From: Bacillales bacterium
GTDB lineage: Bacteria; Bacillota_I; Bacilli_A; RF39; UBA660
Reading direction: 5' to 3'
Length of the DNA: 50,939 nt
Assembly (NCBI GenBank): GCA_016291995.1
Contig: JAEEZV010000044.1
Coordinates: forward strand, 1-50,939
The position numbers were made by a program, and so were the translations under genes. Every line of letters starts with the position of its first letter. Within the stretch, counting starts at the first letter, position 1. The notes under the pieces were generated by a model that saw nothing but the letters and a program-made list of their open reading frames with translations, was not told where the DNA came from and made no database searches. Shown one piece after another: positions 1-50,939 of this stretch.

Positions 1-2
1 CA

Positions 3-611
3 TTAGATGATTTAAGAGGTAAGACTGTCATTGGAGGAAGAGTCGGTGGTATGCCTGAAATGACATTCGAATGGGCTCTTAGAGAACATGGAATAGATCC
101 TAAAAAGGATTTACATATCGATACATCGGTAGCATTTCCAGCAATGGAGGGAGCTTTTATTTCAGGTAATGGAGACTTTGTTACCTTGTTTGAACCAAAT
201 GCTACATCAGTAGAAAGACAAGGACTTGGTTATGTGGTAGCTTATGTGGGAGACTTAGGCGGTAATGTTCCATATACGGCATATAATGCTAGACGTAGTT
301 ATATTATGAATAATAAAGATGTAATTGAGTCATTTACTAAGGCAGTTGATAAGGGCCTTAAATATGTTTATAGTCATAATGATGAAGAAATTGCTAAATT
401 ACTTATAGATTATTTTCCAGATACAAGTTTAAGTGATATGGAAAAGATAGTTAAAAGATATAGAGATGGTAATGCTTGGAAAGAGAATATAAGTATTAGT
501 GAAGAAGAATGGAAACATATTCAAGATATTATTATTGCAAGTGGTGAATTAGATGATTATGCTCCTTATGATAAGTTAATATATAAAGAATTTTTTAAGG
601 ATTATGAATAG
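3..611 (+). CDS. ABC transporter substrate-binding protein, NMT1/THI5-like (NitT/TauT type); 5' end lies outside the window
   Basis: The frame is open from base 3 (LDDLRGKTVIGGRVGG precedes the first Met at 51). It overlaps the downstream ABC ATPase by 8 nt. The family call rests on general resemblance and operon context. Confidence 0.6.
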   Translation, partial: LDDLRGKTVIGGRVGGMPEMTFEWALREHGIDPKKDLHIDTSVAFPAMEGAFISGNGDFVTLFEPNATSVERQGLGYVVAYVGDLGGNVPYTAYNARRSYIMNNKDVIESFTKAVDKGLKYVYSHNDEEIAKLLIDYFPDTSLSDMEKIVKRYRDGNAWKENISISEEEWKHIQDIIIASGELDDYAPYDKLIYKEFFKDYE

Positions 612-1350
612 TATTTTAGAAATAGAAAATATTTCTAAGAATTATTATAGTAAGGATAAGGAGACTACAGCATTACTTGATATATCAATGAATATATATC
701 CAGGAGAATTTTTGGTAATCGTAGGTCCATCAGGATGTGGTAAGAGCACACTTCTAAATATTATTGGTGGCATTGATAAGGAAAGTAGTGGAGTAATTAG
801 GGGTAATAAAGATATTAGAATTGGATATATGTTACAGAGTGATTCTTTATTTCCATGGTTAACTATTTTAGATAATGCATTATTAGGACTTAAAATTAAG
901 AATGATCTTACTAAGGAAAATATTAATTATGTTAAGAAATTACTTAAGACATATGGATTATCAGAATTTATTAATAGTTATCCGAAAGAATTATCGGGTG
1001 GTATGAGACAGAGAGTAGCACTAATTAGGACGTTAGCGATGAAGCCAGATATTCTTTTACTGGATGAACCTTTTTCAGCTTTAGATTATCAGACTAGATT
1101 AAAGGTATGTGATGATGTATATGAAATAATTAAGGAAGAAAATAAAACAGTTATTATGATTACTCATGATATTGGAGAGGCTTGTTCTCTTGCTGATAGG
1201 ATTGTCGTTTTAAGTGAGAGACCTGGTAAAATAAAAAAGATATTTAATATTAAATGGGATAAAAAGGGAACTCCTTTTCAAAATAGAATGAATAAAGAAT
1301 TTAGTACTTATTATGATATGGTATGGAAAGAGATAGATGGATATGAATAG
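604..1350 (+). CDS. ABC transporter ATP-binding protein (NitT/TauT family)
   Basis: Walker A GPSGCGKST, ABC signature LSGGMRQR and Walker B ILLLDEPFSALD are present. It overlaps both neighbouring genes. Confidence 0.9.
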   Translation: MNSILEIENISKNYYSKDKETTALLDISMNIYPGEFLVIVGPSGCGKSTLLNIIGGIDKESSGVIRGNKDIRIGYMLQSDSLFPWLTILDNALLGLKIKNDLTKENINYVKKLLKTYGLSEFINSYPKELSGGMRQRVALIRTLAMKPDILLLDEPFSALDYQTRLKVCDDVYEIIKEENKTVIMITHDIGEACSLADRIVVLSERPGKIKKIFNIKWDKKGTPFQNRMNKEFSTYYDMVWKEIDGYE

Positions 1351-2131
1351 TGAATATAGGAAATATCTATCTAATATTAAGAAAAATAATATATTAGTAC
1401 ATGTTACTAGAATAATTATTTTATTATTGATAGTAATACTATGGGAATATTTATCTAGTCATAATATAATTAATTCTTTTATATATTCATCACCATCTAA
1501 GATAATTAAAACGATTATATCTTTATATCAAACTAATAATTTATTTAATCATATATGGATAACAATATATGAAACGATTATTAGTTTTGTGTTAGCAACA
1601 CTATTAGGTACAATTATTGCAATTATTCTTTGGTATAGTAAATTTTTATATAGGGTAATGGACCCATATTTAACAGTGATAAATAGTTTACCTAAGGTAG
1701 CATTAGGTCCTGTAATTATAATACTTAGTGGAGCTAATATTAAATCGATTATTGTAATGGCACTACTTATATCATTAATTATTACTATTACTAATGTATA
1801 TAGTGGATTTGTTAATACAGATAAGAATATGATAAAACTAATGAATAGTTTTCAAGCAAGTAAATATAGGATACTTAAATATTTAATAATACCTTACAAT
1901 TATCATGTCATTATAAGTAGTTTAAAGATAAATGTTGGTATGAGTATGGTGGGTGTTATTATGGGTGAGTTTTTAGTATCTAAACAGGGAATTGGATATT
2001 TAATTAATTATGGATCACAGGTATTTAATTTAAATTTAGTGTTTGCAGGTATTTTACTTTTAATTATTGTTTCATATTTGATGTATTTAATGGTTTTATT
2101 ACTAGAAAAAACTTTAATTAGAGATAATTAG
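1337..2131 (+). CDS. ABC transporter permease
   Basis: Multi-pass hydrophobic protein that overlaps the ATPase gene by 14 nt, as in a typical binding-protein-dependent permease operon. Confidence 0.8.
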   Translation: MDMNSEYRKYLSNIKKNNILVHVTRIIILLLIVILWEYLSSHNIINSFIYSSPSKIIKTIISLYQTNNLFNHIWITIYETIISFVLATLLGTIIAIILWYSKFLYRVMDPYLTVINSLPKVALGPVIIILSGANIKSIIVMALLISLIITITNVYSGFVNTDKNMIKLMNSFQASKYRILKYLIIPYNYHVIISSLKINVGMSMVGVIMGEFLVSKQGIGYLINYGSQVFNLNLVFAGILLLIIVSYLMYLMVLLLEKTLIRDN

Positions 2132-2139
2132 AGTTTTTG

Positions 2140-2148
2140 TGTTATAAT
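2140..2148 (+). promoter_or_regulatory. Extended -10 promoter element (TGtTATAAT) upstream of the nitroreductase gene
   Basis: TG at 2140-2141 and TATAAT at 2143-2148, followed by RBS AGGTGA and the ATG at 2165. Confidence 0.45.
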
Positions 2149-2164
2149 TAAAATAGGTGATTGT

Positions 2165-2671
2165 ATGGAATTTGAGAAAGTTATTCGTGAGAGAAAGGCA
2201 ACAAGGCTTTTTAGTAGTAAACCTGTTGAAGATGAGAAAATAGAAAAGATACTTGAAGCAGGAAGATTAGCGCCAACTGCTAAAAACTTACAACCCGTAA
2301 AAATATATGTAGTTAGAAGTGAAGAGGGTATTAAAAAGTTAGATAAGGCTACGCACGGAAGATTTGGTGCTGGAACTGTACTAATTATATGTGGAGATAA
2401 GGAAAAAGCTTATAGTAGGGAAAATTATTCTAGTTATGAGATGGATGCATCTATCGTTAGTACGCATATGATATTAGAGGCTACGAATTTAGGAGTCGAT
2501 AATATATGGATAGGTTTATTTCATGAAGACATTCTTAGAGAAGAATTTAATATACCAGATAATTTAATTCCTTTGGTAGTAATGCCACTTGGATATAAGT
2601 CTAAGTTGTGTCCACCTAGTCCATTCCATAATATTAGAAAGAAAATATCTGAACTTGTAGAATATAAATAA
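2165..2671 (+). CDS. Nitroreductase family protein
   Basis: The N-terminal RKATRLFS and LAPTAKNLQP motifs and the 168-aa size are typical of NAD(P)H-flavin nitroreductases. Confidence 0.8.
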   Translation: MEFEKVIRERKATRLFSSKPVEDEKIEKILEAGRLAPTAKNLQPVKIYVVRSEEGIKKLDKATHGRFGAGTVLIICGDKEKAYSRENYSSYEMDASIVSTHMILEATNLGVDNIWIGLFHEDILREEFNIPDNLIPLVVMPLGYKSKLCPPSPFHNIRKKISELVEYK

Positions 2672-2688
2672 GAAATTAGGAGTAACAT

Positions 2689-4323
2689 ATGAGAAGTAAA
2701 AAAACAATTATATTAGTAGTTATAATCGTTTTGGTAGTATCTATTTTAGGTATTGCTGGTTTTATGTTACTCAATAAAAAGAATAATGTTGAAGTAGAAT
2801 TTGTTTTCTTTGATGATGTAGTAAAGGAAATAGAAGTTAATTCTACAGCGTATATTTTGCCTGAGGCAAGTGTTGTGGTAAATGGTGAAGATATGGGAAA
2901 ACTTTTAGAGATTGATAAGAGTAATTTTGATCTTACAAAAGTTGGAACATATATTCTTAAATACTATATTATTTATAATAATAAGCGATATGAAGAAGAA
3001 AAAGAAGTAAGTATTGTCGATAAGACTAGTCCTGTTATTACACTTAATGGTGATAAGGTAACTATTCTAGTTGGAGAAGAATATGAAGAACCCGGTTATG
3101 AAGTTACAGATAATTCTATGGAAGAATTAGAAGTAACGGTATCTGGAGAAGTAGATACTAGTAAAGCTGGGGTATATACACTTACTTATAAGACTAGTGA
3201 TTCATCAGGTAATGAAGCTGAAGTAACGAGAGAAGTAACGGTTAAAAAACCTAATGTAGTTGTAGCGGTAGTAAAAGAAGAACCTAAGGTATCAATACCA
3301 AAGGTTGTTGAAACTTCTTATGAAAATACAATTAAAGTAAATAAGTTTACGGGAGATAATGTTTATTTAGAAGGATATGTAAAGGAACCTCTTGAAGAAA
3401 ATAAAATTGTTTTGGTAGGAGATAGTACTTATGAATTTCCAATTACGGTTAGTGATAATAAATATACGATAAATTTATCTTTTGGGGATGTTGCTAATGG
3501 TGATTATAAAATGTTTGTAAACGAAGAAGCACTTCTCAATAAGATGAATATTATAGAGAGACTGGCTAGAGGAAAAGTAGGAAGTAAACTAGTTAGTTTT
3601 AGCTATAATGGTAGTGATGAAGTAAGTATAAATGTTAGTAATCACGGATACACATACGATGTTTTAATAAATCCAGGACATGGAGGATCAGATAGTGGGG
3701 CAGTCAATGCATACATTCAGGAAAAAGAAATGAATTTAACAGTTTCTTTATATGAAAAATGTAGATATGAAGCGCATGGACTTAGTGTTTATATGACTAG
3801 AGAAGGAGACTATTATGGTGATGATTTTGGACCTAGTAGTTTGAGTAGACTGCATAGAACAGCATATGAGGTAGGACACTACGGAGTGGTATCAAGAGTG
3901 GTATACAGTAATCATCATAATTCAATTGGCAATAATTATTTTTCTGGATATGAGGTATTAATCGGAGGACAGATAAAAGATTTAGCTAATGAGTTAGCAA
4001 TAGTTAATAAATGGAATAGTATCTATAATTTAACAGAAAGTCATAAAAGGTTTTATGCTAAAGATTATGATACGGAAATAGCATATTCTAAATTAAATGG
4101 AGAAATGTATACTTTTAAAGATAATTATGCAATGAATAGAATTCCATATCAGATATTTAATGTTAAATCAATTATATATGAAGGATCATATATGAGTAAT
4201 AAGAATGAATTTATTTGGTATTGGAATGAAGGTAATTGGCGTAAGGCTAGTGAAGCTAAAATAGAAGTATATGTCAATTATTTAGGTAAAACATATAATC
4301 CAGATAATAGTAGTTGTTTGTAA
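2689..4323 (+). CDS. Membrane-anchored N-acetylmuramoyl-L-alanine amidase (Amidase_3 / MurNAc-LAA) with an Ig-like DUF5011-type domain
   Basis: N-terminal TM segment. Ig-like module PVITLNGDKVTILVGEEYEEPGYEVTDN...GVYTLTYKTSDSSGN. Amidase_3 motifs INPGHGGSDSGAV and YSNHHNS. Full-length paralog of 39847-41475. Confidence 0.8.
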   Translation: MRSKKTIILVVIIVLVVSILGIAGFMLLNKKNNVEVEFVFFDDVVKEIEVNSTAYILPEASVVVNGEDMGKLLEIDKSNFDLTKVGTYILKYYIIYNNKRYEEEKEVSIVDKTSPVITLNGDKVTILVGEEYEEPGYEVTDNSMEELEVTVSGEVDTSKAGVYTLTYKTSDSSGNEAEVTREVTVKKPNVVVAVVKEEPKVSIPKVVETSYENTIKVNKFTGDNVYLEGYVKEPLEENKIVLVGDSTYEFPITVSDNKYTINLSFGDVANGDYKMFVNEEALLNKMNIIERLARGKVGSKLVSFSYNGSDEVSINVSNHGYTYDVLINPGHGGSDSGAVNAYIQEKEMNLTVSLYEKCRYEAHGLSVYMTREGDYYGDDFGPSSLSRLHRTAYEVGHYGVVSRVVYSNHHNSIGNNYFSGYEVLIGGQIKDLANELAIVNKWNSIYNLTESHKRFYAKDYDTEIAYSKLNGEMYTFKDNYAMNRIPYQIFNVKSIIYEGSYMSNKNEFIWYWNEGNWRKASEAKIEVYVNYLGKTYNPDNSSCL

Positions 4324-4326
4324 AAT

Positions 4327-4352
4327 AAAAAAGCGTTTTAAACGCTTTTTTT
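4327..4352. terminator. Bidirectional rho-independent terminator between convergent genes
   Basis: AAAAAAGCGTTTTAAACGCTTTTTTT: a GC-cored hairpin flanked by an A-run and a T-run. Confidence 0.75.
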
Positions 4353-5319
4353 ATACTAATATAAGATATGCATAATAGATAATAAAGATTGTTATCATGA
4401 TTAGACCTTCTGTTTTATCAATCTTTTTATCATCTTTAGCAAAGATATAGATAAGAAGTCCTGCAATTATCATTATTATCATATCATATGAATTAAAGCT
4501 TGGAGTACTAAATCCACCAAATATTAAGACTGGTAAGGTTAATACAAAACCAATATTAAAGATATTTGTACCAACGATATTACCAATAATAATATCAAAT
4601 TCATCTTTCTTAACAGCAGTTACAGCCATAATTAATTCTGGAGTAGATGTACCAACTACTAGAATAACCATTGTAATAATCTTTTGACTTACATGCATTG
4701 CTTCGGCAATGTTGACACAGTTAGTAACAGCAAGTTCACTACCAATAGCAATAAATGCTAAACCTAATAATGAATAGAATATTGATTTAGAAAGATTCCA
4801 TTTTGGTTTTTCTTTTTCTAAGAATAATTTAAAAATATTTTTACTTTGTTGTTCTTTGGCATATTTATATGTATAGTATACAAAATATCCAAACAATAAG
4901 AACATGATTAGGGCATCACTTCTAGAAATAGCATTTTCAGTACCATTAAATGGTCCATCTAAGAACAATATAGCAAATATTGTTATAAGTAATAAGTGAA
5001 GGGGTAATTGTTTTTTTACTGTTTCACTTTTTATTTTCATTGATTTGACCATGGCAGCTACACCAATTACTAACATTGTATTAACAATTGTTGAACCAAC
5101 GACATTAGCCATGACTATATCATTATTGCCATTTAATAAGCTTTTAAATGAAATGAATAATTCGGGTGTGCTTGTACCAAAGGCAACGACAGTTAACGAA
5201 ACAATTAGTTTTGGTACTTTGATGTTATGGGCAAATGATGAAATACCATCTACGAATAAATCAGAACCCTTGATAAGTAAGTAAAAACCAATAAATGTAA
5301 GAATAATGAATTTAATCAT
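4351..5319 (-). CDS. Calcium/sodium (cation) antiporter, CaCA / YrbG family
   Basis: About 10 TM segments with two alpha-repeat signatures, FGTSTPELFIS and VGTSTPELIMA. Confidence 0.8.
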   Translation of the reverse strand: MIKFIILTFIGFYLLIKGSDLFVDGISSFAHNIKVPKLIVSLTVVAFGTSTPELFISFKSLLNGNNDIVMANVVGSTIVNTMLVIGVAAMVKSMKIKSETVKKQLPLHLLLITIFAILFLDGPFNGTENAISRSDALIMFLLFGYFVYYTYKYAKEQQSKNIFKLFLEKEKPKWNLSKSIFYSLLGLAFIAIGSELAVTNCVNIAEAMHVSQKIITMVILVVGTSTPELIMAVTAVKKDEFDIIIGNIVGTNIFNIGFVLTLPVLIFGGFSTPSFNSYDMIIMIIAGLLIYIFAKDDKKIDKTEGLIMITIFIIYYAYLILV

Positions 5320-5373
5320 ACTGCCACCTCTTTACTCTAATAAAATAATAACAAAAAAGTGTTATAAATGCAA

Positions 5374-5400
5374 GAAAAAAAGTACTATTCGTACTTTTTT
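5374..5400 (-). terminator. Weak A/T-rich intrinsic terminator after the FAD-protein gene
   Basis: On the minus strand: AAAAAAGTAC-gaata-GTACTTTTTTT. The stop codon lies in the stem. Confidence 0.4.
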
Positions 5401-6779
5401 AGAATGTCTTTAGCAGCTACTAAACCAGTGGCAGCAGCAGTAACAATATTACCTGCTTTACCAGCTCCATCACCGATAAAGTATACGTTATCATCTTTTA
5501 GTTTGAAATTATTATCTGTTTCTATTTCGTTTGAGAAGAATTTTATTTCTGGACCATATAATAATGTATCATCATTATTGACACCAGGAATTATTTTATC
5601 TAGTGTTTCTAATCCTTCCAAGATATTAGTGATAATACGATGTGGCATTACTAATGCTAAGTCTCCAGCGACACAATCTTTTAATGTTGGTTCAATGAAA
5701 CCTTTATCAATTCTATGCCATTCACTACGTCTTCCACCACGAAGATCTTTCAAACTTTGAATGATTGGTTTACCATCGCCTAGAACGTTAGCTATTCTAG
5801 CAATAGATTCACCATATAATCTTGTATTAGTAACTGGTTCTGTTAAATTTATTTTAGAAATAAATGCAAAGTTAGTATTATTTGATTTAGTTTCTTTTAG
5901 GGCATGCCCATTGACACAGATATAACCATAATAATTTTCTTTAGTAACAAATCCGCCTGGATTAGTACAGAAGGTTCTTATTTCATCACCATATGTCTTA
6001 GTCTTAATAAATATTGTTGGATCATAAATAATATTAGTCAAGTCTTCCATAATATCTTTTCTTACTTCGATTCTAACACCAATTTCAATTGATTGAGAGT
6101 TATATGGAATTTTATATTTATCAGCAAATTCTTGAACCCATTTAGCTCCAGTTCTACCAGGAGCAACGATTACTTCTTTAGCAGTATATACTTTTTCTTT
6201 ACCTTTTAAATTGCATATTACTTCGTGATTTAATTTATCTTTGGTATTTATATCTAAAACATCACACTTGTCAACTAGAGTTACGCCTTTTTCTTTTAAG
6301 TAATCACAAATACCATCAATATATTCAGGTAAATGATCAGAACCTAAATGTTTTTGTTTAATGATTAATAATTTAGCTCCGGCAATAGCAACTTCTTTTT
6401 GAATTGCTTTAGCTTCATCCATATTAGATGGATATACTTCAGCATCCATTTTAAAACTATTAAATATTTCTTCAGTCTCATCTATTAATTTCATAGCTTG
6501 TGATTCTGACATATATTTAGTTAAATCTGATTTACCTAATTTATGAATATAATTTAGTTTACCATCAGAGAATGTTCCTGCGCCACCATATCCTGATAGG
6601 ATATTACATGGATTACAGTTTTGACAAGGAATACCTAGTTTATTCATAGGACATACTCTTGTTTTGACAGCGTTACCACGATCTAAAATAGCAATCTTTA
6701 ATTTTTTGTTTTCGCTTATTAATTTATAAGCAGCAAATAGTCCGGCAGGACCGGCTCCGACAATTATGATGTCATACAT
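5385..6779 (-). CDS. FAD-dependent oxidoreductase (COG2509-like, uncharacterized dehydrogenase)
   Basis: Rossmann motif MYDIIIVGAGPAGLFAA at the N-terminus and C-terminal GDGAGKAGNIVTAAATG. The preferred start is the ATG at 6779, preceded by GGTGG. The track start at 6791 is a TTG. Confidence 0.75.
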   Translation of the reverse strand: MYDIIIVGAGPAGLFAAYKLISENKKLKIAILDRGNAVKTRVCPMNKLGIPCQNCNPCNILSGYGGAGTFSDGKLNYIHKLGKSDLTKYMSESQAMKLIDETEEIFNSFKMDAEVYPSNMDEAKAIQKEVAIAGAKLLIIKQKHLGSDHLPEYIDGICDYLKEKGVTLVDKCDVLDINTKDKLNHEVICNLKGKEKVYTAKEVIVAPGRTGAKWVQEFADKYKIPYNSQSIEIGVRIEVRKDIMEDLTNIIYDPTIFIKTKTYGDEIRTFCTNPGGFVTKENYYGYICVNGHALKETKSNNTNFAFISKINLTEPVTNTRLYGESIARIANVLGDGKPIIQSLKDLRGGRRSEWHRIDKGFIEPTLKDCVAGDLALVMPHRIITNILEGLETLDKIIPGVNNDDTLLYGPEIKFFSNEIETDNNFKLKDDNVYFIGDGAGKAGNIVTAAATGLVAAKDILKKYE

Positions 6780-6807
6780 TTTAACCACCAAGAAAATTAT
6801 AACATAA

Positions 6808-6836
6808 ATAAAAAAATAAAGTCAATTAAGACTTTA
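6808..6836 (-). terminator. Intrinsic terminator of mutS
   Basis: On the minus strand: TAAAGTC-ttaatt-GACTTTA followed by TTTTTTT. The mutS stop codon sits in the loop. Confidence 0.6.
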
Positions 6837-9360
6837 TTTTATTCTTAAGTTCATATAAGACATTAATAGCTTCCATTGGGGTTAATTCTAAGACGTTTAA
6901 TTCTTTTATTTTTTCTTCGACTTCACTTTTTTCATCTTTAAAGTCTAGTGGAAGAGTAGTTTGAATAATAACGTCTCTTTTCTTTTCTTTACTTTCATAA
7001 ACATTTAGTATTTCAGTAGCTCTATCAGTAACTTCTTTTGGTAGGTTAGCTAATTTGGCAACATTGATACCATAACTTTTATCGACACTACCATCTTTTA
7101 CTTTATGTAAGAATGTTATTTTACCATCTTTTTCTTCAGCACTGACGTGTTTATTCTTTAGTTTATCTAGAGTATTTTCTAGATCAGTAAGTTCATGATA
7201 GTGAGTAGAAAACAATGTCTTACAAGCTATTTTATTATTGATATATTCGAGAATAGCTTGAGCTAGGCTCATACCATCAAACGTAGCAGTACCTCTACCT
7301 AATTCATCAAATAGAATTAAACTATCAGGGGTAGCATTTTTAATAGCATCAGCAGCTTCGGTCATTTCGACCATAAATGTTGATTCACCACTGACAAGAT
7401 CATCACTTGCTCCGATACGAGTAAATATTTTATCAAAGATTGGAAGAGTGGCTTTTTTAGCTGGAACATATGAACCAATTTGAGCCATTATAACAATTAT
7501 TCCAAGAGTACGCATATATGTTGATTTACCAGCCATGTTAGGACCAGTAATAAGTAAGATAGATGTTTTTTCATCCATAACGATATCGTTAGGAATATAA
7601 TCTTCTTTAATTACTTTTTCTACGACTGGATGTCTAGCTTCAAGAATATTTACATTATGTTTATCAGTTAGGGTAGGTCTTGTAAAATTGTATTTTTCTG
7701 ATACGAGAGCAAAAGATGATAAGACGTCTAGAACACTAACCATTTTAGCAATATCTTGAATAGTATGAATATATTCTTTACATTTATCTCTAATGGAAAC
7801 AAATAATTCATATTCTAGATTTATTATTTTTTCTTCAGCAGATAATACTAAATCTTCTTTTTCTTTTAAGATGGGATTTATAAATCTTTCACAATTGGTT
7901 AGAGTTTGTTTTCTGATATAACCAAATCCATCTTTGATAAGTGAAAGATTACCTTTAGATATTTCTATATAGTAACCAAATACTTTATTAAAGCCAACTT
8001 TTAGATTTTTGATACCTGTTCTTTCTCTTTCTTCGGCTTCATAGTTACTTATAAATTCTTTACCACCACTACGAAGATCTTTTAATTCATCTAATTCTTT
8101 GTTATAACCGGTTTTGATTAGATATCCTTCTTTTAGGGTAGCAGGAGGTTCTTCATAGATAGAACTTTCTAGTAAATTATATAAATCACTTACATCAGGA
8201 AATTCTTTATATTTTATTTTTTTAGATATTTCGTTAATATTTGGCAATAGTTTTAAAGATTCTTTTAGTTGAAGAAGATCTTTAGCGTTAGCAGTACCTA
8301 AGGCTATTCTTCCACATAATCTTTCTAAGTCATATACTTCATATAGATATCTACGTAGCTCTTCACTTAGAATGAATTCATCTAGAAGAGTACCGACAAG
8401 GGTATATCTTTTTTCTATTTCTTCTTTATCTTTTAATGGATTTTCAATCCATGATTTCAATAATCTTCCTCCCATAGCTGTTTTAGTTTCATCTAAAAGC
8501 CATAATAAGGAATACATTTTTTCTTTGTTACGGATACTTTCAGTAAGTTCAAGATTTCTTTTTGTATGAACATCCATTTTTAAGTATTCATTATTTTTTC
8601 TAATTACTACTTTTTGGAAGTGAGTAATATTTCTTCTTAAATTATTGATTAGATAGTATATTAAGTGTTTGATACCAATATGATATCTACTATCAGTAAT
8701 ATCTTCATATATGTATTTGTAGGTGTCTTCTTCATATAGATTATCAGTATAGGTTATTGGTAATTTATATGTATTTTTAAGTATTGATATTAAGTCTTTA
8801 TTGATATTATTGTTGACAATTAATTCTTTGATACCTAAGAAAAGTATTTTGTTAATAATGATATCATTATCTGGTTCTAATGCTTCAGAATATATTTCAC
8901 CAGTTGTAATATCACTATATGTTAGGATATAGCAGTATTCTAGTGAATATAAGCTAGCAATATAGTTATTTTCTTTTTCATTTAAGGAGTTAGCTCCGAC
9001 GACTGAACCAGATGATATTACTTCAGTTATATCTCTGTCGACGATACCTTTAGCTGTTTTAGGATCTTCAAGTTGTTCACAGATAGCTACTTTATATCCT
9101 TTTTTGATTAATTTATCAATGTAGATATCGACCGCATGATAAGGAACACCACACATGGGAACTCTTTCATCTAATCCAGCATTTCTACCTGTTAGAGTCA
9201 GTTCTAATTCGTGACTAACTAATTCAGCATCTTCGAAAAACATTTCGTAAAAGTCACCTAAACGATAGAGAATGATGGTATCCATATTTTTTTCTTTTAG
9301 GTTTACATAGTGGGCCATCATTGGTGCCAATTTGCTTTTATCTACTTCACATAACTTCAT
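6826..9360 (-). CDS. mutS: DNA mismatch repair protein MutS
   Basis: N-terminal TPMMAHY...DFYEMFFEDA mismatch-binding domain. Walker A GPNMAGKST, GESTFMVEM, DELGRGT and HYHELT motifs. The start is set at MKLCEV (9360); the upstream 17 codons of the track ORF look like read-through. Confidence 0.95.
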   Translation of the reverse strand: MKLCEVDKSKLAPMMAHYVNLKEKNMDTIILYRLGDFYEMFFEDAELVSHELELTLTGRNAGLDERVPMCGVPYHAVDIYIDKLIKKGYKVAICEQLEDPKTAKGIVDRDITEVISSGSVVGANSLNEKENNYIASLYSLEYCYILTYSDITTGEIYSEALEPDNDIIINKILFLGIKELIVNNNINKDLISILKNTYKLPITYTDNLYEEDTYKYIYEDITDSRYHIGIKHLIYYLINNLRRNITHFQKVVIRKNNEYLKMDVHTKRNLELTESIRNKEKMYSLLWLLDETKTAMGGRLLKSWIENPLKDKEEIEKRYTLVGTLLDEFILSEELRRYLYEVYDLERLCGRIALGTANAKDLLQLKESLKLLPNINEISKKIKYKEFPDVSDLYNLLESSIYEEPPATLKEGYLIKTGYNKELDELKDLRSGGKEFISNYEAEERERTGIKNLKVGFNKVFGYYIEISKGNLSLIKDGFGYIRKQTLTNCERFINPILKEKEDLVLSAEEKIINLEYELFVSIRDKCKEYIHTIQDIAKMVSVLDVLSSFALVSEKYNFTRPTLTDKHNVNILEARHPVVEKVIKEDYIPNDIVMDEKTSILLITGPNMAGKSTYMRTLGIIVIMAQIGSYVPAKKATLPIFDKIFTRIGASDDLVSGESTFMVEMTEAADAIKNATPDSLILFDELGRGTATFDGMSLAQAILEYINNKIACKTLFSTHYHELTDLENTLDKLKNKHVSAEEKDGKITFLHKVKDGSVDKSYGINVAKLANLPKEVTDRATEILNVYESKEKKRDVIIQTTLPLDFKDEKSEVEEKIKELNVLELTPMEAINVLYELKNKIKS

Positions 9361-9437
9361 AATATCACGACTTTCAATAGTTATTATAGAGAAAAATGGG
9401 AGTAAAATCAAGGAAAGATGTAAACTATGAGTAAAAA

Positions 9438-10247
9438 TTATTCGGATATGATCGTAGATAGATTTACAATATTATAACCTTTACTGAGGATGTATGAGAT
9501 GATTGTATCTAAATCTTTAGTGTTATCAGATAGATAGATACCACCACTAGATAAGTTATCGATAATGCTATAGGAAGTTATTTTTTTAGGGATAAGGGAG
9601 AACATTTTTATATCGCTACAGCTATTTAATGATATGGGATCTTTATTAATAAACAAGCATATATTAGATGGATTATTAGTTTTATTATTGATAATATTGT
9701 TATTAATAATTAGATTTTCTCTGGTATATTTACCATTATTTCCATAGTTATATATTTCGGTATTAAGGGTACTAAGGATATCAATATTATTATTTAGATA
9801 TTCACTATCCATAAATATATTTATAGGAACATGATATTTATTCATTAATGTTTTGATATTATTTAGGGTGTTAGAGTTATTGATGATAGTTATAATAGAG
9901 ACTTCTTTATTTTTATTATTACCACTAATAATATATTTTCCGTAATTATTATAGATAGATACTTCAGGATATATCTTTTTATATACAAGTAGTGATTCAT
10001 CAAAGTAACCAATTTTTTTCATAGCTTTATAGCTGCTTTCTGTATCGATATAACTTCCAGTTCTTCCGGGGATAATGGTATCACTGGCAATAGAAGCATC
10101 TATGGCATCATATTTTAATTTTTCGGATATTTCTTTTATTTTTATCATAATACTATCTTGTTCCATAGTAATAGTCATTACTTTTTCAGTGAAAATAAAT
10201 GTGACACAGAATAATGTAAGAAGGCCGATTAGTTTAATTATTTTCAT
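9438..10247 (-). CDS. Membrane-anchored protein with a degenerate polysaccharide deacetylase (NodB)-like fold
   Basis: N-terminal TM segment. The layout resembles NodB homology proteins, including the C-terminal ...SKGYNIVNLSTII. The usual Asp-Asp and His-x-x-x-His metal/catalytic motifs are not recognisable (IITIINNS and YNYGNNG lie where they would be expected). Confidence 0.35.
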   Translation of the reverse strand: MKIIKLIGLLTLFCVTFIFTEKVMTITMEQDSIMIKIKEISEKLKYDAIDASIASDTIIPGRTGSYIDTESSYKAMKKIGYFDESLLVYKKIYPEVSIYNNYGKYIISGNNKNKEVSIITIINNSNTLNNIKTLMNKYHVPINIFMDSEYLNNNIDILSTLNTEIYNYGNNGKYTRENLIINNNIINNKTNNPSNICLFINKDPISLNSCSDIKMFSLIPKKITSYSIIDNLSSGGIYLSDNTKDLDTIISYILSKGYNIVNLSTIISE

Positions 10248-10279
10248 ATTATCACCATTAAAATATATGAAAAACAGCG

Positions 10280-10308
10280 TTTACTTATGTGATAAAATAT
10301 GATACTAT
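10280..10308 (+). promoter_or_regulatory. Putative promoter of the pseudopilin gene
   Basis: TTTACT, 17 bp, TACTAT with TG at -15/-14. This places the transcription start downstream of the track's ATG at 10299 and supports the 10329 start. Confidence 0.4.
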
Positions 10309-10328
10309 TAGATAGTAGAGGTGTAAAT

Positions 10329-10652
10329 ATGAATAATAAGGGATTTACATTAGTAGAACTATTAGCAGTAGTAGTAATACTTGCTAGTATATCAATTGTA
10401 GCGGTTGTCAATGTTTCTTCTTCACTTAAAAGGAGAGATACAAGAGAATGTCTTGAACAAATAGCTATCGTTAAGAATTCTGCTAAAATATATTTTTCTT
10501 TAAATGATGATAAAACTAGTGTTACATTAGCTACACTAATAGATGAAGGATATATCGATGGAGATAATAAGATAAATAAATTAAAAAAGAATACAGATAA
10601 GGTTAATTTGACAGCAAATGGTTATGAATTTGTGGGAACAGAGTGTTCATAA
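10329..10652 (+). CDS. ComGC-like type IV (pseudo)pilin with a prepilin-type N-terminal cleavage/methylation motif
   Basis: MNNKG|FTLVELLAVVVILASISIVAV has Gly at -1, Phe at +1 and Glu at +5. A ComGC-like ...LIDEGYI... segment and two Cys are present. The ATG at 10329 is preceded by AGAGGTG. Confidence 0.75.
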   Translation: MNNKGFTLVELLAVVVILASISIVAVVNVSSSLKRRDTRECLEQIAIVKNSAKIYFSLNDDKTSVTLATLIDEGYIDGDNKINKLKKNTDKVNLTANGYEFVGTECS

Positions 10653-10679
10653 AAGAGTTTTACTCTTTTTTCTTTTTTT
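10651..10679 (+). terminator. Intrinsic terminator
   Basis: AAAAGAGT-ttt-ACTCTTTT followed by a T-rich run. Confidence 0.7.
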
Positions 10680-10725
10680 GTAATAAAGTAAAAAGACACC
10701 AATATAATATCATGAAGGGAGTATT

Positions 10726-11952
10726 ATGAAAAAAGAATATAAGCATATTATTATATTGCTTGGAGCAGTTATTCTTGGTGGAATAGTTGGACTTATTTTG
10801 GGAGAAAAGGCAAGAGTGTTAAGTCCTTTTGGAGATTTATTTTTAAATATGTTACTTGTAATTATTGTGCCTTTAATATTTTTAACAATTACAGGATCAA
10901 TATATAGAATGAAACAACCAAAAAGGATTGGTAAAATATTAATCAGTACATTTATAATGTTTTTAATAACTTCAGTGGTAGCAGTTCTAATAGGTATTAT
11001 CAGTACTTATTCGTTTAGACTAGTTGATGTAGAAAACGGGGAAATGATTAGAGAAAGTTTAGAAGTTGGAGAAGAAGTAAGTGGTGAATTAAACTTATTA
11101 GAAAGAACTGTAGAAATGGTATCGGTTAATGACTTTAATAAGCTACTGTCAAGAGATAATATGATAGCTTTAATAGTTGTTTCAATAATTAGTGGATTGG
11201 CAATGTCGATGGCTAGAGAAAAAGCAAAACCATTGTATGAATTTATAGAATCTGCTACGGAAGTACTGATGAATGTAATAAAGATAATTATGTATTATGC
11301 GCCAATTGGACTGGGATGTTATTTTGCAGCAATGGTAGGAACATTTGGAAGCAGTATAGCGATTGGATATTTAAATACCTTTTTAGTATATTTATTAGCA
11401 TCTTTAGTATGTTATTTTGGAGTATATACGGTATATGCATACATTAGTGCAGGTTCTTTAGGGGTAAAAAGGTTTTGGTCAAATATTATTCCATCAACGC
11501 TTACCGCTTTAGCAACATGTTCATCAGCAGCCACAATGCCAGTCAATATTGAATGTACAAAGAGGGTTGGAGTTCCTGATGATATAACTGAGACGACTGT
11601 TTCACTTGGAACAAGTTTTCATAAGGATGGTTCAGTTATTGGTAGCGTATTTAAAATAATGTTCTTGGTATATTTATTTAATGGAAATGTATCAATATTA
11701 AAAATATCATTAATAGCTCTTATAGCCACATTACTGGTAACTGCTGTACCTATTGGTGGAGGAACAATATCTGAAATGTTAATTATAACATTATTAGGGT
11801 ATCCGGTGGGAGCACTACCAATACTTACAATTATTGCGACGATTATCGATGCACCAGCGACAGTACTAAACGTTGTTGGAGACAGTCCAGCGGCAATGCT
11901 AACAGCAAGAATAGTCGATGGTGAGAATTGGTTAGAAGAAAGGAAAGCATAG
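10726..11952 (+). CDS. Dicarboxylate/amino acid:cation symporter (DAACS family)
   Basis: About 8 TM segments plus re-entrant loops. SSAATMP and VVGD motifs characteristic of GltP/SstT-type carriers. Paralog at 46735-47901. Confidence 0.8.
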   Translation: MKKEYKHIIILLGAVILGGIVGLILGEKARVLSPFGDLFLNMLLVIIVPLIFLTITGSIYRMKQPKRIGKILISTFIMFLITSVVAVLIGIISTYSFRLVDVENGEMIRESLEVGEEVSGELNLLERTVEMVSVNDFNKLLSRDNMIALIVVSIISGLAMSMAREKAKPLYEFIESATEVLMNVIKIIMYYAPIGLGCYFAAMVGTFGSSIAIGYLNTFLVYLLASLVCYFGVYTVYAYISAGSLGVKRFWSNIIPSTLTALATCSSAATMPVNIECTKRVGVPDDITETTVSLGTSFHKDGSVIGSVFKIMFLVYLFNGNVSILKISLIALIATLLVTAVPIGGGTISEMLIITLLGYPVGALPILTIIATIIDAPATVLNVVGDSPAAMLTARIVDGENWLEERKA

Positions 11953-11966
11953 CTTTCTTTTTTTTG
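11942..11966 (+). terminator. Intrinsic terminator
   Basis: GGAAAGC-ata-GCTTTCT followed by T8. The stop codon is in the loop. Confidence 0.6.
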
Positions 11967-12013
11967 ACATTTTTTGCATGTTTTAAGGAATATAATTTAT
12001 TTGGTGATGTAAA

Positions 12014-12964
12014 ATGAATAATCTTTATATGGGGTTAGATGTGGGAGTAATATATACGAAAGGAATTATCATAGATGATAAAGCGAATATCTTAGCTAGT
12101 TCATATATAGAAACTTTAGGGGAACCAGTGAAGGCGGCTAAGAAAGTAATAAAAGATATGGAGAAAGAAATAGATTTAAATAAGTATAGGGTAATTTCTT
12201 TGGGGGTGACGGGGTCAGCTAGAAAATTAGTTGGTTCATTATTATCAGCAAATACTATTAGGAATGAAATTACTTCTTTAGTAGAGGGGTGTGTGAAATT
12301 ATATCCTAATGTTAGAACAATTATGGAAATAGGTGGAGAAGATTCAAAAGCTATTATATTAGAAGATGGAATTATTAAAGATTATGCAATATGTAAATAT
12401 GTATCAGGATCATATGTTAATTATTTTACGAGGATGTTTGGCATCGATATTAAAGATGTTAATGATATGGCTATGAAAGGTAAAAGTAGAATAGATGCAT
12501 TACCAAAATGTATGATGTTTTTAGAAAATGATTTATCTAATAAAATGCAATCAGGATATAAAAAAGAGGATGTTCTTAGAAATATATCTTTAGGAATAGC
12601 TAGGGGATATGTAAATAGTTTTAAGGATATGATAAACAATGGACCGATTATGTTTTGTGGTGGTGTCAGTAGAAATAAGGTAGTAGTTAATGAAATAGAA
12701 AAAATGTTAGACTACCATGTTATTGTGAATAGAAATTCACATATAATGGGAGCTTTAGGAATAGCAATACTAGCTAAGAAAGAGGGGAAATACAAGGAAT
12801 TTGATTTTAATATATGTAATTATAAAATGGATACGAAAATACATAGTTGTTTGAAATGTAATAAGCAATGCGAAATAGTTTCAATATATAGGGATGATAA
12901 ATTGATAGACTATTGGGGAAATAAGTGTAATGATAGTGTAAAAGAGGGTAATTTAGTTGTATAA
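12014..12964 (+). CDS. BadF/BadG/BcrA/BcrD-type ATPase (2-hydroxyacyl-CoA dehydratase activase-like) with a Cys-rich C-terminal tail
   Basis: ASKHA-fold phosphate-1 motif [11 protein letters not shown] and EIGGEDSK. Two Cys lie at the positions of the activase cluster ligands (AICKY, LPKCMMF). The tail is [11 protein letters not shown]...WGNKCND. Confidence 0.65.
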
Positions 12965-13007
12965 ACTCTTTTTTTTTAGTATAATTAATTTAGAATGGTG
13001 GTGGAAT

Positions 13008-13793
13008 ATGAAACAAAGAACATTTAGTGCCATTATCTTACTTATTGTACTTGTAGGAGCAATGATAGTAAGTAGTAGAGTATTTGGAATTTTAATGTTA
13101 GTTATTTCAGTATTAGGATTTAATGAATTTTTTGAAATTAAGTTTGGAACAAAGGGAAAGGATTTAAAAGTAATAAAACTTATTAGTTATGCATGTTTAC
13201 TTCTAATAACTTTAAATAATACTTTTTATATTCTTGATATGAAGGTAACTATTTTGTTACCGCTTATGTCACTTAGTATACCAATAGTACTTTATAATGA
13301 TAGTAAGAAATATAATATTGTAGATGCAATGTATGTAATGGGAATAGTATACTTTTTAGGACTTGCTTTTCAGAATATTGTATATTTACGTGATACAAGT
13401 GTGCTTAAATGTATATTTATCTTTGTAATTGCTTTCATTACTGATACATATGCTTATCTTGGAGGTAGTTTAATAGGTAGACATAAACTTACAACGATTT
13501 CACCTAAGAAGACTATCGAAGGTACAATTATTGGAACAGCTATGGGAACATTTATTGGTAGTGTATATTATTACAACATCATTGGTGGAGTTAGTATATT
13601 TGATACGATTATGTTATCACTATTTTTGACAGTTATTTCAGAATTTGGTGATTTGGTTTTCAGTAGTATTAAAAGATATTTTGATAAGAAAGATTATTCA
13701 AATTTAATACCAGGACATGGTGGAATATTAGATAGATTTGATAGTGTGATATATGTATCACTTGGTTTATCTTTAATATTAGCATTATTTTAG
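13008..13793 (+). CDS. cdsA: Phosphatidate cytidylyltransferase (CDP-diglyceride synthase)
   Basis: Multi-pass membrane protein with the C-terminal CTP-transferase signature SxxKRxxxxKDxxxxxPGHGGxxDRxDS ([28 protein letters not shown]). The ATG at 13008 follows GGTGGTGG. Confidence 0.9.
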
Positions 13794-13802
13794 GAGGAAT
13801 AT

Positions 13803-14849
13803 ATGAATATAGTATCACTTTTATGGTTTGTTTTAATACTTGGTGTAATCGTAGCAATACATGAATTTGGACATTTTATTTTTGCTAAGTTAGCAAATAT
13901 TTATGTATATGAATTTTCTTTAGGATTTGGAAAGAAGATCTTTGGTAGAAAGAAGAAAAATGCAGAGACTGAATTCTGTGTTAGAATGATTCCTCTTGGC
14001 GGCTATGTAATGATAGCTGGTGAGGATGTTGAAGATAAGAAAATACCTAAGGATAGGCAAATGTGTAATAAGAATTTTATTCAAAGATTTTTAGTACTTT
14101 TTGCTGGACCTTTTAATAATTTCTTATTAGCATTTTTAATTTTATTTGTCAGTGCACTTATATATGGTGCTGTATCAATGAAACCTTATGTGGGAGATGT
14201 GAGTGTTGGATATCCAGCATATACGGCAGGTGTCCGTAGTGGTGATTTATTGCTTGAACTTGATGGTAAGAAAATTAAGAATTGGGATCAAGCGTTGATA
14301 AAATTACAGACTAGTACTGGTGAAACAATTACCTTTAAACTAGAAAAAGTTAATGGTGAAATTGTTACGTATGATATAACACCAATGAAAGTTGTGGATG
14401 AAGCGGGAAATACTAGTTATAAATTTGGTATAGCTACGAGATATGAAAAAGAATATGGTTTTGGTAAATCAATTAGTTATGCGTTTAATAAGACAGGATC
14501 TTTATTTGGTAGTATGGTAGATACACTTAAATATTTATTTACTGGTAAAGTTGGTGTAAATCAATTATCTGGTCCTGTAGGAATATATCAAGTAATCGAT
14601 CAACAATCTAGATTGGGATTAGAGTCAATACTTTATTTGATTGCTTATTTATCTATAAATGTAGGACTTATTAATTTACTTCCGTTCCCAGCATTTGATG
14701 GTGGAAGAATATTATTCCTAATTATTGAAAAGGTATTTAAGAAACCTGTTTCTAAGAAAGTAGAAAATATTATTCATACGATAGGCTTTGCACTTATAAT
14801 GTTACTTTTAATATATGTAACATTTAATGATGTACTTAGGTTGTTTTAA
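13803..14849 (+). CDS. rseP: RIP metalloprotease RseP/RasP (site-2 protease, M50)
   Basis: HEFGHF zinc motif, one PDZ-like segment, and C-terminal NLLPFPAFDGG. The conserved position after cdsA supports the call. Confidence 0.9.
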   Translation: MNIVSLLWFVLILGVIVAIHEFGHFIFAKLANIYVYEFSLGFGKKIFGRKKKNAETEFCVRMIPLGGYVMIAGEDVEDKKIPKDRQMCNKNFIQRFLVLFAGPFNNFLLAFLILFVSALIYGAVSMKPYVGDVSVGYPAYTAGVRSGDLLLELDGKKIKNWDQALIKLQTSTGETITFKLEKVNGEIVTYDITPMKVVDEAGNTSYKFGIATRYEKEYGFGKSISYAFNKTGSLFGSMVDTLKYLFTGKVGVNQLSGPVGIYQVIDQQSRLGLESILYLIAYLSINVGLINLLPFPAFDGGRILFLIIEKVFKKPVSKKVENIIHTIGFALIMLLLIYVTFNDVLRLF

Positions 14850-14853
14850 AATA

Positions 14854-14881
14854 AACATAACTAGAAATAGTTATGTTTTTT
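14854..14881 (+). terminator. Intrinsic terminator
   Basis: AACATAACTA-gaaa-TAGTTATGTT followed by TTTT. Confidence 0.8.
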
Positions 14882-14960
14882 ATGTGTTAAGTTTGTGTAT
14901 TTTTTGTTATAAATATGGACTTTTTAATATAAATTTAGTAAAATTATAGTGGGTGGTTGT

Positions 14961-16058
14961 ATGTATAATAAAGCGCTTAATGTGCTTAACATATTTCATG
15001 AAAATGGATATGAAGCATACATTGTTGGGGGATATCCGAGGGATTATCTACTCGGTATTAAAACTTTAGATATCGATATATGTACTAATGCAAAGCCAAA
15101 AGAAATAATGGAGATATTTGATACGGAAGCAGTTAGTGATGTTGGATATGGTTCTGTAAAGGTAATATATAAGAATGTAAAGTTTGATGTAACTACTTAT
15201 AGGGTTGATATTAAGTATGAAAAAAATAGAAAACCGATAAAGATTAAATATGTTACAGATTTAAAAAAAGATTTGCTTAGAAGAGACTTTACAATCAATA
15301 CGATATGTATTGATAAGGATGGTAATTTTATTGATCTACTTAATGGTAGAGAAGATTTAGATAATAGGGTTATTAAAACAGTTGGTAATCCTAGACATAG
15401 ATTAAAAGAAGATAGTTTAAGAATACTTAGAGCTATTAGATTTGCTTCTTTACTAGAATTTGATATTGATGATAGAACAGGATATTTTATTAAGAAATAT
15501 GGATATTTACTTAAGAGTCTATCTGGATCTAGGAAACGTGAAGAATTAGATAAGATTCTTACTTCTAGGAATAAGGAAATAGGTAGAAATTTACTTATAT
15601 CATTTGATTTATGTAAGTATTTAGGACTAAATAATTTATCAGATATTGTTTTATGTGATGATATTATTGGTATATGGAGTCAACTTGATGTTAGTGATGA
15701 TTATCCTTTTTCTAAATTAGAAAAAGAAACAATTAGAAAAGTTAGAGAATTATTAAATAAGGAATTAAATGAAATAAATATATATAGATATGGTCTTTAT
15801 ATATCAACAGTAGTTGGTAGTATTAAAGGTGTCAGTTACAAGATAATTAATAATATATATAAGAATTTGCCAATTACTAGTACAAAAGATATTTTACTTA
15901 GTGGAGAAGATATTAAGAAGATACTTAATCGTGAGCCTGGTAAATATATTAGTACTATTCTTAGCGATTTGGAAGAAAAGATTATCTTGGGGGAACTTGA
16001 GAATAATCGCGATGTACTTACAACGTATGTTCGTAATAATTATAAAGGTGATAAATAA
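14961..16058 (+). CDS. cca: CCA tRNA nucleotidyltransferase
   Basis: GGYPRDYLLG...DIDI nucleotidyltransferase motif and RRDFTIN. The ATG at 14961 follows GGGTGG. Confidence 0.85.
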   Translation: MYNKALNVLNIFHENGYEAYIVGGYPRDYLLGIKTLDIDICTNAKPKEIMEIFDTEAVSDVGYGSVKVIYKNVKFDVTTYRVDIKYEKNRKPIKIKYVTDLKKDLLRRDFTINTICIDKDGNFIDLLNGREDLDNRVIKTVGNPRHRLKEDSLRILRAIRFASLLEFDIDDRTGYFIKKYGYLLKSLSGSRKREELDKILTSRNKEIGRNLLISFDLCKYLGLNNLSDIVLCDDIIGIWSQLDVSDDYPFSKLEKETIRKVRELLNKELNEINIYRYGLYISTVVGSIKGVSYKIINNIYKNLPITSTKDILLSGEDIKKILNREPGKYISTILSDLEEKIILGELENNRDVLTTYVRNNYKGDK

Positions 16059-17035
16059 TGGGACTATTTAGTAAGATTAAGAATCTTTTTAGTGGTAATA
16101 ATAAGGAAGTAGTAGAGGAAGTAAAAAACTATGATACTGGACTTAAAAAGAGTAGAGAAGAATTTGTTAGTCAGTTAGCTAATTTATCTAAAAAGTATAA
16201 AAACATTTCAGAGGATTATTTTGAAGAGTTAGAGAACATACTAATAATGGCTGATATTGGTGTCAATACGGTTATGTCTTTTGTAGATAGATTAAGAGAT
16301 AGAGTTAAGAGTGAAAAGATTACAGATAGCAATATGCTAAAAGAGATAATAGTAGATGAATTATTTGTAATGTATGTTGGTAATAGTATTATCGATAGTA
16401 AAATACATTTTACGGAGAATGGACCTACGGTTATTCTTTATGTTGGAGTAAATGGTGTTGGTAAGACTACGACAATTGGTAAAATGGCTGCTCAATATAA
16501 GAATAAAGGTAAAAAGGTTATGATGGTAGCTGGAGATACTTTTAGAGCTGGAGCTATCGAACAGATAAATGAATGGGGAAGTAGAGTTGGATGTACAGTT
16601 GTTAGTGGAGAAAGTAAAGATCCATCTTCAGTTATTTATGATGCTTTGATTAAGGCAAAGGATGAAGACTACGATCTAGTAATGATCGATACGGCAGGAA
16701 GACTTCAGAATAAGACTAATTTGATGGAAGAATTAGCTAAAATTAATAGAGTTATTAAGAAGGTTATTCCAGAAGCACCGCATGAGGTATTGTTAGTAAT
16801 AGATGCTACGACTGGACAAAATGGTATTAGTCAAGCTAAATCATTTAAAGAAATTACGGATATTAGTGGAATAGTTCTTACAAAGTTAGATGGTACTGCT
16901 AAAGGTGGTATTGTTTTAGCTATCAAGGAAGAAGTTAATATACCAGTTAAATTTGTAGGACTTGGTGAAGGTATAGATCAAATCGAAGCATTCGATGTTG
17001 AAAAATATATATATGGATTATTTAAAGATTTGTGA
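16058..17035 (+). CDS. ftsY: Signal recognition particle receptor FtsY
   Basis: SRP GTPase motifs GVNGVGKTTT, DTAGR and TKLDGTAKGG. There is a 1-nt TAATG overlap with cca. Confidence 0.95.
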   Translation: MGLFSKIKNLFSGNNKEVVEEVKNYDTGLKKSREEFVSQLANLSKKYKNISEDYFEELENILIMADIGVNTVMSFVDRLRDRVKSEKITDSNMLKEIIVDELFVMYVGNSIIDSKIHFTENGPTVILYVGVNGVGKTTTIGKMAAQYKNKGKKVMMVAGDTFRAGAIEQINEWGSRVGCTVVSGESKDPSSVIYDALIKAKDEDYDLVMIDTAGRLQNKTNLMEELAKINRVIKKVIPEAPHEVLLVIDATTGQNGISQAKSFKEITDISGIVLTKLDGTAKGGIVLAIKEEVNIPVKFVGLGEGIDQIEAFDVEKYIYGLFKDL

Positions 17036-17044
17036 GGAACTGTA

Positions 17045-17338
17045 ATGGAAGATAGAGAGAAGATAGTTATTTTGTACGACTATTATGGTGAATTGTTAAC
17101 GGAAGTTCAAAGAGATTATTTTGAAGCTTATTACTTTGATAATCTATCGTTATCAGAGATAGGTGAGAATCTTAATAAAAGCAGAAATGCAGTACATAAG
17201 AATATTAAAAGCGTTGTAAGTAGACTTTATGAATATGAAGATAAGTTAAAGTTATACATGAAGGATGAAAAATTAAAAGAGATTATAAATGAAATAAATG
17301 ATAAAAAGATAAAGAAAGAATTAGAGGAATTGTTATGA
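17045..17338 (+). CDS. ylxM: YlxM/p13-like putative DNA-binding protein (UPF0122)
   Basis: 97 aa with LLTEVQRDYFEAYYFDNLSLSEIGENLNKSRNAVHKNIK, a sigma-70 region-4-like HTH. Confidence 0.8.
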   Translation: MEDREKIVILYDYYGELLTEVQRDYFEAYYFDNLSLSEIGENLNKSRNAVHKNIKSVVSRLYEYEDKLKLYMKDEKLKEIINEINDKKIKKELEELL

Positions 17339-17496
17339 AGAATAAATTGCCAGTAGTAATTGAAAATTATGATTTGCCGGTAGATGAATCTAAGGAAAAG
17401 GAAGATGAATCTAGGGGATATGCAAGTGTATTATTCTTACTTAGTGTAATGGTTGTTTGTTGGAGTGTTGTAACAATTATATTACTAGGAAGGTGA
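17335..17496 (+). CDS. Unannotated 53-aa tail-anchored small membrane protein
   Basis: It is absent from the supplied ORF track. Its ATG overlaps the ylxM stop (ATGA). Translation: MKNKLPVVIENYDLPVDESKEKEDESRGYASVLFLLSVMVVCWSVVTIILLGR, an acidic head plus one TM segment. Its last codons (GGAAGGTGA) form the RBS of the next gene. Confidence 0.45.
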   Translation: MKNKLPVVIENYDLPVDESKEKEDESRGYASVLFLLSVMVVCWSVVTIILLGR

Positions 17497-17500
17497 TAAT

Positions 17501-18397
17501 GTGAAAGAGAGTATATTAGAAAAATATGGTGAGAATTTAACAGCTAATAAATATATTGTCAATCCTGCTGTAGCTCGTGATAAGGAACTAAAAGAGTTGG
17601 TTATGGTACTTTTAACGCCAGAAAAATCAGCTTGTTTAGTTGGTAAACCAGGTATTGGTAAAACAGCTATCGTAGAGGGACTTGCTTATCGTATGCAACT
17701 AGGAGATATGCCTAATGCCTTAAAGGGATATACTGTTTATAAGATTAGTACACCATCTTTAGTAGGCAGTAGTGATGGCGAGAATAAGATTATGCAATTA
17801 GTTAATGAATTAAAGACTAAGGAAAAGGTAATTGTATTTATCGATGAGATACATATGTTAATGGGAGCAAGTAAAGATGGTCCTATGGATATGGCTAATA
17901 TGTTTAAAGAAGGACTTAGCCGTGGTACAGTTAAATTAATTGGTGCTACGACAGTCGATGAATATGAGAGATATATTCTTCGTGATAAGGCATTTGTAAG
18001 AAGATTTGAGAGAATAGATGTATCTGAACCAACACAAGAAATGTGTGTACAGATACTTATGAGAACAGTTCCTAAAATTGAAGCGCAAACGGGAGTAAAA
18101 TTAAATTATACGGATTTCATTAAGGAAAAGATAATGAAATTTATTGTCAATATGACAAGTGAATATAAGAGAGTATATGAGATATCTTCAAGATATCCAG
18201 ATATTGCGTTAACTGTTTTAAGACAAGCTTTTTCAGCAGCTTTATTCGATAATAGTAATGAAGTAAAATTTAGACATATATATGAAGCTGTTAAATCAAC
18301 TAAAGCAGTATATCCAGATGTTATTAAAAAAGAGCTTGTAGTATTTAAGGAAGAATTTAAAGAAGAATTAGAAAACGAAAATGTAGTAGTAGAATAA
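17501..18397 (+). CDS. Stand-alone AAA+ ATPase resembling the D1 module of ClpA/ClpB/ClpC
   Basis: Walker A GKPGIGKTAIVEGLA, Walker B VIVFIDEIHML, sensor-1 LIGATTVDEY and RRF arginine motif are present. There is no Clp N-domain, M-domain or D2. GSSDGENK lies where ClpC has the KYRGEFE pore loop. GTG start preceded by GGAAGGTGA. Confidence 0.7.
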   Translation: MKESILEKYGENLTANKYIVNPAVARDKELKELVMVLLTPEKSACLVGKPGIGKTAIVEGLAYRMQLGDMPNALKGYTVYKISTPSLVGSSDGENKIMQLVNELKTKEKVIVFIDEIHMLMGASKDGPMDMANMFKEGLSRGTVKLIGATTVDEYERYILRDKAFVRRFERIDVSEPTQEMCVQILMRTVPKIEAQTGVKLNYTDFIKEKIMKFIVNMTSEYKRVYEISSRYPDIALTVLRQAFSAALFDNSNEVKFRHIYEAVKSTKAVYPDVIKKELVVFKEEFKEELENENVVVE

Positions 18398-18418
18398 GGC
18401 TATCATGTAGGTGATAAT

Positions 18419-19876
18419 ATGAAAAGATTAAATGAATTGTATGATGTAGATAGTGACGTTATGATTACTGGAGTATCCATCAATAGTAAAGAAACTAAAA
18501 AGGGAGATATTTTTGTTTGTGTTCACGGTGCAAAGGTAGATAGACACGATTTTATTGATGATGCTATTAAGAATGGAGCTAGTGCTTTAGTCGTAGCTCA
18601 TGAAGTAAAGAGTAGCGTACCATATGTTGTTGTGGATAATCCCGATGATGAAGTTGTCTATTTATCTAAAAAAATATATGACTATGATCCCAATAAATTC
18701 CATTTATACGGTGTTACAGGAACAGATGGAAAGACTAGTGTAGCAACGATTGTATCTACGTTAATCGGAAATGATAAATGTGGTTATATCGGGACTAATG
18801 GTAGGAGTTGTGCATATTTTACTGGGGATACAGATAATACAACACCAGCGCCACATCAACTATATGGCTATTTTAAAGAGTTTTTAGATAGTGGATGTAA
18901 TAGTGTATGTATGGAAGCATCTTCAGAAGCTAAACTTAAGGGTAGATTAGATGGACTTAAATACGATGTTATTGGTATTACAAATATTACATCAGAACAC
19001 TTAAATAGTCATGGTACTTTAGAAAACTATGTTTTATGTAAGAAAGAGATAATGACACTTACTAAAGATAATGGATATTGTGTATTAAATCATGATGATT
19101 CATATTATAAGGAAGTTAGAGAATTTTGTAAGGGTAAGATTTTGACATATGGTATGGATAATGATAATGATTTACAAATTGTATCATTTGATTTACATAC
19201 AGATAAGACAGAGATTAAATTTAAGTATGATGGTGAAGTATATGATGTAACATCTCCATTACTAGGGGATTTTAATGTCTATAATTTAGCATGTGCAATG
19301 CTTATGTGTCTATCTCAAGGATATGAAATGAATTATCTGATTAGCAATATAAAGAATATTAATGTATCTGGTAGATTAGATACAATCGATTGTGGACAAG
19401 ATTTTACAGTAATGATCGATTATGCTCATACACCTAATGGAATTACTAGTTTGCTTAGATTTGTTAGATTATTGGAACCTAATAGGATTATTACAGTAAT
19501 TGGACAAGCAGGAGAAAGGGATCCATATAAGAGAAAAACTGTTGGTAAGGTTGTAGCTACTAATTCAGATGTAGCAATATTCTGTTATGAAGATCCAAGG
19601 AGTGAAGATCCTTTAAAAATAATCGAAATGATGTGCGAAGAAATAAAAGATAGGGATAATTATGAAGTAATTGTTGATAGAAGTGAAGCAATAAAACATG
19701 CTATCGATATTGCTAAGACGGGTGATATTGTATTAGTGTTAGGAAAAGGCAACGAAACATATGAGAAATTAAAAGATGGTACGATATATTTTAATGATGT
19801 AGAGGAAGCAACTAAACACTTAAAGGATAGACTAAAAAGAGAATCTTCTAAAGAAGAGGTGAAGATAGGTGTATAG
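18419..19876 (+). CDS. murE: UDP-N-acetylmuramoyl-L-alanyl-D-glutamate--diamino acid ligase (MurE), copy 1
   Basis: Mur ligase P-loop GVTGTDGKTS and DYAHTPNG. EDPRSEDP lies at the position of the DAP-specificity DNPR motif. Confidence 0.85.
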   Translation: MKRLNELYDVDSDVMITGVSINSKETKKGDIFVCVHGAKVDRHDFIDDAIKNGASALVVAHEVKSSVPYVVVDNPDDEVVYLSKKIYDYDPNKFHLYGVTGTDGKTSVATIVSTLIGNDKCGYIGTNGRSCAYFTGDTDNTTPAPHQLYGYFKEFLDSGCNSVCMEASSEAKLKGRLDGLKYDVIGITNITSEHLNSHGTLENYVLCKKEIMTLTKDNGYCVLNHDDSYYKEVREFCKGKILTYGMDNDNDLQIVSFDLHTDKTEIKFKYDGEVYDVTSPLLGDFNVYNLACAMLMCLSQGYEMNYLISNIKNINVSGRLDTIDCGQDFTVMIDYAHTPNGITSLLRFVRLLEPNRIITVIGQAGERDPYKRKTVGKVVATNSDVAIFCYEDPRSEDPLKIIEMMCEEIKDRDNYEVIVDRSEAIKHAIDIAKTGDIVLVLGKGNETYEKLKDGTIYFNDVEEATKHLKDRLKRESSKEEVKIGV

Positions 19877-21071
19877 AAATACTTATATTGAAGTTGATTT
19901 AGATAGGTTAAGTAAGAATGTTAAAGAAATAGTTAATACTTTTACAGGATATAAATACTATATAGGTATCGTTAAAGGAAACGCTTATGGATATGGAGAA
20001 TACATTTCTAAATGTATTACAGAAAATGGTATTAATTATTTAGCGGTATCTAGTTTAGAGGAAGCAATTAATGTTAGAAAGTATGTTAATGATATACCTC
20101 TTTTATGTTTAGAACCAATTTCAGTAGAATATATCGATGATATTATTAAGTATAATGTAACTATTTGTGTTAGTAGTTATGATTATTTTAATGAATTAAA
20201 GAAAGTTAAATTAGATAAGAAAGTTAAATTTCATTTAAAACTTAATACAGGTATGAATAGATTAGGTTTAAGTGATAAGGAAATTGTAAATAAAATATAT
20301 AAAGAAGCAAGTGAAATAGATAATCTATATTTAGAAGGAATATTTACACATTTAGCTACTTCAGGAGTATATGATAAATTATATAAAAGACAAATAGATA
20401 AGTTTAAAGAACTTGTTAGCGATATTGATTTAAGTAAGATCGATATTGTACATGTCGGAAGAAGTTGTACTTTAGATTTCTTTCCAAAGTTAGATTTTTG
20501 TAATGGTGTTAGGATAGGTATTATGATGTATGGAGTTGGATCAACATTTCCAGAATATAGAAGTGGATTATTGGGAAAACTACAACATTTTAAGAGAGAT
20601 AAATTTTATAAGAATAATGATTTACCAGTACCATATCAAAAGAAAAAGATTACTCCAATTCAAGCACTTAGTTTAAAAAGTGAAATAATAGAGATTCATG
20701 ATGCTAAAAGAGGAGATTATGTTGGATATGGATCAACTAATATGATAACTAATGATGGATATATTGCAGTTATTCCTCTTGGATATAGCGATGGTATTAT
20801 TCCGCATTATAATAATCTTAAGGTTAAAATAAATAATAGAGAATATCCAGTTGTGGGAAGTATCAATATGGGTATGATGACAATTATGGTTGATGATAAG
20901 GTTAAAGTTCATGATATAGCGACAATTATTGATTGTGAAATGGATTATAAGAAGTTAGCTCAGGAGTTTAATATATCACCATATGTATTGCTTACTAATT
21001 TGAGAAGAGAAATACCAAGGGTGTATACAAAAAATGGTAAGATGGTTAAGGTGATTAATTATGGAGAATAA
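19869..21071 (+). CDS. PLP-dependent racemase of the alanine racemase (Alr) fold
   Basis: PLP-lysine motif VKGNAYGYG, and GYG...IAVIPLGYSDG. There is an extra segment of roughly 35 aa (STFPEYRSGLLGKLQHFKRDKFYKNNDLPVPYQKK). GTG start that overlaps murE by 8 nt. Confidence 0.7.
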   Translation: MYRNTYIEVDLDRLSKNVKEIVNTFTGYKYYIGIVKGNAYGYGEYISKCITENGINYLAVSSLEEAINVRKYVNDIPLLCLEPISVEYIDDIIKYNVTICVSSYDYFNELKKVKLDKKVKFHLKLNTGMNRLGLSDKEIVNKIYKEASEIDNLYLEGIFTHLATSGVYDKLYKRQIDKFKELVSDIDLSKIDIVHVGRSCTLDFFPKLDFCNGVRIGIMMYGVGSTFPEYRSGLLGKLQHFKRDKFYKNNDLPVPYQKKKITPIQALSLKSEIIEIHDAKRGDYVGYGSTNMITNDGYIAVIPLGYSDGIIPHYNNLKVKINNREYPVVGSINMGMMTIMVDDKVKVHDIATIIDCEMDYKKLAQEFNISPYVLLTNLRREIPRVYTKNGKMVKVINYGE

Positions 21072-22281
21072 GTTTGATGTAGTATTAATTGGTACAGATG
21101 TTAATGCCTATTATATGGCTAGAAATTTTCATGAAGAATATGGTATTAAATCACATGTTATAGGTAGAGTATCAATGCTATTTACAACATTATCTAGTAT
21201 TATTGATTTAACAATAGTTCCCGATTTAATAAAGGAAGATGTTTTTGTTAAGGAATTAGTTAAACTTGCTAAGAAAATTAAGAATAAAAAGATTATATTG
21301 GTAGGTTGTAACGATGATTATGTTTCATTAATTATTAGAAATAAAAAAGAATTAAGTAAATATTATTTGTTTAATTATACAAATATTGATTTATTTAATA
21401 CTTTGGTAAACAAAGAAGCATTTTATAAGAAATATGGGGATGTTTTAGATATACCTAAGACTTATATTTATAATGTTAAAGAAGAATTAGATGAGAATAA
21501 AGTTAGTGAATTTAGATATCCCGTGATAATTAAGCCTAGTAATATTATTAGATATCATGAATGTGAATTTCCAGGACAAGCTAAGATATATAGATTAAAT
21601 GATATTATGGAAGTACATAAGACGATTGATGATATTAAAGGGGCTGGATATGATGACTGTTTAATTATACAGGAATTTATCCCGGGAGATGATACGAGAT
21701 TATTTGATTCAGTATTCTATGTCAATAGTAGAGGAAAGGTAGAATTACAAAGTTTTGGACAGATTGGTTTACAGGAACATACGAAGACTGGTTTAGGTAA
21801 TTTGACGGTATTAATTAATGGTTATAATGAATTTAATAATACGAAGATTGTCAAAGATAAGTTAAAGAAATTTTTGGAAGATATTCATTTTAATGGAATA
21901 TGTGAATTCGATTTAAAATATGATATTAGAGATAAAAAATTTAAGGTGTTTGAAATAAATGCTAGACAGGCTAGAAGTAGTTATTATTTAACAGCTTGTG
22001 GTTATAATTTGGCTAAATATTTAGTTATGGATTTAATAGAGAATAAAGATAATGAATTTGTATTTATCGATAATAAGATAGCATTATCTTTTGTACCAGA
22101 CTTTGTTATTCGCCATTTTATTAAGAATAAGGAATACAAAAAGGAATTCTTTAGATTAAAAAGAGAAGGATTATATACAGATCCTTTGGTATATAAAGAA
22201 GATATGTCTAGTAAAAGAAAAAAATGGTTGTTTAAAAGAGATATTAATTATATAAAGAAATATATGACAAATAAGTGGTAG
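21061..22281 (+). CDS. ATP-grasp carboxylate-amine ligase, D-aspartate-ligase-like
   Basis: N-terminal VVLIGTDVNAYYMARNFHEEYG, then QEFIPGDD and FDLKYD..D.KFKVFEINARQARSSYY. The pattern resembles the peptidoglycan side-chain D-Asp ligase family. It overlaps the racemase gene by 11 nt. Confidence 0.6.
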   Translation: MENKFDVVLIGTDVNAYYMARNFHEEYGIKSHVIGRVSMLFTTLSSIIDLTIVPDLIKEDVFVKELVKLAKKIKNKKIILVGCNDDYVSLIIRNKKELSKYYLFNYTNIDLFNTLVNKEAFYKKYGDVLDIPKTYIYNVKEELDENKVSEFRYPVIIKPSNIIRYHECEFPGQAKIYRLNDIMEVHKTIDDIKGAGYDDCLIIQEFIPGDDTRLFDSVFYVNSRGKVELQSFGQIGLQEHTKTGLGNLTVLINGYNEFNNTKIVKDKLKKFLEDIHFNGICEFDLKYDIRDKKFKVFEINARQARSSYYLTACGYNLAKYLVMDLIENKDNEFVFIDNKIALSFVPDFVIRHFIKNKEYKKEFFRLKREGLYTDPLVYKEDMSSKRKKWLFKRDINYIKKYMTNKW

Positions 22282-22289
22282 GTGATATT

Positions 22290-24140
22290 ATGTGCGGATT
22301 TGTAGGCTTTGTCGATAAGAAAAAGAAAGATGAAAAAGATAAAATTATCAAAAAAATGGCTGATATTATTAAACATAGAGGACCTGATGATGATGGATAC
22401 TATACGGATAATAATGTTGCATTAGGATTTCGTAGACTATCAATAATAGATTTAGATGGTGGTGCTCAGCCAATTTATAATGAAAAGAAAGATAAGGTTA
22501 TTGTCTTTAATGGTGAAATATATAATTATAGGGAAATAAGAGATGATTTGTTAAAACTTGGATATAAGTTTAGTACAAAATCAGATACCGAAGTTATTCT
22601 ACATGGATATGAAGAATATGGTGAAGATGTATTATCTAGATTAAGAGGAATGTTTGCTTTTGTTATCTATGATGTTAAAGAAAAGAAAGTGTTCGGAGCA
22701 AGAGACTTTTTTGGAATTAAACCATTATACTATGGTAAATTTGATAATGTATTTATGTTTGGATCAGAAATTAAGAGTTTTTTAGCTCATCCAGATTTTA
22801 AGAAAGAACTTAATAAAGAAGCGTTAAAGCCTTATTTAACATTTCAATATTCATGTTTAAATGAAACATTTTTTAAGAATGTTTATAAGATAGATCCAGG
22901 ACATTATTTTATATATAAAGATAATAAATTAGAAATTAGGAAATACTATGACATTGCGTATAATAATGGTAGGGATGAATTAGATAAAGTCGTAGATACA
23001 ATTAATGATACGATGAAAAGTAGTATTGAATATCATAAGATTAGTGACGTTGAAGTAGGAAGTTTCTTATCTAGTGGAGTAGATTCATCATATATTGTCA
23101 GTTGTGCAGATGTCGATAAGAGTTTTACGGTAGGATTTAAAAATGAGGGATTTGATGAGTGCGAGCCAGCTCGTGAATTATCAAAGATTCTTAAGAAGAA
23201 ACATCGTGAAGAAATGATAACACCAGATATGTTCTTTGATATTTTACCTACGGTACAATATCATTCTGATGAACCACATGCTAACTTGTCAGCAGTTCCA
23301 TTATACTTCTTATCAAAGATGGCAAGTGAAGACGTAAAAGTAGTTTTATCTGGTGAAGGTGCTGATGAATTATTTGGGGGATACCTAGATTATTATGATG
23401 CACCAGTAGTACGTAGATATAAAAAGATTCCATATTTTATAAGACATGGAATAGCTCTTTTGGCTAAACCTTTTCCTAAGGCAAAAGGAAGAAATTTCTT
23501 AGTTAGAAATGGAATGCCTTTATATGATCATTATATTGGTCAAGCATTTATTATGAATAATGATGAAGCTAATGATTTATTACAAGATAAATATAAAAGT
23601 GATTTGAGATATCAAGATATTGTCAAGAGTACTTTAGATGAAGTTAAAGGAAAACCAGAAGTTATTCAAAAAATGTATTTGGATATGAAATTTTGGTTAC
23701 CATATGATATACTACTAAAAGCTGATAAGATGACAATGGCTAATTCTTTGGAACTTAGGGTACCATTTCTAGATAAAGAAGTATTTAAGATGGCAAGTAC
23801 AGTACCAGTTAAATATTTGGTTACGAAGGATACTACCAAGTATGCATTTAGAAAAGCTGCTAATGAAAAAATACCTAGTGAATGGGCTAAGAGAAAGAAA
23901 TTAGGTTTTTTAGTTCCGTTTAGGGAATGGATTAAACAGGATAAATATTATAAGAAAGTTAAGAGTGTATTTAATGAGGAATTTGTAAAGGAATTCTTTG
24001 ATACAGATAAGTTAATGAAGTTACTAGATGATCATTATAATGGCGTCAAGAATAATGGTAGAAAGGTATATACAATATATTCATTCTTACTTTGGTATAA
24101 AGTATATTTTATGAATGGTTATGAAGAACTAGTTAAATAG
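22290..24140 (+). CDS. asnB: Asparagine synthase (glutamine-hydrolysing) family amidotransferase
   Basis: Met-Cys N-terminus (MCGFVGF) of Ntn amidotransferases, then RGPDD and the SGGVDSS-like PP-loop (LSSGVDSS). The ATG at 22290 follows GGTAGGTGA. Confidence 0.9.
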   Translation: MCGFVGFVDKKKKDEKDKIIKKMADIIKHRGPDDDGYYTDNNVALGFRRLSIIDLDGGAQPIYNEKKDKVIVFNGEIYNYREIRDDLLKLGYKFSTKSDTEVILHGYEEYGEDVLSRLRGMFAFVIYDVKEKKVFGARDFFGIKPLYYGKFDNVFMFGSEIKSFLAHPDFKKELNKEALKPYLTFQYSCLNETFFKNVYKIDPGHYFIYKDNKLEIRKYYDIAYNNGRDELDKVVDTINDTMKSSIEYHKISDVEVGSFLSSGVDSSYIVSCADVDKSFTVGFKNEGFDECEPARELSKILKKKHREEMITPDMFFDILPTVQYHSDEPHANLSAVPLYFLSKMASEDVKVVLSGEGADELFGGYLDYYDAPVVRRYKKIPYFIRHGIALLAKPFPKAKGRNFLVRNGMPLYDHYIGQAFIMNNDEANDLLQDKYKSDLRYQDIVKSTLDEVKGKPEVIQKMYLDMKFWLPYDILLKADKMTMANSLELRVPFLDKEVFKMASTVPVKYLVTKDTTKYAFRKAANEKIPSEWAKRKKLGFLVPFREWIKQDKYYKKVKSVFNEEFVKEFFDTDKLMKLLDDHYNGVKNNGRKVYTIYSFLLWYKVYFMNGYEELVK

Positions 24141-24153
24141 TTCTTCTTTTTTT
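24123..24153 (+). terminator. Intrinsic terminator after asnB
   Basis: GAAGAACTA-gttaaa-TAGTTCTTC followed by T7. The stop codon lies in the 3' arm. Confidence 0.8.
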
Positions 24154-24183
24154 ATGTAGACATATATTTATATGGGGATGTAT

Positions 24184-25641
24184 ATGTTATTAAGCGAGTT
24201 ATTAAAAGAGATAGACTATAGAGTTATTAAAGGAGATATAGATATATATGTAGGTGATATTTGTTATGATTCAAAAAAAATAAAGAAAGATGATTTATTC
24301 GTAGCAATTATTGGATTTAAATTGGATGGCCATGATTATATTGATGAAGTTATTAATAAGGGAAGTAGATGTGTTATTGTTTCTAAAGATATAGATATAA
24401 TTAATGATATAACGGTTATTAAGGTAGATGATACAAGAAAAATATTAGCTAAGTTATCGATGAGGTTATTTAATTATCCACAAAATAAGCTTAAAACAAT
24501 TGCTGTAACTGGTACTAAAGGGAAGACTACGACAACATTTATGATTAAGAAAATACTTGAAGAAGCAGGTTATAAATGTGGGATTATTGGGACAACGGGA
24601 GTATATATTGGAGATACGGTATATCAGGTTAATAATACGACACCGGAATCATATGAAATAATTAAATATATGTCTTTGATGGCCAAAGAGAAAATGGATT
24701 ATATGGTTATGGAAGTATCTAGTCAAGCGTTAAAATATGATAGGGTATACGATATTATTTATGATTATGGGATATTTACTAATCTAAGTGAAGATCATGT
24801 TGGAATGTATGAACATGATAGTATGGAAGATTATGTTAAGAGTAAAGCAAAATTATTTAAGCAATGTAAGTGTGGAATATTTAATATAGATGATAATTAT
24901 TATGGTGATATGATTTCTAGTAGTAATATCAACACTTTTGGTTATGATAAGAAAGCAGATCTTAGAGCAGTGAATATGAAATTATATAGAGAAGGATCTA
25001 ATATTGGAATTATTCTTGATGTTGATGGAGTAGTAAGGGATAGATTTAAGGTTAGTACACCGGGAAGATTTTCTTCATATAATGCGATGGCAGCTATTCT
25101 TACTTCTTATTTGATTGGAATAGATAATAAATATATTAAGAAGGCTCTTTGTAATTTTTCGGTTAAAGGAAGAGTAGAACCAATATATGTTGGTGATGAT
25201 TTAACTTTACTTATCGATTATGCGCACAATGGGATTAGTACAAAGAGTGTACTTACCACTATTAGAGAATACAATCCTAAGAGAATAGTAACTATTTTTG
25301 GATGTGGGGGAAATAGAAGCCCTATTAGAAGATATGAAATGGGAGAAATAGCTGGAAAATATTCAGATTTTTGTATTATTACAGAAGATAATAATAGATA
25401 TGAAGAATTTAGTGATATTGTTAGAGATATACTTAAGGGTATTAGTAAGACCAAATGTAAATATAAGATAATATCCGATAGGAAAGAAGCAATTAAATAT
25501 GCGATAGAGAATGGTAGAAAGGGAGATATTATTATGCTTATTGGGAAGGGACATGAAGATTATAAGGAAATAAAAGGAGTAAAATACCCATTTGATGAAA
25601 GAAAAATAATAAAAGAAATATTAAGGGAGATAAATCGATAA
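24184..25641 (+). CDS. MurE-family Mur ligase, copy 2 (divergent)
   Basis: P-loop AVTGTKGKTTT and DYAHNGIS. EDNNRYEE lies at the DNPR position. Three in-frame ATGs (24172, 24178, 24184); 24184 has the best spacing from GGGGA. Confidence 0.75.
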   Translation: MLLSELLKEIDYRVIKGDIDIYVGDICYDSKKIKKDDLFVAIIGFKLDGHDYIDEVINKGSRCVIVSKDIDIINDITVIKVDDTRKILAKLSMRLFNYPQNKLKTIAVTGTKGKTTTTFMIKKILEEAGYKCGIIGTTGVYIGDTVYQVNNTTPESYEIIKYMSLMAKEKMDYMVMEVSSQALKYDRVYDIIYDYGIFTNLSEDHVGMYEHDSMEDYVKSKAKLFKQCKCGIFNIDDNYYGDMISSSNINTFGYDKKADLRAVNMKLYREGSNIGIILDVDGVVRDRFKVSTPGRFSSYNAMAAILTSYLIGIDNKYIKKALCNFSVKGRVEPIYVGDDLTLLIDYAHNGISTKSVLTTIREYNPKRIVTIFGCGGNRSPIRRYEMGEIAGKYSDFCIITEDNNRYEEFSDIVRDILKGISKTKCKYKIISDRKEAIKYAIENGRKGDIIMLIGKGHEDYKEIKGVKYPFDERKIIKEILREINR

Positions 25642-25657
25642 AAATATATTTTTTATA

Positions 25658-25686
25658 TTGAAAAAAATTAGGGTATTTGCTATAAT
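25658..25686 (+). promoter_or_regulatory. Sigma-A-type promoter of lemA
   Basis: TTGAAA, 17 bp, TGcTATAAT (extended -10), followed by AGGAGG and the ATG at 25705. Confidence 0.6.
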
Positions 25687-25704
25687 TTTTTTAGGAGGAA
25701 TGAT

Positions 25705-26259
25705 ATGGGTACAGTAATTATTATAATAGTTGGTGTTTTAGTAGTTCTTGCTAGTTATGTTATTTCTGTATATAACAAATTAGTTAATGCTAGAAACAAA
25801 GTTGACAATCAATTTAGTCAAATTGACATTCAACTTAAAAGAAGAGCTGATTTAATACCTAACTTAGTGGAAACAGTGAAAGGATATGCAAAGCATGAAA
25901 AAACTGCATTTACAGAGGTAGTTGAAGCTAGAAATAAAGCAATTAGTGCTGGCTCTGTAAATGAAAAGATCGAAGCAAATGAACAATTGACGGGAGCTCT
26001 TAATAAATTATTTGCTTTAGCTGAAGCTTATCCAGAACTTAAAGCTAATGAAAACTTTATAAAACTTCAAGAAGATCTTAAAGATACTGAAGATAAGATT
26101 ACATATGCAAGACAATTCTATAATGATTCAGCTATGAGTTATAATAACTTAATTCAAATGTTTCCATCAAATATTGTAGCTTCAATATTTGGATTCAAGA
26201 AATATAGTTATTTTGAAGCTAACGAAAAAGACAAAGAAACACCTAAAGTAAGCTTTTAG
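25705..26259 (+). CDS. lemA: LemA family protein
   Basis: N-terminal TM segment, then YNKLVNARNKVDNQFSQIDIQLKRRADLIPNLVETVKGYAKHE and YPELKANENF, which is the canonical LemA signature. Confidence 0.85.
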   Translation: MGTVIIIIVGVLVVLASYVISVYNKLVNARNKVDNQFSQIDIQLKRRADLIPNLVETVKGYAKHEKTAFTEVVEARNKAISAGSVNEKIEANEQLTGALNKLFALAEAYPELKANENFIKLQEDLKDTEDKITYARQFYNDSAMSYNNLIQMFPSNIVASIFGFKKYSYFEANEKDKETPKVSF

Positions 26260-26290
26260 ACTTTTATAGTCTTTTTCTTTAGGGGGATGT

Positions 26291-26917
26291 ATGCAAGTAG
26301 AATTAGATGGTAAAATTTATGATGTAGAAATTATAAAGAAAAGTAATAAGAATATTTATATAAGAGTTAAAGATGGTAAAATCGTAGCTACGTGTAATTA
26401 TTTAGCGAGTAAGAATAGTATTTTAAAACTTATAATGGATAATAAGAAAAGTATTATCAAAATGTTAGATAAGGATAGTAAAAAAAATGATAGAAATGAA
26501 AATTTTTATTATTTTGGTAAATGTTATGATGTTATATATGGATTATCGGATATAGAATTTTCAGGTAATAAATTATATGCACCATCTAAGATGAAATTAG
26601 ATAAATATATCAAGAAAGAGATTTTAAGGATATATGAAGATAGATTAGATTATTGGTACAATAGATTTACTGAAAATATACCAGAACCTAGTTTAAGAAT
26701 TAGAAAGATGACAAGTAGATGGGGTGTATGTAATACAGCTAGTCATGTTATTACACTTAATTATAATTTATCTAAGTATGATATAACGTGTTTAGACTAT
26801 GTTATTGTACATGAACTTAGTCATTTAATATATCCAAATCATCAAGAGGGTTTTTGGCGTTTGGTAGGAAAGTATTATCCTAAATACAAAGAAGCAAGGA
26901 AAATGTTAAAGGAATGA
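26291..26917 (+). CDS. YgjP-like (DUF45 / M48-related) metal-dependent hydrolase
   Basis: MTSRWGVCN and HELSHLIYPNH zinc motif near the C-terminus. Confidence 0.75.
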   Translation: MQVELDGKIYDVEIIKKSNKNIYIRVKDGKIVATCNYLASKNSILKLIMDNKKSIIKMLDKDSKKNDRNENFYYFGKCYDVIYGLSDIEFSGNKLYAPSKMKLDKYIKKEILRIYEDRLDYWYNRFTENIPEPSLRIRKMTSRWGVCNTASHVITLNYNLSKYDITCLDYVIVHELSHLIYPNHQEGFWRLVGKYYPKYKEARKMLKE

Positions 26918-26921
26918 TAAG

Positions 26922-28598
26922 ATGAAAACAAAAATATTTGTAATGTTAATTGCTTTATTATTATTTCCAACGATAGCGTTTGCAGATCATATTTATAAGA
27001 TAGATATGACAATAGATTTATTGGAAGATGGTAGTGCTAATATAACAGAAGTTTGGGATGTAAAAGCAAGTTCTGGTAGTGAATGGTATAAGCAATTATA
27101 CGATATGGGAAATGAAGAATTATCAAATTTTAAAGCTTATATGGATGACGAGGAAATGACATATAAGAATTGGAATGTTAATGAGAGCTTGAGTGAGAAG
27201 AGAGGTTACTATGGAATAAATTATGTTTCAGATGGTCTTGAACTTTGCTTTGGTAAAGGAGATATGCAGAGACATACATTTAAACTTACATATACTTTAT
27301 CTAATATGATATTTAATGTATCAGATGCACAAGTATTTTATCAAACATTATTTCCTAATGTAACACTAGATCATTTTACAGTTATGATAACTAGTTATTA
27401 TGAGTTTCCTGATACATTAGATGTATGGGGATATGGTGGACAATATCTAGCATATGTTGCTGATGGAAAGATAATTTTAGATAGTGAAAATTATTCACTT
27501 AATAATGATTATGTAACGGTATTAGTTAAATTTCCTGTAGAAACATTTAGAACAAGTAATAGTTATAGTTGGTATACAAGTTTTGATGAAATATTAGATA
27601 CAGCCAATGATGGTACCTGGGAATATGATTATACAGTAAAAGTAAGTCTTCTTAATAAGATTTTAAATTTTCTATCTGGAATAGCACCATTTGCATTCTT
27701 TTTTGCAATAATTGGTGTAAGTGCTAAAACTGCTATCAATAGTGGATATGGTTATATCGGAAATAAAAAGATAGATAAAAAAGAAGTGCCAATGTGGAGA
27801 GATATACCTTGTGATAAGGATATATACTATGCTAATGCTTTGACATTCTTAAATAATTTTGATTTTAAAGAAACTAATATTTTGGGAGCAATTATTCTTA
27901 AATGGATTAAGAATGATAAGGTAACTTTGACTAAAGCAGAAAGTGGAATATTAAAGAAAGAAGTAACCGCAATTGATTTAAATAAGGATGTTACTTTAGA
28001 TAATGAACTAGAAGAAAAACTATTTAAGATTATGAGATCTGCTAGTAAAGATGGTATTTTAGAGCCTAGAGAGTTTCAAAGTTGGGCAAGAAGTCACTAC
28101 GATAAATTCTTTAGTGTATTTAAGAGTATTAAAAACGATGCGGTAGATAAATTAGAGAGTGCTGGACATGTACGTAATCGTACTGATAAGAAAGAGTGCT
28201 CTAAGAAGCATGTTATGGATGATAAGATATATGAAGATAGTGTTAAATTATATGGACTTAAGAAATACTTAATAGAGTTTTCTAATATGAAAGATAAAGA
28301 TGCTATTGAAGTAAAATTATGGGATGAATATTTAATGTTTGCATATATCTTTGGAATAGCAGATAAAGTTGCTAAACAATTTAAGAATCTATATCCAGAA
28401 ATTGTCGAAGAAATGGAACATTATGGTATGGATTATATGATAATGAGAGATATTAGTGATATGTCTGCAAGAACTGTTGCAGCAGCAAGTAGTGCAAGAA
28501 GTGCTGCTGAAAGCTACTCTGGTGGCGGAGGAGGATTCTCTTCTGGCGGCGGCGGAGGCGGAAGCTTCGGTGGCGGCGGTTCAATGGGAGGACGTTAA
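26922..28598 (+). CDS. DUF2207-like membrane protein with a Gly-rich C-terminal tail
   Basis: Signal peptide, an extracellular domain of about 230 aa, a TM segment, a cytoplasmic domain, and the tail SGGGGGFSSGGGGGGSFGGGGSMGGR. It is paired with lemA, as is common in Bacillota. Confidence 0.7.
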   Translation: MKTKIFVMLIALLLFPTIAFADHIYKIDMTIDLLEDGSANITEVWDVKASSGSEWYKQLYDMGNEELSNFKAYMDDEEMTYKNWNVNESLSEKRGYYGINYVSDGLELCFGKGDMQRHTFKLTYTLSNMIFNVSDAQVFYQTLFPNVTLDHFTVMITSYYEFPDTLDVWGYGGQYLAYVADGKIILDSENYSLNNDYVTVLVKFPVETFRTSNSYSWYTSFDEILDTANDGTWEYDYTVKVSLLNKILNFLSGIAPFAFFFAIIGVSAKTAINSGYGYIGNKKIDKKEVPMWRDIPCDKDIYYANALTFLNNFDFKETNILGAIILKWIKNDKVTLTKAESGILKKEVTAIDLNKDVTLDNELEEKLFKIMRSASKDGILEPREFQSWARSHYDKFFSVFKSIKNDAVDKLESAGHVRNRTDKKECSKKHVMDDKIYEDSVKLYGLKKYLIEFSNMKDKDAIEVKLWDEYLMFAYIFGIADKVAKQFKNLYPEIVEEMEHYGMDYMIMRDISDMSARTVAAASSARSAAESYSGGGGGFSSGGGGGGSFGGGGSMGGR

Positions 28599-28625
28599 AA
28601 AAGAAAGAATTTCTTTCTTTTTTTA
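28597..28625 (+). terminator. Intrinsic terminator
   Basis: AAAAGAAAGA-att-TCTTTCTTTTTTT. Confidence 0.65.
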
Positions 28626-28639
28626 CTATCAGTTAATTC

Positions 28640-28669
28640 TTGATTAAGATTTATTCATTTTGGTAATAT
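28640..28669 (+). promoter_or_regulatory. Putative promoter of dinD
   Basis: TTGATT, 18 bp, TGgTAATAT (extended -10). Confidence 0.4.
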
Positions 28670-28733
28670 TTGATGCAAAAAAAGTAAATGTACCTATCTT
28701 TCTTGAATATTATTTATGAAGGAGGAGAAAAAA

Positions 28734-29549
28734 ATGAATGATATTGAAGAATATGGAGAAATATTATTTGAAAAGATTAAACATATTGATGAAGACGGGA
28801 ATGAATATTGGCTAGCGAGAGAGTTAATGGTGGCCTTACAATATAAAAAATGGGATAAATATATTAATGTTATCGAACAGGCAAGAACTTCATGTAAGAA
28901 TAGCGATAGTAGTATATCTGATCATTTTCTCCAGGTGGGGAAAATGATCAATATAGCAAATGGCGGTCAAAGAAAAATATTAGATTACAAATTATCCCGT
29001 TATGCATGTTATTTGATTGCACAAAATGCTGATTCTAAAAAGAAAGTTGTGGCTCTAGCTCAAACTTATTTTGCTGTACAGACTAGGAGGATGGAGATTA
29101 CCGAAAAGGAATATAATGGATTAACTGAGGACGACAAAAGATTTTATCGCAGAGAACAAACGAAAAATGGAAATTATTCATTAAATCTTGCTGCTAGAGA
29201 TGCTGGCGTTAAGAACTTTGATAAGTTTCATAACGCTGGATATAAGGGACTATACAATGGTGAAACTGCTAATGACATCGCTAAGAGAAAAGGACTTAGA
29301 TATCGTGAAGATATATTAGATAATATGGGTAGTGAAGAGTTAGCTGCCAATATATTTAGGATTAGTCAAACGGAAGCAAAACTAAAAAGAGATATTATTA
29401 ATAGTGAAGATAATGCCAATAAAACTCACTATGATGTTGGTAAAGAAGTTAGAAGAACTATTGAAAGACTAGGCGGAACAATGCCAGAAGATTTACCGAC
29501 ACCAGAAAAAAGTTTAAAAGAACTAGGGAAGAATAAACTAATAAAATAA
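28734..29549 (+). CDS. dinD: DNA damage-inducible protein D (DinD)-like protein
   Basis: Recalled similarity along the length to E. coli DinD: SRYACYLIAQN, AQTYFAVQTRR, GSEELAANIFRISQTEAKLKRD and LGGTMPEDLPTPEKSLKEL. The ATG at 28734 follows AAGGAGGAG; the track start at 28716 lies inside the RBS. Confidence 0.85.
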   Translation: MNDIEEYGEILFEKIKHIDEDGNEYWLARELMVALQYKKWDKYINVIEQARTSCKNSDSSISDHFLQVGKMINIANGGQRKILDYKLSRYACYLIAQNADSKKKVVALAQTYFAVQTRRMEITEKEYNGLTEDDKRFYRREQTKNGNYSLNLAARDAGVKNFDKFHNAGYKGLYNGETANDIAKRKGLRYREDILDNMGSEELAANIFRISQTEAKLKRDIINSEDNANKTHYDVGKEVRRTIERLGGTMPEDLPTPEKSLKELGKNKLIK

Positions 29550-29588
29550 GGGTTTATATTAGTTTTTGTTTCTTTTTCTTTTTTTAAA

Positions 29589-29597
29589 TGATATAAT
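29589..29597 (+). promoter_or_regulatory. Extended -10 element (TGaTATAAT) upstream of the SpoU methyltransferase gene
   Basis: TG at 29589-29590 and TATAAT at 29592-29597, followed by GTGGTGA and the ATG at 29616. Confidence 0.45.
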
Positions 29598-29615
29598 GAA
29601 ATTAGTGGTGATACT

Positions 29616-30341
29616 ATGACAATAACGTCAGTTAATAATGATAGAATAAAGGAATTGGTTAAATTAAAAGATAAAAAATATCGTGATTTAAATGATTTAT
29701 TTTTCGTAGAGGGAAAAGATTTATGTGACGTAGCTTATGAAAAGGGGCTACTTAGAGAGATATTTATTATTGATGGATATGATAATTATTACGATGGAAT
29801 ACCTTTAACATATGTATCTAATGATGTTATGAAAAAGATTAGTAGTATGGAATCATGTAGTCCATATTTTGGCGTTTGTGCTAAATGTGTTGAAGGAGAA
29901 CTTGGTAACAAAATACTTATACTCGATAACATTCAAGATCCTGGTAATTTAGGAACAATTATAAGAAGTGCGGTAGCTTTTAAATTTGATACAGTAGTTC
30001 TTAGTAGTAATACTGTCGATTTATATAATCCTAAAGTAGTTCGTAGTACTAAGGGTATGTTATTTAATATGAATATAATCGTAAGAGATTTATTAACTTT
30101 TTTACCAGAATTAGATGGATATACAATATACGGAACTGATGTTACTAATGGTATTAATATAAAAGAAGAGAAAATACCAGAAAAATGTGCTATTATAATT
30201 GGTAACGAGGGAAATGGTATTAGTAATGAAGTTAGGGAATACTGTGAGAAATTCTTGTATATTGGAATGGAAGAGGGTTGCGAGAGTTTAAATGCCGGTG
30301 TTTCAGCTTCGATACTGATGTATGAGGTGTATAATAAATGA
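29616..30341 (+). CDS. TrmH/SpoU family RNA 2'-O-methyltransferase
   Basis: SPOUT motifs LDNIQDPGNLGTIIRSA, IIIGNEGNGIS and SLNAGVSASI. Confidence 0.8.
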   Translation: MTITSVNNDRIKELVKLKDKKYRDLNDLFFVEGKDLCDVAYEKGLLREIFIIDGYDNYYDGIPLTYVSNDVMKKISSMESCSPYFGVCAKCVEGELGNKILILDNIQDPGNLGTIIRSAVAFKFDTVVLSSNTVDLYNPKVVRSTKGMLFNMNIIVRDLLTFLPELDGYTIYGTDVTNGINIKEEKIPEKCAIIIGNEGNGISNEVREYCEKFLYIGMEEGCESLNAGVSASILMYEVYNK

Positions 30342-30820
30342 AGTATGTATTTATAGGAAAATTAGTTAATACGCATGGACTTAAAGGAGAAGTTAGGATA
30401 CTATCAAATTTTAAGTTTAAAGATAAGGTATTTGTTCCTGGTATGAATATATATATTGGTAAAGATAAAACTTGTGAAGAAATAGTTAGTTATAGACATC
30501 ATAAGATATTTGAAATGATTATGATGAAAGGCTATAATGATATTGATGAGGTTTTAAAATATAAAGGGGAATATGTATTTGTAAATAGAGAAGATATTAA
30601 ATTATCTGATAATGAATATTTAGATGAAGATATTATTGGATGTAATGTATTATTTAATGATAAGTTATTAGGTAAGGTTATTAGAATAGATAATCATAAT
30701 GGGAATTATGTATTAGTAATACGTGGTGAACGTGAATATTTAATTCCATATGTTATGATTGATAAAGTAGATATTAAGAAAAAGGAAATTATAACAAAAG
30801 ATATTACTGGACTAGTATAG
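30338..30820 (+). CDS. rimM: Ribosome maturation factor RimM
   Basis: IGKLVNTHGLKGEVRI N-terminal motif plus a PRC-barrel C-terminus. ATGA overlap with the upstream gene, and trmD lies downstream. Confidence 0.85.
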   Translation: MKYVFIGKLVNTHGLKGEVRILSNFKFKDKVFVPGMNIYIGKDKTCEEIVSYRHHKIFEMIMMKGYNDIDEVLKYKGEYVFVNREDIKLSDNEYLDEDIIGCNVLFNDKLLGKVIRIDNHNGNYVLVIRGEREYLIPYVMIDKVDIKKKEIITKDITGLV

Positions 30821-30831
30821 GTGGTGAAGAT

Positions 30832-31512
30832 ATGAGGATAGATATACTTTCATTATTTCCAGAGATGTTTACAGGTTTTCTTGAGACATCAATAATTAAG
30901 AGAGCTAGAGATAATGGTAATGTAGATATCAGAGTACATAATTTTAGAGATTATTCTTTAGATAAACATAAGAGAGTAGATGACTATCCTTATGGTGGCG
31001 GTGCTGGAATGGTTTTACAATGTGAACCAATATTTAGAGCTATTGAAGATATTAGAACAGAAGATAGTGTAGTTATTATGATGAGTCCATCAGGAAGTGT
31101 ATTTAAACAAGAGATGGCAAGAGATTTATCTAAAAAGAAACATCTAATACTTTTATGTGGACACTATGAGGGGTTTGATGAGAGAATTAGAACAATTGTC
31201 GATATGGAAGTATCGATTGGAGATTATGTTCTAACTGGTGGAGAAGTACCAGCAATGGCGATTACTGATGCGGTTACAAGACTTATTCCAGGAGTAATTA
31301 CAAAAGAGAGTTTGGATAGTGAGAGTTTTGATGATGGACTATTAGATTATCCAAATTATACGAAACCAGCTGTATTTAGGGGAATGAAAGTACCAGATGT
31401 GTTATTATCTGGACATCATAAAAATATAGATGAGTATAGAAAAAGTGAACAGATTAGAAAGACAGAAGAAGTAAGAAGTGATTTAACTGGTGGTGATAAG
31501 GTTGGAAAATAA
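30832..31512 (+). CDS. trmD: tRNA (guanine37-N1)-methyltransferase
   Basis: MRIDILSLFPEMF, DDYPYGGGAGMVL, LLCGHYEGFDERI and SIGDYVLTGGE. Confidence 0.95.
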   Translation: MRIDILSLFPEMFTGFLETSIIKRARDNGNVDIRVHNFRDYSLDKHKRVDDYPYGGGAGMVLQCEPIFRAIEDIRTEDSVVIMMSPSGSVFKQEMARDLSKKKHLILLCGHYEGFDERIRTIVDMEVSIGDYVLTGGEVPAMAITDAVTRLIPGVITKESLDSESFDDGLLDYPNYTKPAVFRGMKVPDVLLSGHHKNIDEYRKSEQIRKTEEVRSDLTGGDKVGK

Positions 31513-31966
31513 GGGTTATTATGTATCTAAAAGTAAAAAGAAAAAAGATACGATGTATTTAGAATATGATAAATTAGATGGATATAAAGTTAATCCGAAA
31601 ACAAATCCTAAGGGTGGTATTGAAGTATCAAAAATTGTTTTTGTAAATCCAGAATTTAGTGAGAAAATTATTAGAAAGAAAATAGATAAGAAGATTGAAG
31701 AATTACTTAAACAATTAAATGATATAACAGATGGTACTGATTCATCTGAGGGAGCAATTAAAAGAAGCTTGATGGATGCAGAAAAACTTAGAATGCAAAT
31801 TATTACTAATTATGTAAAATACTTAGGACATACTTATGAGGGACTTACTCTTAAGAAAATTCAACTAATAATGGATAGTTTAAGAGAAAGATTATATCTT
31901 ATTAAGACTAAAGAACTCATGGGTTATTATGCAGAAGAAAAGGAAGAACAAAGAAGAGGCAGATAG
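31490..31966 (+). CDS. Hypothetical protein (start uncertain: GTG 31490, TTG 31502 or ATG 31553)
   Basis: Open frame overlapping the trmD 3' end. Lys-rich N-terminus and predicted helical C-terminus. No family recognised. The TTG at 31502 has the best upstream GGTGGTGA. Confidence 0.4.
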   Translation: MVIRLENKGYYVSKSKKKKDTMYLEYDKLDGYKVNPKTNPKGGIEVSKIVFVNPEFSEKIIRKKIDKKIEELLKQLNDITDGTDSSEGAIKRSLMDAEKLRMQIITNYVKYLGHTYEGLTLKKIQLIMDSLRERLYLIKTKELMGYYAEEKEEQRRGR

Positions 31967-31977
31967 CCTCTTTTTTT
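31953..31977 (+). terminator. Intrinsic terminator
   Basis: AAGAGGC-agata-GCCTCTT followed by a T-run. Confidence 0.7.
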
Positions 31978-32024
31978 CGACAAATAATATGTTAATACTA
32001 TGATATATTTTTCATGGTGATAAA

Positions 32025-32489
32025 ATGAAAAAGATAATTAGAGGAGTAGTTATACCACTATTTGTGGCAATATTATTTGGAATGATACTAGGAAGATATG
32101 CTTTTAGAACGTATAGGGGAACACTTATGGATACGCTTACCAGTAGGAAATTATATCTTCTTGAGAATGGGGAATATGAGACGTTTGATGATATGAGAGA
32201 AGATAATAGCACATATAATTATATTTATTATTATGATGATAATAAGTATAAGAGTGTTATTGGAATTACTAGGAATTATGATAATATCAGTAAAATAAAG
32301 AGTATCTATGGGGATAATTTAAGGGTTACAGAGTATTATTTACCTAATGATAAAATAGATTATAGACAGGATGAATACGATTTAAAGTTATTTGAGACAA
32401 CTGATATAAATGAAATGAAGGGAGTGATGGATGACATTTTAGGACTATATCATAGTGAAGATAAGACAAGACTAATTGGGTTTAATTAG
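32025..32489 (+). CDS. Hypothetical membrane-anchored protein
   Basis: N-terminal TM segment (VVIPLFVAILFGMILG) followed by a soluble domain of about 120 aa. No confident family. Confidence 0.5.
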   Translation: MKKIIRGVVIPLFVAILFGMILGRYAFRTYRGTLMDTLTSRKLYLLENGEYETFDDMREDNSTYNYIYYYDDNKYKSVIGITRNYDNISKIKSIYGDNLRVTEYYLPNDKIDYRQDEYDLKLFETTDINEMKGVMDDILGLYHSEDKTRLIGFN

Positions 32490-32531
32490 TCTTTTAATTT
32501 ACTATAATATATGGTAAAATAGAAGTTGGTG

Positions 32532-33659
32532 ATGGAAATGATATATTTAGATTATTCAGCTACTACTCCAGTAGATGAAGAAGTACTTAATACATTTAAT
32601 AAAGTATGTTTAGAGTATCCTGGTAATTCTAATTCACTTCATAGTTTAGGGGTAAAAAGTAAGGAATTAGAAGATTATGCAACAGAGAAGATTAGTAAGA
32701 TGTTAAAAGTTAAACCTAGTGAAATAATATATACTTCTGGAGCTAGTGAATCTAATAATACAGCTATTAAGGGAATATGTTTAAAATATCAAAATAGAGG
32801 TAAACATATCATTACAACAGCTTTGGAACATTCATCTATTATTGCACCACTTAATTATCTAACTAGTTTGGGATTTGAAGTAGATTTTGTAAAGATAAAA
32901 GAGAATGGACAGGTAGATTTGGATGATTTACGTAAACTACTTAGAGATGATACAATATTAGTTAGTATATGTATGATCGATAGTGAACTTGGAATAAAAC
33001 AACCTATTAAAGAGATTGGTGAAATATTAAAAGAGTATCCAAAATGTTATTTCCATGTGGATGCGACGCAGGCATTTGGAAAGATACCGGTAGATTTATC
33101 GATGGTAGATATGGCTAGTATGTCAGCACATAAAATATTTGGAATGAAAGGTATTGGATTATTAATTAAAAAAGAGAATATTCAAATAGAACCACTTATA
33201 CATGGAGGTAAGAGTACAACAGCTTTTAGGAGTGGAACACCACCATTACCTTTGATTGTATCTTTGATGAAGGCAATGGAAAAAACAATACCTAATGTTA
33301 TGGAACATTATGAATATATTGATAAATTAAGTAAGAAAGTAAAGGATAAACTTAAGACTTATCCACTTCTTCATATTAATAGTACAGAGAATAGTATTCC
33401 TAATACGATCAATTTTAGTTTGAGAAAAATTAAATCTGAGACGTTTATTCATGCACTTGATAAACATCAAGTATATATATCTACGAAGAGTGCTTGTTCT
33501 AGTGCTAATAGTATGTCAAATTCAGTATATGCAATTACAAATGATGAAGAACTTGCTAGTCATAGTTTAAGAGTTAGTATATCTTATAAAACAACAGAAG
33601 AAGAAATAGATAAATTTTTAGATATTTTTGATGAATGTTATCATTCATTAGATATGTAG
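32532..33659 (+). CDS. Cysteine desulfurase (class V aminotransferase, NifS/IscS-like)
   Basis: YLDYSATTP, PLP-lysine SAHKIFGMKG, and catalytic-Cys loop STKSACSS. The start is ambiguous (32526, 32532 or 32538). Confidence 0.85.
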   Translation: MEMIYLDYSATTPVDEEVLNTFNKVCLEYPGNSNSLHSLGVKSKELEDYATEKISKMLKVKPSEIIYTSGASESNNTAIKGICLKYQNRGKHIITTALEHSSIIAPLNYLTSLGFEVDFVKIKENGQVDLDDLRKLLRDDTILVSICMIDSELGIKQPIKEIGEILKEYPKCYFHVDATQAFGKIPVDLSMVDMASMSAHKIFGMKGIGLLIKKENIQIEPLIHGGKSTTAFRSGTPPLPLIVSLMKAMEKTIPNVMEHYEYIDKLSKKVKDKLKTYPLLHINSTENSIPNTINFSLRKIKSETFIHALDKHQVYISTKSACSSANSMSNSVYAITNDEELASHSLRVSISYKTTEEEIDKFLDIFDECYHSLDM

Positions 33660-33667
33660 GTGATAAT

Positions 33668-33937
33668 ATGACAATTATTAAAATTGGAGCTATATGGTGT
33701 CCAGGATGTCTTGTTATGAAGAAAGTTTGGAATAATATTCTTAATGATTACCGTGATATTGATATTCTTGATTTAGATTACGATATGAATAGTGATGAGG
33801 TTGCTAAATACAATCCTGGAAAGGTATTACCAGTAGTAATATTTTTAGATAATAATGGAAATGAATTAGAAAGACTTATTGGTGAGCAAAAAGAAGAGGT
33901 CTTGAGAGAGGCAATTGATAAGTATGAAGAAGTTTAG
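33668..33937 (+). CDS. Thioredoxin-like protein (CPGC active site)
   Basis: IWCPGCLVMK with a thioredoxin-fold size of 89 aa. The ATG at 33668 follows GGTGA. Confidence 0.75.
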   Translation: MTIIKIGAIWCPGCLVMKKVWNNILNDYRDIDILDLDYDMNSDEVAKYNPGKVLPVVIFLDNNGNELERLIGEQKEEVLREAIDKYEEV

Positions 33938-35141
33938 TAAAATACTGGTACTATTATTAGCATTAGTTATGTGGAGTAATAGGGTATTTGCAGCAGATAA
34001 TTTAGTAAATATTTATTTCTTTCATTCAAATACATGTAGTCATTGTAAAGCGGAAGGTAAACTACTTGAAGAACTTATGAATGACTATGATAATATTAGA
34101 ATATATAAGTATGAGGTAAATGCTGAAGAAAATATGAAACTACTAAAAGAAGTAGCTGATTTACACAATACGAATGTTAGTGGAGTACCTTTTACAGTTA
34201 TTGGTGATAAATATTTCAAAGGATTTAATTATGATAATGCAAGACCTAGATTTATGGCAGCAATAGAGTATTATTCAAGTTATGGATATAAAGATATTAC
34301 TGGTGAATATATTGGTGATATCGAACTTCCTAGTTATGATATCGATGATAATCAAATAAGTGTCGATGATTATATTAGTGATAAAGTAAATCCTAAAATA
34401 AAGATATTTGGTAAAGAAATAGATCTTAAGAATTTAACTTTACCAGTAATAGCACTTCTTATTGGACTTGTCGATGGATTTAATCCATGCGCTATGTGGG
34501 TATTACTTTTCTTAATTAGTATGTTAATAGGAATGAAAGATAGAAAACGTATGTGGGTACTAGGATTATCTTTCTTACTTACATCAGCATTCGTTTATTT
34601 GTTATTTATGTTAGCTTGGTTAAATGCAGCAACATTATTGCTTTCAGTTAGTTATGTAAGAATAATTATTGGACTTATTGCTTTAGCTGGAGCTATTATC
34701 AATTTAACCAGTTATTTTAAACACAGAAAAGATAATGGTTGCGATGTTATAGATGATAAGAAAAGAAATAAGATATTCGATAAGATAAAGAAATTTACTA
34801 GTGAGAAGAAACTATTAATAGCAGTTGTTGGGGCTATGGCATTAGCAATATCTGTCAATATTGTGGAACTTGCTTGTTCGGCAGGACTACCAGTTATGTT
34901 TATTGAGATACTATCAATGAATAATTCTGTACAAGCATTAAATGTTTTATATATAGCATTATATATGATAGCATTCATGTTTGATGACTTCTTGGTATTC
35001 TTTATCGCAATGGGTACAATGGAACTTACTGGTTTTTCTACGAAGTATGGAAAAGTATCAAAATTAGTAGGCGGTATATTATTACTAATTATCGGTATAC
35101 TTATGATTTTTAAACCAGGATGGTTAATGTTTAATTTTTAG
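33924..35141 (+). CDS. Secreted CxxC thioredoxin-fold domain fused to a DsbD/CcdA-like thiol-disulfide membrane transporter
   Basis: Signal peptide ...NRVFA|AD. YFFHSNTCSHCKAEG, then about 6 TM segments with Cys-containing motifs FNPCAMW and ELACSAGLP. It overlaps the thioredoxin gene. Confidence 0.6.
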   Translation: MKKFSKILVLLLALVMWSNRVFAADNLVNIYFFHSNTCSHCKAEGKLLEELMNDYDNIRIYKYEVNAEENMKLLKEVADLHNTNVSGVPFTVIGDKYFKGFNYDNARPRFMAAIEYYSSYGYKDITGEYIGDIELPSYDIDDNQISVDDYISDKVNPKIKIFGKEIDLKNLTLPVIALLIGLVDGFNPCAMWVLLFLISMLIGMKDRKRMWVLGLSFLLTSAFVYLLFMLAWLNAATLLLSVSYVRIIIGLIALAGAIINLTSYFKHRKDNGCDVIDDKKRNKIFDKIKKFTSEKKLLIAVVGAMALAISVNIVELACSAGLPVMFIEILSMNNSVQALNVLYIALYMIAFMFDDFLVFFIAMGTMELTGFSTKYGKVSKLVGGILLLIIGILMIFKPGWLMFNF

Positions 35142-35162
35142 ACTACTTAGGTAGTCTTTTTC
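35140..35162 (+). terminator. Intrinsic terminator
   Basis: AGACTAC-ttag-GTAGTCT followed by TTTT. Confidence 0.7.
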
Positions 35163-35231
35163 TTACGAAAACTGTGTAATCTATTGACTACGTAAAATTT
35201 TTGTAGTATATTGAATACAAGGAGATAAAAA

Positions 35232-35489
35232 ATGAAAAAAAATAATGAGATTGAGAGTGCTTTAGATTTAGAATACAATTTAATATGTGATTTTGTTAAA
35301 TTGAGGGGGGAATTAGGGCTTACACAACAGCAGATGGCTGATGAAAGCGGTATAGTTAGGGAAATGATTGCGGTAATTGAAAATAGAAAGAAACATCCAC
35401 AAATTAATACTTTAATTAAAATATTAGCTCCATTTGGATATACATTATCAATTACCAAAATAAAGGATGGTGAAGATTATAAAAAATAG
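35232..35489 (+). CDS. XRE-family helix-turn-helix transcriptional regulator
   Basis: 85 aa with LRGELGLTQQQMADESGIVREMIAVIENRKKHPQINTLIKIL, a classic Cro/CI HTH. RBS AAGGAG. Confidence 0.75.
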   Translation: MKKNNEIESALDLEYNLICDFVKLRGELGLTQQQMADESGIVREMIAVIENRKKHPQINTLIKILAPFGYTLSITKIKDGEDYKK

Positions 35490-36315
35490 TAAAATTATTG
35501 TATTAGATACCAATGTATCTATTGTTAGTTTAAATAATGAAGATTATATTTGTATTTCTGATTTTGCTAAGCAAAAACAGGGAAAATCAAAATCTGATGA
35601 TGTAATTAAAAACTGGCTAAGGAATAGATATACTTTGGAATTTTTGTCTACATGGGAAATACTAAATAATTCAAACTTTAATGCCGTCGAATCCGACGGG
35701 TTTAAAAATCAGGCTGGATTACATTCGTTCACTATAAGCGTTTCTGAGTGGGTTGAAAAGACAAATGCAATTGGAATATTTGCCAAAAAAGGAAAATATG
35801 GTGGAACATATGCACACAAAGATATAGCATTTGAGTTTGCTTCAGCAATTAGCCCAGTTTTTAAACTATATTTAATAAGGGAATTTCAAAGGTTAAAAGA
35901 ACTTGAAAATAGTAATAGGGAATGGAATGTTAAAAGATTATTATCTAAGAATAATTATTTGATTCATACTGATGCAATTAAGAATTATATATTACCTAAT
36001 GTCGATTATTTCCAAGATAGAAATTGGCTTAAATATGCTGAAGAAGCAGATATTTTAAATGTAATTATATTTCGTTCTACGGCTAAAGAATGGAGAAAAT
36101 TAAACCCTCAATTGGCTCTTAATAATAATATGAGAGATTATGCGACGATAAATGAATTAACTGTATTATCAAATTTAGAGACGCATAATGCAGAACTTAT
36201 AAAAGAGGGTAAAACTAAGGAAGAAAGATTTGATATATTAACAAAGATAGCTAAATACCAACTTTCTATATTGGATAAATCAGATGAGGTTAGGAAGATA
36301 ACAACAGAGCTATAA
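35467..36315 (+). CDS. KilA-N domain-containing protein
   Basis: N-terminal ...VSLNNEDYICISDFAKQK...VIKNWLRNRYTLEFLSTWE... and GGTYAHKDIAFEFASAISPVFKLYLIREF, typical of the KilA-N DNA-binding fold. It overlaps the XRE gene by 23 nt. The exact start is uncertain. Confidence 0.65.
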   Translation: MVKIIKNSKIIVLDTNVSIVSLNNEDYICISDFAKQKQGKSKSDDVIKNWLRNRYTLEFLSTWEILNNSNFNAVESDGFKNQAGLHSFTISVSEWVEKTNAIGIFAKKGKYGGTYAHKDIAFEFASAISPVFKLYLIREFQRLKELENSNREWNVKRLLSKNNYLIHTDAIKNYILPNVDYFQDRNWLKYAEEADILNVIIFRSTAKEWRKLNPQLALNNNMRDYATINELTVLSNLETHNAELIKEGKTKEERFDILTKIAKYQLSILDKSDEVRKITTEL

Positions 36316-36318
36316 GAT

Positions 36319-36347
36319 TTGACTAATAAAGGCTTTTATGGTAAAAT
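36319..36347 (+). promoter_or_regulatory. Promoter P1 upstream of gpsB/rnpB
   Basis: TTGACT, 17 bp, TGgTAAAAT. Confidence 0.5.
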
Positions 36348-36376
36348 ACTAGGCAATTCTTTAGATGTTTATTTGT

Positions 36377-36405
36377 TTGACAAAACGCATTAGATATTTT
36401 ATAAT
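36377..36405 (+). promoter_or_regulatory. Promoter P2 upstream of gpsB/rnpB
   Basis: TTGACA, 17 bp, TATAAT (consensus), followed by AGAGGTG and the ATG at 36425. Confidence 0.65.
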
Positions 36406-36424
36406 TAAACTAGAGGTGTTGTAT

Positions 36425-36748
36425 ATGAATCAAGATAAGATTCAACTTACTATGCGCGATATTCTTGAGAAGGAATTTAAAATCGATGCAAGAGGATATA
36501 GAATGCAAGAAGTTGATCAGTTTTTAGATACTATTATTCGTGATTATAATGAATATAATAATATTATAAATACACTTCGCGAAGAAAATAAAAAATTATC
36601 TCTAGAAAATACGAATTTAAAACAAGAAATACGTAATTTAAACTCTAGTATTGAAACCGTCAAAGGAAATGAAAAGGAAATAACTAATGTAGACTTGTTA
36701 AAAAGGATAAGCAGATTAGAGAAGATTATTCTTGGTAAAGAAGAGTAA
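36425..36748 (+). CDS. gpsB: Cell cycle protein GpsB (DivIVA-domain)
   Basis: ILEKEFKIDARGYRMQEVDQFLDTIIRDY followed by a coiled coil. The start at 36425 lies downstream of promoter P2, so the track start at 36365 is rejected. Confidence 0.85.
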   Translation: MNQDKIQLTMRDILEKEFKIDARGYRMQEVDQFLDTIIRDYNEYNNIINTLREENKKLSLENTNLKQEIRNLNSSIETVKGNEKEITNVDLLKRISRLEKIILGKEE

Positions 36749-37088
36749 AATATCAGGACAAACGCTGAGTACTTGTACTTAGAGGAAAGTCCACACTCGC
36801 ACTATCTGTGATGGTAGTAGTGTTTGTGCATAGGGAAAAAATAACCTATGGCAGGAAACTGACGGCGTTTAGTTAGTCTAAGGGTAACTATGATTAACTA
36901 GACATAAAGTGCCACAGTGACGATGCTATTTAGAAATAAATAGAGTGAAACGGGTAAACCCCACAAGCGAGAAACCCAAATTATGGTAGGGGAACTATCT
37001 TTTGAGAATTAGAATTGAAAGATGGATAGGTAACTATAGATAAATGTTTGTCGCCTTTTTAGGTACAGAATGTGGCTTATATGATATT
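36749..37088 (+). ncRNA. rnpB: RNase P RNA, bacterial type B (compact, about 340 nt)
   Basis: Universal and type-B blocks are present: GAGGAAAGTCCACACTCGC, AGTGCCACAGTGACG, CGGGTAAACCCCACAAGCGAGAAACCCAAAT, GGTAGGGGAAC and ACAGAATGTGGCTTA. P1 pairing joins AATATCAG near 36748 with ATGATATT near 37081. The ends are accurate to about 10 nt. Confidence 0.9.
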
Positions 37089-37115
37089 TTATTTTAATTT
37101 TTAGGAAGAGAGAAC

Positions 37116-37580
37116 ATGAAAGATATAGGTTTAAAACTAAAAGAAAAAAGGGAAGAAAACGGCGTCTCGGTAGAAGAAGCTGCTGAAGACCTTAAGATGA
37201 GACCAAGTCAAATCATTAGCTTAGAGGACGGGAAGAAAGAAGACTTTAAAGATGTACTTTCTTTAAAATACTTTATTCGTGATTATGCAAAATATTTAGG
37301 ACTAGATGGAGAAAAAATGGTTGATGAATTCAATGAATTTTTGTTTGATTATACTTCAAAGATTCCGATTAATGAGATAGAGAAGGCAAAAGAAAAAAAT
37401 AAAACAGAAAAAGAATTTGCATCACCATATACGAAAGCGAAGAAAAGTAATAATGGGAAGACAGTATTAATTGTAAGCGTTCTACTTGTTTTAGTATTTG
37501 TATGTGTATACTTTGTTGTAAGTCATATTACAAGAAGTGATTTTAGAGATGATAATATAACATATGTTATAAGGAGGTAA
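37116..37580 (+). CDS. RodZ-like HTH membrane protein (short form)
   Basis: N-terminal XRE-type HTH (IGLKLKEKREENGVSVEEAAEDLKMRPSQIISLEDG), YFIRDYAKYLGLD and a single TM segment. There is almost no extracellular domain. Its position upstream of pgsA matches ymfM/rodZ. Confidence 0.65.
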   Translation: MKDIGLKLKEKREENGVSVEEAAEDLKMRPSQIISLEDGKKEDFKDVLSLKYFIRDYAKYLGLDGEKMVDEFNEFLFDYTSKIPINEIEKAKEKNKTEKEFASPYTKAKKSNNGKTVLIVSVLLVLVFVCVYFVVSHITRSDFRDDNITYVIRR

Positions 37581-37582
37581 CA

Positions 37583-38182
37583 ATGAATTTAGCTAACAAA
37601 ATAACTGTGTCAAGGATAATACTTTCAATTATTATTTTGATTATACTACTATTTCCTTGGCATCAAGTAGGCATTGATATGCCAACATATTTAGTGAAAG
37701 GAAACATAGTCGTAGATCTTAAGTACATAATTGCAGGTGTGTTATTTATAATTGCATCTCTAACTGATTTCTTTGATGGAAGAATAGCTAGAAAATACAA
37801 TATGGTAACTGATTTTGGTAAGATGGTAGATGCTATTAGTGATAAACTTTTAACTAATACATTAATTATCGTACTTGCTTGTGCTAATTTAGTACATCCA
37901 GTTATAGCTGTAATTATTATCGGTAGAGATATAATTGTCGATTCAATTAAGATGCTTATCGGTAATAAAGGTAAAGCAGTAGCTGCTATTGGTGTTGCTA
38001 AAGTTAAAACAGCATCACTTATGTGTGGTTTAACATTAAAGTTATTTTATGATATGCCATTCTCACTAGTATTACCACAAGTAAGAATATCTGATTATTT
38101 ACTTATTTTAGCTGCAGTATTATCAATTGTATCTGGTGCTAAATATTATATGATGGCTAAAGATTATATAACAGAAAAATAA
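37583..38182 (+). CDS. pgsA: CDP-diacylglycerol--glycerol-3-phosphate 3-phosphatidyltransferase
   Basis: CDP-alcohol phosphatidyltransferase motif DFFDGRIARKYNMVTDFGKMVDAISDK. Confidence 0.9.
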   Translation: MNLANKITVSRIILSIIILIILLFPWHQVGIDMPTYLVKGNIVVDLKYIIAGVLFIIASLTDFFDGRIARKYNMVTDFGKMVDAISDKLLTNTLIIVLACANLVHPVIAVIIIGRDIIVDSIKMLIGNKGKAVAAIGVAKVKTASLMCGLTLKLFYDMPFSLVLPQVRISDYLLILAAVLSIVSGAKYYMMAKDYITEK

Positions 38183-38207
38183 CAGAGTTTACACTCTGTT
38201 TTTTTTA
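38182..38207 (+). terminator. Intrinsic terminator of pgsA
   Basis: ACAGAGT-ttac-ACTCTGT followed by T9. Confidence 0.8.
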
Positions 38208-38263
38208 TTGCCTAATATTCTGTTAACCCTTATAAAATAACGGTTAACTTTTGAAAATAGCAT

Positions 38264-38292
38264 TTACATTTCGACAATTTTATGATTATATT
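38264..38292 (+). promoter_or_regulatory. Putative promoter of the small-peptide (toxin-like) transcript
   Basis: TTACAT, 17 bp, TATATT. The predicted start near 38298 coincides with the first base of the left helix arm. Confidence 0.4.
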
Positions 38293-38297
38293 TTAGT

Positions 38298-38327
38298 GAG
38301 TATTTAAGTAGTTAGTGTCTGCCTCAC
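38298..38327 (+). repeat. Left arm of a long inverted repeat (5' arm of the predicted mRNA clamp)
   Basis: GAGTATTTAAGTAGTTAGTGTCTGCCTCAC is complementary to 38492-38522. The four substitutions are all transitions that give G-U pairs in + strand RNA, and there is one 1-nt bulge. Confidence 0.7.
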
Positions 38328-38362
38328 TTTCATTCTGATGAATAGAGAGGAGGCTTGATAGA

Positions 38363-38455
38363 ATGAAAAAAAGAATTTTTGTGGTAAAAATTCTCAAGTA
38401 CATTACTATCATTTTGTCACTTTTATTAGCGATAATAATAGTTATAAAAAAATGA
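38363..38455 (+). CDS. Unannotated 30-aa hydrophobic peptide, candidate type I toxin
   Basis: MKKRIFVVKILKYITIILSLLLAIIIVIKK. The SD GAGAGGAGG (38345-38353) lies 9 nt upstream of the ATG. It has a single TM-length hydrophobic core with Lys/Arg at both ends. It is below the length cut-off of the ORF track. Confidence 0.5.
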   Translation: MKKRIFVVKILKYITIILSLLLAIIIVIKK

Positions 38456-38480
38456 CACTAGTCATAATCGACTAATGTCA
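38446..38480 (-). terminator. Minus-strand intrinsic terminator inside the intergenic locus
   Basis: On the minus strand: UGACAUUAGUC-gauuau-GACUAGUGUCA followed by U7. The single non-Watson-Crick position is G-U on the minus-strand RNA but C-A on the plus strand, and no U-run follows it on the plus strand. Confidence 0.6.
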
Positions 38481-38491
38481 ACCCACAATTT

Positions 38492-38522
38492 GTGAGGCAG
38501 ACATTTAATTATTTAAATGCTC
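38492..38522 (+). repeat. Right arm of the long inverted repeat (3' arm of the predicted mRNA clamp)
   Basis: GTGAGGCAGACATTTAATTATTTAAATGCTC, followed by TAATTTTTATTAT. Together with the left arm it could act as the + strand transcript end. Confidence 0.7.
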
Positions 38523-38558
38523 TAATTTTTATTATATGAGAGTTCCCTCAACACATAC

Positions 38559-38587
38559 ATTATATAATAAAAATATGAATTATTCAA
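38559..38587 (-). promoter_or_regulatory. Minus-strand promoter for the candidate antisense RNA
   Basis: Read on the minus strand: TTGAAT (38587-38582), 17 bp, TATAAT (38564-38559). No minus-strand ORF lies downstream. Confidence 0.5.
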
Positions 38588-38614
38588 TATTTAGTAGATA
38601 TTTCTTTAAAAAAT

Positions 38615-38623
38615 TGGTATAAT
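38615..38623 (+). promoter_or_regulatory. Extended -10 element (TGgTATAAT) upstream of 38647
   Basis: TG at 38615-38616 and TATAAT at 38618-38623, followed by AGAGGAAGAG and the ATG at 38647. Confidence 0.5.
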
Positions 38624-38646
38624 TTAATTAGAAATAGAGGAAGAGT

Positions 38647-39765
38647 ATGGAAAATAAAAAGAAATATATATTCATGATTATTATAATGATGATTGCTGTT
38701 ATTCTAGTTGGTACGTATGCGTGGCTTACTTATAGGACTAATGATACGGCAATGGTACTTACAATCGGAGATATTCGTAGTGTACAAGTTACATTATCGC
38801 CATATCAAATAAAAGGCACTTTAGATGAAGTAACAACATATACTAGTGGTAAACTAACTGAGGTTGAAGCAGTCAATAATAGTACTGAATCTAAGAAATT
38901 TAAATTATATTATCAAATTAATAGTATCGATGCTTCTTTAGCTACATCTAGTTTAAAATACAAAGTTATGAGAAGTACCAATGGTTCGACATATTCAGAT
39001 TATAAGAATGGGACATTTAGTGGTACATATGCTGGTAGTAATCTTACTATTATGGAAGAAACTTTACCAGCAGGCCCTAATCTTACTTATATGTATAAAG
39101 TATATTTATGGTTAAATAGTGGAAGTAGTGGAGCTAGTGGTACGTTTGATGGAGAACTTAGAGCAGATATTGTTAATTTGCCATCACAATATCAACATGT
39201 TGAGTACATACAATTTAGTGGTACACAATATATTGATACTGGTGTATTGACAAATCAAAATCTTGAACTTGAATGTGATTTTTCTACGACGACGGCAAGT
39301 AAATTACTCTTTGGTGCAAGGGGGTCAACTTCAGCTAATGGTCTTGTTTTTGGATATTTTTCAACTACAGGTTCATATGTTGGCTTTGGTAGAGCATCTA
39401 CGAATTACTCTACGACAATGAATTTACTTAATGGTAACAGGCATATCGTTAACCTAAGTAATAGTATTTATAAAATCGATGGAGTCAATCAAACGATAAA
39501 TAATAGGGGAACATTATCGCAGTACTATAATATATATTTGGGAACTTGGAATACAGCAAATGTAGCCGATGATCGTCGTTATGTAGGCAAAGTATATAGT
39601 TTTAAGATATCTAATAATGGTGTATTAGTAAGAAATTATGTGCCATGTTACGATAAAAATCAACCAATAACCGGTGGTTATAAAGCAGGATTTTGTGATC
39701 TTGTAAGCAATACATTTTTTGGTAATTCTGGTACTGGAGAATTCACATATGGTAATGCAATTTAA
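38647..39765 (+). CDS. Secreted or anchored protein with a TasA/camelysin-type (SipW-cognate-like) N-terminus and a C-terminal lectin / tail-fibre-like module
   Basis: The N-terminus KKKYIFMIIIMMIAVILVGTYAWLTYRTND resembles the GTYAYF(T/S)D class of signal peptides. The C-terminal half begins LPSQYQHVEYIQFSGTQYIDTG and ends VPCYDKNQ...GFCDLVSNTFFGNSGTGEFTYG, a module I recognise from phage or surface proteins of unknown function. Confidence 0.55.
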   Translation: MENKKKYIFMIIIMMIAVILVGTYAWLTYRTNDTAMVLTIGDIRSVQVTLSPYQIKGTLDEVTTYTSGKLTEVEAVNNSTESKKFKLYYQINSIDASLATSSLKYKVMRSTNGSTYSDYKNGTFSGTYAGSNLTIMEETLPAGPNLTYMYKVYLWLNSGSSGASGTFDGELRADIVNLPSQYQHVEYIQFSGTQYIDTGVLTNQNLELECDFSTTTASKLLFGARGSTSANGLVFGYFSTTGSYVGFGRASTNYSTTMNLLNGNRHIVNLSNSIYKIDGVNQTINNRGTLSQYYNIYLGTWNTANVADDRRYVGKVYSFKISNNGVLVRNYVPCYDKNQPITGGYKAGFCDLVSNTFFGNSGTGEFTYGNAI

Positions 39766-39791
39766 AGATGGATTTTATCCATCTTTTTTTT
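39764..39791 (+). terminator. Intrinsic terminator
   Basis: AAAGATGGAT-ttt-ATCCATCTTT followed by a T-run. Confidence 0.8.
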
Positions 39792-39792
39792 C

Positions 39793-39821
39793 TTTACTGT
39801 GGTTAAATTTTATGGTAAAAT
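39793..39821 (+). promoter_or_regulatory. Promoter of the second amidase gene
   Basis: TTTACT, 17 bp, TGgTAAAAT, followed by GGAGAG and the ATG at 39847. Confidence 0.5.
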
Positions 39822-39846
39822 TAACTTAGACTAGGAGAGTATTGTT

Positions 39847-41475
39847 ATGAAGAAAATATATTATGTATCGATAGCATTAATAGTCATGATTGTAAGTTTT
39901 CTTGGAATAACTTACTCTTTTGAGTACCCAAATGATGGTGGTATTGTTTTTGAAATAATAGGACCAGATCATTTATATGTTGATGTAGGTAGTGAATATG
40001 AGGAGTATGGTATTAAGGCAACATATAATGGGAGTGATATTAGTAATAGGATATCTATAGATAGTAGTCTTCTTGATATGAATACTTTAGGTGAATATAA
40101 TGTAAAGTATCAATTTGGGGATGAATATGTATATAGAAAGGTAATTGTTATAGATAAGGAAGCACCTGTTATTACTTTATATGGGGGAAGCGAAGTAAAT
40201 ATTTTAATGGGTGGAAAATATGAAGAAGCTGGATATTTAGTTACCGATAATTATGATAAGGATTTATCTGAATCTGTTAAGGTAAGTGGTAGTGTTGATA
40301 TCAATAAAGAGGGGGAATATACACTTACTTATAGTGTTACTGATAGTAGTGGAAATACGGGTAGTGTAAGTAGAAAGATAATAGTTAAAAAGGCAGTAAT
40401 TACTCTTAGTAATAGTTTTAATAGGGTTAGTCCATATTCATATAATGTTAGTTTATATAGTAATACGATAGTTAAAAATAATTTTAATTCTAATGGGATA
40501 TATTTGGAAGGTTATGTTAGAAATAAGGCAGATAGTTATAAGTTAAAACTTAAAAATGATAGAACAGAATATGTATTTAATATGAGTGCTAGTGGCAATT
40601 ATTATAAGGGTAATATAAATCTAGTTAATGTTACTAATGGGGAATATATGTTATATGTTATTGGTAATAGTGAAGAGAGAGTTATTAGTAAGTTAGATAT
40701 ATATTCTAAAATAATTAGAAGTCATGTTGGTAATAAATTAGTGACAGTATCATATGATAATGATTTAGTAAGTATTAAGATAGAAGATTTTCTCTATCAA
40801 TATGATGTTGTTATTGATCCAGGACATGGGGGAAGTGATCCTGGAGCAGGTAATGGATTAGCAGCTGAAATCAATCTTAATTTAAGGGTATCAAAGTACG
40901 AAAAGTGTCGATATGAGTCAATGGGATATAGGGTATATATGACAAGATATGATAATAGTGCAGGAGAGATGCTTGGTAATAGTGGACTTGATCCACTCGA
41001 TAGAAGAGGGCTTACTATTGGATACTACGGTGCTGTTTCTAAAGTTGTTTATAGTAATCATCATAATGCATCTAGTGATAGATCTTATCATGGATTTGAG
41101 ATATTAGTTCCTAACCAAGCTAGCAGTGAATTGCTTAGTCCAGAACTAGCTATTTATAAACGTTTTATGGATTATTATAAGATTAATGATTCTTATTATC
41201 GAATATATTCGAAAAACTATGATACGAGTCAGATGTATAATAAGGCAAATGGGGAAGTTTATGGATATAAGAATTACTATTCAGTAATTAGAATTCCATA
41301 TGAACTTTATAATGTTAAGATGGTAATATATGAACCAATATACCTAAGTAATGCTAATGATTATAACTGGTATTATGCTAGTGGTAATTGGGTAAAAGTA
41401 TCAGAACTTAAAATACAAGAGTATGTTAAGTATATGGGTGGAAATTACATACCTGATAATAGTATGTGTTTATAA
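39847..41475 (+). CDS. Membrane-anchored N-acetylmuramoyl-L-alanine amidase (Amidase_3) with a DUF5011-type Ig-like domain, paralog 2
   Basis: The architecture matches 2689-4323: TM segment, APVITLYGGSEVNILMGGKYEEAGYLVTDN...GEYTLTYSVTDSSGN, IDPGHGGSDPGAG and YSNHHNAS. The C-terminus YIPDNSMCL matches YNPDNSSCL in the paralog. Confidence 0.8.
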   Translation: MKKIYYVSIALIVMIVSFLGITYSFEYPNDGGIVFEIIGPDHLYVDVGSEYEEYGIKATYNGSDISNRISIDSSLLDMNTLGEYNVKYQFGDEYVYRKVIVIDKEAPVITLYGGSEVNILMGGKYEEAGYLVTDNYDKDLSESVKVSGSVDINKEGEYTLTYSVTDSSGNTGSVSRKIIVKKAVITLSNSFNRVSPYSYNVSLYSNTIVKNNFNSNGIYLEGYVRNKADSYKLKLKNDRTEYVFNMSASGNYYKGNINLVNVTNGEYMLYVIGNSEERVISKLDIYSKIIRSHVGNKLVTVSYDNDLVSIKIEDFLYQYDVVIDPGHGGSDPGAGNGLAAEINLNLRVSKYEKCRYESMGYRVYMTRYDNSAGEMLGNSGLDPLDRRGLTIGYYGAVSKVVYSNHHNASSDRSYHGFEILVPNQASSELLSPELAIYKRFMDYYKINDSYYRIYSKNYDTSQMYNKANGEVYGYKNYYSVIRIPYELYNVKMVIYEPIYLSNANDYNWYYASGNWVKVSELKIQEYVKYMGGNYIPDNSMCL

Positions 41476-41476
41476 G

Positions 41477-41505
41477 TTGAATAGAAAGGTATTTTTTGGT
41501 ATAAT
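41477..41505 (+). promoter_or_regulatory. Promoter of the tandem LtaS-like genes
   Basis: TTGAAT, 17 bp, TGgTATAAT. This rules out the track's TTG start at 41506 and supports the ATG at 41527, preceded by GAGGTG. Confidence 0.6.
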
Positions 41506-41526
41506 TTGAATGTTGAGGTGTGGTAT

Positions 41527-43551
41527 ATGGAGAAGTACAAAAAGATAAAAGCAGCCGTTAAAAAGAAAATAGATGTTAAAAAGATACTTAGTAATGCTAA
41601 GCATTATTGTAAGACTAATATATTAGCATTTACTTTTTTGGCTGTAGGACTTTTAAATGGTATTTTGCTTAGATGTTTTACAGTTAAGAATTACTTTAAT
41701 TTTAAACCAATTCTTGGTGATATGGTTGTTTTACTTGTGGTTATTATTTTTGGATATTTAGTTAAGCCAAAACATAGATTTAGATACTTTTTGGGATTTA
41801 CCATACTATTTAGTTTTATATGTATAGTTAATTTTATATATTATTTTAACTATATATCATTTGTATCTTTATCACTTCTTAAGACTTCATCAGAGTTAAA
41901 GGGATATGCAGGAGCTGTTACGACATTATTAGAAATTAAAGACTTATTATTTTTAATACCAATAATAGTTCTTATTATTGTAAATAAGAAATTGGTTAAG
42001 AAGAAATATTATGATAAAGTAGCTAAGAGAGAGATGCCTAAATCAAGGATGCTTATTGGGGCTATAATATGTGGAATAGTAACATTAATATTTATGTCTA
42101 CGTTGACATCAAAAGATTTTAGTAGACTTCATAAGCAATGGGATAGAAGATATACGGTTATGGAATTTGGAGTATATATCTATCAAATAAATGATTTGAT
42201 ATCAACTATTAGAACTAATTTAACAGTGTTAGTTGATTCAGATAAGGCATATCAGGAATTTGTTGATTTCTATGATAATAGGGAAGATACAAATAAAGAA
42301 AATAAATATACGAATATATTTAAGGGTAAAAATGTATTGGTAATTCATGGTGAGAGTATTCAAGGATTTACAATGAATCTTAAATTTAATGGTGAAGAAC
42401 TTACACCAAATATTAATAAGATGGCTAAGGAAGGATTATATTTTTCTAACTTCTATACACAAGAGAGTATTGGTAATAGTAGTGATAGTGAATTTACGTT
42501 ACTTACATCTTTATTACCGGTATATTCTGGAACAGTATTTGTAAATTATTTTGATAGGACATATACATCATTACCAGGACTTCTTAGAGATAATGGCTAT
42601 TATACTTTTAGTATGCACGCAAACGTAGCAAGTGCTTGGAATAGGGCTAATGCATATAAGTATTTGGGATATGATCATTTTTATGCATATGAAGATGCAT
42701 ATGAAATAGATGAGGTTTTAGGACTTGGATTGTCTGATAAATCATTCTTTAGACAATCTACCGATATAATCGATGAGATTGAAAAGAATAATGGTAATTT
42801 TTATGGTACACTTATCATGCTTACTAATCATACACCATTTACTTCTTTAGTTGGTACGGAATATAATGATGATTATTTGGTTGACTTAAAAGGAGAAACT
42901 GAGAAAGACGAAAACATTCCATATTTGGAAGGTACAAAGATGGGTAATTATCTTAAGAGTGTAAATTATGCAGATAGTGCTATTGGAGAATTGCTTAGTG
43001 AATTAGATGAAAGAGGACTACTAGATAATACGGTAATAGTATTATATGGTGATCATGATAGTAAGATAAAGAAGAGTGAATTTGAAAGACTATATTATAG
43101 TGAATATATTGATCAAGTGTTAATAGATCCAAGTAAGAAAATGGAAGTTGTAGATAATTATACTTATGAGATTAATCGTAAGGTACCATTTATTATTTGG
43201 ACTAAGAATGGTAAATACAGAGCTGAAGTAAATAAAGTCATGGGAATGGTAGATGTTATGCCTACTTTAGGTAATATGTTAGGAGTTAAAAACAAATATG
43301 CTCTTGGACACGATATATTTAGTGTAGATGAGAATATTGTAATATTCCCGGATGGTAACTATATTACGGATGAAGTATATTACGATGCTAGTAAAGATGA
43401 ATATTTACAGCTTAATTTGAATTCACCAATTAGTTTGGATTATTTGATTAATTATCAAGAATATGCAAGTAAAGTAGTATCAGTATCAAATAAGATTATC
43501 ATTCATGATTTGATTAAAAAACAACAAACATTAGATGCTGAACTTAATTAA
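41527..43551 (+). CDS. LTA synthase (LtaS) family protein, copy 1
   Basis: About 5 N-terminal TM segments plus an extracellular sulfatase/alkaline-phosphatase-fold domain. Motifs GNSSDSEFT, LTNHTPF and LYGDHDS. Confidence 0.8.
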   Translation: MEKYKKIKAAVKKKIDVKKILSNAKHYCKTNILAFTFLAVGLLNGILLRCFTVKNYFNFKPILGDMVVLLVVIIFGYLVKPKHRFRYFLGFTILFSFICIVNFIYYFNYISFVSLSLLKTSSELKGYAGAVTTLLEIKDLLFLIPIIVLIIVNKKLVKKKYYDKVAKREMPKSRMLIGAIICGIVTLIFMSTLTSKDFSRLHKQWDRRYTVMEFGVYIYQINDLISTIRTNLTVLVDSDKAYQEFVDFYDNREDTNKENKYTNIFKGKNVLVIHGESIQGFTMNLKFNGEELTPNINKMAKEGLYFSNFYTQESIGNSSDSEFTLLTSLLPVYSGTVFVNYFDRTYTSLPGLLRDNGYYTFSMHANVASAWNRANAYKYLGYDHFYAYEDAYEIDEVLGLGLSDKSFFRQSTDIIDEIEKNNGNFYGTLIMLTNHTPFTSLVGTEYNDDYLVDLKGETEKDENIPYLEGTKMGNYLKSVNYADSAIGELLSELDERGLLDNTVIVLYGDHDSKIKKSEFERLYYSEYIDQVLIDPSKKMEVVDNYTYEINRKVPFIIWTKNGKYRAEVNKVMGMVDVMPTLGNMLGVKNKYALGHDIFSVDENIVIFPDGNYITDEVYYDASKDEYLQLNLNSPISLDYLINYQEYASKVVSVSNKIIIHDLIKKQQTLDAELN

Positions 43552-43563
43552 GGGGATGAGAAA

Positions 43564-45492
43564 GTGAAAAAGTTTTTTCATAGTATTAGCGAATTAGTAA
43601 AAGAAAATCCTATTTTTACTTTCTTTGTTGTTGTCAATTTTTTAGATGCAGTTTTAGTTAGACTTACAACTACGGGTACATGTGGAGTAAGAGCATTCTT
43701 TTTTGAACTTGGAACAGTACTATTATTTGGTTCTTTTGGACTAAGAATGAAGAATAAAGAACAGAAAATATATTATGTATTTATGACTATTGTCTTTTTA
43801 TGGTGTGTTGTACCAAATGCAATATATTATAATTTTTATAATTCTTTTGTATCTGTTTCATTTATTGCAACATCAGTATTCGTAGCGGATGTTAAAGATG
43901 CGGTCGTAGATATCGCTATTAGACCAGGAGATTTATTATACTTACTTGTAATACCAGCAATTATTTTTGTGGTTAAGAAATTTAAGGATAAGGAAGAAAA
44001 TAAACAAGGTTTCAAATCTAGTTTAGTGTTATCTCTTGTAATAATTGGAATAGGTTCAGCATTACCACCATATTATTCTTTCAGTAGGTTATTTAAGTTT
44101 TGGAATAGGGTATCAGTGGTTAATAATTTTGGGGTATATATATATCAATTTGATGATATATTTCAAAGCTTAACACCAACAATCAATAATTTCTTTGGTT
44201 ATGATAAGGCATTATCAGATACGAAGAAGTATTATGAAGAAAATACAAATACAAAAGTTATTAATGAATATACCGGTATCTTTGAAGGTAAAAATGTGAT
44301 AGCTATTCATGCAGAAAGTTTGATGTCATTTCTATTAGATATGGAATTTAATGGAAAGAAAGTGGCACCAAATATTAGTAAGATGGCTAGTGAAGGAATA
44401 TACTTTAATAATTTTTATGCTGAAGTAGGGGTAGGAACAAGTAGTGATACGGAGTTTACATATGCGACAGGATTAATGCCGTCAAATAATGGAACTGTTT
44501 TTGTAAATTATTACAATAATAAATTTATGACTATGCAAAGTCTTCTTCATGATAAGGGATATTATGTTTTTAGTATGCATGGTAATGATGGAGATTTTTG
44601 GAATAGAAGATTAATGCATGCGAGCATGGGATATGATAACTTTTATGCAAAGGATTCTTTTGAAATAGATGAAGTATATGGATTAGGATTATCTGACAAA
44701 TCATTCTTTAGACAAGTTGTACCAAAAATTGGTGAAATAAAAGAAGAAATGGGTGAACCATTCTATGGTACATTGATAACTCTTACTAATCATACGCCAT
44801 GGAGAGAAGCAGCAGAATATAGTGATTTTGATTTGACACAGTATGTTGAAGTGGATGGAGAGACTGTTCAATCTACTTATTTAGCTGATAGTATTATTGG
44901 AAAATATATTATGTCTGTCAATTATATGGACGAGGCTATTGGTGAATTTATTAATGATATGGACGCGGCAGGACTTCTTGAAAATACAGTTGTAATTATA
45001 TACGGAGATCATGATGCTAGAGCAGGATATAATCAAACCAATTATTTATATAATTATGATCCAGTTACAGGCAGAGTTAGAACAGAAGAAGATCCTGAAT
45101 ATGTAGAATTTAATGAGTATGATTATGAAATAATGAAAAGAGTACCTTTTATTATCTGGAGTAAGGATAGTGTAAAGAACGTTGTTATCGATAAGCCAAT
45201 GGGTATGATAGATGTTATGCCTACTTTAGGTAATATGTTAAATATTAATAATAAGTATTCATTAGGTAGAGATATAATGAGTGTAAGTAAAGAAGATGCA
45301 ATAGTTGTTTTAAATGATGCATCATTCATTACAGATAAGATATATTATAGTGCTAGAAATGGTGAAGCATATACGATATCTACGGGTATTATACCGGATG
45401 ATTATATTAGTACAAGAAGAGAATATGTGGATAAGATCATTGAAATATCTAATAATATAATATTCTACGATTTACTTAAATATTTAGATTAA
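43564..45492 (+). CDS. LTA synthase (LtaS) family protein, copy 2
   Basis: The architecture matches copy 1, with motifs GTSSDTEFT, LTNHTPW and IYGDHDA. GTG start preceded by AAGGGGA. Confidence 0.8.
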   Translation: MKKFFHSISELVKENPIFTFFVVVNFLDAVLVRLTTTGTCGVRAFFFELGTVLLFGSFGLRMKNKEQKIYYVFMTIVFLWCVVPNAIYYNFYNSFVSVSFIATSVFVADVKDAVVDIAIRPGDLLYLLVIPAIIFVVKKFKDKEENKQGFKSSLVLSLVIIGIGSALPPYYSFSRLFKFWNRVSVVNNFGVYIYQFDDIFQSLTPTINNFFGYDKALSDTKKYYEENTNTKVINEYTGIFEGKNVIAIHAESLMSFLLDMEFNGKKVAPNISKMASEGIYFNNFYAEVGVGTSSDTEFTYATGLMPSNNGTVFVNYYNNKFMTMQSLLHDKGYYVFSMHGNDGDFWNRRLMHASMGYDNFYAKDSFEIDEVYGLGLSDKSFFRQVVPKIGEIKEEMGEPFYGTLITLTNHTPWREAAEYSDFDLTQYVEVDGETVQSTYLADSIIGKYIMSVNYMDEAIGEFINDMDAAGLLENTVVIIYGDHDARAGYNQTNYLYNYDPVTGRVRTEEDPEYVEFNEYDYEIMKRVPFIIWSKDSVKNVVIDKPMGMIDVMPTLGNMLNINNKYSLGRDIMSVSKEDAIVVLNDASFITDKIYYSARNGEAYTISTGIIPDDYISTRREYVDKIIEISNNIIFYDLLKYLD

Positions 45493-45493
45493 G

Positions 45494-45519
45494 ATATCTT
45501 GGAAACAAGATATTTTTTT
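45494..45519 (+). terminator. Intrinsic terminator
   Basis: ATATCTTG-gaaa-CAAGATAT followed by T7. Confidence 0.8.
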
Positions 45520-45578
45520 CTTGCTAAAAATTAAATAATTTGATATATTAGAGGTGCGTTTTGAGGGGATGATTTAGG

Positions 45579-46745
45579 ATGAAATTAAATTCTAATTTAT
45601 ATTCTTTTAGTGATAATACATTTTATAATGTTACGGAAAAAGTAAATAAATATAAAGAAAAGCATCCAGATAATAAAATAATATCACTTGGTGTAGGAGA
45701 TGTATCTAAGCCAGTTGTAAAGTCAATTATTGAAGCAATGCATAAGGCAGTTGATGACCAGGCAAATATGGAAACATTTAAGGGATATGGGGCATATTAT
45801 GGTTATGATTTTTTAAAAGATGTTATATTAGAGAACGAATATAAAGATTTTGGCTTTACAAGAGATGAAATATATATATCTAATGGGACAAAGAGTGACT
45901 CTACGAATATATTAGAATTATTTGATATTGATTCTAAAATATGTGTTAGTGATCCAATGTATCCAATATACATGGCGGGAGCTAAAATACTTAATAGAAA
46001 TATAACATGCTTAGACTGTAATGAAGATAATAATTTTATACCGACTATACCTAAGGAAAAATATGATATTATCTATATATGTTCACCAAGTAATCCAACG
46101 GGTACTTGTTATACATATGATGATTTAGAAAAATGGATTAGGTATGCTAAAGAGAATAAAGCAGTTATCTTATATGACAATGTATATAATGCATTTATTA
46201 GATCTGAGAATGTTCCTAGATCAATATATGAGATTGATGGAGCTAAAGAAGTAGCTATCGAATTTAGAAGTTTTTCTAAGGTAGCTAGTTTTACAGGATT
46301 AAGATGCTCTTATTATATTATTCCAAATGAAATAGATAAAGATATTAATTATTATTGGAAGAATAGAACTATAAATAGATTTAATGGAGCAGATTATATT
46401 GTTCAGAAGGGTGCTATGGAAGTATATTCTGATAGCGCAAAAAAAGAAATAAAGAAAAATATTGATGATTATCTTGAAGGTGCTAAGAAATTAAGAAGAG
46501 TATTTGAAAATAATGGATATAGTGTATATGGAGGAATTGATTCACCATTCCTTTGGATAAAGACAAAGGATGGAATGGATTCTTGGGAATTCTTTGATTT
46601 CTTTTTAGAAAAATTAAATATTATAATTATTCCAGGAATTATATTTGGAAGTAATGGGGATAAGTATTTTAGAGTATCAGCACTAGCATCTAAAGGTGTT
46701 ATAGATGAAGCAATAGAAAGGATAAACAAGTATTATGAAAAATAA
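45579..46745 (+). CDS. dapL: LL-diaminopimelate aminotransferase (DapL-type class I aminotransferase)
   Basis: N-terminal ...HPDNKIISLGVGDVSKPV, SNGTKSD, and PLP-lysine context RSFSKVASFTGLRCSY, all typical of DapL. Confidence 0.75.
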   Translation: MKLNSNLYSFSDNTFYNVTEKVNKYKEKHPDNKIISLGVGDVSKPVVKSIIEAMHKAVDDQANMETFKGYGAYYGYDFLKDVILENEYKDFGFTRDEIYISNGTKSDSTNILELFDIDSKICVSDPMYPIYMAGAKILNRNITCLDCNEDNNFIPTIPKEKYDIIYICSPSNPTGTCYTYDDLEKWIRYAKENKAVILYDNVYNAFIRSENVPRSIYEIDGAKEVAIEFRSFSKVASFTGLRCSYYIIPNEIDKDINYYWKNRTINRFNGADYIVQKGAMEVYSDSAKKEIKKNIDDYLEGAKKLRRVFENNGYSVYGGIDSPFLWIKTKDGMDSWEFFDFFLEKLNIIIIPGIIFGSNGDKYFRVSALASKGVIDEAIERINKYYEK

Positions 46746-47901
46746 AAAATATAGTGGGCTTATAATGATAGCTTCAATACTTTTAGCAATAGTATGTGGA
46801 CTTTTATTACCAAAACTTGTTAATAGTTTATCATTTATCGGAGCAATATACCTAAATGTTTTAAAGTTAATGGTTGTACCACTAATATTTACAACAGTAA
46901 TGGTATCAGTATATAATTTTAAGAAATTGGATTCTAAAAAGCTATTTAAGACGATACTAGTATTTGTTTTAATGTTTACGGTATCTTTCTTAATAACTAG
47001 CGGAATAGTTTGTTTGATTAGACTTGGAGAGAATTTCATATTTGATACAGTTAGTTGGAATGGAGAAGTAGCTAATTTAGAATTTGGACAAATACTTACT
47101 AATATGTTTCCAAGTAATTTGAGTGATTTGTTTCAGACGAAGTCAATGTTTGCTTGTCTAATAATTTCATTTCTTTTTGGTAGTTTATGCCTAAAAGTAA
47201 AAAATGGAGATGCTGTTATTAAAGTTGTAGATGGTCTTAAAGAGATATTGTATAAATTATTAGATATAGTAATGTTATTTACACCACTAGCAGTATTTTC
47301 TTTATTAGGAAGTGCTATTGCCAATTATAAGGTAATAATATTAGAATATGGATTAAAATATATTGGAGTAGCTTATCTATCTTCATTAGTAGTATTAATT
47401 CTGGTAATGATATTACCAGCTTGGTTATTAGGAAAAGTTAATCCAATAGAGTATATTAAAAAGATAGTAAAGGTTTGGGTTATTTCACTATCAACATGTT
47501 CATCAGCAGCAACATTACCTACGACAATGAAGGTATGTAAGGAAGACTTTAAGATTAGTGATAATGTTACCGATATGGTATGTCCTTTAGGTTCGACAAT
47601 TAATATGTGTGGTGGAGCGGTAGCATTTGCACTACTTGGAATATTTTCAATGGAACTATATGGAATAGAGATGACATTACCAATGTATCTACTAATGCTT
47701 GTTAGTGCGACACTTATTAATATGGGAGCTCCAGGGATACCTGGTGGGGGAATTGTCATTGGGGCAACATATTTATCGATGTTCAATATACCGCTTGCTT
47801 TTATAGGATTTTATAGTGGAATATACAAGATATTAGATATGGTTTACACTACTGTAAATGTTACTGGAGATGTAACAGCAAGTATTATTATTGATAACTA
47901 A
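46735..47901 (+). CDS. Dicarboxylate/amino acid:cation symporter (DAACS family), paralog 2
   Basis: Multi-pass protein with CSSAATLP, PGIPGGG and VTGD motifs. It overlaps dapL by 11 nt. Confidence 0.8.
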   Translation: MKNKKYSGLIMIASILLAIVCGLLLPKLVNSLSFIGAIYLNVLKLMVVPLIFTTVMVSVYNFKKLDSKKLFKTILVFVLMFTVSFLITSGIVCLIRLGENFIFDTVSWNGEVANLEFGQILTNMFPSNLSDLFQTKSMFACLIISFLFGSLCLKVKNGDAVIKVVDGLKEILYKLLDIVMLFTPLAVFSLLGSAIANYKVIILEYGLKYIGVAYLSSLVVLILVMILPAWLLGKVNPIEYIKKIVKVWVISLSTCSSAATLPTTMKVCKEDFKISDNVTDMVCPLGSTINMCGGAVAFALLGIFSMELYGIEMTLPMYLLMLVSATLINMGAPGIPGGGIVIGATYLSMFNIPLAFIGFYSGIYKILDMVYTTVNVTGDVTASIIIDN

Positions 47902-47910
47902 ATATTAAGA

Positions 47911-47937
47911 AAACTATATAATATATAGTTTTTTTTA
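47911..47937 (+). terminator. Intrinsic terminator
   Basis: AAACTATAT-aat-ATATAGTTT followed by a T-run. Confidence 0.7.
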
Positions 47938-47999
47938 ATATTTGAATAAATTTATATGCATATATTTAAAAAATGCATGGTGGATAGTGCAGAATTTTG

Positions 48000-48013
48000 C
48001 AAACAATTGTTTG
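48000..48013. promoter_or_regulatory. Perfect 14-bp palindrome immediately upstream of the recA -35 box (candidate operator)
   Basis: CAAACAATTGTTTG, that is AAAC-N4-GTTT. It lies one transition per half-site away from the Bacillota LexA (Cheo) core GAAC-N4-GTTC, and ends 9 bp before the -35 hexamer. Confidence 0.4.
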
Positions 48014-48022
48014 TAAAAAGTA

Positions 48023-48051
48023 TTGACAAATAAAAAAAAGCATTATATAAT
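48023..48051 (+). promoter_or_regulatory. recA promoter
   Basis: Consensus TTGACA, 17 bp, TATAAT, followed by AAGGGAGGA and the ATG at 48079. Confidence 0.7.
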
Positions 48052-48078
48052 TAGAATGTACTGATAAGGGAGGATATA

Positions 48079-49095
48079 ATGAGCAAAACAGTAGAAAAAG
48101 ACAAAGCCTTAGAACAAGTATTAGCTGATATTGAAAAGCAATTTGGTAAGGGCGCAATTATGAAATTAGGGGATCAAAAGAAAATGGAAATAGATGTGGT
48201 ATCCAGTGGATCTATTTCCTTAGATATAGCTCTTGGGGTAGGTGGTTATCCTAAGGGAAGAATAATTGAAATATATGGACCAGAATCATCTGGAAAGACG
48301 ACATTTGCATTACATGCAATTGCGGAAGTACAGAAGACTGGTGGAAGAGCGGCATTTATCGATGCGGAACATTCACTAGATCCAGTATATGCGGGTAATT
48401 TAGGAGTTAATATCGATGAGTTATTACTTAGCCAACCTGATACAGGTGAACAAGCACTAGAAATATGTGATGCACTTGTTAAGAGCGAGGCAGTAAATAT
48501 TATCGTTATCGATTCAGTAGCAGCACTTGTGCCACAAGCTGAAATTGATGGTGAGATGGGTGACTCTCATGTGGGCCTTCAAGCAAGACTTATGTCACAA
48601 GCTTTAAGAAAATTATCTGGATCTATCAATAAGACACAAACTATTGTGATATTTATTAATCAATTACGTGAGAAAGTAGGAGTTATGTTTGGTAATCCTG
48701 AGACAACTCCTGGCGGAAAGGCTCTTAAATATTATTCATCTGTAAGACTAGATATTAGAAGAGGTGAACAAATTAAAAATGGAGCAGATGTAATTGGAAA
48801 TAGAACAGTTATTAAAGTTGTTAAGAATAAAGTTGCTCCACCATTTAAAACAGCAGCTGTAGACATTATGTATGGTGAAGGAATAAGTCAAACTGGTGAA
48901 CTTGTCGATTTAGCGGCAGATGCAAATATAATTGAGAAGAGTGGAGCTTGGTATTCATACAAGGGTGAAAAACTTGCTCAAGGTAGAGAAAATGCTAAAC
49001 TTTTATTTAAGAGCAATAAAGATTTTAGAAATGAAATTGAAGCATTAGTGCGTGAACATTATGGAATAGGTAATAAGAAAAAAACTTCAGAGTAA
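48079..49095 (+). CDS. recA: Recombinase RecA
   Basis: GPESSGKTT Walker [23 protein letters not shown], and the L2 loop region [15 protein letters not shown]. Confidence 0.97.
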
Positions 49096-49112
49096 TCTGA
49101 AGTTTTTATTTT
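49081..49112. terminator. Bidirectional terminator between recA and the convergent gene
   Basis: AAAACTTCAGA-gtaa-TCTGAAGTTTTT. The recA stop codon is in the loop. Confidence 0.8.
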
Positions 49113-50137
49113 AATAATCCAAAACCGGTAACAACATATCTACCGCCTTGTCTTTTGGCAATGGCTGGTGGGTTATTGTATAATTTACCTTCGACAGCTA
49201 AGCTTGATGAATGTCCACCATCTAGGTTAGCAGCATTATAGGCACCATACTTTTGTAATGTTTCAACGACATCACTTAAAGATGCACCATCGATATAGTT
49301 TTCACCATCGATAACTAAGAACAATACAACACCATCTTTTCTTTGACCGATAGCTACTCTTGGAGATTTACCCCATGGATCTCCGACTATTTCAATTGGA
49401 GTACCATTAACAATTAAGAATGGACCAAATTCTAATCCTGAAACCATACCAGCAGCTAAGGCTTCTTCACCAGTTGCTTGGGATAATAGTAATAGTTTAC
49501 CTTCTTCGTTGAAACCAATTAAATCACCACGTTGTTCACTGTAGCCGGTTGCGGGCCAAGCAATTTCACCCTTATCGATAACATAGCCAAGTGGTCTATC
49601 AGAACCTGTTCCTGTTGGATCTTCAAAGCCACCACCATTGATACAAACTGATGCGTTGTATCTTTTACACATTGTTGTTACTTGTTCACCATATCGACCG
49701 ACATTAAATTTTTGTGATCTAATTAAAGTTACTTTTTCAGGCTTATAAATAGCTACAAGATAACCTTTAGAAATACCTACTTTAAGATTTATAATTTTAT
49801 AATCATCATTACCTGGATCACGTGTTAATACTTCTTCATCATATGGATTATCATATTTATCTTTTGGTTTGGTATCGATGATGATATCATCTAAGACAAC
49901 TTCTTCAGTAATTTCTACGAAGTAGTTACTTGACATTATTTTATCAATAGTTTCTTGACTATAGAAAATTCTAGCAAAATATTTATGACTCATTGTTTTC
50001 ATAGCTGTGGTAACATAGAAGTTTCTTACGGCATCCCAAGGACCATACATCATGACAAAGCCAGCGATGCCTAGTAAGTCTAAAACGATACAGATAATAG
50101 TCAATTTTTTTATTTTTCTCTTTTTAATTTTACTCAT
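49106..50137 (-). CDS. Phosphodiester glycosidase family protein (DUF2233), membrane-anchored
   Basis: N-terminal Lys-rich region plus a TM segment. CINGGGFEDP and the C-terminal AANLDGGHSSSL are characteristic of DUF2233. The start is set at MSKIKK (50137), preceded by GGAG and 4 nt after the upstream stop. Confidence 0.7.
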   Translation of the reverse strand: MSKIKKRKIKKLTIICIVLDLLGIAGFVMMYGPWDAVRNFYVTTAMKTMSHKYFARIFYSQETIDKIMSSNYFVEITEEVVLDDIIIDTKPKDKYDNPYDEEVLTRDPGNDDYKIINLKVGISKGYLVAIYKPEKVTLIRSQKFNVGRYGEQVTTMCKRYNASVCINGGGFEDPTGTGSDRPLGYVIDKGEIAWPATGYSEQRGDLIGFNEEGKLLLLSQATGEEALAAGMVSGLEFGPFLIVNGTPIEIVGDPWGKSPRVAIGQRKDGVVLFLVIDGENYIDGASLSDVVETLQKYGAYNAANLDGGHSSSLAVEGKLYNNPPAIAKRQGGRYVVTGFGLLK

Positions 50138-50141
50138 AGCA

Positions 50142-50939
50142 TTACTCCATTTCAAATGGACTATCTTTAGTACCATTTCCTTTAGTTAATAATTCTTTAT
50201 CTAAACTAATTGTTGGAACAACATAAACAGATGAGGAGATAGATTTAGCAAATAATTTTTTGTTATCAGTTATGGAATATACCATACCACCTTTATTGCT
50301 AGTACCAGTTGTCGTAAAATAATTTCCTAAATCTGGGTTAACAATAATATCTCCGATACTCATAAGTGTTACTTTTGTTTCAATAGTTGATTTAAGAGCA
50401 GTTGTATAATCCCAATCTGAACTACTACTGTAGTAACCATTAGACCAACTTAATTCTTGTATTTTATCTTTATATGATAAGCTATTTAGAAAATCATGAT
50501 TTAAGTAGTAAGCAATGCTACCATATTTTGTATCATCATGATATGAACTTGACTTTGAATAGATATATTTTAAATTCTCACCATTAACTTTTAAGTAATC
50601 ATTTAAGACTAGTCTTACATCTTTATCATTTATTTGATATATACGCCAGATATCTTCACCTAGTTTTACATAACTACCAAATAAACCACTTTTATCTTCA
50701 ATCATATAAGGCTTAGTTTTAGAACCATCACCACTTACATAATCAATGTTTGCCTTGATTGTGACAACTGGTCTAATACCGATAATATCATTACCACTAG
50801 TAAGGGAAGTAGTACCGCTATCGGTAACATACCATGCTTGGCTTTTACTATTAGTATTATTTAGATAGTAATATTCTTTATTATTTAAATAACTATCTTT
50901 TGATCCAATATTTAAGTAATCAATGACAGATAGTAATGA
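50142..50939 (-). CDS. Surface protein with two DUF6273-like modules; 5' end lies outside the window
   Basis: The frame stays open to base 50939, so the track start at 50705 is an internal Met. Upstream it reads ...GIRPVVTIKANIDYVSGDGSKTKPYMIEDK. The second module reads WRIYQINDKDVRLVLNDYL...YYLNHDFLNSL...VYVVPTISLDKELLTKGNGTKDSPFEM. Confidence 0.55.
   Translation of the reverse strand, partial: SLLSVIDYLNIGSKDSYLNNKEYYYLNNTNSKSQAWYVTDSGTTSLTSGNDIIGIRPVVTIKANIDYVSGDGSKTKPYMIEDKSGLFGSYVKLGEDIWRIYQINDKDVRLVLNDYLKVNGENLKYIYSKSSSYHDDTKYGSIAYYLNHDFLNSLSYKDKIQELSWSNGYYSSSSDWDYTTALKSTIETKVTLMSIGDIIVNPDLGNYFTTTGTSNKGGMVYSITDNKKLFAKSISSSVYVVPTISLDKELLTKGNGTKDSPFEME

Follow-up and report, generated by a model that had tools for sequence, protein, structure and literature searches.

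A candidate peptidoglycan side-chain cassette pairing an Alr-fold racemase with a D-aspartate-ligase family enzyme

The uncultured, low-GC gut bacterium studied here carries a four-gene block, itself beginning with a murE gene, directly 5' of its own murE. The four genes look built to change the third residue of the cell-wall peptide and to give it a branch that contains a D-amino acid. The window, which is the whole stretch of DNA that was analysed (50,939 nt), contains the five ORFs described in the earlier note at the positions and with the domain content given there, all on the + strand. These and the flanking features are as follows.

17501..18397, + strand: stand-alone AAA ATPase, ClpA/ClpB D1-like, 298 aa (Pfam AAA; partial ClpA/B matches in NCBIfam)
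18419..19876, + strand: murE1 (all three Mur_ligase domains, N, M and C)
19869..21071, + strand: Alr-fold (fold-type III PLP) racemase (Ala_racemase_N and Ala_racemase_C)
21061..22281, + strand: ATP-grasp ligase, Asl family (marginal Pfam match only; fold from the AF2 model)
22290..24140, + strand: asnB-type glutamine-dependent amidotransferase (GATase_6/7 and Asn_synthase; TIGR01536, 537 bits)
24123..24153, + strand: intrinsic-terminator-like hairpin and U7, right end of the cassette (stem, folding energy, shuffles)
24184..25641, + strand: murE2 (alternative start 24172; NF001126, 491 bits)
25705..26259, + strand: lemA, resident flank (Pfam LemA)

The cassette and its insertion site

The tight packing of murE1, racemase, ligase and asnB, followed by a terminator and a second murE, is borne out. 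The murE1 ATG lies 21 nt beyond the stop codon of the AAA gene. The overlaps of 8 nt between murE1 and the racemase gene (19869–19876) and 11 nt between the racemase and ligase genes (21061–21071) are as first described, whereas the gap between ligase and asnB measures 8 nt, not 9. This spacing follows from the true asnB start at ATG 22290, where an AGGTGA Shine-Dalgarno sequence lies in front and translation yields the N-terminal MCGF nucleophile. The hairpin at 24123–24146 overlaps the asnB stop codon and is directly followed by TTTTTTT. It has a 9-bp stem (3 GC) and a folding energy of -11.3 kcal/mol (z = -3.6 against shuffles), making a terminator plausible, though one of moderate strength rather than the strong one proposed earlier. 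The start of murE2 is most likely ATG 24184, which has a GGGGA Shine-Dalgarno sequence in front of it and lies about 30 nt beyond the U-tract, as had been claimed.

The AAA gene and the DNNR-type murE are adjacent without the four-gene block in at least 19 related contigs. The AAA orthologues in these contigs are 83–91% identical and directly precede MurE2 orthologues of 65–73% identity, in which IITEDNNRYEEF is conserved; lemA orthologues (~80% identical) follow at variable spacing where the contig is long enough. The genes at 18419–24140 with their terminator are therefore a 5.7-kb cassette, putatively for a peptidoglycan side chain, located between the resident AAA gene and murE2. The AAA ATPase gene is a resident flank outside the cassette and marks its left edge. 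In two relatives (L176 and L177) this cassette occupies the corresponding site. The earlier picture of one operon beside a paralogue thus holds for the tight coupling, but the block is more than an operon, namely a cassette that can be inserted. A gene for a small acid-soluble spore protein (SSPI) is present between murE2 and lemA in L176 and L177.

Products of the cassette and the resident MurE

The two MurE proteins are 32% identical, and the specificity motifs noted previously (EDPR in copy 1, DNNR in copy 2) are confirmed. MurE1 carries the signature segments EDPR, GKGNETY and AGERD. Its top two PDB scores are to the L/D-Lys MurE of Thermotoga maritima (246 bits) and the L-Lys MurE of Staphylococcus aureus (244 bits), against at most 186 bits for DAP enzymes in the PDB. 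The EDPR motif aligns with DDPR in the T. maritima enzyme, which adds L- and D-Lys and has xDPR in common with MurE1, and with DNPA in the S. aureus enzyme, which has AGERD in common with it. MurE1 differs from both in its combination of EDPR and GKGNE. Orthologues of 60–73% identity come after ligase and AsnB genes in three other loci (L004, L005 and L018). Most MurE proteins linked to such modules feature E-D-x-x and are without the GKGHE histidine, with related motifs of EDAR (beside an L-Dab transaminase) or EDPG. MurE1 is cassette-borne and appears to be of the non-DAP type, with L-Lys or some other non-DAP diamino acid as its predicted substrate.

MurE2 contains the segments DNNR, GKGHEDY and GCGGNRS..RR. 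At these three specificity segments it agrees with the mDAP ligases of Bacillus and Listeria save for a Pro to Asn change. It groups with DNPR MurE proteins and scores 225–232 bits with DAP enzymes in the PDB versus 205 bits with the S. aureus Lys enzyme; its orthologues also have DAP-type signatures. Because the AAA-murE synteny is kept in the contigs without the other four genes, MurE2 is identified as the resident MurE of the lineage, apparently DAP-like. The second MurE had been suggested as the copy that may add a different residue, but the roles are reversed, copy 2 being resident and DAP-like while the unusual copy 1 (EDPR, GKGNE) is in the cassette. Nothing in the analysis points to the B-type cross-link that had also been suggested.

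The precedents in the literature are the racD-aslA operon, AsnH amidation and the AsnB1-murE pair (PMC4155827). A Rac-Asl D-aspartate branch with AsnH is described for Lactococcus lactis, Enterococcus faecium and lactobacilli in passages of this source that cite Bellais 2006 and Veiga 2006/2009. The earlier likening of the ATP-grasp protein to D-Asp-type ligases stands upon placement, since it is a full-length homologue that belongs to the D-aspartate-ligase (Asl) family, in its own Alr-linked clade. From end to end it shares 32–37% identity with its counterparts in L. curvatus, L. crispatus, L. fermentum and S. variabile (32–34% for Lactobacillaceae ligases beside racD or asnB), and its homologues are labelled 'D-aspartate ligase' by JGI. 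The AF2 model (pLDDT 90) has an ATP-grasp fold, with L-amino-acid ligases, PurK and PylC as Foldseek matches. The Pfam and NCBIfam profile searches gave no Ddl family match. The homologous ligase adjoins racD in L. curvatus and asnB in L. crispatus; more widely, its neighbours include a PF01177 racemase in L. curvatus, S. variabile, P0398 and P0249, and an AsnB in L. crispatus, S. variabile, P0395 and P0303. The RacD-linked and Alr-linked ligases are sister clades with 33 conserved positions in common, and five conserved positions split by clade (window to RacD clade: L214M, Q238E, G254E, E282N, L342W). The positions E238Q, E254G and N282E (RacD to window clade) are probably in the active site, and the clade differences fit a changed substrate as well as co-inheritance. 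The ligase is predicted to act on the UDP-MurNAc-peptide, linking a D-amino acid to the residue-3 omega-amino group.

A survey of 80 species-level genomes, all MAGs and with no cultured organism among the module carriers, identified an orthologous Alr-like racemase directly 5' of the ligase in 67. Since the adjacency recurs in this many independent genomes, the arrangement is not due to chance. The pair spans Bacilli, Clostridia, Coriobacteriia and Saccharibacteria, and most of the upstream racemase genes overlap the ligase start or end within about 50 nt of it. MurE is present in 26 of the 80 loci and AsnB in 32 (directly 3' of the ligase in 25). The recurrent neighbours are cell-wall genes (murA, murJ-like, mreB, spoIID, ftsEX, M23 peptidase, PBP and femAB), while a PF01177 (RacD-type) racemase was sought in the 80 loci and the window and none was found. 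Together with the ligase and AsnB homology, these neighbourhoods support the stem-peptide side-chain pathway of Asl/AsnB type first proposed.

The racemase contains the Alr-fold PLP motif VKGNAYGYG, as reported, and retains the catalytic residues K36, Y40, R131, H161, R215, Y287, Y306 and Y372 (window numbering). It exhibits about 30% identity to Firmicute Alr proteins in the PDB, and its AF2 model has a pLDDT of 93. It shares the fold (TM 0.83–0.88 to Alr), the PLP lysine and the catalytic Tyr265', Arg136, His166 and Arg219 with Alr and its specialised relatives, namely the serine racemase VanT, the broad-spectrum and lysine racemases Bsr/Lyr and the Leuconostoc histidine racemase. The cassette enzyme differs from these relatives as a distinct subfamily with its own residue changes (G86E, V87P, D173G, N203R/K, R309D/E/T, D313G and Q314M in S. 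aureus Alr numbering) and a basic helical insertion, and in being dedicated to an Asl-type ligase, not to the making of D-Ala-D-Ala or D-Ala-D-Ser. The insertion is present as claimed, but comprises about 30 aa (residues ~229–260) relative to S. aureus Alr and not about 35; it is conserved in the subfamily, absent from a few members, and predicted helical at 233–249 (pLDDT ~88–90).

It could be asked whether this is the plain alanine racemase of the cell, placed in a cell-wall operon, with the ligase using D-Asp from elsewhere. The TIGR00492 score (231.8 bits, cutoff 168), the retention of all catalytic residues and Tyr354, and the name 'alanine racemase' in all databases agree with this. It is nonetheless improbable, given that the pair co-travels across phyla, that the altered entryway residues and the insertion are subfamily-specific, and that no RacD-type gene occurs in the 80 loci. 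In five loci a second, canonical Alr is also encoded about 3.5 kb from the module and is only 26–29% identical to the racemase. The evidence supports a dedicated, non-canonical Alr-fold enzyme of a distinct subfamily and not the housekeeping Alr, which would provide the ligase with its D-amino acid.

The AsnB protein begins with Met-Cys. It shares 46.5% identity with the AsnB that adjoins the L. crispatus ligase and 50–52% with those beside the S. variabile, P0303 and P0395 ligases. Its predicted role is amidation of a carboxyl left free on the branched precursor, either the D-Asp alpha-carboxyl or that of the diamino acid. The position of asnB next to murE, here immediately 5' of the DAP-like murE2, resembles AsnB1-murE of Lactobacillus plantarum (mDAP amidation), LtsA and B. 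subtilis AsnB. It differs from L. plantarum in that the window asnB is in an inserted cassette and has a terminator between itself and murE2, while its counterparts elsewhere are 3' of the ligase, not of a DAP-type murE.

Proposed pathway and the identity of the D-amino acid

The best overall explanation, held with moderate confidence, is a side-chain cassette specifying a non-DAP residue 3 and a D-amino-acid branch, with D-Asp as the leading guess. The pathway builds on the homology, linkage and synteny described above, and its chemistry would run as follows. MurE1, going by its motifs only, would extend UDP-MurNAc-L-Ala-D-Glu at position 3 with a non-DAP diamino acid, L-Lys being the likeliest. 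The Alr-fold racemase would convert an L-amino acid to its D-form, and the ligase would make an acyl phosphate from a carboxyl of this D-amino acid and couple the activated residue to the omega-amino group left free on residue 3, forming a branch for cross-linking. AsnB would then amidate a leftover free carboxyl, as AsnH does on D-Asp and AsnB1 on mDAP.

This scheme resembles the racD-aslA systems in its ligase family, in the racemase gene immediately adjoining the ligase gene, in an AsnB-family amidotransferase (46–52% identity to those by such ligases) and in its association with a non-DAP MurE. It differs from known Asl systems in an unusual alanine-racemase-type enzyme where those use an aspartate racemase, that is, a PLP-dependent Alr fold in place of a cofactor-independent Asp/Glu-type enzyme. 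The ligase, too, is set apart in a sister clade by changes at conserved positions, and the unit includes murE and behaves as insertable. If the branch is acidic, the Alr-fold racemase would stand in for the usual RacD without being its orthologue.

D-Asp or another acidic D-amino acid is the leading guess for the branch. The subfamily has gained basic residues beside the phosphate-binding Ser (R/K203, H205, K207) and lost D173, which would favour an acidic substrate, as would the frequent AsnB-ligase linkage. AsnB is no proof of an acidic branch, because enzymes of the AsnH and AsnB1 types are closely related; its presence in only 32 of the 80 loci also weighs against the D-Asp reading. Y354, M312 and Y265, which set a small side-chain pocket in Alr, are kept and count against an acidic substrate. 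No Alr-fold enzyme is known to racemise Asp or Glu, and literature searches turned up none.

The same architecture could instead deliver another D-amino acid (D-Ser, D-Ala, D-Asn/Gln or a basic one), the ligase specificity having changed with the racemase and AsnB amidating the diamino acid or D-Glu; this is possible but rather unlikely. Known Alr-family specificities are for Ala, Ser (VanT), His, Lys and broad non-acidic sets, and the racemase has PDB relatives in this family. The ligase clade signature changes exactly in step with the racemase type, and in L. plantarum asnB1, which serves mDAP amidation, is a neighbour of murE (PMC4155827). The equivalent of Tyr354 is kept, which also means that the Tyr354 to Asn change typical of VanT is lacking. 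A basic D-amino acid is disfavoured by the basic gain and acidic loss near the racemase site, and a neutral one coupled via its alpha-carboxyl would leave a branch with nothing to amidate. The AsnB proteins by Alr-linked ligases are, moreover, orthologous (~50%) to those by RacD-linked ligases. The caution raised earlier that the side-chain residue may not be D-Asp remains legitimate for an Alr-linked clade with changed conserved residues, but D-Asp is still the leading guess.

With MurE2 as the original DAP-type enzyme of the lineage, a cassette-bearing cell would be able to make two kinds of stem peptide or would have switched chemotype. One version, unlikely but adding to the main explanation and not competing with it, has the cassette build a Lys-type branched vegetative wall while MurE2 makes DAP stems for, e.g., a spore cortex. 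Lysinibacillus sphaericus has a Lys-D-Asp vegetative wall and an mDAP cortex, with separate Lys-adding and DAP-adding activities, and is thus alike in having both MurE types in one genome and a D-Asp-type branch. An intact MurE2 with the lineage-conserved motif, the SSPI gene of L176 and L177, and spoIID-like genes adjoining the module in 13 loci fit this version. It is opposed by the reliance of cassette-less relatives on MurE2 alone, from which MurE2 is a general housekeeping enzyme, and by the sporulation genes sought in the 50.9-kb window, of which none was found. A further difference from L. sphaericus is that the Lys-type enzyme here comes with the cassette, and its presence varies from one close relative to another.

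That the racemase and ligase make a small D-amino-acid peptide or resistance-type dipeptide outside the cell wall, as with VanT and a Ddl-type ligase, is very improbable: such pairs do occur in vancomycin-resistance clusters and dipeptide antibiotic synthesis, and L-amino-acid ligases are among the top Foldseek matches, but the ligase lacks a Ddl match, van genes and transporters are absent, the homology to Asl-type ligases of Lys-D-Asp organisms is full-length, and the recurrent neighbours are MurE, AsnB and other cell-wall genes.

Gene order and setting of the murE1 cassette

The window has a GC content of 28% with a strong positive GC skew and is matched by contig JAEEGI010008195 of the MAG GCA_016295045.1. 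Every gene from 17.5 to 26.3 kb is encoded on the + strand. The cassette, its terminator and the flanking genes are arranged as follows.

17501-18397, +, stand-alone AAA ATPase (flank)
18419-19876, +, MurE1
19869-21071, +, Alr-fold racemase
21061-22281, +, ATP-grasp protein (the ligase)
22290-24140, +, AsnB-type amidotransferase, whose true start is the ATG giving Met-Cys
24123-24153, +, hairpin plus U7
24184-25641, +, MurE2 (alternative start at 24172)
25705-26259, +, lemA (flank)

The observation of the earlier note, which had proposed a peptidoglycan stem-peptide tailoring operon here, is confirmed with small corrections. The murE1 and racemase genes overlap by 8 nt and the racemase and ligase genes by 11 nt, as it had stated. 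The close packing of asnB behind the ligase gene also holds, though the gap is 8 nt rather than 9 nt, with an AGGTGA ribosome-binding site, and the terminator that it had called strong is credible but not exceptional (-11.3 kcal/mol, z = -3.6).

A metagenome scan with MurE2 identified approximately 20 contigs encoding orthologues with 65-73% identity, in which the motif IITEDNNRYEEF is exactly conserved. In at least 19 of these contigs the AAA gene (83-91%) is located directly upstream and murE1-racemase-ligase-asnB is missing, while lemA lies downstream of the MurE2 orthologue in the cassette-free contigs that are long enough. The four genes of the window and their terminator therefore constitute a 5.7-kb block between two resident genes. 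The AAA protein (298 aa) resembles the first ATPase domain of ClpA/ClpB alone, and its gene, which ends 21 nt before murE1 in the window and directly precedes the resident murE in relatives, may be co-transcribed with murE.

Two long contigs (L176 and L177) contain the same block at the same site. Identity to the window is 88% for MurE1, 86% for the ligase, 86% for AsnB and 77% for the racemase within the block, and 71% for MurE2, 85% for AAA and 82% for LemA among the resident genes. The carriers are not sisters in the MurE2 tree, so this single-protein neighbour-joining tree gives a weak indication that the cassette was gained, lost or exchanged more than once. Ligase, AsnB and MurE1-like genes are also found in another order and at another place in three related loci (L004, L005 and L018). 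Among ORFs of 80 aa or more, the stretch 14949-30341 contains neither a transposase nor an integrase, the only direct repeat common to both cassette edges is a trivial ATGTAG hexamer, and the GC content of 26-31% throughout gives no compositional sign of recent transfer. Elsewhere in the window, genes of phage-derived type for Bro-N and KilA-N domain proteins and for an HTH regulator (28716-29549, 35467-36315, 37116-37580) lie scattered between housekeeping genes such as trmD, rimM and a pgsA-like gene, and may be prophage remnants. Between murE2 and lemA, where the window has a gap of only 63 nt, L176 encodes the small acid-soluble spore protein SSPI (PF14098; 12599-12817, - strand) and L177 does so at the same place, which hints at sporulation; no sporulation genes were found in the 50.9-kb window.

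The two MurE proteins

MurE1 and MurE2 are 32% identical. Motif alignment agrees with the earlier description of EDPR in MurE1 and DNNR in MurE2 where DAP-adding enzymes carry DNPR. The mDAP ligases of Bacillus and Listeria combine DNPR with GKGHE[DT]Y, and MurE2 and its orthologues combine DNNR with GKGHEDY plus a basic pair. The Lys ligase of S. aureus has DNPA and SKGRE at these positions, and most ligase-linked MurE proteins, which fall into three separate clades, have E-D-(P/A)-(R/G) and a replacement of the GKGHE His by Asn, Ala, Leu or Phe. MurE2 clusters with the DNPR enzymes, with a Pro to Asn change in the motif and with GKGHEDY and RR present. In MurE1 (EDPR, GKGNE) both the D-N pair and the His of mDAP-adding MurE are missing. 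Both proteins score above the NF001126 cutoff, thus this model does not discriminate between them. The best PDB scores of MurE1 are to the T. maritima L/D-Lys and S. aureus L-Lys enzymes, and MurE2 scores higher against DAP enzymes.

From these features MurE2 is predicted to be the resident DAP-like enzyme and MurE1 an imported non-DAP enzyme. Synteny, motifs and PDB scores thereby reverse the earlier suggestion that MurE2 may be the copy adding a different residue. The B-type cross-link suggested for it is likewise disfavoured, as the window lacks an additional Mur-type ligase acting on the D-Glu alpha-carboxyl and MurE2 is a conserved resident enzyme. MurE2 may be kept for a second kind of stem, in a mixed wall, in another growth phase or in the spore cortex.

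The racemase-ligase module

With one genome scanned per GTDB species, 342 relatives were recovered, and the best 80 of these were examined. All 80 are MAGs with ligases 43-71% identical to that of the window, labelled as Bacilli, "Tenericutes/Mollicutes", Erysipelotrichaceae, Clostridia, Lachnospiraceae, Acutalibacteraceae, Coriobacteriia and Saccharibacteria, a few being doubtfully binned. In 67 of the 80, a racemase orthologue (33-63% identical) shares the strand of the ligase gene and directly precedes it, and most of these overlap the ligase start or end within approximately 50 nt of it; one remaining locus has a truncated racemase and two are too near a contig edge to judge. Within these best 80, AsnB directly follows the ligase in 25 loci, precedes the racemase in four and is found anywhere in 32, and a MurE gene on the same strand is less than 5 kb away in 25. 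Other recurrent neighbours include M23 peptidases, MurJ-like flippases, SpoIID, MreB, a MraY/TagO-like transferase, MurA and FtsEX, and the module sits in a cell-wall neighbourhood. Searches for a cultured carrier gave only MAGs or canonical Alr; these comprised the ligase and racemase homologue searches, the genome scan, ten 50%-level cluster representatives and a racemase tblastn against plasmid records.

Several loci carry further genes beside the module. An EctB-type diaminobutyrate-2-oxoglutarate transaminase (TIGR02407 score 583 bits, cutoff 552) is encoded between asnB and an EDAR-type MurE in five Lachnospiraceae-labelled loci and one Bacilli locus (L036:9231-10496; also L053, L065, L075, L077 and L083); in these lineages residue 3 of a branched A-type peptidoglycan may therefore be L-2,4-diaminobutyrate. 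A divergent gene for a FemAB-family (aminoacyl-tRNA-dependent) transferase (L088:3842-4762, - strand) adjoins a distant Alr-like racemase-ligase pair and hints that this organism builds its bridges from two or more residues. Another locus (L069:5029-12909) encodes a MurF-like Mur ligase that has a membrane region at its N-terminus, a canonical DNPR MurE, the ligase with no racemase beside it and two AsnB paralogues in tandem.

The ligase has no convincing match in Pfam, NCBIfam or PDB sequences. Its AF2 model (pLDDT 90) matches ATP-grasp ligases with a Foldseek probability of 1.0, L-amino-acid ligases, PurK and PylC being among the structural neighbours at no more than 15% identity. The Mg/ATP-binding residues K158, E298, N300 and R302 are invariant, and several homologues are labelled "D-aspartate ligase" by JGI. 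A tblastn search of plasmid records, some of which are pieces of chromosomes, identified full-length homologues with 32-37% identity in L. crispatus, L. fermentum, L. curvatus and Subdoligranulum variabile, the three Lactobacillaceae proteins matching at 32-34% identity over 95-99% of the length (E = 1e-50 to 1e-58). The gene order follows classical arrangements, with aspS, an Asp/Glu-type racemase (PF01177) and the ligase in L. curvatus, asnB and the ligase in L. crispatus, and the ligase, a PF01177 racemase and AsnB in S. variabile. The ligase is assigned to the D-aspartate-ligase (Asl, EC 6.3.1.12) family by its full-length homology to these ligases from D-Asp-bridge organisms. A racD-aslA operon, an AsnH that amidates the D-Asp bridge and an AsnB1 that adjoins murE for mDAP amidation are documented in a review of lactic-acid-bacterial walls (PMC4155827).

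In neighbour-joining trees of this single protein the Alr-linked ligases form one clade, and the RacD-linked and Lactobacillaceae ligases form its sister. The placement among D-Asp ligases envisaged in the earlier note thus holds for the Asl family but does not extend to the RacD-linked clade, whose signature (M214, E238, E254, N282, W/F342) is replaced in the window clade by L, Q, G, E and L. Three of these five changes (L214M, Q238E, G254E, E282N and L342W, from the window to the RacD clade) are charge changes predicted by the model to lie on strands facing the catalytic centre. A third ligase group (P0246, P0248, P0254, P0257 and P0259; loci L093 and L094) with the signature L/I-Q-R-N-F lies between the two clades. 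It is without an adjacent racemase in the two contexts seen, one of which contains a divergent class A PBP and the other MurE, sortase and LysM genes.

The racemase scores above the alanine racemase (TIGR00492) cutoff and is approximately 30% identical to Firmicute Alr. Its model superimposes on Alr structures with TM-scores of 0.83-0.88 in the fold-type III PLP fold, and the catalytic set is complete (Lys39, Tyr265', Arg136, His166 and Arg219). The 67 module racemases were aligned using S. aureus Alr numbering, and they exhibit residues absent from S. aureus Alr and from five canonical Alr proteins of the same loci, which are 26-29% identical to the window racemase. Gly86 is replaced by Glu and Val87 by Pro, Asp173 by Gly (67/67), Asn203 by Arg or Lys (64/67) with His205 and Lys207 nearby, Arg309' by Asp, Glu or Thr, Asp313' by Gly (44/67) and Gln314' by Met (64/67). 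The entryway and second-shell residues of canonical Alr (Asp171/173, Asn203, Arg309', Asp313', Gln314') are therefore not those of this subfamily. The subfamily also has a basic, predicted helical insertion of approximately 30 residues. Most of it is gone in P0455 and P0465 (54-59% identity), which retain the rest of the subfamily residues (LEP, T-x-G, K203, MGM), so the insertion is not essential to what defines the subfamily; P0463, P0464, P0466 and P0469 are likewise short of it, judged by length. The racemase has 2,244 homologues at E <= 1e-10, all of the top matches being from MAGs, and the subfamily is annotated throughout as plain alanine racemase.

Proposed pathway and the branch residue

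With the substrates that we infer for MurE1, the racemase, the ligase and AsnB, MurE1 would insert a diamino acid, with L-Lys as the best guess, whose omega-amine stays free, and the racemase would provide a D-amino acid. The ligase would couple this to the omega-amine through an acyl-phosphate intermediate, AsnB would amidate a free carboxyl, and the alpha-amine of the branch would serve as the acceptor in transpeptidation. The AsnB protein has an N-terminal Cys glutaminase and an Asn_synthase domain and is linked to asl or murE, as in the AsnH/AsnB1/LtsA family. Its counterparts beside Alr-type and RacD-type ligases are orthologous (46-52% identity), and AsnH-type and AsnB1-type enzymes resemble each other so closely that AsnB does not discriminate between branch residues.

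An acidic D-amino acid, D-Asp first, has about an even chance of being the branch. No PF01177 racemase gene is present in the window or the 80 related loci, the Alr-fold racemase filling that slot. The Alr-clade loci L004, L005 and L027, which lack a racemase, have no RacD-type gene in its stead, their neighbouring genes being unrelated ones (for a methyltransferase, a YnbB-like PLP enzyme and an SDR). Two distant ligases, P0249 (40% identical to that of the window) and P0398 (35%), are followed by a PF01177 racemase; P0395 (34%) and P0303 (33%) occur with AsnB and MurE, and P0392 (36%) is preceded by a distant Alr-like subfamily member with a FemAB gene adjacent. The racemase slot of an otherwise similar module thus holds one type or the other, and this pattern of non-orthologous displacement makes D-Asp the economical guess. 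Positive charge is also gained near the site in the racemase subfamily.

Some other D-amino acid is a less probable branch, at appreciably below even chances. We know of no Alr-fold enzyme acting on acidic amino acids, and a literature search found none. The five-position split between the ligase clades would fit a change of substrate equally well, and the ligase phylogeny was rejected as a substrate test because racemase type follows clade perfectly, so that the tree cannot separate the same substrate from a new one. The small remaining probability is shared by a dedicated alanine racemase and everything else. The coexistence of a second, canonical Alr in five related loci and the co-travel of the racemase with the ligase across phyla argue against a housekeeping role. 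A VanT-type serine racemase is contradicted by Tyr354, changed to Asn in VanT and kept in 60 of the 67 subfamily racemases, and the ligase has no Ddl match in Pfam or NCBIfam and so provides no D-Ala-D-X ligase partner.

The logic of this pathway is already known. What is new is that a subfamily of Alr-fold racemases is tied to a clade of Asl-type ligases, that the unit contains murE, and that close relatives differ in having or lacking the cassette. A more far-reaching proposal, possible although we would lean against it, is that the racemase is the first Alr-fold aspartate or acidic racemase and is part of a mobile cassette, widespread in uncultured gut Bacilli, Clostridia, Coriobacteriia and Saccharibacteria, that switches a direct-cross-linked DAP wall to a Lys-D-Asx branched wall. 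In a variant of this proposal the Alr-linked ligases would install a D-amino-acid branch that is uncatalogued among peptidoglycan chemotypes.

Peptidoglycan chemotype governs how host receptors view gut bacteria, as NOD1 senses DAP-type stems and Lys-type stems differ, and it influences how sensitive the cells are to lysozyme, endolysins, bacteriocins and cationic peptides. By bringing along MurE, racemase, branch ligase and amidotransferase together, a compact cassette would offer a simple genetic means of switching or mixing chemotypes, here in lineages that cannot be cultured. Should the racemase produce D-Asp or some other D-amino acid, a drug-target fold would have a catalytic specificity new to it, and the current labels would be wrong on a wide scale.

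The window also has two genes of the sodium:dicarboxylate symporter family, one of which overlaps a class I/II aminotransferase gene (10726-11952, 45579-46745, 46735-47901); these could import or make Asp/Glu and are unlinked to the cassette. The window is rich in envelope functions, including two paralogous surface proteins with Ig-like and Amidase_3 (MurNAc-L-Ala amidase) domains (2689-4323, 39847-41475) and two tandem LtaS-like sulfatase-family genes (41506-45492). A DUF2207 membrane protein (26922-28598) ends in a Gly/Ser-only tail of approximately 35 residues, SGGGGGFSSGGGGGGSFGGGGSMGGR.

Follow-up and report, generated by a model that had tools for sequence, protein, structure and literature searches.

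A probable chromosomal type I toxin-antitoxin cassette with a bsrG/SR4-like RNA architecture downstream of pgsA in an uncultured member of the Bacilli

Genome annotation hardly ever records type I toxin-antitoxin modules, and examples from beyond the model Proteobacteria and a handful of Firmicutes are few. The bsrG/SR4 and bsrE/SR5 modules of Bacillus subtilis are carried by the prophage SPbeta and the P6 element. In fst/RNAII (par of pAD1), convergent RNAs meet at their terminators, pairing relies on 5′ direct repeats (DRa/DRb) located outside the overlap, and the terminator is bidirectional and common to both RNAs. In the bsrG mRNA, nucleotides 1-35 pair with nucleotides 232-262 to form the long helix P1, and the Shine-Dalgarno (SD) sequence is held in a short helix; the terminator loop of SR4 contacts a bsrG loop near the stop codon, and pairing goes on to the 3′ half of P1; once SR4 is bound, the SD helix grows from 4 to 8 bp and decay that depends on RNase III is promoted (PMC3834814). 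The bsrE/SR5 pair, which specifies a 30-aa toxin, adopts a similar fold (PMC6562991). The antisense RNAs of txpA/RatA and of the Clostridioides difficile modules likewise promote mRNA decay (PMC3531473, PMC6563280), with RatA binding leaving the txpA SD helix unaltered (PMC3834814). Finally, the Sok antisense RNA lies at the 5′ side of its mRNA and IsoA over the ORF, both within the mRNA (PMC8594479).

The window analysed here is a 50,939-nucleotide stretch of DNA (contig JAEEZV010000044.1 of a Bacillales bacterium), in which a first-pass annotation had proposed a type I module in the gap downstream of pgsA. This gap, which had been called "empty", contains a small self-contained cassette of ~335-375 bp that combines a 30-codon ORF with a convergent predicted antisense RNA and lies between two co-oriented genes, pgsA and a downstream gene encoding a 372-aa protein. 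Inverted repeats of at least 22 nt within 400 nt of each other number five in the entire window (51 kb), three of them in the pgsA gap, and terminator-like sites in a scan of positions 37500-39500 number 5 against 0.6 expected. All the features of the first-pass annotation were recovered at the positions it gave. The features of the cassette are as follows:

38214-38591, no strand: approximate extent of the cassette, an insertion/deletion relative to the empty site L006
~38262-38592: core common to the copies, from promoter to promoter, matched by an nhmmer profile of five copies
38263-38292, + strand: sense (candidate toxin) promoter TTTACA-18-TATATT, score 10/12, with a predicted transcription start at ~38298-38300
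38298-38327, + strand: left arm, the 5′ half of a long-range, P1-like helix (the clamp), with an anti-SD GCCUC at 38321-38325
38345-38353, + strand: SD sequence GAGAGGAGG, 9 nt 5′ of the ATG
38363-38455, + strand: 30-codon ORF, candidate toxin MKKRIFVVKILKYITIILSLLLAIIIVIKK, under purifying selection and the sole ORF conserved on either strand
38492-38522, + strand: right arm, the 3′ half of the clamp, wholly within the antisense RNA gene; a local 7-bp hairpin is also possible
38523-38535, + strand: U-rich tract UAAUUUUUAUUAU after the clamp, a possible 3′ end of the toxin mRNA
38559-38587, − strand: antisense promoter TTGAAT-17-TATAAT, score 10/12
38453-38480, − strand: antisense terminator hairpin, followed by a T7 tract at 38452-38446
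38446-38552, − strand: predicted antisense RNA (candidate antitoxin) of ~107 nt, fold z = −4.5

Besides the copy in the window, the unit was found as a whole four more times and in part once, in two other chromosomal contexts. One copy (L007) is near ychF, and three copies (c1, c2 and c3) stand in tandem at locus L014, adjoining a gene that we read as trmB. At the pgsA locus itself, L005 carries a variant copy after an identical PgsA, and L006, which also encodes an identical PgsA, has an empty site at which the pgsA terminator runs straight into the promoter of the next gene. Nor does the cassette follow pgsA at any of the 12 loci retrieved for three relatives of PgsA that share 82-85% identity with it. 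Being present, variant or absent at one locus, found at other loci and repeated as a tandem triplet, it behaves as a dispensable, duplicating unit, and no partner protein gene was seen to travel with it across the three unrelated chromosomal contexts. Six of the seven metagenome matches to a 20-mer (L008-L013) were rejected as chance matches without wider homology. Over the full length, no homologue of the downstream 372-aa protein exceeds 45% identity, and hence no further alleles of the locus were obtained by way of this protein.

The 30-codon ORF and the strong SD 9 nt upstream of it, as first proposed, are both present, and both are conserved in the copies along with the arms; the GGAGG of the SD is invariant in five of five full copies. 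The first-pass annotation had also raised the alternative of a multicopy repeat devoid of coding conservation. The element is indeed multicopy, but its coding capacity is conserved: dN/dS is 0.10-0.22 in eight of nine computable pairs (0.47 in the remaining one), pS is 0.43-0.75 versus a pN of 0.08-0.26, and differences at codon positions 1, 2 and 3 number 76, 46 and 116, the third changing most. In four of the five full copies the product is exactly 30 residues long, and no copy carries a frameshift; in c1 the stop codon is lost and 37 residues are encoded. Judged by these substitution patterns, the 30-codon ORF is coding. A 39-aa ORF on the − strand (38293-38412) and the short ORFs within the antisense RNA were rejected because none of them is conserved. 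The peptide itself begins with basic residues (MKKR), contains a hydrophobic core of 15 residues (positions 14-28, with a mean Kyte-Doolittle value of 3.4) and ends in KK, with a net charge of +7 overall. Type I toxins are typically encoded by small ORFs (about 20-60 aa) and form a hydrophobic single helix with charged ends, and the 30-aa peptide is predicted to be of this kind.

Promoter-like hexamers are not significant on their own in DNA of 29% G+C (20 seen against 15.7 expected), and the weight of the promoter calls therefore lies in the conservation of their position in five copies. The sense promoter first described as TTACAT-17-TATATT is the same site as the TTTACA-18-TATATT of our scan, and at this position L007 and all three L014 copies have TTGACT-17-TATAAT, 7 nt 5′ of the left arm. 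The arms that follow had been noted for four substitutions that yield G-U pairs in + strand RNA, and this holds: in the window, 28 of 29 pairs form in the + strand RNA (four of them G-U, with a 1-nt bulge) as against 24 of 29 on the − strand. Across the copies, 27-29 of 29 pairs are kept on the + (peptide) strand versus 23-24 on the − strand, and the clamp is 97.9% paired over five copies, compared with 31-42% after the partner columns have been shifted by 1-3 positions. Folding of 38298-38535 (+), as had been suggested, gave −79.6 kcal/mol (z = −10.1; none of 200 shuffled sequences did as well); the reverse strand of this region gave −66.4 kcal/mol (z = −8.0), and the L007 copy z = −8.8. The left arm is nearly invariant in six of six copies. 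Judged by this pairing, the clamp acts as a helix of the RNA made from the peptide strand, a structure that is real and strand-specific.

A search for covariation and extra copies had also been proposed. Extra copies were found, and the changes in the arms are G-U-compatible; pair 4/242 occurs as U-G, C-G and U-A, and pair 24/220 as G-C, G-U and A-U. These changes are mostly one-sided wobbles rather than double compensations, and the shuffle control for the clamp was not significant (258/500), since there are only five full copies from about three independent lineages. In the local hairpin of the right arm, alignment columns 228/238 are U-A in the window versus C-G in the four other copies. 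The U-rich tract that follows the clamp is U-rich in all copies and interrupted in c1 and c2, and the scan of 37500-39500 found no canonical + strand terminator after the clamp, so that the 3′ end of the toxin mRNA is uncertain.

The GGAGG of the SD and the C that follows it (38349-38354) are complementary to the GCCUC of the left arm, and the first-pass annotation had suggested that this CCUC could pair with either the right arm or the SD. This pairing of the left-arm GCCUC to the SD was indeed predicted for the window and for L007, c2 and c3 when the 3′ part was blocked in constrained folding; c1 folds differently. Pair 24/62 of this SD hairpin, A-U in c1, is G-C in the other four copies. 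The shuffle control for the hairpin was not significant (89/500) for the same reason of sample size. In the predicted folds, SD sequestration varies among the copies and the partner of the SD in the free mRNA is variable. Most copies are predicted to form a helix enclosing the AUG as well as the anti-SD:SD pairing; both vary from copy to copy, and neither is statistically supported with five sequences.

On the opposite strand, the antisense promoter (38587-38559) and the terminator hairpin (from 38480) were found as proposed and are conserved in five copies, with TTGAA[AT]-16/17-TATAAT at the same position in five of five. The terminator is conserved in position in all five copies; in each, its core is paired 9/9 on the − strand versus 7-8/9 on the + strand, which bears out the earlier remark that it is fully paired only on the − strand. 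On these counts the terminator hairpin is complete on the − strand only. Its T7 tract is templated by the last Lys codons of the toxin. An antisense gene with its own promoter and terminator, as expected of a type I module, is therefore predicted in five of five copies on the strength of these signals. The predicted RNA measures 104-121 nt among the copies, of which the four other than the window share one predicted fold, and its complementarity to the mRNA is perfect from the last codons, by way of the 3′ stem-loop, to the end of the right arm; the U tract is covered as well. The mRNA stem-loop complementary to the antisense terminator begins at the stop codon, and its loop is likely to be the site of first contact.

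Set against the described systems, bsrG/SR4 and bsrE/SR5 of B. subtilis appear to be the nearest known relatives of the cassette, closer than hok, aapA or tisB. The clamp had at first been likened to these latter mRNAs; a clamp is indeed present, but the closer match is bsrG/SR4, the architecture of which has already been probed experimentally. The idea that a 5′/3′ clamp and a 3′-overlapping antisense RNA made up a novel mix of hok/aapA and txpA features consequently falls, as this is already the design of the bsrG mRNA and SR4. The predicted folds of the five copies agree with the probed bsrG/SR4 in having a long 5′/3′ helix P1 and a 3′-overlapping antisense RNA that spans the stem-loop at the stop codon as well as the 3′ half of P1 (PMC3834814). 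In bsrG and bsrE, as is predicted for the cassette, a structured toxin mRNA of ~250-300 nt pairs its 5′ end with its 3′ UTR in a long helix, which in the cassette has 29 bp and joins nt 1-29 to ~nt 195-225 (nt 1-35 to nt 232-262 in bsrG P1). Stem-loops branch from this helix, the SD is in or near a short helix, and a convergent cis-antisense RNA lies over the 3′ end with its terminator loop facing the stop-codon loop; SR4 and SR5, like the predicted antisense RNA, are complementary to the 3′ half of the long helix. A possible route to a translation block (extension of the SD helix on invasion) and to RNase III decay would likewise be shared (PMC3834814, PMC6562991). The toxins are of similar size (BsrE 30 aa, BsrG 38 aa, the cassette peptide 30 aa), and all have a hydrophobic helix and C-terminal lysines.

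The cassette departs from these relatives in several respects. Its antisense RNA, at ~107 nt, is shorter than the 163-183 nt of SR4/SR5, its long helix is followed by a weak hairpin and the U-rich tract instead of a separate strong terminator stem-loop, and its peptide has an additional basic N terminus (MKKR). Unlike bsrG and bsrE, it sits in core chromosomal intergenic sites of uncultured Bacilli with no recognisable prophage, and it occurs as a tandem triplet. The peptide showed no similarity to BsrG (hhalign probability 0.2%), and homology to BsrE, BsrH and TxpA was judged by Pfam/NCBIfam, which gave no toxin match. We take the likeness to bsrG/SR4 to concern how the system would work, and not as evidence of common descent.

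Other systems share fewer features. The genes of txpA/RatA (B. subtilis skin element) and of the C. difficile modules (e.g. CD2517.1/RCd8) are convergent and overlap at their 3′ ends like those of the cassette, and encode small membrane peptides with a charged, lysine-rich C terminus (PMC3531473, PMC6563280). With 59 aa for TxpA and 34-59 aa for the C. difficile toxins, these are longer than the cassette peptide, and no sequence similarity was found; moreover, CRISPR arrays or prophages are associated with the C. difficile modules (PMC6563280), an association that is not seen at the cassette. In hok/Sok and aapA1/IsoA1, a long-distance 5′/3′ interaction like that of the cassette keeps the full-length toxin mRNA inert (PMC8594479, PMC6733600); activation of hok and aapA1 needs 3′ trimming, the hosts are Gram-negative, and the antisense RNA of the cassette, unlike Sok and IsoA, would target the 3′ clamp arm itself. 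The fst/RNAII system resembles the cassette in its Firmicute host, in convergent RNAs meeting at the terminators, in an SD sequestered in a 5′ stem-loop, a state predicted for most copies of the cassette, and in a peptide of ~30 aa, but the hairpin of the cassette has a U tract on the − strand only and no direct repeats were found between the 5′ regions. As for the Fst/Ldr superfamily, there was no Fst match in Pfam/NCBIfam, and the hhalign probability against Fst was 0.7%.

Database searches gave a consistent picture. Rfam 15 at gathering thresholds returned nothing at the locus, and only RNase P in the whole window; with E up to 10 over the gap, there were chance-level matches only, no type I antitoxin family, and no antitoxin RNA homologous to RatA, SR4 or SR5. 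A "mir-2804" match obtained at this relaxed setting is the pgsA terminator and was discarded. All five peptides, searched against Pfam and NCBIfam with E up to 10, matched no toxin family, the NapE, TorE and NPXTG anchor hits being below-cut-off transmembrane noise. Using phmmer, the peptide had 0 matches among 1.84 billion representative proteins, a result that says little because even the self-match is borderline for a 30-aa query; exact look-up found none of the five peptides among ~15 billion predicted proteins, and text searches of the literature for the peptide strings found nothing. The peptide thus appears to belong to no known toxin family and was not called as a gene anywhere we searched. 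The initial suggestion of a new family accordingly stands for the peptide sequence alone, the RNA architecture being one known from bsrG/SR4. Many type I systems are carried by phages or plasmids, but we did not see the cassette on such elements or on viral contigs: the phage and plasmid collections (tblastn or blastn) held no cassette match, and pattern scans of viral contigs gave none.

We consider it probable that the cassette is a chromosomal type I toxin-antitoxin module with the RNA architecture of bsrG/SR4, and the type I interpretation of the first-pass annotation was supported on every point that can be tested in silico. In such a module, a sigma-A-type promoter would start an mRNA of ~235-250 nt at the first bases of the left arm, encoding a 30-residue cationic, single-helix membrane peptide. 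This mRNA is predicted to close on itself through the 29-bp helix between its 5′ end and 3′ UTR, with the AUG held in a second predicted helix with codons 14-18, while the convergent promoter would yield an antisense RNA of ~107 nt ending at the intrinsic terminator. By analogy with SR4 and from constrained folding, the loop of this terminator would first meet the complementary mRNA loop just 3′ of the stop codon, pairing would extend into the right arm and displace the left arm, and the released GCCUC and the SD (GAGGC) would then come together in a 5′ hairpin, ~13 bp long, that blocks translation. RNase III may cut the long RNA duplex, as in the SR4 case. Were the antisense RNA to be exhausted, the peptide would be made and enter the membrane, and by analogy growth would stop or the cell would lyse.

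A bolder version, which we put forward tentatively and regard as rather doubtful, holds that the cassette represents a hitherto overlooked family of minimal type I modules in uncultured gut Bacilli, each an autonomous unit of ~375 bp running from promoter to promoter. It would spread and amplify between intergenic sites of the core genome with no phage, plasmid or transposase as vehicle, and its antitoxin would act mainly as a strand-displacement switch, invading the 3′ clamp arm and handing the invariant 5′ arm, with its anti-SD, to the ribosome-binding site.

Toxicity is purely inferred, and the peptide is without homology to proven toxins. A coding ORF, a convergent antisense RNA and a structured mRNA would fit equally well with a small membrane protein that is not toxic and whose expression is adjusted by an antisense RNA acting in cis, with the same layout and no addiction or defence behaviour. 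We think this quite unlikely, as such a protein would not be expected to show a presence/absence polymorphism within one species-level PgsA background, to occur in three unrelated contexts and as a tandem triplet with no accompanying partner gene, or to have its 5′ end, AUG and potentially SD so heavily sequestered in the predicted folds. Polymorphism, scattered contexts with no partner gene and 5′-end sequestration are typical of type I toxins (PMC8594479, PMC3834814), the reading that we prefer.

The 30-nt inverted arms, the insertion/deletion polymorphism, the several genomic sites and the tandem copies would also suit a non-coding repeat, be it a MITE or a structured RNA, in which the arms are functional and the ORF incidental. 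Several observations make this highly improbable: the ORF is under purifying selection with a third-position bias and conserved length, and homology between the copies does not stop at the arms but continues beyond them, by 35 nt on the left and ~70 nt on the right, ending at the two −35 boxes. On one strand, and only there, every difference between the arms is G-U-compatible, which argues for selection on RNA and not on DNA ends recognised by a transposase. Furthermore, no clear target-site duplication accompanies the insertion/deletion, merely a 6-nt AATATT that is uninformative in such AT-rich DNA, and a MITE or terminal-inverted-repeat element was rejected on these grounds, as was a chance origin of the features of the cassette. 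That it might serve the flanking genes as a leader, attenuator or terminator is suggested by its position between co-oriented genes, where the clamp and U tract could stop read-through. We find this scarcely credible, given that pgsA already has its own strong terminator (38181-38200), that the downstream gene has its own TG-extended promoter (38595-38623) and retains this promoter and its RBS region in the empty-site allele L006, and that the cassette lies beside unrelated genes in L007 and L014; the empty-site allele and the copies elsewhere largely refute it.

If the type I reading is true, a toxin family with no sequence relatives would be added, and the bsrG/SR4-type RNA design would recur with an unrelated peptide, a sign that the two had converged on it or else diverged at great depth. 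The cassette would also provide a compact natural example of an anti-SD switch. No new class of biology is opened by it. It is invisible to gene callers, and its hosts are uncultured low-G+C Bacilli represented by metagenomes only. Finally, the cassette accounts for the presence/absence polymorphism beside the essential gene pgsA.

Re-reading of the sequence placed all of the features that the first-pass annotation had assigned to the gap downstream of pgsA at the positions it gave them. The gap holds a cassette in which a short ORF is enclosed by two inverted arms, predicted to pair into a long 5'/3' helix of the candidate toxin mRNA (the clamp), and is faced by a putative antisense transcription unit.

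Features of the pgsA-downstream gap (window coordinates)
37583-38182: pgsA, 5' border of the gap
38263-38292, + strand: sense promoter TTTACA-18-TATATT (consensus scan, 10/12)
38298-38327 and 38492-38522, + strand: left and right arms of the clamp (inverted repeat)
38345-38353, + strand: SD GAGAGGAGG, 9 nt 5' of the ATG
38363-38455, + strand: ORF encoding the peptide MKKRIFVVKILKYITIILSLLLAIIIVIKK (translation)
38480-38453, - strand: antisense terminator hairpin, then T7 (consensus scan)
38587-38559, - strand: antisense promoter TTGAAT-17-TATAAT (consensus scan, 10/12)
38647-39765, + strand: next gene (372 aa), 3' border of the gap

In the consensus scan of this DNA (29% G+C), promoter-like hexamers were not significant by themselves (20 against 15.7 expected); terminator-like sites in the same region were above chance (5 against 0.6). 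The 51-kb window contains five inverted repeats of at least 22 nt with partners no more than 400 nt apart, three of them inside this gap. As + strand RNA, the window's clamp arms form 28 of 29 pairs, four of them G-U, with one bulge; as - strand RNA, the same arms form 24 of 29. The + strand fold of 38298-38535 reached -79.6 kcal/mol (z = -10.1), with 0 of 200 shuffles equally stable, and its reverse complement -66.4 kcal/mol (z = -8.0).

A palindrome with 12-nt arms (GTTAACCCTTAT / ATAACGGTTAAC, 92% complementary, 3 nt apart) occupies 38222-38248, after the pgsA terminator and ahead of the toxin promoter; TTTTG comes next, and the palindrome could be an operator or an additional insulator terminator. 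A partial cassette copy, L005, has one GTTAAC only at this site. An AT-rich 32-nt inverted repeat (38506-38537/38562-38593, 75% complementary) has one of its arms over the right arm's 3' half and U tract and the other in the antisense promoter region, and would be relevant solely with sense transcription beyond 38535.

An exact look-up of the PgsA protein returned eight contigs. Contigs L001-L004 carry the same gap as the window, with one SNP, while L005 encodes an identical PgsA followed by a diverged copy with an identical left arm and a peptide starting MKKREYHIQVLKY, the contig ending within the ORF. L006 is an empty site, in which the promoter of the next gene directly follows the pgsA terminator. 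Given this variant copy and the empty site, the element represents an insertion or deletion of ~375 bp in one PgsA-identical population. For three PgsA relatives (82-85% identity), none of the 12 loci fetched has the element after pgsA, where merely 80-190 nt are present. The source label of PgsA relatives reads 'Bacilli bacterium'.

Further copies were sought by left-arm pattern scans of species-representative genomes and metagenomes. The genomes yielded one match, in a MAG bearing the label 'uncultured Clostridium sp.' (L007), where the element occupies a different context, near ychF; the metagenomes yielded one true match, L014, with three tandem copies (c1, c2 and c3; period ~390 bp) adjoining a gene read as trmB from a sequence motif. 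Six other metagenome matches were rejected as chance. An nhmmer profile built on the five full copies (window, L007 and c1-c3) found a single copy in the window and no further copy in the 254 kb of sequence searched, and phage, viral-contig and plasmid searches gave no match. The copies represent about three independent lineages, namely the window, c1, and a group of L007, c2, c3 and L005. The L007 copy adjoins a 725-aa ORF (L007 4837-7014, +) with no Pfam match; an 88-aa ORF comes next, matching DUF1292 below threshold.

The peptides of L007, c2 and c3 are MKKREYHIQVLKYLSIILSLLLAIIVVIKK, MKKREYHIQVLKYITIILSPLLAVIVVIKK and MKKREYNIQVLKYTSIILALLLAIKVVIKK, respectively. No frameshifts occur among the five full copies; synonymous sites are near saturation (pS 0.43-0.75, against pN 0.08-0.26), dN/dS is 0.10-0.22 in 8 of 9 computable pairs and 0.47 in the remaining one, and differences at codon positions 1, 2 and 3 number 76, 46 and 116. 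Comparison of the copies revealed no other conserved ORF on either strand. Judged from the sequence, the ORF at 38363-38455 is a gene. Residues 14-28 are very hydrophobic, with basic residues on either side, and the net charge of the peptides is +2 to +7. None of the five was present in a 15-billion-protein collection by exact look-up; they have, therefore, been missed by gene callers. Copy c1 (L014 1855-2200, - strand), the first of the triplet, has lost its TGA stop (AAAAAAATGA to AAAAATAGA), its ORF extending into the hairpin to give a 37-residue variant; it also differs in the SD-to-start spacer and the 5' fold, possibly as a paralogue that is diverging or decaying.

Clamp pairing across the five copies is 97.9%, falling to 31-42% when one strand is slid by 1-3 columns. 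Twenty clamp pairs are invariant, seven differ on one side with pairing kept through wobble, and one has changed on both sides; by alignment column, pair 4/242 takes the forms U-G, C-G and U-A, and pair 24/220 the forms G-C, G-U and A-U. In every copy the clamp pairs better on the + strand (27-29/29) than on the - strand (23-24/29), and the terminator core better on the - strand (9/9) than on the + strand (7-8/9). Since the shuffle control for clamp covariation was not significant (258/500; five sequences, mostly wobble changes), the case rests on retained pairing and strand asymmetry, not on covariation statistics. The left arm is nearly invariant despite saturated synonymous sites nearby, whereas the right arm drifts via transitions, a pattern that would fit a left arm held by more than one pairing partner.

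In the other four full copies the sense promoter reads TTGACT-17-TATAAT, slightly stronger than that of the window, and ends 7 nt 5' of the left arm; all five share the antisense promoter TTGAA[AT]-16/17-TATAAT. Homology between copies runs from the sense -35 box to just beyond the antisense -35 box. The predicted antisense RNAs measure 104-121 nt, and the other four copies have in common one predicted fold, made up of a closing helix (GAGG/CCUC), a pair of stem-loops, an unpaired spacer and the terminator. The AAA AAA (Lys-Lys) codons of the toxin serve as template for the terminator's U tract.

In the window MFE fold, left-arm GCCUC has the SD (GAGGC) as its partner; the centroid fold pairs it with the right arm (GAGGC) instead. 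Constrained folding, with the stretch targeted by the antisense RNA blocked, predicted a ~13-bp 5' hairpin in the window, L007, c2 and c3, with the SD sequestered by GCCUC. In the predicted switch, antisense RNA occupying its target would leave left-arm GCCUC to take the SD; this specific mechanism is plausible. In c1, which favours a different fold, ACCUC and GGAGGU stand in place of GCCUC and GGAGGC, pair 24/62 being A-U rather than the G-C of the other four (a single event). The AUG is predicted to pair with codons 14-18 in both states.

Gram-positive type I families comprise Fst, TxpA, YonT, SprA1, SprG and BsrE/G/H, and 5'/3' long-distance interactions and anti-SD elements are key toxin-mRNA features (T1TAdb; PMC8594479). 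Structure probing of bsrG mRNA revealed that nt 1-35 and nt 232-262 form a long helix, P1, bearing SL1-SL3, with the SD in a 4-bp helix that SR4 binding lengthens to 8 bp, also promoting RNase III-dependent decay (PMC3834814); a comparable fold and a toxin of 30 aa are described for bsrE/SR5 (PMC6562991). Of these systems, bsrG/SR4 comes closest to the cassette, in whose predicted folds its layout is repeated almost point for point. Because the module reproduces the bsrG/SR4 layout (PMC3834814), the clamp is to be read as the bsrG design and not as a hok/aapA-type feature on a txpA layout. Compared with bsrG/SR4, the cassette has a shorter antisense RNA, an mRNA without a strong separate terminator and a peptide with a basic N terminus, and it resides in core-genome intergenic sites. 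The peptides had no Pfam or NCBIfam matches, hhalign gave a probability below 1% against the BsrG and Fst sequences, and no Rfam antitoxin family matched at the locus; peptide-family membership of BsrG/TxpA or Fst is not supported by these searches.

The type I toxin-antitoxin reading of the first-pass annotation is supported, at the level of sequence analysis, by the coding ORF, two promoters, clamp and antisense terminator across copies, and the cassette is probably such a module. It would represent, in uncultured Bacilli, an unannotated candidate toxin family whose RNA design resembles that of bsrG/SR4, new in itself and of a kind already known. That its product is instead a small membrane protein without toxicity, regulated by the antisense RNA, seems rather unlikely. 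A MITE or non-coding repeat, contradicted by both the coding signal and the boundaries of the conserved unit, is very improbable, and least probable of all is a leader of the flanking gene, with which the empty-site allele and the copies in other contexts are at odds.

The region right after pgsA varies beyond the cassette, as downstream genes differ in loci L015-L026. The 372-aa gene of the window has an N-terminal hydrophobic segment, no Pfam domain and a best full-length homologue merely 45% identical; in L015-L018 another gene (~740-810 aa) takes its place, and in L019-L026 (PgsA 82-85% identical) it is absent, an Ig-like/Amidase_3 gene directly following pgsA. A full-length class B bacterial RNase P RNA (36750-37084, +; 276 bits), flanked by DivIVA-like and RodZ-like genes, fits a Bacillota/Bacilli host. 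Between a 408-aa gene and the DivIVA-like gene, a variable slot holds a 103-aa ORF and a KilA-N domain protein in the window (35147-36315), is empty in L015 and L019, and is occupied by an AbiEi/AbiEii pair in L023 (6175-8390) and L025 (254-2694); it appears to be a second small hot spot of accessory/defence genes, situated 2 kb 5' of the cassette.
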